Part shown: piece after piece, positions 1-32,000 of the stretch
Layout of the letters: every line of letters begins with the position of its first letter
Position numbering within the stretch: position 1 is the first letter of the stretch
From: Trichlorobacter lovleyi SZ
GTDB lineage: Bacteria; Desulfobacterota; Desulfuromonadia; Geobacterales; Pseudopelobacteraceae
Assembly: GCF_000020385.1 (NCBI RefSeq)
Contig: NC_010814.1
Coordinates: 2,790,001 to 2,822,000, forward strand
Direction: 5' to 3'
Length of the DNA: 32,000 nt
Made by a program: the position numbers and the translations under genes
The notes under the pieces: model-generated
Told to the model about the DNA's origin: nothing
The model's input: the letters and a program-made list of their open reading frames with translations, nothing else
Databases searched by the model: none

Positions 1-234
1 CGAAATCAGCGCCCCGCGGCCGATACCGCCGACCACAATGCCGTCCACCTCCAGACCAGCAACCGCCTTGGCAGGGTTGCAGGCACCGTGTTCATGCACC
101 TTGTCGCTGTTATCCACCAGACGGGTCTGGCCGGTTACCGCATCAACAATCAAAAAACGGGGCGCAGAGCCGAAATGGCCATACACTTCACTATCCAGCC
201 CTTGATCCAGAACAACCGGGAAACAAAGTTTCAT
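1..234 (-). CDS. NifB/NifX-family (dinitrogenase Fe-Mo cofactor-binding domain) protein; N-terminal part only, runs off the window edge
   Basis: Minus-strand ATG at 234 translates to MKLCFPVVLDQGLDSEVYGHFGSAPRFLIVDAVTGQTRLVDNSDKVHEHGACNPAKAV..GIVVGGIGRGA. This is the typical small NifX/NifB-like fold signature. It is missing from the ORF track because no stop codon lies in the window. Confidence 0.6.
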   Translation of the reverse strand, partial: MKLCFPVVLDQGLDSEVYGHFGSAPRFLIVDAVTGQTRLVDNSDKVHEHGACNPAKAVAGLEVDGIVVGGIGRGALIS

Positions 235-380
235 AACGTACTCCTTCTGCAGTCAGTTATTTGCATATGCACACATTAAAGACAGCCAATCTTTTTATTG
301 TCAAGCTTTTGTTCATATACACAAAACATAATTATGCTTGCCTTTATCAGGTATCTATAGTAAAGCCTTATTCCTTTCAG

Positions 381-445
381 GCGGACCGACCGTCCGCTAC
401 TCCTTGCTCCGGGCCAGAACCGGGGCTACCTAATCCATAAGGAGG
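381..445 (+). promoter_or_regulatory. Structured rpsF 5' leader with two hairpins and an anti-SD segment; candidate S6:S18 autoregulatory leader
   Basis: Hairpin gcggac/gtccgc lies at 381-397. Hairpin gcuccgg/ccggggc lies at 406-426. CUCCUU at 400-405 is complementary to the SD AAGGAG at 439-444, just before the ATG at 453. Confidence 0.35.
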
Positions 446-452
446 ATTACAC

Positions 453-821
453 ATGAGGAAGTACGAAACCATCTTCATCCTCCAGCCGGACCTTGCAGAG
501 GACGACGTCAAGTCGGTCACCGACAAGGTTCAGGACGTGGTTGCATCCCTGAAGGGTGACTTCCACCGGCTGGACGACTGGGGAACACGCAAACTGGCCT
601 ATGCAATCCGGAAGTTCCCCCGCGGACGCTACTATTACCTGCGTTTTGACGGTGGAGCACAACTGGTGGCTGAACTGGAGCGTCGTCTCCGGCTTGACGA
701 AAAAGTGTTGCGCTTCTTAAGCGTCAACATTACCGATGAGCCCGAGAAAAAGGTAGCTGAGCGCAAGCCGGTTATCGAAGCTGCTGAAGCCCCTGAAGCT
801 GCTGAAGCTGCGGCTGAATAA
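453..821 (+). CDS. rpsF: 30S ribosomal protein S6
   Basis: [14 protein letters not shown]...[23 protein letters not shown] is a canonical S6 sequence. SD aaggagg lies 8 nt upstream. The C-terminus is an acidic [14 protein letters not shown] tail. Confidence 0.97.
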
Positions 822-841
822 CGTTCCGGAGGATCACGCCA

Positions 842-1174
842 ATGAGCGAAGCAACAACGACGACAACAACCACTTCCGCCCCCCGTCCCGGCGGTCGCCC
901 CAGCGGCCCCCGCCCTGATCGTGGCCCCGGCGGTCCCCGTAAGAAGCGTCCTTTTCAGCGCCGCAAGGTCTGCCGTTTCTGCGCAGAAAAAGACACCACC
1001 ATTGATTACAAAGACCCGCGTACCCTGCGCTACTTCATTACCGAGCGCGGCAAGATCGTACCCCGCCGTATCTCCGGCAACTGCTCCAAGCACCAGCGTG
1101 AGATTACCGAAGCGATCAAGCGGGCCCGCAATCTGGCCCTGCTGCCGCTTGCAGCCGGTCACGCACTTCCCTAG
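842..1174 (+). CDS. rpsR: 30S ribosomal protein S18, with a ~35-aa Thr/Pro/Gly/Arg-rich N-terminal extension
   Basis: The core [69 protein letters not shown] is canonical S18. The gene starts 20 nt after rpsF. Confidence 0.97.
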
Positions 1175-1185
1175 TCCGGTACTTT

Positions 1186-2154
1186 GTGGAGAAGATTGAA
1201 TTGCAATCAAACGGCGGCCAGAAGCTGGCCGCCGTCTTGATCGGTACACTGGGCTCAGGCCTGCTTTTCAGTGCCAGCCTTGCGGTACCCCTGATAGGTT
1301 TTGTCTCGGCTTTTCTGGCCCCGGTTCCGCTGGGGCTTGCCCGTATCAAGGGCGGCAGTGCGGTTGCCGGTTTCAGCGCACTACTGACAACCCTGTTACT
1401 GGCGGTTCTGTTCTCTCCGCCGGTCGGGGCATGGTATGCAGTCCAATGCGGCCTGATCGGACTGATGGTGCCGGAGTTGGCCCTGAAAGGTCTCAGGCCG
1501 TCCCGGACCATACTCTGGACAACAGCCACCTGCGTCACCCTGACAGCGGTACTGGTGACGGTGTTTTCCTTCACCAGCGGTGTCAATCCGCAGCTCTTTG
1601 CACAAAAGGAAATTTCAGACGGCATCAACCAGGCGATCAAACTGTACGAGCAGCAATCCGGATTGTCAGCCCAGGACCTGGAAATGCTCAAGCAGGGGAT
1701 GCAGACCGTCGGACAGATCATGTCCCGCATCTACCCGGCCCTGGCCACCATCAACCTGGGATTGATCAGTGCGGTCACACTGCTGCTGTTCATGCGTACT
1801 GCAGCCAAGTATGCCCTGGCGATCAACCTGGCCCCCTTCAGGGAGTTCAGGACACCGGATCTACTGGTCTGGCTGTTGATCATTGCCGGGTTTGCCATGC
1901 TGGCACCCGTTGCGCTGATCAACACGCCGGCACTCAACATCCTGACGGTGCTGTCAGTGCTGTATTTCATGCAGGGCCTTGCTGTCCTGCTCACAATCTG
2001 TGAGCGCTCCAGCTTTGCCGCCACCCTCAAGATACTACTGGGGGTGCTGCTGCTGACTCAGCCCTATCTGACGGTCATCGTAACCGTACTCGGTATCTTT
2101 GATTACTGGGGTGACTTCCGCACCCCACGCATCACGCAGGACGAAAACCTGTAA
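1186..2154 (+). CDS. Polytopic membrane protein, DUF2232/YybS-like
   Basis: The 322-aa product is very hydrophobic with multiple predicted TM helices. It sits between rpsR and rplI, the position YybS-type proteins occupy in other bacteria. The GTG start has a weak SD, so the start is uncertain. Confidence 0.65.
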   Translation: MEKIELQSNGGQKLAAVLIGTLGSGLLFSASLAVPLIGFVSAFLAPVPLGLARIKGGSAVAGFSALLTTLLLAVLFSPPVGAWYAVQCGLIGLMVPELALKGLRPSRTILWTTATCVTLTAVLVTVFSFTSGVNPQLFAQKEISDGINQAIKLYEQQSGLSAQDLEMLKQGMQTVGQIMSRIYPALATINLGLISAVTLLLFMRTAAKYALAINLAPFREFRTPDLLVWLLIIAGFAMLAPVALINTPALNILTVLSVLYFMQGLAVLLTICERSSFAATLKILLGVLLLTQPYLTVIVTVLGIFDYWGDFRTPRITQDENL

Positions 2155-2179
2155 AACAGGCTCGAAAGGAGAAGGAATC

Positions 2180-2623
2180 ATGAAGCTCATTCTGAAAGAG
2201 AACATTGAACATCTGGGACAGATCGGCGATATCGTCAAGGTTGCCCCGGGCTATGCCCGCAACTATCTGCTGCCCAAAGGTCTTGCCATTGAGGCCACTG
2301 AGAAGAATGCCAAGGCACTTGAGCATGCCAAGCGTCAGCTGGCCTATAAGAAGAACAAGTCCCTTGAAGCTGCCAAGAACCTGGTGGCCAAGCTTGAGGC
2401 CCTGTCCATTGTCTTGACTCACCAGGCCGGTGAAGAAGGCAAGCTGTTCGGTTCGGTCACCAACATGGAGATTGCTGCCTTCCTGAAGGACAACGGCCTT
2501 GAGATCGATCGCAAGAAAATCGTGCTGGCTGAGCCGATCAAGCAACTGGGCGAGTACAGCGTGCCGGTCAAGGTTCACCCTGAAGTCGGTGCAACGCTGA
2601 AGGTCACCGTTTCAGCAGCATAA
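2180..2623 (+). CDS. rplI: 50S ribosomal protein L9
   Basis: MKLILKENIEHLGQIGDIVKVAPGYARNYLLPKGLA is a canonical L9 N-terminus. I chose the ATG at 2180, preceded by SD aaaggagaagg, over the track start at 2099. Confidence 0.95.
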   Translation: MKLILKENIEHLGQIGDIVKVAPGYARNYLLPKGLAIEATEKNAKALEHAKRQLAYKKNKSLEAAKNLVAKLEALSIVLTHQAGEEGKLFGSVTNMEIAAFLKDNGLEIDRKKIVLAEPIKQLGEYSVPVKVHPEVGATLKVTVSAA

Positions 2624-2648
2624 TCCGTTGCTGCACGGCATCTTTGAA

Positions 2649-2676
2649 GGCCCGCCTCACTGGCGGGCCTTTTTTG
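2649..2676 (+). terminator. Rho-independent terminator after rplI
   Basis: An 8-bp GC stem (ggcccgcc / ggcgggcc) with loop tcact is followed by a T6 run. Confidence 0.8.
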
Positions 2677-2702
2677 TTTCGCCGCTAAAGGCGCTCTCCC
2701 GA

Positions 2703-2731
2703 TTGACAATCAAGGCATTCCAGTGGAGAAT
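2703..2731 (+). promoter_or_regulatory. Candidate sigma-70 promoter for the CorC-type gene
   Basis: TTGACA (2703-2708), a 17-nt spacer, then GAGAAT (2726-2731). The predicted TSS is only ~3 nt before the ATG at 2741. Confidence 0.3.
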
Positions 2732-2740
2732 AGTCCCGCT

Positions 2741-4078
2741 ATGGACACCGTGACTCTAGAACTGATTGTGATTATCCTGCTGATAGGCCTGAACGGTTTT
2801 TTCTCCATGGCGGAGTTTGCCATCATCTCAATCCGCAAGGGCAGAATTGCCCAGCTGGTTGCTGACGGGGATGAGCGGGCAGAGATTATCGAACAGTTCC
2901 AGAAAGACCCGCATCCCCTGCTGGCCGTCATCCAGATCGGTGTTACGGTTGCCGGTTCTGCCGCTTCAACCGTGGGCGGCATCATTGCGATTGAACACCT
3001 GCGCCCCACCCTGCTGAACCTGCCCTGGCCACTCCTGCAAAAAGCGGCTGAACCCCTGGCCGCGCTGACGGTTGTTGTCGTCGTTTCGTATGTCTCCCTG
3101 ATCATCGGTGAGCTTGTTCCCAAGGCAATCGGGCTGCAGTACGCCGACAAGGTGGCCCTGAGTCTGGCCCGTCCAATGCGGATCATTGCACGGCTTACCT
3201 CTCCGGCAGTGTTGTTGCTGACCTCCTCCAGCAAGGCCGTGCAGCACCTGATCGGACTGCGGGGGGAACAGGATGCCTTCATTACACGCGAAGAGGTCCA
3301 GCACATGGTTATGGAAGGCCATGAGACCGGAGTCTTCAGCGAATCGGAAAACGAATACATCCGCAACGTCTTTGAATTCACCCATACCTGTGTCCGTGAA
3401 GTGATGGTGCCCCGCACCAGGATGGTTGCCCTTGAACTGCAGATGAGCCGGGATGAACTGGTCAGGATCATCCTGGAGGCGCAATACTCCCGTTATCCTG
3501 TCTACCATACCGACATCGAAGAGATCGTCGGTGTGCTGCATGACAAGGATATCATGGCTGCCCTGGTGAAGGGAGAGGAGCTGAACCTGGAGCAGATCAT
3601 CAGACCACCGGTCTTTGTTCCGGAAGGGAAGAAGGTTAATGAGCTGCTGAAAGAGATGCAGCGCACCCGTAACCATATGGCCCTGGTGGTTGATGAATAC
3701 GGCGGCATCTCCGGTCTGGTCACCACAGAGGATCTGCTGGAAGAACTGGTAGGGGAGATTGAAGACGAACACGATGCCGGCGAGCCCGGCAAGCTGGTGC
3801 AGCAGCCTGACGGCAGCTGGCTGGTTGATGGGCTGACCTCGATCTTTGACCTGCAGGAACCTTTGGGGATCAAACTGGAAGAGGCACCACTCTACGAGAC
3901 CGTAGCCGGACTGGTCCTGAACGAGCTGGGGCACCTGCCGCTGCAGGGAGAGACCGTTGATTGGAACGGTTTCAGACTGGTCTGCGAACAGGTCACCCGC
4001 ACCGCTATCCTGCAGGTACGGATCAGCATCCTGCAACCGGACCTCTCTCTCCCGCAACCCGGAACAGACGAACCCTGA
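2741..4078 (+). CDS. HlyC/CorC-family transporter (DUF21 membrane domain, CBS pair, CorC_HlyC C-terminal domain)
   Basis: The N-terminus [23 protein letters not shown] marks DUF21. [21 protein letters not shown] and [35 protein letters not shown] mark the CBS pair. A CorC-type transporter-associated domain follows. The ATG at 2741 is preferred over the GTG at 2723. Confidence 0.9.
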
Positions 4079-4091
4079 ACGGCGGCGCACT

Positions 4092-7000
4092 ATGCTGAGC
4101 ATCCCACGCGCACGGTTTCTTAAGCTGCTTATCCTGCTGCTGCTGCTGTTCGGCTCCCTCTCGCTGGGGCTTTCGATCCTGCTGCCCCGCCTGCTTGACC
4201 TGAACAGCTATAAAACCCAATTGACCGAGCTGCTGCAGCAACAACTGAAGCGTCAGGTCCGGTTGGGAAACAGCCAGTTTTCCTGGGTACTTGGCCCTGA
4301 ATTCACCTTCAGCGACCTGTACATCCAGGAACGCAACAGCTCTCTTGAATTTCTCTCCGCCCGCCGGATCTCCTTTCGTCTTGCCCTGTTACCGCTCCTG
4401 AACAAGAAGATTGAACTGCGCGAGATCATCATCGACGATGCCCGGGCCACTGTCAGCCGGGACGCGCAGGGCGTCATGAATATCGATGACCTGCTACAAC
4501 CGGCCCCTGACGCCTATGACCTGCGGGCCAGGGGGTTGCGTATCCGCAACGGCACCCTGTTCTGGCGGGATCAGGCAAGCGCTGAAATCTGCACCAGACT
4601 GACAGTCTCAGGCATTAACCTGAGTATTGACAAGCTGATCCGAGGCAGGAAAAGCTCTTACAAACTTGCCGCCACGCTGGAAGGCAGCAGTCCCGGCTCC
4701 ATCAACACAGCCGGCACGATCAGACTGCCCAAAACCGGCAATCTGCTGCAGCAGACGGATATTGATGCAAAACTTGACCTTACCCAGGTTGAGTACTGGC
4801 GTTTCTGGCCCTATATTGACGACTATGTGCCGTTTCCCTCCCCCGGTGGCACCGCTTCCCTGAATCTTGCCGTAAAAGGACGCTGGCAGAACCTGAAGGC
4901 CAACGGTACCCTGCTGCTGCGCAATCCCAAAGTGGTCTGGCCCACGGTATTCCATGCCGTGGTAGCCCCGAAGCAACTGCAGCTGGCCGTTGACCTCAAG
5001 TGGACCCCCAGCCTGCTGGATATGCCATCCGTGCAACTCAGCCTGGACGGTTTTGCCATCAAAGGTGCTGTCCGCCTGGGAGATCTGCAGGGTAAAGACC
5101 CATCCATCAGCGTCAAGGCCACGTCCGAGCCGTTTGATTACCTCCGTGTCAAAAACTACATCCCGTTCGGAATCATTGCCGATGATGCAGCCGGATTCAT
5201 CGAACACAAGATCAGAGGCGGCATCTTCAAACTGACCACCGGCACCCTCAATGGCCGATTCTCGCAGCTGGCCCGCTTCGGTATCGGCGACAATGCCAAC
5301 ACCCTGTATATCAGCGGCACTGCGGATCAGGCCAGCATCCAGTACGGCGAGAAAAGCCCCACCTTCCGCCAGATCAAGGGCACTCTGGAGATGAAGGGGC
5401 GCAATTTCAACCTGATCGGTATGAGCGGCAGCTTCGGGGGTTCCCCCTTTACCATGGAGGGGAGTATCACCGAGTATGCCACTGAAGGAGTCCCCTCCTT
5501 CTATCCCTTCAGCATGACTGTCTCCCCCCGTCCGGCAGAAGTAGCCTGGCTTGCCGAGATTGCCGGAGCAGACGCGCTTCGTTTCAACGGCAACGCAACG
5601 ACACTCAGGTTGCGGGGAGAAGGGCCGACCTCGGCCTATCGGCTCTCGGGTGAATGGCTCCTGACGACGGCTGCCTATGAATACCCGGCGGTTGTCAAAA
5701 AGCCGGCCAATCTGTCCAACAGCCTGACCTTCAGTGCGCTGCTGGGCAGGGATGCCACCAGATTCACCTCCATTTCGTACCAGCTGCCACCACTCAAGCT
5801 TTCCGGCAGTGGCCTGCTGCGCTATAGCGGCACGGTTCCGTACCTGGCCTTCGATCTGGAAACCAACCAGTTCCAGCTGGACAACCATCTGCCGATCCTG
5901 ACCGACTGGCAGGCCTACCAGTTGCGGGGAGGCGTACAGGCTCACCTGCTTGGCGAGGGCGATCCCCGCAGCATAGGCAGCATGCTGTTTTCAGGCATGG
6001 TCAAATTAAGCGGGTTCTCACTCAAACCCCATCAGAAGATTGCCCCGGTCAGCGCCATCAACACCCAGATCAACTTCAAAGGCAACTCCCTTGAAACTTC
6101 ACATATGGCGATCCGCTACGGCAGTACGCCGCTTAACATCAAGGGCCGGATCGCGAGCCTGAAAAACCCGGAGGCAGAGCTGATTATCAGCTCACCCGAC
6201 CTGAACCCGGCTGATTTCGGCCTCGCTCAGGCCGAAAAGCCGCCCCGGATACAGCAGTTCAGCACCAGTCTCGGCCTACGCGACGGCCTGCTGACAATCC
6301 GCAACGTCTCCGGCAAGCTGCCCAGGACCATCTTCAGCGCCTCCGGCACGGTCCGCACCGAAGGCACCCCGGATATCAACCTGCGAATAGCGGCGACCCA
6401 CCTTGACCTGGAGGAACTGCTGCCCCTTGTGGCCCCTTCACGTACGACAGACGCCGGAAAGAAACAACAGCCGCCAGCCCCGTTCAGGCTTCAGGCCTCT
6501 GTGACTGCCGAAACCGGCACCTTCCGCGGCACCAGCTTCAATAAACTCTCGGCATCCCTGAAAAACGAAGAGGGCATACTGAAGCTGCAGAAACTGACTA
6601 CCGGTATCCTCGGCGGCAAGCTTGCGTTGAACGGACAACTGGCCCGGACTGCGGGCCAGGCGCCCAAGTGGGATCTGTCTCTCCTGCTTGAACAGGCCAA
6701 GGCCGGAGAGCTATTGCAACTACTCAATATCGGAAAGGAAATACGGGGGTTGACCACCGTAAAAGGTCGGCTGAGCGCCAGCGGCGACCATCTTGACGAG
6801 ATCAAGAAAACAGCCAATGGCGCCATTACCCTCAAAGTGGAGCGGGGCGCCCTGAAACGCTTCAACACCCTCTCCAAGGTCATATCAATCCTGAATGTCT
6901 CGCAACTGCTCAGTTTCAGTCTGCCGGACATGGCCCGCGACGGCATGCCGTTCAACCAGATCACCGCCAGTATCGGCATCAAGAACGGCATCCTGACCAC

Positions 7001-7376
7001 CCAGGACTTTTTCATCGACAGCAACGTCATGCATGTCACCACGGTCGGCACGATTGATATTGTAAAAGAGACGCTGGATATGCTGATCGGGGTCCAGCCG
7101 CTGCAGACGGTAGACCGGATCGTCAGCCGGATTCCGGTGGTGGGCTGGATCCTGAGCGGCGGCGACGGCAGTCTGGTCACCACCTACTTTGAAGCCAAGG
7201 GCAGCTGGGAAAACCCTGAAGTTACGGCCATTCCGGTCAAGACCATGGCAAAGGGTACACTGGATATATTCAGACGGGTCTTTGAACTGCCGGTTCGACT
7301 CTTCACCGACAGCGGTGAGGTTATTCTGGGTAATCAGAAGGAACGGCCCAAGGCCGGAGAAGCACCAACTCAGTAG
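4092..7376 (+). CDS. AsmA-family protein, YhdP/TamB-like (bridge-like envelope lipid-transfer protein family), 1094 aa
   Basis: An N-terminal signal-anchor (LKLLILLLLLFGSLSLGLSILL) is followed by an AsmA-type N-domain (DLNSYKTQL...QVRLGN...ELREIIIDDARATVSRD). The body is long and beta-rich. The YhdP-like C-terminus reads LKRFNTLSKVISILNV...GMPFNQITASIGIKNGILTTQDFFIDSNVMHVTTVGTIDI. I chose the ATG at 4092; the track start at 3957 lies inside the previous gene. Confidence 0.85.
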   Translation: MLSIPRARFLKLLILLLLLFGSLSLGLSILLPRLLDLNSYKTQLTELLQQQLKRQVRLGNSQFSWVLGPEFTFSDLYIQERNSSLEFLSARRISFRLALLPLLNKKIELREIIIDDARATVSRDAQGVMNIDDLLQPAPDAYDLRARGLRIRNGTLFWRDQASAEICTRLTVSGINLSIDKLIRGRKSSYKLAATLEGSSPGSINTAGTIRLPKTGNLLQQTDIDAKLDLTQVEYWRFWPYIDDYVPFPSPGGTASLNLAVKGRWQNLKANGTLLLRNPKVVWPTVFHAVVAPKQLQLAVDLKWTPSLLDMPSVQLSLDGFAIKGAVRLGDLQGKDPSISVKATSEPFDYLRVKNYIPFGIIADDAAGFIEHKIRGGIFKLTTGTLNGRFSQLARFGIGDNANTLYISGTADQASIQYGEKSPTFRQIKGTLEMKGRNFNLIGMSGSFGGSPFTMEGSITEYATEGVPSFYPFSMTVSPRPAEVAWLAEIAGADALRFNGNATTLRLRGEGPTSAYRLSGEWLLTTAAYEYPAVVKKPANLSNSLTFSALLGRDATRFTSISYQLPPLKLSGSGLLRYSGTVPYLAFDLETNQFQLDNHLPILTDWQAYQLRGGVQAHLLGEGDPRSIGSMLFSGMVKLSGFSLKPHQKIAPVSAINTQINFKGNSLETSHMAIRYGSTPLNIKGRIASLKNPEAELIISSPDLNPADFGLAQAEKPPRIQQFSTSLGLRDGLLTIRNVSGKLPRTIFSASGTVRTEGTPDINLRIAATHLDLEELLPLVAPSRTTDAGKKQQPPAPFRLQASVTAETGTFRGTSFNKLSASLKNEEGILKLQKLTTGILGGKLALNGQLARTAGQAPKWDLSLLLEQAKAGELLQLLNIGKEIRGLTTVKGRLSASGDHLDEIKKTANGAITLKVERGALKRFNTLSKVISILNVSQLLSFSLPDMARDGMPFNQITASIGIKNGILTTQDFFIDSNVMHVTTVGTIDIVKETLDMLIGVQPLQTVDRIVSRIPVVGWILSGGDGSLVTTYFEAKGSWENPEVTAIPVKTMAKGTLDIFRRVFELPVRLFTDSGEVILGNQKERPKAGEAPTQ

Positions 7377-8197
7377 ATCTGATAATTGGCTGGATCGGAG
7401 AAGAGCTGCTTCAAAAGCAGATTGTTCAGGTGGTGGCCGGTCTTGTGGGCTTCAACCTTGCCCAGGATGCGGTAGCCGCTGGTATAGAGGTCGCCGATCA
7501 GATCCAGGATCTTGTGATTGACCAGCTCCTTGCGGTAACGAAGGCCTTGCGGGTTCAGCACATCATCCTCCCCCACCACCACAGCATTATCCAGTGAACC
7601 GCCCTTGGCTAGGCCCATCTTCTTGATCGCCTCAATCTCCTCCTGCATGGTGAAGGTACGGGAGTTGAGGATTGAAAAGGCGTTTTCAACATCGGAGACC
7701 CGGCGGCGCTGCAGCCCCACCGGCTGCCGGAACTCAATCGTCATGGTGATATCCAGGGTATTCAGCGGCTTGATCCGCACCCAGGCATCACCGTGGGTTG
7801 CCTCCACCGGCTTTACCACCTTCAGGTAGACCTGTTCTTCGGGAAATTCATAGACCCCGGCCTTCCACATCCCCTGATAGAACTCCCAGGCAGAGCCGTC
7901 CAGAATCGGCACCTCGGGACCATCAATATAGACCAGGCAGTTGGTGACACCGGCGTAGTAGAAGGCCGCCATCAGGTGTTCAATGGTGGAAACCGCAGCG
8001 CCATCCCTGGCGATCAGGGTTGAAAGGCGGGTATCGGCAACCTGATCGTACCTGGCAGGAATCTGCACGCCATTCAGCACAAAGACAATGCCCTGTTCAC
8101 GGCGGGGCAGGAATTCCAGGTTGACCGGATGACCGGAATGCAGGCCGATGCCGGACAGCTTGAAGATACGGTTGATGGTGGTCTGGCGCTTGATCAT
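7370..8197 (-). CDS. lpxC: UDP-3-O-acyl-N-acetylglucosamine deacetylase
   Basis: MIKRQTTINRIFKLSGIGLHSGHPVNLEF...TIEHLMAAF...HKTGHHLNN is a canonical LpxC sequence. I chose the ATG at 8197, one nt after the cysE stop. Confidence 0.93.
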   Translation of the reverse strand: MIKRQTTINRIFKLSGIGLHSGHPVNLEFLPRREQGIVFVLNGVQIPARYDQVADTRLSTLIARDGAAVSTIEHLMAAFYYAGVTNCLVYIDGPEVPILDGSAWEFYQGMWKAGVYEFPEEQVYLKVVKPVEATHGDAWVRIKPLNTLDITMTIEFRQPVGLQRRRVSDVENAFSILNSRTFTMQEEIEAIKKMGLAKGGSLDNAVVVGEDDVLNPQGLRYRKELVNHKILDLIGDLYTSGYRILGKVEAHKTGHHLNNLLLKQLFSDPANYQIY

Positions 8198-8198
8198 G

Positions 8199-8900
8199 TC
8201 AGGGGTTATCGCATGATTTTGGGGTCGCGTCAACCAGCTGTTTTTTCAGCGCTTCATGATCTTTCTGCAGGCTGTCATACTTTTGCTCCAGCCCTTTTAA
8301 CTGATCAAACAGACAGGCAATAGCTGTAGCTGATGGATCAGGCATTTTGCCATGTTCAAGATCAGGTCGTCCTTCCTTTGCCGTTTCAGGTGCCAGCACG
8401 ATCTTGCCGGGTATTCCCACCACCGTGGCATTGGGGGGGACCTCTTTGACCACCACCGAGTTGGAACCGATCTTGGCACCCCGTCCCACGGTAAACGGCC
8501 CCAGTATCTTGGCACCGGAGCCGATCACCACCCTGTCTTCCAGGGTCGGGTGACGCTTGACCTTATCCCAGGTAACTCCACCCAGCGTAACCCCATGATA
8601 GATAGTGACGTCATCGCCGATCTCGGCAGTCTCGCCGATCACCACCCCCATACCGTGGTCGATAAAGAACCGTTTGCCGATCCTGGCGCCGGGGTGGATC
8701 TCAATCCCGGTCACAAAGCGGGAGAACTGGGAGACAAAGCGCCCCAGAAAAAACAGTTCCCGCCGCCAGAGCCAGTGGGCAATCCGGTGCAGCCAGACCG
8801 CGTGCAGGCCGGGGTAGCAGAACAGCACTTCAAGGGAACTGCGCGCGGCCGGATCACGGTCAAAGACCGAGTTGATATCATCGCGGATCTGGCTGAACAT
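8199..8900 (-). CDS. cysE: Serine O-acetyltransferase (hexapeptide-repeat transferase) with a ~65-aa C-terminal extension
   Basis: [33 protein letters not shown]...[44 protein letters not shown] is a classic CysE core. The ATG at 8900 is preceded by SD gaggggg. Confidence 0.9.
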
Positions 8901-8930
8901 GGGTACCCCCTCAACTTTTTCATTAATTAG

Positions 8931-8959
8931 AAAGTAGCATACCTCACAAATTGAGTCAA
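8931..8959 (-). promoter_or_regulatory. Candidate sigma-70 promoter for cysE-lpxC
   Basis: On the minus strand: TTGACT, a 17-nt spacer, then TACTTT, about 30 nt upstream of the cysE start. Confidence 0.35.
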
Positions 8960-9075
8960 CTTTCATGCTGCCAACTTAGCACTCGACAAAAACCGCTGTT
9001 TTGCATACTATGCCGAAGATTTTGTATACACTATCGGACATCGTTCCGAACCTTCTATCGAAAGGAGTTTTACCC

Positions 9076-10704
9076 ATGTCTAACAAGCCGTTCGTGTACC
9101 AGGAGCCGTTCCCCCTTGGCAAGGATGAGACCAGCTATTACAAGATTGAGGGTTCGGAGAAGTATGTCTCCGTGGCAGAGTTTGACGGCAAGCCGGTGGT
9201 CAAGGTCGATCCCGAGGCGCTGACCGTGCTGGCCAATCAGGCCATGAAGGACCTCTCCTTCCTGCTGCGTCCCAGCCACAACGAGCAGGTTGCCAAGATC
9301 CTGGCTGATCCCGAGGCATCCATGAACGACAAGGGCGTGGCCCTGGCCTTCCTGCGGAACGCCATGGTAGCAGCCAACTTTGAGCTGCCGCTCTGCCAGG
9401 ACACCGGCACCGCCACCATCGTGGCCAAGAAGGGCCAGCAGATCTGGACCGGCGGCAACGATGAAGAATATCTCTCCAAAGGGGTCTACAAGACCTACAC
9501 CGAAGAGAACCTGCGTTACTCCCAGACCGTGGCCCTGAACATGTACGATGAGGTCAACACCGGCACCAACCTGCCGGCCCAGATCGACATCATGGCCACC
9601 AGCGGCGACTACTACAAGTTCCTGTTCATGGCCAAGGGTGGCGGCTCCGCCAACAAGACCATGCTCTATCAGGAGACCAAGGCACTGCTGACCCCCGAGA
9701 AGCTGGAGAAGTTCCTGATCGAGAAGATGAAATACCTGGGCACCGCTGCCTGCCCTCCCTACCACATCGCCTTCGTAATCGGCGGCACCTCGGCCGATGC
9801 CTGCATGAAGACCGTCAAGCTGGCCACTGCCCGCGACATCGACGCACTGCCCACCGAAGGCAACGCCCACGGTCAGGCCTTCCGTGACGTTGAGCTGGAG
9901 GCCAAGCTGCTGACCGCAGCCCAGAAGCTGGGGATCGGTGCCCAGTTCGGCGGCAAGTACTTTGCCCATGATGTGCGCGTCATCCGCCTGCCCCGCCACG
10001 GCGCCTCCTGCCCGGTTGGCATGGCGGTTTCCTGCTCGGCAGACCGTAACCTCAAGGCCAAGATCACCAAGGACGGCCTCTTTATCGAACAGCTTGACCG
10101 CGATCCGGGCCGCCTGTTGCCAGAGCAGTACCGCATGGCCAAACATGAGCATGGCCACAAGGTTGACCTCTCCAAGCCGATCGCCGAGACCCTCAAAGAG
10201 CTGTCCGGCCTCAAGGTGGGTGATGCCCTGCTGCTGAACGGCACCATCGTGGTGGGCCGCGATATCGCCCATGCAAAGTTCAAAGAGATCCTTGACTCCG
10301 GTAAGCCGCTGCCCGAGTACCTGACCAAGTACCCGATCTACTACGCTGGCCCGGCCAAGACCCCTGCCGGCAAGCCATCCGGCTCGTTCGGCCCCACCAC
10401 CGCCGGCCGGATGGACTCCTACGTGGATCTGCTGCAGAGCAAGGGCGGCTCCATGATCATGATCGCCAAGGGCAACCGTTCGCAACAGGTGACGGATGCC
10501 TGCCAGAAGTACGGCGGTTTCTACCTGGGCTCCATTGGCGGCCCGGCTGCCATCCTGGCAGAAGAGAACATCAAGAAGGTTGAGTGCATTGACTTCCCTG
10601 AACTGGGTATGGAAGCCGTCTGGAAGATCGAAGTCGAGAATTTCCCGGCCTTTATCCTGGTGGATGACAAGGGCAACGACTTCTTCAAACAGCTGGGTCT
10701 GTAA
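9076..10704 (+). CDS. fumA: Class I (Fe-S, FumA/FumB-type) fumarate hydratase
   Basis: The product aligns along its length with my recollection of E. coli FumA. Matching segments include [87 protein letters not shown] and [23 protein letters not shown] aaaggag lies upstream of the ATG at 9076. Confidence 0.95.
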
Positions 10705-10728
10705 CGCTACCACGCACCACGCAGCACC

Positions 10729-10759
10729 AAGCCCCCGGTTACTGACCAACCGGGGGCTT
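10729..10759 (+). terminator. Hairpin terminator after fumA
   Basis: A 12-bp stem (aagcccccggtt / aaccgggggctt) with a 7-nt loop. The T tail is weak. Confidence 0.55.
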
Positions 10760-10791
10760 CGTATATTATCTATAAAGTGAGATCACGAACC

Positions 10792-11676
10792 ATGTTTAAC
10801 CTGAAACCTGAAGTCGTTGCCCGCCTTGAGCGGGTCTTAAGTTCGGTCGAGATGCTGCTGCCCCGTGCCATTGCCCCGGTTGACTGGTCAAGCTGCTATG
10901 CTGCCAACTGGCGCCGCCACTCTTTTTCCGGCTATCTGGAGGCGGTGCGGGTGACTGACACCACCACTCTGGAAGAGCTGTTGGGGGTTGATGAGCAGAA
11001 GGAGGTCATGCTGCACAACACCCGCCAGTTCTTGATGGGGCTGCCTGCCAACAACGCCCTGCTCTGGGGTTCACGAGGCACCGGCAAGTCGTCGTTGGTC
11101 AAGGCCCTGATGAACAAATTTGCCCCGGAAGGGCTGCGGGTGATCCAGATTGAGAAGGAAGACCTGATCTACCTGTCCGAGATCTTCAGCGCCGTCGAGA
11201 ATGAGCCCTACCGCTTCATCCTGCTCTGTGACGACCTGACCTTTGAGGTGGGGGAGCTGAGCTACAAGATGCTCAAGAGTGCCCTGGACGGTTCGGTTTA
11301 CTCGCCACCGGAGAACGTGCTGATCTACGTCACCTCCAACCGGCGCCACCTGCTGCCTGAGTACGAGTCAGACCACCTGGGGGGTAAGTTTGTACGGGGC
11401 GAGCTGCAGCAGAGTGAGGCAATGGAGGAAAAGGTCTCCCTGTCGGACCGCTTCGGCCTCTGGGTCGCCTTCTACGCCTTTTCCCAGGACCGCTACATCG
11501 ATGCCGTCCGGCTCAGCATCAGCCGCGAGGCCCGTGACCGCAAGGTTGAGATCCCCTGGACCAAGGAACTGGAACGCGAAGCGATCCAGTGGTCACAGGA
11601 AAAAAGCAAGCGCTGCGGCCGGACCGCCTACCAGTTCTCAAAGAACTATGTCGGCAGATTCCTGCTGCCGGCCTAA
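10792..11676 (+). CDS. DUF815-type AAA/P-loop ATPase
   Basis: Walker A is LLWGSRGTGKSSLVKAL. Walker B-like is RFILLCDDLTFE. The length and layout are typical of DUF815 ATP-binding proteins. Confidence 0.8.
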   Translation: MFNLKPEVVARLERVLSSVEMLLPRAIAPVDWSSCYAANWRRHSFSGYLEAVRVTDTTTLEELLGVDEQKEVMLHNTRQFLMGLPANNALLWGSRGTGKSSLVKALMNKFAPEGLRVIQIEKEDLIYLSEIFSAVENEPYRFILLCDDLTFEVGELSYKMLKSALDGSVYSPPENVLIYVTSNRRHLLPEYESDHLGGKFVRGELQQSEAMEEKVSLSDRFGLWVAFYAFSQDRYIDAVRLSISREARDRKVEIPWTKELEREAIQWSQEKSKRCGRTAYQFSKNYVGRFLLPA

Positions 11677-11690
11677 AACCTGATGTGCCA

Positions 11691-11729
11691 CCAAGAAGAA
11701 AGCCCGCTTTAAGCGGGCTTTCTTCTTGG
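11691..11729. terminator. Bidirectional rho-independent terminator between convergent genes
   Basis: A perfect 17-bp stem (ccaagaagaaagcccgc / gcgggctttcttcttgg) with a 5-nt loop. A/T runs within the stem serve both strands. Confidence 0.85.
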
Positions 11730-11730
11730 T

Positions 11731-13362
11731 TTAATGATGGGCAAAGTGGTGTGACTTCTCCAGGTAGTATTCGTAGTTGCCCTCATAGGTCCGCATCTCA
11801 CCATGATCCACCTCAATCACCCGATCCACCAGGCAGCGCAGGAAGTGGCGGTCGTGGCTGACCAGCATCACGGTGCCGGTGAAGTTCTGCAGGGCATTCA
11901 GCAGCATCTCCCGTGAGCGGATGTCCAGGTGGTTGGTCGGCTCGTCCAGCACCAGAAAGTTGATCGGCCTGGCCAGCAGGGTTGCCAGCACGACCCGGCT
12001 TTTCTCACCACCGGAGAGGTTTTCGATCTTTTTATCAACGGCATCGCCGGAGAACAGGAAGGCCCCCAGCAGGTTCATGATTACCCCGCGATTGGCCAGC
12101 GGGAGCGCATCCTGCACCGTCTCAAAGATGCTCTTTTTCGGATCAAGAACCTCCATGGCATGCTGGCTGAAATAACCCAGCTCCACATTGGCCCCCAGAC
12201 TGACCGTGCCGCTGCTGGGCTCGGTCTGCCCGGCCAGCACCTTCAGGAAGGTGGATTTACCGGCACCGTTGACCCCTACCACCGCAATCTTGCTCTGACG
12301 TTTGATGATCCCGCTGACCCCGGAGAACACCGGCTTGACGCCGCCATCAGGCAGCGGCCACTGCTTGGCCAGGGCATTCATCACCACCACGTCATCGCCG
12401 CTGCGGGGCGGTTCGCTGAACTCAAAGCGCACCACCCGCTCTTCAGCCGGGATCTCAATCCGCTCGATCTTTTCAATCTTCTTGACCCGTGACTGGACCT
12501 GGGCGGCATGGGAAGCCCGGGCTGCAAAGCGGGCAATGAACTCCTCTTCCTTGGCCAGCATCTCTTGTTGGCGCTTGTGACTGGCCAGCAGCTGTTCATG
12601 CCTGATCTCACGTTCTTTCTCGTAGAAATCATAATTGCCGCCGTAGGTGGTGACCGTCTTGTTGGCCACTTCGACGATACGGGTCACAATCCGGTTCATG
12701 AAGTCCCGGTCGTGGCTGGTCATCAGCAGGGCACCGTCAAAGGTGTCGGCCAACCACTCCTCCAGCCAGACAATCGACTCCACATCCAGATGGTTGGTCG
12801 GCTCGTCCAACAGCAGCACATCCGGCTTCAAGGTCAGGATCTTGGCCAGGGCGATCCGCATCTTCCATCCGCCGGAGAACGACTCCACCGGATGATTAAA
12901 GCGATCCGGTCCGATCCCCAGGCCGGTCAGCACGGTCTGGGCACGGGTGTCCAGGTCATAGCCGCCGCGGTGCTCGAACTCCTCCTGGGCCACGCCGTAG
13001 CGTTCCAAAAGTGCTGCCATCTCGTCATCGGACTGGGGCTCGCACATGGCGGCCTCCATCTGCTTCAGCTCACCAGCCAGACGCATGGTCTCGGCTGACC
13101 CAGCCATCACCTCTTCCAGGGCAGACCTGCCGGACATATCCCCCACATCCTGAGAGAAGTAGCCGATGGTGGTCCGCTTGGCACAGGTCATGTCGCCGCT
13201 GTCCGGCTCTTCCTCACCGGTGATGATCCGAAAGATGGTGGTCTTGCCGGCACCGTTGGGGCCCACCAGGCCGGTGCGGGAACCGGGCAGGATCTGGAAC
13301 GAGGCGTCGCGGAACAGGACCTGCGAGCCATGCTGTTTGGTGATGTTGGAAAGGTGAATCAT
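11731..13362 (-). CDS. ABC-F family ATPase (two tandem ABC domains, no membrane domain; translation-factor-type)
   Basis: There are two Walker A motifs (GPNGAGKTT, GVNGAGKST), two signature motifs (FSGGWKMR, LSGGEKSR) and two Walker B motifs (LLLDEPTNHLD, LVLDEPTNHLD). A charged linker lies between the domains. Confidence 0.93.
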   Translation of the reverse strand: MIHLSNITKQHGSQVLFRDASFQILPGSRTGLVGPNGAGKTTIFRIITGEEEPDSGDMTCAKRTTIGYFSQDVGDMSGRSALEEVMAGSAETMRLAGELKQMEAAMCEPQSDDEMAALLERYGVAQEEFEHRGGYDLDTRAQTVLTGLGIGPDRFNHPVESFSGGWKMRIALAKILTLKPDVLLLDEPTNHLDVESIVWLEEWLADTFDGALLMTSHDRDFMNRIVTRIVEVANKTVTTYGGNYDFYEKEREIRHEQLLASHKRQQEMLAKEEEFIARFAARASHAAQVQSRVKKIEKIERIEIPAEERVVRFEFSEPPRSGDDVVVMNALAKQWPLPDGGVKPVFSGVSGIIKRQSKIAVVGVNGAGKSTFLKVLAGQTEPSSGTVSLGANVELGYFSQHAMEVLDPKKSIFETVQDALPLANRGVIMNLLGAFLFSGDAVDKKIENLSGGEKSRVVLATLLARPINFLVLDEPTNHLDIRSREMLLNALQNFTGTVMLVSHDRHFLRCLVDRVIEVDHGEMRTYEGNYEYYLEKSHHFAHH

Positions 13363-13383
13363 AAAACAGACTCCAATATAAAT

Positions 13384-14703
13384 TTAGCGCGGCCGTTGCG
13401 TCCGCTGCGGATGTCGCGCCCCACCGGCTGGCGCAGGTTTGCTGCCACTTGGCTTGGACCCTGCAGCGGCGTGTGCGGCGCCCTGCCCTGCTGCCGGCTT
13501 CGGCTGTGGCTTCTTGGCCTTGGGCTGGTTCCGTGGCGGACGTGGCGGACGGGCAAACTCGTCATCCTTGCGCGGGGCAGGCACGCTGTAATCAAACCCC
13601 TCCACGGTACGACGTTCAATGGCAGCCCCCAGAGTGCGCTCAATCGCCTTGACCATGAGCGTGTCCTCATCGGTGACCATGGTAAAGGCATCGCCGTTTC
13701 TGGCGGCCCGGCCGGTACGGCCGATGCGGTGGATATAGGCCTCACTGGTATCCGGGATATCATAGTTGATCACGTGGGAGACCTGCGAGACATCAATACC
13801 GCGGGCGGCAATGTCGGTTGCCACCAGGATCTGATAGGTACCGTTACGGAAGCCGTCCATGGCAGCCTGACGCCGGTTCTGGGAAAGGTTGCCCTGCAGC
13901 GAGGCCGCAGTGTAGCCGGCCTTTTCCAGCTGTTCCCCCACCCGCTTGGCGCGGTGCTTGGTGCGGGTAAAGATCAGCACCGAATCAGTATCGGTATGCT
14001 TCAGCAACTGCATCAGCAACGGCGTCTTCAGGTGCTGGGCCACCGGATAGAGCGCATGGCTGACCGTGGCGGCCGGAGCAACGTTATCCACCTGCACCGT
14101 GGCCGGATCGCGCAGGATCTCGCGGGCCAGGCCGCGGATCTCGGCCGGCATGGTGGCGGAAAACAGCATGGTCTGACGCTGGGCAGGCAGGTGTTTCAGA
14201 ATCCGGCGAATATCCGGCAGAAACCCCATATCAAACATCTGGTCGGCCTCGTCCAGCACCAGCAGTTCCAGGTTAGTCAGGTCAATCGTGCCCTGGTTGA
14301 TATGATCCAGCAGGCGGCCGGGGCAGGCCACGACGATCTCTACCCCGTTTTTGAGCTTCTCAATCTGCGGATTGACGTTGACGCCACCGTAGACGGTGAT
14401 GCTTTTCAGACGGGTCTGCTGCCCCAGCTCCAGCATGGCATCATTGATCTGCTCAGCCAGCTCGCGGGTCGGGGCAATCACCAGGGCGCGCACCTGTTTG
14501 CGCGGCCCCTGCATCAGACGGTGCAGGATCGGCAGGGCAAAGGCAGCGGTCTTGCCGGTGCCGGTCTGGGCCAGTCCCATCAGGTCATGGCCGGCCATGA
14601 TCTTCGGTATGGCCTGGGCCTGGATCGGTGTGGGGGTGGTGTAGCCAAGGGCATTGATTCCTGCTACGACTTTGGGGTGAAAACTAAACTGTTGAAACGG
14701 CAT
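13384..14703 (-). CDS. rhlE: DEAD-box ATP-dependent RNA helicase, RhlE-like, with a basic Pro/Lys/Arg C-terminal tail
   Basis: Q motif is TPTPIQ. Motif I is AQTGTGKT. Also present are PTRELA, LVLDEADQMFD (DEAD box), SAT and HRIGRTGRA. It ends 21 nt before the ABC-F start, so co-transcription is likely. Confidence 0.92.
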   Translation of the reverse strand: MPFQQFSFHPKVVAGINALGYTTPTPIQAQAIPKIMAGHDLMGLAQTGTGKTAAFALPILHRLMQGPRKQVRALVIAPTRELAEQINDAMLELGQQTRLKSITVYGGVNVNPQIEKLKNGVEIVVACPGRLLDHINQGTIDLTNLELLVLDEADQMFDMGFLPDIRRILKHLPAQRQTMLFSATMPAEIRGLAREILRDPATVQVDNVAPAATVSHALYPVAQHLKTPLLMQLLKHTDTDSVLIFTRTKHRAKRVGEQLEKAGYTAASLQGNLSQNRRQAAMDGFRNGTYQILVATDIAARGIDVSQVSHVINYDIPDTSEAYIHRIGRTGRAARNGDAFTMVTDEDTLMVKAIERTLGAAIERRTVEGFDYSVPAPRKDDEFARPPRPPRNQPKAKKPQPKPAAGQGAAHAAAGSKPSGSKPAPAGGARHPQRTQRPR

Positions 14704-14861
14704 CTACGTCCTTCTTTCTGTGTATGTCCGGCTTCACATCAAGGATGCAAACAAGGCGGCAAGGATTTCAGCGACGAAGGCGTACGCAACCGGTACGTTG
14801 AGGAAGCTGAAGACGAGCCAACGATAGAATAGCGCCTTGAGTTGGAGGCGGACGAGATCAA

Positions 14862-14890
14862 GAAAAAAGCCCCGGAATGGTCCGGGGCTA
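14862..14890 (-). terminator. Orphan intrinsic terminator (or attenuator) in the helicase leader
   Basis: The minus-strand RNA reads AGCCCCGG-accauu-CCGGGGCU followed by U6. It lies ~160 nt upstream of the helicase ATG. No co-directional gene lies upstream. Confidence 0.6.
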
Positions 14891-14939
14891 CAAGTGCTCT
14901 TAAACTCGTGATCTTCCTGGAACAGCTGAATAATGTCAA

Positions 14940-14968
14940 AGAATATCAGTTAGGCCGTCACAGGTCAA
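14940..14968 (-). promoter_or_regulatory. Candidate sigma-70 promoter driving the helicase leader
   Basis: On the minus strand: TTGACC (14968-14963), a 17-nt spacer, then TATTCT (14945-14940). A second overlapping candidate is TTGACA-17-GAAGAT at 14939-14911. Confidence 0.4.
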
Positions 14969-15047
14969 ACAAAATGCTGACATCCTATTCTGATCCAACC
15001 AACAGGCAGCACTGCCGGAAAAAGCCTATGTCCGGCGCCGTTGCAGC

Positions 15048-15076
15048 TTGACCGCGGCACACTCTGCCTGCATAAT
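15048..15076 (+). promoter_or_regulatory. Candidate sigma-70 promoter for the CHASE2 cyclase gene
   Basis: TTGACC (15048-15053), a 17-nt spacer, then CATAAT (15071-15076). This lies ~115 nt upstream of the ATG. Confidence 0.5.
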
Positions 15077-15190
15077 GCCGATATCTTTCCAGATATTACG
15101 TTTCATCGCAACAACAGCCGCATCACCGGGACAAGCGGGAAAGACAGCCCCGCCAAGACTGTGCAGCCATGACCCCCATCAGGAGTTGCC

Positions 15191-17167
15191 ATGAAAACCA
15201 CCCATTCAAAACTGATCCGGATCCTGATCGGCTTTGCCGCCACCGCGTTATTCAGCCTGCTGTTGCTTAAACCACCCCATGTCTATAATCTGATTGAAGC
15301 CAAGCTGTATGACATCCGCTTCAAGCTGCGCGGCAGCATCCCTCCCCCTGATTCGGTCGTGATTGCCACCATTGATGAAAAGAGCCTGGAGCGCCTGGGA
15401 CGCTGGCCCTGGAGCCGCACTACCCTGGCCCGCCTGGTTGAGCGCCTGAACCAGGCAGATGCGGCGGTGATTGCGTTTGACGTCATCTTTCCTGAGCCGG
15501 AGGCCCATGACGAGACGTTTGCCCGTGCGATCGAACAGGCCGGCACCGTCTTGCTGGCGGTGGCTTTTGATTTTGAACACAAGGCAGACCAGGCCGCCGC
15601 AGACCCTGTTCTGGAGCAGTCGGCCATTGTGTCGGTGGAGCATGATGAGCTGTTCAACAATTATCCGCCGATCATCTCGGGCGGCATGCTGACGGTTCCG
15701 GTCAAAAAGCTTAAAGACAAGGCCCTGGGCTTTGCCCATATCAACATGTTTCCGGACGAGGTTGACGGCACCCTGCGATGGGAATCGCTTCTGCTGGGCC
15801 ATGACCGCTTCCTGTACCCCTCGCTGTCACTGCGGGCGGCAGCGGAATACCTGGGGATACCGCCGGAACGGATTGTTGTTGATGCCACCCGCGGCATCAG
15901 GGTCGGCAAGGTGTACATCCCTACAGATCACTGGGGACGGATGCCGGTCAACTACTACGGCCCCGGCAAGACCTTCCGGCATGTTTCCGTTATTGATATC
16001 CTGGACGGCAAGGTCGGCAGAAAGGAACTTGCCAACCGGGTCGTCTATATCGGCGCCACCGCCATCGGCATCTATGACCTCAGGGTGACTCCTGTCTCTG
16101 CAGCCTATCCCGGTGTGGAAAAGAGTGCTGCAGTAACGGCCTCAATCCTTGAGCAGCGCTTTATCCGCCAGGCATCCCAACAACAGAATCTGTTTTTCCT
16201 GCTCGGTAGCGGCATTCTGCTAAGCCTGCTGTTAAGCCGCGTACGTCTGGTCTGGGGGGCACTGGTGACCCTGCTGGTCCTGGCAGCGGTATTCCTGACC
16301 GGCCAGCTCTTTTTCAGCAGCGCCGGATTGTGGCTGAACCTGGCCTGTCCCTTGAACAACATCATCCTGATCTTCATGGCGGTCACGGCCTGGAACTACG
16401 CCTTTGAGGAACGCTATGCCCGCCAGATACGCGCCATGTTCTCCAGCTACGTAACCCAGACCATCGTCAACGAGCTGATCAACAACCCCCAGATGGCAAA
16501 ACTGGGTGGAGAGCGGCGGGTCATCACGGTCCTGTTCTCGGATGTCAAAGGGTTTACGACCTTTTCCGAACGACATACACCGGAGGAGGTGGTTGCCTTG
16601 CTGAACGAGTTCCTGGGGGCCATGACCGACGTCATCTTGAAGTGGGGCGGGACGCTGGATAAGTTCATCGGCGACGCCATCGTGGTATTCTGGAACGCGC
16701 CGGGGCCGGTGGAGAACCATGCCGAACGGGCGATCCGCTGCGCTGCCGAGATGATCGAGCGGCTGACGGAGTTGCAGCAGGCCTGGCAGCTGGCCGGCAA
16801 GCCGTGCCTGTCGGCAGGCATCGGCATCAACACCGGCGAGGCGGTGGTGGGCAACATCGGTGCTGAAGGCAAGAAGATGGACTACACCGTGATCGGTGAC
16901 CAGGTCAACCTGGGGGCACGCGTAGAGTCGCTGACCCGGCTGTTCAAGGCCGATATCCTGATCACCGAAGGGACCCTGGCGGCGCTGCAGCCGGGCATTG
17001 CGGCGGGTCAGCTGAACGGCATCGCCATCCGCGGTGTGCAACAGGTGATTGTGAAAGGAAAGGAACAGCCGGTCTGCCTGTACGCGGTCAGCATGTTGAG
17101 CAAAAATGAGCCGTTCAGGTTCAGTGAGTGCCCAGCCGGCGAACCGCTCAGGCTGACGGAGAAGTAG
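15191..17167 (+). CDS. CHASE2-sensor class III adenylate cyclase (membrane-anchored)
   Basis: An N-terminal TM is followed by a ~300-aa periplasmic region with CHASE2 hallmarks (IATIDEKSLERLGRWPWSR, VIAFDVIF.EPE). A block of 3 TM helices comes next. The cyclase domain reads RRVITVLFSDVKGFTTFSE...LDKFIGDAIVVFWN...DYTVIGDQVNLGARVES. SD aggag precedes the ATG. Confidence 0.9.
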   Translation: MKTTHSKLIRILIGFAATALFSLLLLKPPHVYNLIEAKLYDIRFKLRGSIPPPDSVVIATIDEKSLERLGRWPWSRTTLARLVERLNQADAAVIAFDVIFPEPEAHDETFARAIEQAGTVLLAVAFDFEHKADQAAADPVLEQSAIVSVEHDELFNNYPPIISGGMLTVPVKKLKDKALGFAHINMFPDEVDGTLRWESLLLGHDRFLYPSLSLRAAAEYLGIPPERIVVDATRGIRVGKVYIPTDHWGRMPVNYYGPGKTFRHVSVIDILDGKVGRKELANRVVYIGATAIGIYDLRVTPVSAAYPGVEKSAAVTASILEQRFIRQASQQQNLFFLLGSGILLSLLLSRVRLVWGALVTLLVLAAVFLTGQLFFSSAGLWLNLACPLNNIILIFMAVTAWNYAFEERYARQIRAMFSSYVTQTIVNELINNPQMAKLGGERRVITVLFSDVKGFTTFSERHTPEEVVALLNEFLGAMTDVILKWGGTLDKFIGDAIVVFWNAPGPVENHAERAIRCAAEMIERLTELQQAWQLAGKPCLSAGIGINTGEAVVGNIGAEGKKMDYTVIGDQVNLGARVESLTRLFKADILITEGTLAALQPGIAAGQLNGIAIRGVQQVIVKGKEQPVCLYAVSMLSKNEPFRFSECPAGEPLRLTEK

Positions 17168-17173
17168 CAGCGA

Positions 17174-17205
17174 CTGCGCCCCCCGCTTCAAAGCAGGGGG
17201 CGCAG
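17174..17205. terminator. GC-rich hairpin between the convergent cyclase and lipoprotein genes
   Basis: A 10-bp stem (ctgcgccccc / gggggcgcag) sits in the 44-nt convergent gap. There is no clear U tract on either side. Confidence 0.45.
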
Positions 17206-17211
17206 CTGTTC

Positions 17212-18582
17212 CTACTGCACGATATAGCTGGCGAGGCTTTCGGTCGTTGTCCTGCTGTCATACGGACCGGTACTGGTCTGGGACATCTTGACCAGACCGA
17301 CATAGGGGACATACCAGTAGTCACCGCTGACGGTGGTAACCCCAGGAGAAGGGGATGCCATCGTGATTGTTTCAGTAAAGCTGACCCTGATGGCGTTAAA
17401 GCTGCCGGCCGGGACCGTCACGGGTTCAGGACCGACCACGGTATGCTGACTGCTAATCGTGGCGCTGTACACGCTTGGCGTACTCCCGCTGGTGATGGTT
17501 TCTGTTCTGGTGGTTGAGCCGTTGACGATGGTCCCCGTTGCCAGCTGTCCGATAAAGACGATATAGCCGGGAGTGGTAAAGGTCTCACTGAAGGTGCTGG
17601 TCGAACTGCTGTTGCTGTATGTGTAGATCTTTGTGCCGTTCGAATTTTGCAGATAGCCGTTACCGTTTATGAGCAGCAGGTCGTCAATGGAGGTGCTGGT
17701 GGTGGTGCCGGTGCTGGTGGTTTCGGAACGATCCTGCTGGACGCTGAACCCGCTGACAGCCGTTGACACCTGGGTCACCAGCCGTGTCAACGACCCCGTT
17801 ACGGTCTCGTACATTGATGTTGTCGATGTGTCATAGATCCACTTGTTCCCGACGGTTATCGGGAAGTACGGCGTACCCGGCGCACCGGTAAAGTTCTGCC
17901 CGGTCAGGCTGGTTGTGTCGATAATCACCGTGGTACTGCTCGGCGTAAAGGTATAGTCGGTCTTTGAGGCGGTCAGCAGGTAGGTGCCGCTTGGCAGTCC
18001 GCTGATGGTGTAGTCGCCGTTGGCATCGGTGGTTGCGGAATAACTGGCAGTCAGTGCCGCAGCAGCATAGGCAATGGTGGAGGATTCGGCCGTAATGGTC
18101 ACCCCTTCCAACCCGGTGCTTCCGCCCAGGGTGACCTTGCCGCTGATGGAGTAGACCCCCACCGGCTCCATCACAACCGTGCCGGCATCACTGGTCTGGC
18201 CTGCCACAACCGTAATATTCGTCACCTCACCGACATAGAGGACAGCACCGGCACTGTCCAGCCCCAGTATCTTCAAGACCCTTTCAGTACCGACCGGCAC
18301 ACCGTCGATAGTGCCCTGACCATCTTCCACCGGAAAGTCTTTGGTGATAGGTGTCATGCCGGGACCGGAGACGGTAAGGCGGACCGTTACGGCCCCCGCC
18401 ATCTTTTCCACAACCGGCGCCCCCTTTGCGGCCGTACTCTTTGGCCAGGCAACATTCAGCGTAATGGTACCGGTGGTTCCGTTACCGGATGAAAAACTGG
18501 CCGTGCCACCGCCGCAACCGGCCAGGGAGAGCAGGCAACCGGCCAGAACCAGACTGGCTATGATCAGCAATCGTGTTTTCAT
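17212..18582 (-). CDS. Thr/Ser-rich lipoprotein with a carboxypeptidase-regulatory-like (CarboxypepD_reg) Ig/beta-sandwich domain and a beta-rich C-terminal domain
   Basis: The signal peptide has lipobox SLAGC followed by GGG (Gly at +2). The segment GKVTLGGSTGLEGVTITAES...TTDANGDYTISGLPSGTYLLTASKTDYTF is a typical CarboxypepD_reg repeat. SD gggagg lies upstream. Confidence 0.8.
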   Translation of the reverse strand: MKTRLLIIASLVLAGCLLSLAGCGGGTASFSSGNGTTGTITLNVAWPKSTAAKGAPVVEKMAGAVTVRLTVSGPGMTPITKDFPVEDGQGTIDGVPVGTERVLKILGLDSAGAVLYVGEVTNITVVAGQTSDAGTVVMEPVGVYSISGKVTLGGSTGLEGVTITAESSTIAYAAAALTASYSATTDANGDYTISGLPSGTYLLTASKTDYTFTPSSTTVIIDTTSLTGQNFTGAPGTPYFPITVGNKWIYDTSTTSMYETVTGSLTRLVTQVSTAVSGFSVQQDRSETTSTGTTTSTSIDDLLLINGNGYLQNSNGTKIYTYSNSSSTSTFSETFTTPGYIVFIGQLATGTIVNGSTTRTETITSGSTPSVYSATISSQHTVVGPEPVTVPAGSFNAIRVSFTETITMASPSPGVTTVSGDYWYVPYVGLVKMSQTSTGPYDSRTTTESLASYIVQ

Positions 18583-18598
18583 CTGAGCACCTCCCTTA

Positions 18599-19462
18599 TT
18601 ACTGCCATTTAGCCGTTACCGAGCCTGTCTGAGGAACCGCCGGCGGTGGAGGTGGCGGTGGAGGTGGCGGCGTCACCGTATCAGTGACAACCTGGGTAGC
18701 TGTCTTGACCAGCTGCGTGCTGAGGACCTCCGTCACGGGGACGGTTACACCATCTCCGGTCAGTGAGGCGGCAGCCGTCACCCCCTGACCGCCGCTACCG
18801 GATTTCCCGGCAGCACTGCCCTTCATTTTTTTAAGATCGCTATCCAGGGCCGGTCTCGGTGGTGACGGCCGGTTCCTGCCCAGCACCGTTGTAATCGTAC
18901 CGGGGGTCAGGTTGACAATCTGACCGTCCATCAGGGTATTGTAGACGTACACATCACCGGCGGTGACCAGCACGTTGGTCTGGGCCCTTTCATAGGCCAC
19001 GGTATAATCGGTACCCCGTACCCCGGCAATGGCGTTGGGGGTGCGGATCTCAAATCTCTTTACACCGGCTGCGGTGCTGGGGATCTTTTTCAGGTCAACA
19101 ATCGCCTGCAGCCTGCCCCTGACCAGTTTCACCTCACTGGAGCTGGGGCGTTTGGCGGAAAAATGTTCACCGATGTCAACCCGGCTGCGCTGGGCAATAC
19201 GCAGCACCGTGCCGTCGTTGTAGATCACCTCGGCGCTGCCGCCGGTCTTGGTACGGATCAGGTCACCGCTGGAGAGCCGGCTGCCGTTCTGACCGGCAAT
19301 GGCCGGCAGCCTGCCGTTACTGAGGATATCCACCCGGCCTGCCACCGCACGCAAGCTGGCAATGGCGGCAGCATGCAGATCAACGGCAGAGAAGAGGGAG
19401 ACCAGCAGGACGATGCTCAACCAGAGCGCGCCATTCCGCAGCATGTTTCCGATGTTCTTCAT
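18599..19462 (-). CDS. Secreted FecR-domain protein with no anti-sigma or TM module and a C-terminal Pro10 tract
   Basis: A cleavable signal peptide (WLSIVLLVSLFSAVDLHA) is present. The FecR-type core reads GRVDIL...GDLIRTKTGGSAEVIYNDGTVLRIAQRSRVDI...IRTPNAIAGVRGTDYTV. SD aaggagggg lies upstream. The gene starts 12 nt after the upstream OMP gene. Confidence 0.85.
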   Translation of the reverse strand: MKNIGNMLRNGALWLSIVLLVSLFSAVDLHAAAIASLRAVAGRVDILSNGRLPAIAGQNGSRLSSGDLIRTKTGGSAEVIYNDGTVLRIAQRSRVDIGEHFSAKRPSSSEVKLVRGRLQAIVDLKKIPSTAAGVKRFEIRTPNAIAGVRGTDYTVAYERAQTNVLVTAGDVYVYNTLMDGQIVNLTPGTITTVLGRNRPSPPRPALDSDLKKMKGSAAGKSGSGGQGVTAAASLTGDGVTVPVTEVLSTQLVKTATQVVTDTVTPPPPPPPPPPAVPQTGSVTAKWQ

Positions 19463-19474
19463 GGTATCCCCTCC

Positions 19475-20950
19475 TTAAAAGCGCAGCTCAACGCCGGTTG
19501 TAATCACATTGCGCTGATAATCGTACAGATCAACATTTGAGAAGGCGCGTGTAAAATAATACTGCAGGTTCAGATAGAGATGCGTCGTCAGCTGCTGATT
19601 CAGGGTGGCCGAGGCGACAAGCGTCGTGTCACGGCGGCCGCTGCTGCTGTCCAGGTACTCCTGCCGGCACCCCTCTGCGGTCAGGATCAGCTTGGTACTG
19701 GCGCTGAGCGGCGCCAGCAGGTCAACCCCTGCCCGCGCCCCCCGGTTACGCCACTCATTGCCCGTGGTATTTTCATAGAAGCCCTCGCCCCGCAGGTTCA
19801 CCAGACCGCGGCCATCGGCAAACAGGAAGATATAGCCGGCCTGCAGGTTGAAGATATTGGCGGTACGGTCGTTGGCGGGAAGGCCGTTGTTCTGGAGCAT
19901 ATCCCGGTAGGTATACCCGAGGGAGAGCTGTGCCAGGTTACGGGAGTTGAATATCGCGGTGAGGGTGGGTTTGAACGAGACCTGAAATGAGTAATCCCGG
20001 TAGTCCAGCGTGGTGTGGCTCAGGTTGAGCGGCAGGGCCAGCAATCCGTTCTCACTGCGGCCGATCAGGCTGGTGGTCAGGCCATGCACCAGCATGCTGT
20101 AATCATGCAGCCTCATGTAGTTGTTGTTCTGCAGGGCATACTGGAGGTTGGCAGACCACTGGCCGTCCAACGGGGTATCGTATTCCAGCCGCAGGTATTC
20201 AGAAACAGCGCTGTCCCGCTGGTCACGGGTGTCGGATGACGCACCGGACTCCCTGGACTTGAGGGTGGCGTTGTCGTCGTACAGATAGCTGACGCCGGCA
20301 TAGATATTCCAGCGTTTAAGGGGAGCGGCCGTACTGATCCGCTGATCGTATTCTGCGGCAAAATCTGCCGCCTCAGTACCGGGATAACGGGTCACGATCG
20401 CCTTCAGGCTGTCTCTGGCATCCTGGGTCTTGCCGGACTGGGCATAGGCCAGTGCAATCTGCAGGTCGATCTGCTGATCGGTCTCTGCAAGACCGGTACG
20501 GGCACTCTGAAACGATGCAACCGCCTCATGGTAGCGTTTCTGTTTGGCCAGCAGAACCCCCTTCAGATAGGCAATATCCTTGGGTCTGACCTGCTCCTTT
20601 TCCGCCCACGCCACCCATTGCCAGGCATCAGCCAGCTGCTCCAGGTTTATCAGCAGGGCCACCAGTTCCACAACCGCATCCTGTTCAGGCGGCTGTGCCT
20701 GCAGGGCCGCCTTGAGGCTGGCAACGGCCCCGGCCAGATCGCCGGTCTGTTTCTGGCACAGGCCGGTGTAGTACCTGTTCAGCGCCGTCTCCCCCTCGGC
20801 CTGCCTGGCCGAGGTCAGCATCTGCAGCGCCTCTTCGTAATTCTCCTGGTTGTACTCGGCAATTGCCTGCTGGGTGGCCGACGGGGCAGCAGTTGCAACA
20901 CCGCACGTCACAGACAGACAAACGACCATCACGGCTGCAATACGTTTCAT
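19475..20950 (-). CDS. Outer-membrane protein with an N-terminal TPR domain and a ~270-aa C-terminal beta-barrel (Slam/DUF560-like architecture)
   Basis: The signal peptide has an ATA/AP cleavage site. TPR-like helices cover ~residues 30-210 (YEEALQMLTSA, GDLAGAVASLKAAL, RYHEAVASF, AYAQSGKTQDARDSL). Alternating-polarity beta strands follow, ending ...TTGVELRF with a terminal aromatic OMP signature. The ATG at 20950 has SD gaggggg. Confidence 0.8.
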   Translation of the reverse strand: MKRIAAVMVVCLSVTCGVATAAPSATQQAIAEYNQENYEEALQMLTSARQAEGETALNRYYTGLCQKQTGDLAGAVASLKAALQAQPPEQDAVVELVALLINLEQLADAWQWVAWAEKEQVRPKDIAYLKGVLLAKQKRYHEAVASFQSARTGLAETDQQIDLQIALAYAQSGKTQDARDSLKAIVTRYPGTEAADFAAEYDQRISTAAPLKRWNIYAGVSYLYDDNATLKSRESGASSDTRDQRDSAVSEYLRLEYDTPLDGQWSANLQYALQNNNYMRLHDYSMLVHGLTTSLIGRSENGLLALPLNLSHTTLDYRDYSFQVSFKPTLTAIFNSRNLAQLSLGYTYRDMLQNNGLPANDRTANIFNLQAGYIFLFADGRGLVNLRGEGFYENTTGNEWRNRGARAGVDLLAPLSASTKLILTAEGCRQEYLDSSSGRRDTTLVASATLNQQLTTHLYLNLQYYFTRAFSNVDLYDYQRNVITTGVELRF

Positions 20951-21174
20951 ACTACCCCCTCTGAACATGGAATCGAACCGCACGTTCTTCAGTTCCAGAT
21001 ACCACCTTTTTTAAAAAATGCAAGTCAGGCCAATCAGTTTGGCGCAGCCTGACCAAACCTTGTTTAGTCTGAACAAACCGGATGAAAGCGCTCTTAATCG
21101 GGAGAGCAGCGTGCGCGGGACGTGATTACGCTGACAAAGCGGAGAGCAACCGGACAGAGCACCATACAAAGAAC

Positions 21175-22821
21175 TTACAACGCCCCCAGCACCTTCAGCA
21201 GGTGGGGCACCATCTGCTTCTTGCGGGACATGACCCCTTTCAGCTCATACAAGTGCGGTTCCACCTGGGGATAGCCCATCAGGTGGGCCAGTTCGTTCTT
21301 GCCTTCTGCCAGAAACAGGGTGGTCTCACTATAGATATCAGTCACCATCAAACCGGCCAGATCAAGCTTGTCAGCCTGTTTGACCTGACGTAATACGTCC
21401 CAGAGCTGTTCCTTCAGCTCGTAGAACTCATCAAAGCCGACCACCTCCACCTGTCCGACACCGAAGACCGTCTCTCCGGCAGTAAATTCTTTAAAGTCGG
21501 CCCGCACCGCCTTTTCAAGGCTGGCGTGGGCAGAAAAGCCGCTGCAGGAGGCAAAGATATCCTTGCCAAAGCTGCTGTGCTCAAGTCCGGCCAGCGGTTC
21601 CAGCCAGGCCACCAGTTCACGGTCACGTTTGGTGGTGGTGGGGGATTTGAGGATGACGGTGTCGGACATGATCCCTGCCAGCAGCAGGGCGGCAATCCGC
21701 TGTTCCGGTTCCATGCCCCGCTCACGGTAGAGCGAGGCCACAATGGAGCAGGTACTGCCCACCGGGGCAGCCATGAAGGTAATCGGCTGGTTGGTGGCCG
21801 GATTACCCAGTTTGTGGTGATCAATCACCGCCAGGATCTCCACCGATTCGGCACCGGGTACCGCCTGGGTCAGCTCATTGTGATCCACCAGGATCAGGGC
21901 GTAGGGCAGCGGGGTCAGCAGCGACGACTTGGTCGCCACCCCGGCGATGCTGCCATCCTCCTCCACCGCGACCACGGCCGGTTCGCCGGAGTGCAGCAGT
22001 TTCAGCCGCAGATGCTCCACCGACTCCATCACCCCGATCCGCTCGAACTTCTGATCAACAAAGCAGGCCAGCGGCGTGGAGAGCCGGGCCAGCGAGGCGG
22101 CGGTGGCGGTATCGTGGGGGGTGGAGAAGACGGTAACACCACGTTCCTGCGCCAGGGCGATCAGGTCGTCCCGCAGCGGCAGGCCGCCGGTGATCACCAG
22201 CAGCCGCACCCCTGACTCAATGGCCGACTGCTGGATCGAGGGCCGGTCACCGGTCATGATCAGCAGACTGGCCGGATCGTAGCCTTCAATCCGTTTACTG
22301 AACGACTCTTCGGTCATGGCACCGATGAACAGGTGCAGGTGTTCCATCTGATCCGACAGGCCACCGGACAGGACCGTTGCCTCAAGGCAGCGGCCAAGGG
22401 CGGCCAGGGTGCTGTCCACACCGCGCCGCCGATCAGTGCCTGCCACCAGATACTTCTCCGACAGCTTGAGCAGGGAGACCACCCCCTGGGGCTTGCACTC
22501 CTGATCAACCACCGGCAGGACGCGAATGGCATGGCGATGAAACAGTTCAAGGGCGTCTTTCAACGGCAGGTCCGTGGCTGCCGTGACCGGACTGCGGTTG
22601 ATCACATCCCGCACCTTGGGATGGACATCGGCCAGGTAGGTGGGCGGCTCAATCCCCAGCCGTTTCAGGATGTAGGCGGTCTGGGGATTGGGTTGTCCGG
22701 CCATGGCGGCACAGACGTTGCTGTGTCCCAGACTGCGACGGAAGGCGGCATAGGCGATGGCAGAGGCGATGGAGTCGGTGTCCGGATTGCGGTGGCCGAT
22801 CACGTAGATTTTTTCATGCAT
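21175..22821 (-). CDS. ppaC: Family II (DHH/DHHA2) inorganic pyrophosphatase with an inserted CBS-DRTGG-CBS regulatory module
   Basis: The N-terminus VIGHRNPDTDSIASAIAYA is the DHH motif. CBS-like segments flank a DRTGG-like LIMTGDRPSIQQSAIESGVRLLVITGG. The fold then resumes with ILVDHNE and VIDHHKLG, followed by a DHHA2 C-terminus. I chose the ATG at 22821 with SD gggaga; the track start at 23085 gives an implausible extension. Confidence 0.88.
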   Translation of the reverse strand: MHEKIYVIGHRNPDTDSIASAIAYAAFRRSLGHSNVCAAMAGQPNPQTAYILKRLGIEPPTYLADVHPKVRDVINRSPVTAATDLPLKDALELFHRHAIRVLPVVDQECKPQGVVSLLKLSEKYLVAGTDRRRGVDSTLAALGRCLEATVLSGGLSDQMEHLHLFIGAMTEESFSKRIEGYDPASLLIMTGDRPSIQQSAIESGVRLLVITGGLPLRDDLIALAQERGVTVFSTPHDTATAASLARLSTPLACFVDQKFERIGVMESVEHLRLKLLHSGEPAVVAVEEDGSIAGVATKSSLLTPLPYALILVDHNELTQAVPGAESVEILAVIDHHKLGNPATNQPITFMAAPVGSTCSIVASLYRERGMEPEQRIAALLLAGIMSDTVILKSPTTTKRDRELVAWLEPLAGLEHSSFGKDIFASCSGFSAHASLEKAVRADFKEFTAGETVFGVGQVEVVGFDEFYELKEQLWDVLRQVKQADKLDLAGLMVTDIYSETTLFLAEGKNELAHLMGYPQVEPHLYELKGVMSRKKQMVPHLLKVLGAL

Positions 22822-22909
22822 GGCAGGTTCTCCCAAGGTTGTGTCAGACGGCATGATATGCCAGAATACATTTCTCTGCATCAGGAAATCAGCTTCAAGC
22901 GAGGTTGTT

Positions 22910-23731
22910 ATGCCGACACTGAAGGTCAACCAGGCCGACTGCAGCTGTTGCGGTGAATGTGCCGCCACCTGCCCGCTCCGGATCATCCGCCTGCCGGACG
23001 GCAACTTTCCCCGTTTTTGCGATGATGGAGCTGATCGCTGCATCATCTGCGGCCACTGCGAGGCGGTCTGCCCCAGCGGCGCCATAACGGTGGAGGATCC
23101 GCGGCTTGACCCAACCAGCTACCCTGACCCGCAACCGCCCATCCCCAAAGAACAGTTTGCCCGGCATCTGAGAATGCGACGCTCCATCCGGCGCTTCAGC
23201 CCGGAACCGGTTGAGCGGGAGACGCTGCAGGAGCTGCTGGAACTGATGCGCTACGCCCCCACCGGCATGAACTGCCAGGAAGTTCAGTGGCTGGTGATCT
23301 ATGACACCGCTGAGCTGCGCCGGCTGTCCGGGTTAGTGGTGGACTGGATGCGTCATGTGGCAGACCAGGCGCCTCCTGGAGGGTTGAAAATCAATTTCGA
23401 GGGGATGATCAAGTCGTGGGAAAAGGGCAATGATCCGATCAGCCGCAAGGCGCCGCATCTGGTGCTGACCCATGCCCGTCAGGATCTCTCACTGGGCAGG
23501 GTGGACGGCCTGATTGCCCTGTCCTACCTGGATCTGGCAGCTCCGGCCTATGGTATCGGCAGCTGCTGGGCCGGCTATTTCCAGTATGCCTGCGAAGGCT
23601 GGCAACCATTGCGGGATGCCCTGGGGCTGCCGGAGGGAGATCAGCCGATCTACGCCATGTTACTGGGAAGACCGGCGGTCCGCTATCAGCGTCCCCCCAA
23701 GCGAAATTTTGCTAACGTCAGCTGGCGCTGA
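22910..23731 (+). CDS. 2x[4Fe-4S] ferredoxin domain fused to a nitroreductase-family domain
   Basis: CSCCGECAATCP and CIICGHCEAVCP are dicluster motifs. RRSIRRFSPEPV...MRYAPTGMNCQ is a nitroreductase signature. The ATG is at 22910. Confidence 0.85.
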   Translation: MPTLKVNQADCSCCGECAATCPLRIIRLPDGNFPRFCDDGADRCIICGHCEAVCPSGAITVEDPRLDPTSYPDPQPPIPKEQFARHLRMRRSIRRFSPEPVERETLQELLELMRYAPTGMNCQEVQWLVIYDTAELRRLSGLVVDWMRHVADQAPPGGLKINFEGMIKSWEKGNDPISRKAPHLVLTHARQDLSLGRVDGLIALSYLDLAAPAYGIGSCWAGYFQYACEGWQPLRDALGLPEGDQPIYAMLLGRPAVRYQRPPKRNFANVSWR

Positions 23732-23742
23732 CCTGCTCAAGG

Positions 23743-24708
23743 CTACAGAACCAGCTGTTGGGCTTCTTCGGTACAGGTCAGCCCCTCAAGAATACCGAGC
23801 AGACGTGCATCAAAGGCGTCCTTCATCTCCTGCCGCATGACCTGGATGGTCAGGTAGGGAGGTAATGCCTTGCCGCCGGTGCGATCAATGGTGAGGGTAC
23901 AGTAGACATCGCAGAGTCCCCCCACCTGGGCACTGCGGGAGATCTCCGTCCTTTTGAGCCCGCGGGGGTAGCCGTTACCGTTCACCCGCTCATGGTGGTC
24001 CCGTACGATGGCCAGCGAGATCTCATTCAGGCGGGTATTTTCCTTGAGGTAGTGGTACCCCTCTTCCGGGTGACGTTTGATGATGGCAATTTCATCCTCG
24101 GTCAGTTTGCCGGTCTTGTTCAGGATCTGTTGCGGGGTAAAGGTTTTGCCGAAGTCGTGCAGCAAGGTGCCGATCCCCACATCCACCAATTCGTCATGGG
24201 CAAGACTGTACGCCTCGGCATGCATCAGCACCGACAGGGCCGTCACCTGCAGGCTGTGCACAAAGGTGTGGTAGTTATGGGTCATGACGGTTTCAAGGGA
24301 GGAAAGGGCATCGCGGTCGCTGGAAAGGTACAGCAGCAGGTTTTCCATCAGCTTCTTGCTGCGGTCGACATCGCCGACTTTTTTGGGGTTCTGGAAGATA
24401 TCCCCCACAAAGTTGATTGAGGTCTGGTAGATGATCTTACCCTTGGTCCTGCCGTCAAACTGATCGCTCTGCAGCAGGCGCTCGGCATTTTCTTCAAGGT
24501 ACTTGGTGATGACCTCCATGTCGCTCGGACTGACATACAGGAAATCAATGCTGTTTGCCATCAACCGGACGGCATCCTGCTTTGAAAAGTTGCGGCCATG
24601 GCTCTTGTAGAGCACATAGTTGCCGCCGCTGCGCAGATACAGTGCCACATCAGGAAAAAGGTCCGGCTCAATGCTCTCAACCCCTACCGGGACATAGTAA
24701 CCGTTCAT
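23743..24708 (-). CDS. HD-GYP domain protein (putative c-di-GMP phosphodiesterase) with an uncharacterised N-terminal domain
   Basis: LLHDFGK is the HD motif. HHERVNGNGYPRGL is the HHExxDGxGYP motif with Asn in place of Asp. A strong SD aggaggg precedes the ATG at 24708. Confidence 0.88.
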   Translation of the reverse strand: MNGYYVPVGVESIEPDLFPDVALYLRSGGNYVLYKSHGRNFSKQDAVRLMANSIDFLYVSPSDMEVITKYLEENAERLLQSDQFDGRTKGKIIYQTSINFVGDIFQNPKKVGDVDRSKKLMENLLLYLSSDRDALSSLETVMTHNYHTFVHSLQVTALSVLMHAEAYSLAHDELVDVGIGTLLHDFGKTFTPQQILNKTGKLTEDEIAIIKRHPEEGYHYLKENTRLNEISLAIVRDHHERVNGNGYPRGLKRTEISRSAQVGGLCDVYCTLTIDRTGGKALPPYLTIQVMRQEMKDAFDARLLGILEGLTCTEEAQQLVL

Positions 24709-24836
24709 GACGCCCTCCTGAACTGGATTGATCCCACTATAGCGCAATTGATCTCAAGGACAAGGGTTACCATTGCAAAATCCGGGGCGGCATCGTATCG
24801 TCCGGCCCAAACGATCTGAAAGCACAAGGTTCCAGC

Positions 24837-25538
24837 ATGCATCAGCTTACCCATGACGTTCAGCAAAGACAGCAGTTTTTTGATCAGCTCTGTGCCGCCT
24901 GGAGCAGTGAATACCGGCAGCGTGGCGGCAGTATCCACTGCGGCGAAGGCTGCGGCGGCTGTTGTTCACTGGTGGTCAACTGCAGCTTCCCCGAGGCGCT
25001 GCGTGTAGCCGGGGCGCTCACGGCAGAGCATCACAGCCGCTTACGGGACCGGGTTGCGGCCATTCAAGAGACGGCAGACCGGTCCGGCGATCTGAAGCAG
25101 TGGCTTGCCGCCTACCGCCGCTTACCGGAGGCCTGCCCGTTTCTGAACCGGTCCGCAGCCTGCAGCATCTATCCGGTCCGTCCCTTTTCCTGCCGTTCAC
25201 TGCTTTCAACCCTGCCGCCGGACTGGTGTGTAACCGATTTCAGCGGCCTGACCAGCGAGGAAAAGCATGCCTTTATGGCCGCGCTTGACCGCACCAGTGT
25301 CGCCTTTCCGACCCACTACGCCGCAACACCGCAGGAAATTGGACAGGAGCTGGAGGAGGCCACCCTGCGCCAAATGGAAACAGTTTACGGATTTTCCATC
25401 ACAGGGTCATTGCCCTGGCTGGTCTGGCTGGAAGCGGAATATCATCTGAGCCGATTGCTTCCGGAGGGACGTGAGACCGTGCAACGCTACCTGGCGGAGC
25501 GGAAGCTGCTGAACCAGTTTCTGGTGGTGATACTCTGA
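24837..25538 (+). CDS. YkgJ/UPF0153-type cysteine-cluster (CxxCxxCC family) protein
   Basis: CGEGCGGCC is followed by ACPFLNRSAACSIYPVRPFSCR. This spacing is typical of the putative Zn/Fe-chelating CxxCxxCC domain. Confidence 0.72.
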   Translation: MHQLTHDVQQRQQFFDQLCAAWSSEYRQRGGSIHCGEGCGGCCSLVVNCSFPEALRVAGALTAEHHSRLRDRVAAIQETADRSGDLKQWLAAYRRLPEACPFLNRSAACSIYPVRPFSCRSLLSTLPPDWCVTDFSGLTSEEKHAFMAALDRTSVAFPTHYAATPQEIGQELEEATLRQMETVYGFSITGSLPWLVWLEAEYHLSRLLPEGRETVQRYLAERKLLNQFLVVIL

Positions 25539-25544
25539 AAACAA

Positions 25545-25571
25545 AAAAGCCCCGGTTTGAGCGGGGCTTTT
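25545..25571. terminator. Bidirectional rho-independent terminator (ykgJ-like gene and csp)
   Basis: The sequence aaaagccccg-gtttgag-cggggctttt has an A run upstream and a T run downstream. Confidence 0.8.
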
Positions 25572-25596
25572 CACATTCATTTCACAGCGAGCCGGA

Positions 25597-25797
25597 TTAA
25601 ATGCGGGTTACGTTGGCAGCCTGCAGCCCTTTCGGACCCTTGACCACTTCAAATTCAACCGTATCACCTTCAGCAAGGGACTTGAAACCGTTGCTGTTGA
25701 TAGCAGAGAAGTGAACAAAAACGTCTTCGCCACCTTCCTGCTCCAGAAAACCAAACCCCTTGCTGTCATTGAACCACTTAACTCTACCTGTTGTCAT
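25597..25797 (-). CDS. cspA: CspA-family cold-shock protein
   Basis: [33 protein letters not shown] carries the RNP1 and RNP2 motifs. The product is 66 aa. SD aggag lies upstream. Confidence 0.97.
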
Positions 25798-25855
25798 ACC
25801 CTACTTCTCCTTCTGTGTCCTGCTGGTGTAATGCACCCATCATGGCGGGTGTTTG

Positions 25856-25898
25856 AAAACAATAAAAGGCCCCGGCAACTTCCAAAGTCACCAGGGCC
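25856..25898 (-). terminator. Intrinsic-terminator-like hairpin between the kinase-fusion gene and csp (kinase terminator and/or csp leader attenuator)
   Basis: The minus-strand RNA reads GGCCCUGGUGACUU-ugg-AAGUUGCCGGGGCC, ~14 bp including G-U pairs. It is followed by UUUUAUUGUUUU. Confidence 0.6.
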
Positions 25899-25980
25899 GT
25901 AAACTTCGCAAGAGTTTGCAGCCTAGCACAGAGTCCGGTGCAAGTGTGTTAAAAATTTTCCGCGCAAAAATTAATTTTAT

Positions 25981-27534
25981 CTAAATTTGACTGTGCAACA
26001 TCCCCAGCAGCTGTTCAACCATGGCCTCCGGCTGCATGGTCGCATCCAACGGGACCAGTAACGCCTCATCCCCGCCTGGCTGTTCGAAACGTTCCATCTG
26101 TTGTTGATAGACCAGCCAGGTTCCGTCCGAGACCGAATTTCCAAGGGCCTGCCGCTGCTCAAGGCGCTGCCTGACCACCGTTTCAGGGCACTGCAGCTGC
26201 AGAATGACCGGCACCACCCCTGACTCAGCAGCCAGACGGACAAACCGTTCCCGCTCCGCACGGACACGAAACGTTGCATCAACAATCACACCGGCACCGG
26301 AGATCAGCTGCTCCCGGGCAGCTTCAAGCAGACGATCATAGGTTGCCCGGTTCCAGTCCGGGCTGTAAATGGTACTGTTGCGCTCCGTCGGGGTCACTCC
26401 TGCCAGACGCTTGCGTTCCAGGTCAGAGGAGAGGTATTGCAGCCCCAGCTGAAAGGCCAGTTCTTCTGCTACGGCCGTTTTACCGCAACCGGTCGGACCA
26501 CAGGTAAGAAACAGCTGCCGGGGGAGCTGTTCACGCAGGACGTACCCCCGTGCAAGCCGGAAAAAACGTTGTGCCCTACCGCATGCAGCCTGCTTTTCAT
26601 CGCTGGAGATCATGGCATCATCCAGACGGAAGCTTTCCACTTTGCCGCGGATAAAGGCCCTGTTGGCCAGATAGAGCGGCAGCACCTGCTGCAGGGTGGC
26701 ATCGCCGCTTGCAGCCTGATAGTGACCGATAAAACTGAGCGCCAGGTCCTGACGGCCATGGTTGGCCAGATCCATGGCCAGGAAGGCCACATCAGCGGCG
26801 GTATCGCCGTAACGGAATTTTTCATTGAACTCGATGCAATCAAAGATATGCACCTGACCGTCCAGACAGATATTCTCAGCATGCAGGTCGCCATGGCATT
26901 CACGGATAAAACCGTTCTGCAGCCGTTTCTGAAAAAGCTCCCCTCGTTGTTCAAGGCGCTGCAAGGCCCACTCCCCGATCAGAGCGTGGTCCCGTTCCGA
27001 CAAGGTCCGGCCGCAATACGGCACGGTCTGCCGGAGGTTTTCCAGCCAGTTGCTCCTGATCGCCTCAACCGTACCGAACAGGGAGATCCCGTTGCCGTGG
27101 GCAGCTGCGGCATGAAAACCGGCTACCTTAGCGGCGATATCAGCAATATCGGTCTCCGTTACACGCCCCTGCTCCAGCAGGTGTGACAGCATCCGTTCTT
27201 CCGGCATTCTCAGCATCTTGACCGCATACTCCACCGGCGTTCCATCAGCCTGGAAGCTCAACAGGCCTTCAGCATCACGGTACAACGCGACGACCTCAAG
27301 ATAAATCTCGGGAGACAGACGCCGGTTCAGACGCAGCTCTTCATGGCAGTAGAAACGTCGTTTTTCAAGGGTGGTAAAATCGAGAAAACCAAAGTTTACC
27401 GCTTTTTTGACCTTGTAGACATAGCGGTCAGTCAGAAAGAGATGGGAAATATGAGTCTGAAGATGCTGCACTGTCGCGGTGGGTTCAGGGTAGCGGGCGG
27501 GATTCAGCATATGATCGAGCAGAGAACGATCCAT
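25981..27534 (-). CDS. Fusion of an APH/choline-kinase-like phosphotransferase domain and a P-loop (AAA_33/zeta-like) kinase domain
   Basis: The catalytic loop is HGDLHAENI and the metal-binding segment is IFDCIEF, both in the N-terminal ~330 aa. Walker A LTCGPTGCGKTAVAEELA lies in the C-terminal ~180 aa. SD aaggag lies upstream. Confidence 0.82.
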   Translation of the reverse strand: MDRSLLDHMLNPARYPEPTATVQHLQTHISHLFLTDRYVYKVKKAVNFGFLDFTTLEKRRFYCHEELRLNRRLSPEIYLEVVALYRDAEGLLSFQADGTPVEYAVKMLRMPEERMLSHLLEQGRVTETDIADIAAKVAGFHAAAAHGNGISLFGTVEAIRSNWLENLRQTVPYCGRTLSERDHALIGEWALQRLEQRGELFQKRLQNGFIRECHGDLHAENICLDGQVHIFDCIEFNEKFRYGDTAADVAFLAMDLANHGRQDLALSFIGHYQAASGDATLQQVLPLYLANRAFIRGKVESFRLDDAMISSDEKQAACGRAQRFFRLARGYVLREQLPRQLFLTCGPTGCGKTAVAEELAFQLGLQYLSSDLERKRLAGVTPTERNSTIYSPDWNRATYDRLLEAAREQLISGAGVIVDATFRVRAERERFVRLAAESGVVPVILQLQCPETVVRQRLEQRQALGNSVSDGTWLVYQQQMERFEQPGGDEALLVPLDATMQPEAMVEQLLGMLHSQI

Positions 27535-27594
27535 ACCATCATCTCCTTATGACTGCCAAAAGCAGTATACACCTGAAGTTGCCACTGCTCAAAC

Positions 27595-27627
27595 AAAAGA
27601 AGCCCCGGACAGAGCGGGGCTTCTTTT
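27595..27627 (-). terminator. Rho-independent terminator after the MFS gene
   Basis: A 13-bp stem (aaaagaagccccg / cggggcttctttt) with a 7-nt loop. On the minus strand it is followed by a T-rich run. Confidence 0.8.
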
Positions 27628-27652
27628 GAAGGCAGTTCAGGACAAGCCGTTG

Positions 27653-29050
27653 TCAGGCCCTGGATTTCTCAATGGCATCCCAGTTACGGGGAGCGCGTAC
27701 CTGTGGAGCTTCAAAGCCGAGGAATACTTTGAGACCCAGCGAAAATTCAGCCCAGAATTCCTGCCAGCGTGAAGGTTCAGCCTCACCGGCAACGGCCTTC
27801 TTCTTGTCAGCCAGGAAGACACTCAAGGCAGCGCCGCAAAGCAGCAGCACACCGGCAGCAATAAAGGAGTTGTTGTTGCCGTTCGGCATGGCCTTGATCT
27901 TGTCAGCGGCCTGCACCAGGACAAAGCCGCCAAGTCCCCAGGCGGTAAACAGGGCGCCATAGTTAAGACCGTAATTCTTGAGTCCCCAGTAATCTTTGGC
28001 AAAGGAAGGGAACAGGGCCAGGTTGGAACCGTAGTTAAAGCCCATGAAGGTTGCCAGAATAACCAACATGACCGCATTAGGGTTGGCGGTAATTGGAATG
28101 GCGGCAAACATCAGAGAAGCCTGGAAGGCCAGCATGATGAACAGGGTGGCACGACGGCCGATCCGGTCAGACAGTACCCCGGCAACGATCCGGCCGGCTG
28201 CATTACCGATTGCAGCAATGGCAACCGCCACAAAGGCCATCTCGCCCATACTCTTCTTGGCCATGCCTGCCACGCTGCCGATCACCATCAGTCCGGCACC
28301 GGCACCGATGAAGAAGCAGATCCAGAGCACATAAAACTTGGGAGAACGCAGCACTTCGCCAACCGTGGCGTTAACCTCTTCCTTTTTCTTCTTTTCAGCA
28401 TCAAGGGCAGGATAGTAGCCACGCAGTACTTCACGGGGCACGTAGCCTTTAGGCGGGTTAACCAGTAAGAAGGAAAGACCGCAGACCACCACCAGGAAGC
28501 CGATCCCCAGGATCAGCATCGAATTCTGGATACCGAAATGCCCCAGCAGAAACTTTGCCAGGGGGGCGATGTAAACAGGCGCAAGGCCAAAACCAGCTAC
28601 GACAATACCTGCCACCAGGCCTGTCTTGGCAGAAGAGAACCATTTAATGGCGGGCGGAGTGGCGGCAGAATAGCCAAATCCGAAACCGGCACCAGCCAGA
28701 ACACCAAAACCAATGACCCAGCCTGCAAAACTGTTGGTAAAGCCGAGCATCACAAAACCGGCGCCCACCAGCAGGCCGCCGATCAGGGCGGTCTTGGCCG
28801 GACCGATCTTGTCCTGGGCCTTACCGGCAATGATCATGGCAAAGGCAAAGGTCAGACAGCAGACCGCATAGGGGGTACCGACCGAGGTCATTTCCCACTG
28901 AAAGGCACCGGGGCCACCGGCCTTGATGGAGCCGACGATGGCCTCTTTAAAAATACTCCAGGCGTACAGCACTCCCAGGGCCAGGTTGATACCGGTACCG
29001 GCGATAACCACCTGCCAGCCCCTGCTCTTGTGTGGATTCTGATCAGACAT
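27653..29050 (-). CDS. MFS transporter, oxalate/formate antiporter (OFA) family
   Basis: It has 12-TM-type hydrophobicity. OFA-like segments include GWQVVIAGTGINLALGVLYAWSIF, DKIGPAKT, LRSPKFYVLW, SDRIGRR and LALFPSFAKDYWGLKNYGLNYG. The ATG at 29050 has SD ggaggg. Confidence 0.88.
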   Translation of the reverse strand: MSDQNPHKSRGWQVVIAGTGINLALGVLYAWSIFKEAIVGSIKAGGPGAFQWEMTSVGTPYAVCCLTFAFAMIIAGKAQDKIGPAKTALIGGLLVGAGFVMLGFTNSFAGWVIGFGVLAGAGFGFGYSAATPPAIKWFSSAKTGLVAGIVVAGFGLAPVYIAPLAKFLLGHFGIQNSMLILGIGFLVVVCGLSFLLVNPPKGYVPREVLRGYYPALDAEKKKKEEVNATVGEVLRSPKFYVLWICFFIGAGAGLMVIGSVAGMAKKSMGEMAFVAVAIAAIGNAAGRIVAGVLSDRIGRRATLFIMLAFQASLMFAAIPITANPNAVMLVILATFMGFNYGSNLALFPSFAKDYWGLKNYGLNYGALFTAWGLGGFVLVQAADKIKAMPNGNNNSFIAAGVLLLCGAALSVFLADKKKAVAGEAEPSRWQEFWAEFSLGLKVFLGFEAPQVRAPRNWDAIEKSRA

Positions 29051-29101
29051 GAACACCCTCCTCGTGGATGATATGATTCTTTGGAAGCGTTGCTTCATTA
29101 A

Positions 29102-29117
29102 CGCAACTGACGTGCCA
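29102..29117 (-). promoter_or_regulatory. Sigma-54 (RpoN) -24/-12 promoter upstream of the MFS gene
   Basis: The minus strand reads TGGCACGTCAGTTGCG. This matches the consensus TGGCACG-N4-TTGCW with exact GG/GC spacing. It lies ~55 nt upstream of the ATG at 29050. Confidence 0.65.
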
Positions 29118-29211
29118 AACCGCCCGATCTCACAAAAAGGTTTTTTTATGTTTAATATCTGTCAGTTAAAACGAAGCAGGCATCGTACCGCCTTCGTCAT
29201 CCCCCACCAGC

Positions 29212-29290
29212 TTTGCAGCAATGCAAACAGCGTTTCACGGCAAACCGGCAGGTAACCACCTGGAGACATTACATTTGCCATTTTGCAAAA
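29212..29290. promoter_or_regulatory. Cluster of TTGCA/TGCAA palindromes; candidate enhancer (UAS) or operator sites
   Basis: TTTGCA-gcaa-TGCAAA lies at 29212-29227. A perfect palindrome TTTTGCAAAA lies at 29281-29290. Extra half-sites (TTTGCC, TTTTTGC, ATGCAA) lie nearby. The cluster is 100-180 bp upstream of the sigma-54 promoter. Confidence 0.35.
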
Positions 29291-29377
29291 ACCTGTTTTT
29301 GCTTTACATTGATATCGCATTTATGCAACAAACAAAAATATCAAACGTCATGTATACAACGACAGGACTTCGCCCGG

Positions 29378-29872
29378 ATGAACAGACAAAAAAACAATGA
29401 GCATCGAACACTGTGTGCCCGTTGTGGAGGCCAATGCTGCCGCACCAGACCAGGCATTGAGGCGCCGGAACGTTTTCTGGCCCAGCCTGACCCTGCAGCT
29501 GCCCTGGCCGCATTGCTGATACAAAATGAATGGGGGCTTGAAACACACTACGGGGTACCCTACACCCCCGGTGTCACCGCGCCTGATCCGGACCGGATCA
29601 TCAAGTACCCGCGGCCTCTGACCATTGGTGAGCAGGACATTGAAAACAAGGACCCCTCCCGCTCTGACGACTGCATCTATCTGACACCAACCGGCTGCAG
29701 CCTGACATTTGAGGCCCGCCCCCGCATGTGCCGGGAGCTGGTACCGGACAGCTGTTTTGAGTGTGAAAGCCCTTGGGGCCGGCGTGAGGCTGCCCTGGCC
29801 TGGCTCCCTCATCAGGATCTTGTTCTGGCTGCCTCCGCCGCCCTGCCACCGCAGGAAGGGGGCTGTCCATGA
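29378..29872 (+). CDS. Second YkgJ-like cysteine-cluster protein (divergent CxxCxxxCC variant)
   Basis: CARCGGQCC is followed by DCIYLTPTGCSLTFEARPRMCR, the same motif order as the 24837 gene. The start is uncertain because the SD is weak. The stop overlaps the next ATG (ATGA). Confidence 0.6.
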   Translation: MNRQKNNEHRTLCARCGGQCCRTRPGIEAPERFLAQPDPAAALAALLIQNEWGLETHYGVPYTPGVTAPDPDRIIKYPRPLTIGEQDIENKDPSRSDDCIYLTPTGCSLTFEARPRMCRELVPDSCFECESPWGRREAALAWLPHQDLVLAASAALPPQEGGCP

Positions 29873-30558
29873 GTTCCCCCCTTGTCCTGCTGATCTCCCG
29901 CAGTGCGAGCCGCTCGCAGATTTACCGCGAGGCGCTTGATACCCTGGGGATTTCCTGTCTGGCCATTTCAGAACTGAAGGAGGCGGTGGTACTGGCATCC
30001 GGCACCCCTTTAAATGGCATACTGCTGGATATGCCGGTATTGATCAAGGCAACGCCGAGTGAGAAGCTCGCCAGTGAAGATATCCTCAAGGCGCTTCCCA
30101 GCGCCTATCTGAACATCGCGCCAGCCACCGACACCATCAAGCTTCTGACCGCAAACGGCATGCAGGGCGTTGCCAGAACAGTCAGCGAGTTTGCTGAACT
30201 CTGCAAAGGTTTTACGCCACGCATGGTTCGCCCCAAGGATCGCTACCCGCTTCATCTGCAGGCTCTGCTGACCGCAACCCCAGGCCAGGGCAGCCCGGAG
30301 CAGACCGTTACCCTGAATGTCTCGTCCCAGGGCTGCTTCCTGTTCAGCAGCAACCCGGACTATCAGCTCAATCAGCAGGTAGAGATCCAGTTTATCGACC
30401 TCGCAGACAAAGACCCGGTCAGGGCCACCATCTGCTGGCTGAGACGATGGGGTTCAGGCGAGCACCAGATACCGGGTATTGGTGTCAGCTTCGATACCCT
30501 CAGCGAGACCCAACGTTCCGAGATCATCCGCCTGTTGGAACCGCTGCAACCGCACTGA
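29869..30558 (+). CDS. PilZ-domain protein with an N-terminal receiver-like (degenerate) domain
   Basis: The C-terminal half carries the c-di-GMP-binding PilZ signatures RPKDR (RxxxR) and LNVSSQG (D/N-x-S-x-x-G). The N-terminal ~110 aa has a beta-alpha pattern (VLLISRS...ILLDM) but lacks the acidic pair of true receivers. Confidence 0.75.
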   Translation: MSSPLVLLISRSASRSQIYREALDTLGISCLAISELKEAVVLASGTPLNGILLDMPVLIKATPSEKLASEDILKALPSAYLNIAPATDTIKLLTANGMQGVARTVSEFAELCKGFTPRMVRPKDRYPLHLQALLTATPGQGSPEQTVTLNVSSQGCFLFSSNPDYQLNQQVEIQFIDLADKDPVRATICWLRRWGSGEHQIPGIGVSFDTLSETQRSEIIRLLEPLQPH

Positions 30559-30599
30559 CCCCAAACCGTCAGATCACCCACAGACACACACAGGTGCCT

Positions 30600-32000
30600 A
30601 TGCTGAGAACGGTAGTACATCATATGAAACTGCGCAGCAAACTGCTGTTGCTGGTGCTGCCGCTGGTCATCACCCCGATTATCGTGGTGGCGCTGGTGAC
30701 CGGCTTTATTGCCAACCAGAAGGCCTATCTGGGCATCACCCAGACCAGCAAGGACGACCTGCAGCATATGGCTGATTTCACCATTGACCTGCTGCGTTCC
30801 TACGACAAGCAGTACCAGGACTACCGCCAGGAGATATCCGGCGATCTGGAAAACGAACTGGCATCCCAGGCCTTTGCGGCCCTGAAGGCCAAAATCAAGA
30901 ACAAGCGGGTCGGCAAGACCGGCTACATCTACTGTATTGACCGCAGCGGCACCCTGAAGATCCACCCCGAGGCCGAGGGGCGCACCATCATTGACGCCAA
31001 GGACTCCGACGGCAATCCGTTCATCCGCGAGATGGTTGAAAACAAAAGCGGCTGGATACGCTACCCCTGGGAGAACGTTGGCGACCAGAAACCGCGTATG
31101 AAAATAGTACGTTATGAATATTTTCCCACCTGGGACTGGATCGTGGCGGTCGGTTCCTATGAAGATGAGTTCTACAAGGAAGCCAATGCCATCAAGAGTC
31201 ACATCTTCCTCAGCACGCTTGTGCTGATCGGTGTGGTCGGCCTCCTGGCCACCCTGTTTGTCTTCTATGCCTCAACCGTGGCAACCAACCCGATCACCCA
31301 TATGATAGAGACCATCCGCAAGGTTAAAAGGGGCGATATGCAGGCACGGATGGAGGTGGTCGGCAGTGACGAACTGGCAGAGATGGCCACCGCCTTTAAC
31401 CATATGACCGACATCATCCAGCGTAACCAGGAGATGGAAAGCACCCTGGCGCAGCAGGGCAAGATGGCCTCCCTGGGGGTGCTCTCGTCAGGTGTGGCCC
31501 ATGAGATCAATAATCCGCTGGGGGTAATTCTGGGATATGCAGCCTATCTGGAAGGGAAGCTCTCCCCTGATGATCCGCATTACAAGTACATCCATGAAAT
31601 CAAGCGGGAAAGCAAACGCTGCAAGAAGATTGTACAGGATCTGCTCTCCTACGCCCGTACCCCGCGCCCCACACTTGAGATGACCGACCTGAACGAGCTG
31701 CTGACCGAAATCGTCGAGTTTGCAGCCAACCACACCGACATGCGGGGAGTCACGATCAAGCCGGAATTTGAGGCGAACCTGCCCAGGGTGCTGCTGGATG
31801 GCGATCAATTGCGCCAGGTCGCCATCAACCTGATCCTGAACGCCGGTGGTGCCATGCCTGAAGGCGGCACCCTGCAGATCAGAACTGAAGCCGGCCCGGA
31901 ACGGACTGTTAAAATCAGCTTCCAGGACACCGGTTGCGGCATCCCCCGGGAAAGCCTGGAAAAGATCTTTGAGCCGTTCTACACCACCAAGGCCCGCGGC
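30600..32000 (+). CDS. Sensor histidine kinase (TM, single-Cache periplasmic domain, TM, HAMP, HisKA, HATPase_c); 3' end outside the window
   Basis: My own translation gives MLRTVVHHMKLRSKLLLLVLPLV, then a Cache-like GYIYCIDRSGTLKIHPEAEGRTIID...GWIRYPWEN...WDWIVAVGSY. A second TM and HAMP (DELAEMATAFNHM) follow. The H-box is SSGVAHEINNPL, the N-box is LILNA, and DTGCGIP is present. The frame stays open to 32000. An alternative start is the ATG at 30624. Confidence 0.9.
   Translation, partial: MLRTVVHHMKLRSKLLLLVLPLVITPIIVVALVTGFIANQKAYLGITQTSKDDLQHMADFTIDLLRSYDKQYQDYRQEISGDLENELASQAFAALKAKIKNKRVGKTGYIYCIDRSGTLKIHPEAEGRTIIDAKDSDGNPFIREMVENKSGWIRYPWENVGDQKPRMKIVRYEYFPTWDWIVAVGSYEDEFYKEANAIKSHIFLSTLVLIGVVGLLATLFVFYASTVATNPITHMIETIRKVKRGDMQARMEVVGSDELAEMATAFNHMTDIIQRNQEMESTLAQQGKMASLGVLSSGVAHEINNPLGVILGYAAYLEGKLSPDDPHYKYIHEIKRESKRCKKIVQDLLSYARTPRPTLEMTDLNELLTEIVEFAANHTDMRGVTIKPEFEANLPRVLLDGDQLRQVAINLILNAGGAMPEGGTLQIRTEAGPERTVKISFQDTGCGIPRESLEKIFEPFYTTKARG

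Follow-up and report, generated by a model that had tools for sequence, protein, structure and literature searches.

A CHASE2 adenylate cyclase gene converges on a three-gene envelope operon

The genes described here lie in a 32-kb window, by which we mean the whole stretch of DNA that was analysed. A gene for a class III adenylate cyclase converges on three closely packed minus-strand genes that encode an outer-membrane protein (OMP), an exported FecR-domain protein and a lipoprotein. The features are listed below, with the evidence for each in parentheses.

15191..17167, plus strand: class III adenylate cyclase with a CHASE2 sensor, 658 aa (ORF call, Pfam match, translation)
15248..16219, plus strand: CHASE2 domain, residues 20-343, predicted periplasmic (PF05226, E 1.2e-60)
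16520..17068, plus strand: cyclase catalytic domain, residues 444-626 (PF00211 class III, E 4e-23)
17163..17216, no strand assigned: GC-rich hairpin between the convergent stop codons (folding)
17212..18582, minus strand: lipoprotein, 456 aa, third operon gene (ORF call, Pfam match)
18599..19462, minus strand: short-form exported FecR-domain protein, 287 aa (ORF call, Pfam match)
18602..18670, minus strand: ten-proline run followed by AVPQTGSVTAKWQ, residues 265-287 (translation, family enrichment)
18950..19264, minus strand: FecR domain proper, residues 67-171 (PF04773, E 1.4e-17)
19475..20950, minus strand: OMP, 491 aa (ORF call and start-codon choice)
19481..20311, minus strand: 14-stranded beta-barrel, residues 214-490 (14 strands, DSSP on model)
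20327..20878, minus strand: periplasmic TPR domain, residues 25-208 (helices 25-208 in model, TPR Pfam families)

The longest ORF for the OMP (19475-20983, minus strand) begins with GTG. We preferred the 19475-20950 gene model because the ATG at 20950, which is preceded by AGAGGGGG, and its ribosome-binding site are conserved in three related loci (L005-L007). The OMP and FecR genes are separated by 12 nt (19463-19474) and the FecR and lipoprotein genes by 16 nt (18583-18598), with AAGGAGG ahead of the FecR start and GGGAGG ahead of the lipoprotein start as ribosome-binding sites. Between the convergent stops of the lipoprotein and cyclase genes are 44 nt (17168-17211). The hairpin at this position has a folding energy of -36.6 kcal/mol (z = -5.9), and 0 of 200 shuffled sequences folded equally well. 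It contains no T-run and was missing from the list of a T-run-based terminator scan; it is likely a bidirectional terminator. Because of the convergent orientation, the cyclase gene and the operon are not co-transcribed in the window. The gene coordinates, the gaps, the presence of ribosome-binding sites and the shared hairpin had been given in an earlier note on this DNA and were confirmed on the sequence.

The surrounding genes have housekeeping functions (LpxC, fumarase, DUF815, ABC-F, DEAD-box helicase, CBS-type pyrophosphatase and nitroreductase). The earlier note had seen no ECF sigma factor or TonB-dependent receptor gene within at least 5 kb on either side, and neither was found among the ORFs of at least 150 aa across the whole window. 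Genes for a cAMP receptor or a phosphodiesterase were likewise absent from the 32 kb.

Domain organization of the encoded proteins

The cyclase consists of an N-terminal TM segment, the periplasmic CHASE2 domain, three further TM segments and the catalytic domain. The PF05226 match bears out the earlier assignment of roughly the first 330 aa to CHASE2. This domain has 74 invariant columns in an alignment of nine relatives, and the region is 93% identical to that of an uncultured Geobacter sp. MAG (locus L005). The roles of the catalytic residues of class III cyclases are established, and a Lys-Thr pair marks the ATP-using class IIIb enzymes. The translation holds the motifs FSDVKGF, DKFIGDAIVV, DYTVIGD and VNLGARVES, which would provide the metal-binding Asp residues (FSDVKGF and IGDAIVV), the Lys/Thr substrate pair (DKFIGD and DYTVIGD) and the Asn and Arg residues (VNLGARVES). 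In agreement with the earlier reading, the protein is a genuine CHASE2 class III adenylate cyclase, and an apparently intact one.

The three operon products carry the export signals that had been recognised previously, two for SPase I and one lipobox. In the OMP, cleavage is predicted between MKRIAAVMVVCLSVTCGVATA and AP. The AlphaFold model of this protein (pLDDT 89.7), together with the TPR family matches, confirmed a TPR domain followed by a C-terminal barrel. In Foldseek searches the barrel matched BcsC (E 1e-11), PelBC, CymA, OmpG and FadL, with BcsC and PelBC as the best matches. The OMP also scored 26.2 bits against PF04575 (SlipAM; cut-off 22), a family that 19 of 25 OMP relatives match as well; the alignment is weak and partial, covering profile positions 1-81 of 288. 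The OMP may be a distant relative of the Slam/DUF560 family, given this weak match.

The FecR protein begins with a signal peptide (SAVDLHA, then AA after the cleavage site), followed by the FecR fold, a disordered linker of about 65 residues, the poly-Pro run and a terminal strand motif. In the model of a relative (P0068), pLDDT exceeded 90 across the FecR part, and this part matched the periplasmic domains of the anti-sigma proteins BDI_1681 (4m0h; E 7e-6) and PupR (6ovk; E 1e-4) in Foldseek. The protein thus combines a FecR fold with nothing but a signal peptide for its targeting, which supports the earlier description of it as lacking both a cytoplasmic anti-sigma part and a TM segment. 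Poly-Pro runs occur in 43 of 75 short family members and in 1 of 655 control ORFs; enrichment was likewise seen for the terminal motif. In extended form, a protein of this build is long enough to span the periplasm; we propose that the poly-Pro run and terminal motif could serve as a periplasm-spanning rod and a docking strand.

The lipoprotein has a lipobox (LSLAG, cleaved before CGGG) and then a Gly/Ser-rich linker and beta-sandwich domains (CarboxypepD_reg, residues 145-222), and it ends with a DUF3108-like domain. Its gene was found only in L005, the nearest relative, among 85 loci, and is missing at L006 and L007 although the cyclase there is 78% identical. Among 1.84 billion representatives, the only full-length relatives were P0219 (97%) and P0271 (40%), the latter matching DUF3108_like (E 7e-12). 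Thus, the lipoprotein, which the earlier note had counted as a component of the module, is a lineage-specific member of the operon and not part of the conserved core. Downstream of short FecR genes there is often a gene for a variable lipoprotein with a Gly-rich linker after the Cys, or for a protein rich in Ig or propeller domains.

The OMP/FecR pair is near-obligate and recurs with CHASE2 cyclases

From the OMP side, we surveyed metagenome loci grouped by OMP identity. FecR was directly downstream of the OMP gene in 61 of 65 loci. Among the 27 loci whose OMP shares at least 32% identity, 14 had a CHASE2 cyclase nearby, as did 6 of the 8 of these flanked by 5 kb or more on each side; distant OMP loci with flanks of this length had a nearby cyclase in 0 of 15 cases. 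From the cyclase side, 80 genome loci with related CHASE2 cyclases were searched for an OMP-FecR pair within 10 kb. The pair was present at 26 of the 80, including 25 of 47 with a cyclase at least 41% identical (20 of the 27 of these with full flanks) and 1 of 33 from distant cyclase clades.

Cyclase-linked pairs occur in Geobacter, Citrifermentans, Desulfobotulus, Syntrophus, Syntrophorhabdus, Thermodesulfovibrio and other Nitrospirota. The earlier note had held that confinement of the link to this strain or its close relatives would count against it; the linked loci (26/80 and 14/27) instead cover two phyla, Thermodesulfobacteriota and Nitrospirota, in four gene arrangements. In the genome scan, 20 were convergent and 3 + 3 tandem. 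The arrangement at L004 is divergent. Overlapping stop and start codons were seen in two arrangements. The FecR stop overlaps the cyclase start in L023 and L064, which places FecR and cyclase on one transcript at these loci, and a FecR/cyclase overlap was noted in Desulfobotulus. At L032 the pair is flanked by two CHASE2 cyclases. L001, L002 and L085-L089 have the pair with no cyclase nearby.

The length of the FecR protein differed between the two groups, with a median of 287 aa for cyclase-linked and about 1550 aa for unlinked members. FecR-headed partners reach 3325 aa. Beyond FecR they match no Pfam domain, but they share a conserved module of about 135 aa at the C-terminus, which the FecR protein of the window lacks. 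OMP and FecR distances were correlated (r 0.70-0.77), and FecR tracked the barrel more than the TPR domain (partial r 0.51 and 0.25). For CHASE2 distances the correlation was weak, both with FecR (r 0.20) and with the OMP (r 0.28-0.33), and thus gives no co-evolution signal for a CHASE2-FecR interface.

The OMP and FecR therefore form a near-obligate, co-evolving pair, and the window holds a Geobacter copy of a recurrent envelope module in which the OMP gene almost always lies directly upstream of an exported FecR gene. This pair was not made for CHASE2, since the wider family is mostly without a nearby cyclase and carries giant FecR-headed proteins. In one branch, a linkage arose between the pair and a class IIIb adenylate cyclase with CHASE2, and this branch has the short FecR with linker, poly-Pro run and terminal strand.

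Relation to known systems

The earlier note had named the module a candidate undescribed one, which is wrong (PMC9239204, PMC5192318, PMC7529298). Mo et al. 2022 (PMC9239204) pointed out a cluster of CHASE2 cyclase, phosphodiesterase, FecR and TPR-protein genes in Campylobacterota, and suggested that the products act in one pathway and that the genes had spread horizontally to other phyla; they gave no mechanism or structure, and the TPR protein was not identified as an OMP with a barrel. Compared by gene type only, the window shares the CHASE2 class III cyclase, exported FecR and TPR protein with that cluster, and differs in having no phosphodiesterase, an extra lipoprotein gene and a different phylum. 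A gene of the missing type, for a class II cAMP phosphodiesterase, is present at 29 of 80 loci related to that of the window.

FecR/CHASE2-kinase operons have been described in Burkholderia, and an exported FecR adjoins a CHASE2 kinase in P. aeruginosa too (PMC5192318). The Burkholderia 'BiofilmReg' operon and PA4035/PA4036 are similar in that a signal-peptide-only FecR gene lies immediately beside a CHASE2 sensor, but they signal through a histidine kinase and response regulator, their FecR carries a LysM domain and the operon has no TPR-barrel OMP. The Sinorhizobium meliloti NsrA-CyaD1/CyaD2/CyaK-Clr system resembles the window in that CHASE2 cyclases need an outer-membrane beta-barrel protein for their activation and a FecR gene (smc02177, presumably beside cyaD1 from the locus-tag numbering) is among the Clr targets. 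It differs in the size of NsrA (about 1200 aa) and in that its FecR is a cAMP-regulated output unneeded for perception. Genetics placed the outer-membrane protein upstream of the cyclases (PMC7529298), which depend on it for activation (PMC7529298, PMC13001267), and CyaD1 becomes constitutive when CHASE2 is deleted (PMC5498481).

As in Fec/Pup systems, the window has a FecR-fold periplasmic domain matching PupR and BDI_1681, encoded next to an OMP with a periplasmic protein-binding domain, and an outer-membrane event would be relayed to an inner-membrane signalling protein. In contrast to those systems, its FecR has no cytoplasmic anti-sigma domain or TM segment, there is no ECF sigma factor, the OMP has TPRs and 14 strands rather than being a 22-stranded TonB-dependent receptor with an STN domain, and the proposed output is cAMP. 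TonB spans the periplasm with a proline-rich rod whose terminal element pairs with an OMP by strand addition. It would be an analogy only for a FecR tether, with no homology; the anchor of TonB lies in the inner membrane and its energy comes from ExbBD, whereas the FecR anchor would be the outer membrane. Likeness to the Slam/type 11 systems (Neisseria Slam1/2, NilB, HrpB; features as in PMC8406197) lies in the N-terminal TPRs and 14-stranded barrel, the above-cut-off PF04575 match and the adjacent genes for exported proteins or lipoproteins. However, only part of the profile is matched, and weakly, the partner begins with a FecR fold, and the models did not demonstrate an 8-stranded cargo barrel. 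The organisms, moreover, are free-living anaerobes, and the cyclase link sets the window apart.

A proposed tether model for control of the cyclase

The reading that we favour, tentatively, is that an outer-membrane-anchored FecR tether controls an autoinhibitory CHASE2 domain. Gene content, folds, the OMP-FecR pairing and the recurrent cyclase linkage are shown by the data, from which we infer the physical contacts, the role as a tether and the signal direction. The model draws on the linkage found from both the OMP and the cyclase side, on OMP-FecR co-evolution and the build of the short FecR proteins, and on the findings in S. meliloti, Campylobacterota, Burkholderia and P. aeruginosa given above. 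The terminal strand or linker would hold the FecR protein on its outer-membrane partner, and the FecR fold would extend to the periplasmic CHASE2 domain. In Fec/Pup cell-surface signalling the FecR fold binds outer-membrane transducers. Because the FecR and CHASE2 domains are both periplasmic, direct contact between them is topologically possible. CHASE2 would by default keep the cyclase off, and outer-membrane events, in this strain maybe sensed via the variable lipoprotein encoded next, would alter the FecR-CHASE2 contact and with it cAMP synthesis. Weighing against this model are the mostly cyclase-free pairs of the wider family, the single paired locus among 33 distant cyclases, the weak correlation of CHASE2 with FecR and the OMP, the convergent genes and the lack of cAMP receptor and phosphodiesterase genes in the window, as well as the S. 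meliloti FecR SMc02177, the one neighbour FecR protein that has been tested, which is a cAMP/Clr target dispensable for perception (PMC5498481).

A less likely alternative puts secretion first. The OMP would be a Slam/type-11-like translocon that exports its neighbour or displays it on the surface (in most lineages the FecR-headed protein, in the window perhaps the lipoprotein), its TPR region would recognise the FecR fold like the TPS domain in two-partner secretion, and the cyclase would only regulate or monitor export rather than receive a relayed environmental signal. The TPR repeats, barrel and PF04575 match fit this reading, as do the near-obligate, mostly cyclase-free pairing, the very long FecR partners with their conserved C-terminal module, the surface-like proteins that often follow short FecR genes and the closer tracking of FecR with the barrel. 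However, PF04575 also catches PgaA-type porins (PMC8406197) and its match here is limited to the start of the profile, models of the C-terminal module reached pLDDT 45-60 and did not demonstrate the 8-stranded barrel that defines the cargo, and the FecR protein of the window lacks that module. Secretion would also leave unexplained the truncated, tether-like FecR of the cyclase-linked branch and the repeated independent linkage to CHASE2.

It is rather doubtful that the operon is instead an output, a target that cAMP from the cyclase reaches via a CRP-family regulator encoded elsewhere and that remodels the cell surface in response. In S. meliloti, Clr and cAMP activate the genes for SMc02177 (FecR) and SMb20495 (TPR), and signal perception does not need them (PMC5498481). 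Related loci often carry class II cAMP phosphodiesterase, CRP-like and GAF-domain genes and so make up whole cAMP regulons, and the weak CHASE2-FecR co-evolution is consistent with an output role. On the other hand, the window has no CRP gene and 7 CRP-type sites where 12.8 were expected, none convincing at 20951-21174, upstream of the operon. A periplasmic FecR-CHASE2 contact is possible, the stop-start overlaps in L023 and L064 indicate a single transcript, and exported FecR also adjoins CHASE2 kinases that make no cAMP (PMC5192318).

Finally, despite the BcsC and PelBC matches and the strong hairpin that parts the convergent genes, it is very improbable that the adjacency is coincidental or that the OMP is a BcsC/PgaA/PelB-type exopolysaccharide porin unrelated to the cyclase: the linkage recurs in two independent samples (26/80 and 14/27) and four arrangements, which already contradicts coincidence (a given FecR gene would fall by chance in a 20-kb window at about 2-3% of loci, a rough estimate that was not computed), and the barrel has 14 strands, not 16, with no glycosyltransferase or synthase genes near the OMP in the window. 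A single recently transferred island is also unlikely, since identities range from 34 to 93% across two phyla. The recurrent pairing may reveal the input to which CHASE2, an orphan sensor domain, responds.

Gene organization of the locus

The locus contains a plus-strand cyclase gene that converges on a three-gene operon of the minus strand. The genes read from the ORF table are as follows.

15191-17167, plus strand, CHASE2 class III cyclase gene
17212-18582, minus strand, lipoprotein gene
18599-19462, minus strand, FecR protein gene
19475-20950, minus strand, outer-membrane protein (OMP) gene, ATG start at 20950

The coordinates and tight packing described in an earlier note on this DNA were all found in the sequence, with intergenic gaps of 12, 16 and 44 nt and a ribosome-binding site before each start. 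The longest ORF of the OMP has a GTG start at 20983; the ribosome-binding site belongs to the ATG at 20950, and both are kept in relatives. The export signals that had been noted were legible in the translations as signal peptides and a LAG|C lipobox, and the 44 nt that separate the convergent stops were predicted to fold into the shared GC hairpin (-36.6 kcal/mol, z = -5.9). Neither an ECF sigma factor nor a TonB-dependent receptor or transducer was found among ORFs of at least 150 aa, so that the absence noted near the operon holds for the whole 32-kb window. No CRP-type gene or phosphodiesterase was found in the 32 kb, the remaining genes of which are housekeeping. The closest public relative, with 93% identity, is an uncultured Geobacter sp. 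MAG (L005).

A candidate sigma-54 promoter (TGGCC...TTGCA, about 21020) was rejected on inspection because its GG-GC spacing is 8 instead of 10. The hairpin and T-run at 21010-21079, about 60 nt short of the OMP start, probably terminate the pyrophosphatase gene. An inverted repeat (TTGTT-N7-AACAA) that precedes this hairpin is kept in L005 and not in L006 or L007, two further cyclase loci. A 500-aa ORF without a family match at 13330-14832 (plus strand) is antisense to a DEAD-box helicase gene (13384-14703, minus strand) and is almost certainly not a gene.

The CHASE2 cyclase

The assignment of the first ~330 aa of the cyclase to CHASE2 was borne out by an HMM match to PF05226 (E 1.2e-60, residues 20-343), and hydrophobic segments at about 9-28 and 335-405 of the translation flank this extracytoplasmic N-terminal domain. 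The catalytic domain is of class III (PF00211, E 4e-23), and the roles of its motif residues are well established. All of the catalytic motifs reported earlier were present in the translation (FSDVKGF, DKFIGDA, DYTVIGD and VNLGARVES), providing both metal-binding Asp residues, the substrate Lys plus Asp/Thr, and the transition-state Asn/Arg. By the established class III rules, these motifs mark a class IIIb enzyme that would be active and use ATP. To our knowledge, no ligand or partner of CHASE2 has been established since its first description. The domain has no known signal (PMC5192318), and a precedent for its control of cAMP synthesis is provided by Sinorhizobium meliloti CyaD1, in which deletion of CHASE2 led to constitutive activity (PMC5498481).

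The OMP is a putative distant Slam-like protein

An AlphaFold model of the OMP built from 25 relatives (pLDDT 89.7) contains TPR helices at 25-208 and then exactly 14 beta strands at 214-490, and the Pfam matches of the protein are to TPR and barrel families. Like Slam and other type 11 secretion proteins, which consist of a TPR domain and a 14-stranded DUF560 barrel (PMC8406197), the modelled protein thus places a periplasmic TPR domain at its N-terminus, ahead of a barrel of 14 strands. The SlipAM/DUF560 family PF04575 matched the window OMP at 26.2 bits (E 7e-6; cut-off 22 bits), although this alignment covers profile positions 1-81 of 288 only. It also matched 19 of the 25 relatives (best E 7e-8), and TPR_Slam (PF24575) matched four of them; PF04575 is known to pick up PgaA-type porins as well (PMC8406197). 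Because the TPR domain, the 14-stranded barrel and the PF04575 match occur together, we call the OMP a distant Slam-like protein with tentative family membership. Foldseek returned the TPR-porins BcsC and PelBC and the 14-stranded barrels CymA, OmpG and FadL. Slam structures were not among the PDB matches listed for the OMP, and sequence searches of the PDB gave TPR proteins only for the OMP profile and nothing meaningful for the FecR protein. Our literature search found no paper combining DUF560 with FecR.

Linkage of the OMP/FecR pair to CHASE2 cyclases

The earlier note had proposed asking whether CHASE2, signal-peptide-only FecR and TPR-barrel OMP genes co-occur across phyla. A CHASE2-only alignment was used to scan one genome per species, which yielded 80 cyclase loci (34-93% identical), and OMP and FecR genes were sought at these loci with HMMs built for this analysis. 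An OMP gene followed directly by an FecR gene was found within 10 kb of the cyclase in 26 of the 80 loci. Among the carriers are Geobacter, Citrifermentans, Desulfuromonadaceae, Desulfobotulus, Syntrophus, Syntrophorhabdus, Thermodesulfovibrio and other Nitrospirota, so that co-occurrence spans two phyla, Thermodesulfobacteriota and Nitrospirota. For cyclases at least 41% identical, the pair was present in 25 of 47 loci and in 20 of the 27 with full flanks, whereas the distant clades (~631-aa Nitrospirota and ~751-aa Syntrophales cyclases) had it in 1 of 33. A long FecR-type protein is cut by the locus edge in L014, L029 and L044.

The pair was convergent with the cyclase, as in the window, in 20 cases, tandem downstream in three and tandem upstream in three; it is divergent in L004, a further locus with cyclase and OMP/FecR genes. 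In two Desulfobotulus loci (L023:6858-9902/9899-11962 and L064:6816-9893/9890-11953) the FecR stop and the cyclase start share 4 nt, and hence OMP, FecR protein and cyclase form one operon there. A Thermodesulfovibrio MAG (L032) encodes two different CHASE2 cyclases (9628-11526 and 13999-16074) on either side of a single OMP/FecR pair.

The module had been proposed as undescribed, a claim that does not stand, since a cluster of CHASE2 cyclase, phosphodiesterase, FecR and TPR protein genes was noted in Campylobacterota, for which a shared pathway and horizontal transfer were proposed (PMC9239204). Compared by gene types, the window is like that cluster in encoding a CHASE2 cyclase, an exported FecR protein and a TPR protein together. 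Unlike it, the window has no cAMP phosphodiesterase gene; a class II enzyme (PF02112; 255 aa, E 4e-17 at L018:16611-17378) is encoded near the CHASE2 cyclase in 29 of the 80 related loci. LysM-FecR proteins are also encoded beside CHASE2 histidine kinases in Burkholderia and Pseudomonas aeruginosa (PMC5192318). The locus is therefore a further case of a gene cluster that was noticed before and never studied experimentally. What is new is the Slam-like identity of the OMP, the obligate OMP-to-FecR pairing, the dichotomy between short tethers and giant proteins, and the finding that the lipoprotein is not core.

Several other genes recur near related cyclases and are absent from the window. A GAF-domain PilB/T2SSE-like ATPase gene lies directly 5′ of the cyclase in 15 loci (L013:8139-9926, L012:7429-9732 and 13 others), and its product is possibly a cAMP-controlled pilus or secretion ATPase. 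MshEN, T2SSE and T2SSF genes surround the distant OMP/FecR pair of L002. A GAF/PAS protein is encoded in 24 loci, and L049 (9269-9910) and 17 other Nitrospirota loci encode, just 5′ of the cyclase, a 214-aa protein whose sequence looks like that of a CRP-type cyclic-nucleotide-binding protein; the latter gene belongs to a cyclase clade without the OMP/FecR pair. In L004, in which the cyclase itself is divergent from the OMP/FecR operon, a two-partner secretion system adjoins the cyclase (1-5317; a ShlB/POTRA transporter together with a TPS-domain protein longer than 2580 aa). In some Nitrospirota loci (L014:12003-13922 and L016:11952-13727) the gene 3′ of the cyclase encodes a polytopic membrane protein bearing a TPR domain at its C-terminus, which by its sequence looks like a glycosyltransferase-39/PMT-type protein and has no relation to the barrel OMP.

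The OMP/FecR pair is the conserved core

Linkage was also examined from the OMP side. Word-based searches identified OMP relatives at 35% and 28% identity whose FecR neighbours are 1310 and 1648 aa long, and no cyclase was found within 8 kb of either OMP. When metagenomes were scanned with the OMP alignment, 80 further loci were obtained, and an FecR gene was directly 3′ of the OMP gene in 61 of the 65 with DNA there. For OMPs at least 32% identical, a CHASE2 cyclase was present in 14 of 27 loci (6 of the 8 flanked by 5 kb or more on each side), compared with 2 of 53 for more distant OMPs (0 of 15 with such flanks). FecR relatives at an even greater distance, such as those in Pseudobdellovibrionaceae, adjoin TPR proteins of 652-660 aa in the reverse order; of three such TPR proteins, two match the OMP profile over the barrel region.

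FecR length followed this division: the median was 287 aa for cyclase-linked proteins and ~1550 aa, with a maximum of 3325 aa, for unlinked ones. Taken together, the loci from both sides and the FecR lengths lead us to conclude that the conserved core is the OMP/FecR pair and that the cyclase-linked branch, including the window, is derived, a sub-family in which the FecR protein has been shortened. This conclusion is in line with the pairwise distances, as FecR distances correlated with those of the OMP (r = 0.70-0.77) and little with those of CHASE2 (r = 0.20).

Short and long FecR proteins

The window FecR protein (287 aa; PF04773, E 1.4e-17) consists of a cleavable signal peptide that leads straight into a periplasmic FecR fold, confirming that it has no anti-sigma part or TM segment. 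It thereby differs from Fec-type signalling (FecA/FecR/FecI) in having no N-terminal cytoplasmic anti-sigma domain and no single TM segment, and the window differs further in having no adjacent ECF sigma factor or TonB-dependent transducer with a signalling domain. On general inspection, genes of these two kinds were not noticed either in those related loci whose genes were examined. The model of a FecR relative, P0068, was confident across the FecR part, which in Foldseek matched two anti-sigma factors, BDI_1681 and PupR, in their periplasmic domains (PupR CCSSD).

In short FecR forms, including that of the window, a Ser/Thr/Gly-rich linker is followed by a poly-proline run, which was found in 43 of 75 short forms versus 1 of 655 control ORFs, the short-form sequences being related to each other. 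At the C-terminus of these proteins is a short, strand-like alternating motif whose last residue is often Phe or Trp; it reads TNVNVDVKF in many of them and TGSVTA(T/K)W in the clade of the window. Four Geobacter-clade proteins (P0036-P0039) carry a tandem duplication of the motif at their C-termini (…GSVGATWTPAAKPGTVTGTW), which suggests a repeatable docking peptide. By our own estimate, the ~80 linker residues could reach ~25 nm when extended. We infer that the linker, poly-proline run and terminal motif make up a tether that would span the periplasm and dock on the partner OMP.

The long forms share a different, beta-rich C-terminus, the last ~135 residues of which close on GTAAG. One example is as follows.

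L015:11962-12370, C-terminal module at the end of a 1445-aa FecR protein, closing on ...GTAAGxxK

The module has no Pfam family. It was modelled as a candidate for the C-terminal 8-stranded beta-barrel by which type 11 cargo is targeted, but at just pLDDT 45-60, such that Foldseek matches for that part were meaningless. Its HMM had no match anywhere in the window, and the window FecR protein is without it. It also occurs in the distant pairs L001 and L002, at the cyclase loci L012, L023, L025, L036, L039, L045, L050, L059 and L064, and in the individual proteins P0066-P0073; some proteins hold partial internal copies. The long unlinked FecR proteins usually have no Pfam domain besides FecR. 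Slam-like OMP genes are followed immediately by genes for exported proteins of 2800-3325 aa at L151:11510-21487, L137:11676-21512, L134:11612-20911 and L163:11635-20205, and in four giant FecR-headed proteins that were scanned (1803-2856 aa, including that of L163) the N-terminal FecR domain was the sole confident Pfam match. The giant FecR-headed proteins form an uncharacterised family.

A variable third gene

The lipoprotein, originally counted as a component of the module, turned out not to be core. Among the related loci it was found in L005 only, whereas in L006 and L007, with cyclases 78% identical, it is missing and the end of the FecR gene adjoins the cyclase. An exhaustive search gave thousands of matches to its CarboxypepD_reg-like repeat and just two full-length relatives; its C-terminus is DUF3108-like. 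The possibility that it is a fragment of the long FecR proteins was rejected, as phmmer and BLAST detected no similarity even at relaxed thresholds. A third gene 5-30 nt after the short FecR gene is common across relatives and variable in content, encoding either a lipoprotein with a Gly-rich linker or a large protein with repeats of the Ig-like, beta-propeller, FG-GAP or sortilin type. The position is kept while the gene in it changes, consistent with a surface or ligand-binding component that can be exchanged.

Possible roles of the pair in cAMP signalling

In the reading that we prefer, which we regard as quite possible while stopping just short of calling it probable, the Slam-like OMP would hold the FecR tether, the head of the tether would engage the autoinhibitory CHASE2 domain, and events at the outer membrane would thereby set cAMP synthesis; the contacts are predicted. 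A fuller version is put forward tentatively and with some doubt: the short FecR protein would be the periplasmic partner of CHASE2, a TonB-like tether whose head switches the domain, and would have evolved by truncation of a giant exoprotein from a previously unrecognised type-11-like OMP/FecR secretion pair.

The proposal that the OMP and FecR protein act as the input device for CHASE2 thus fares unevenly: the recurrent linkage (26 of 80 loci) speaks for it, and the S. meliloti FecR result points the other way. In that organism CHASE2 cyclases respond to a plant protein signal only with the outer-membrane protein NsrA (PMC7529298, PMC13001267), and the apparently neighbouring FecR protein SMc02177 is a cAMP/Clr target that is dispensable for perception (PMC5498481). 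Against the preferred reading there are also the autonomy of the pair in most of the family and the weak CHASE2-FecR co-evolution, although the mirror-tree values (r 0.20, partial r 0.23) do not decide on contact either way.

It is rather unlikely that secretion is the primary role and the cyclase merely a regulator, an explanation for which the Slam/type 11-like TPR domain and 14-stranded barrel of the OMP argue. That the operon is instead an output controlled by cAMP is unlikely; the regulation of SMc02177 is a precedent, but a search for a CRP-type operator 5′ of the operon or cyclase showed no enrichment. These two explanations are not fully exclusive of the preferred reading and are partly compatible with it. 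Chance adjacency, or an exopolysaccharide porin of the BcsC/PgaA/PelB type, is very improbable: BcsC was the top Foldseek match of the OMP, but with a TM-score of 0.43, and the barrel has 14 strands rather than 16, the TPR domain is only ~185 aa, and no glycosyltransferase is encoded nearby.

The window copy itself is an ordinary member of its family. The OMP-to-FecR pairs seem to make up a large outer-membrane system, as yet uncharacterised, with exoproteins of up to 3300 aa. Together with scattered notes in the literature, our data single out the FecR fold as the recurrent genomic neighbour of CHASE2 and show a possible physical tie of the FecR protein to the outer membrane. The locus thus offers a concrete, testable candidate partner, with a putative interaction, for an orphan sensor domain. 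If the fuller version of the preferred reading is true, the pair would provide a cell-surface route, independent of sigma factors and of TonB, from outer-membrane events to cAMP and, through other CHASE2 outputs, to phosphorylation.
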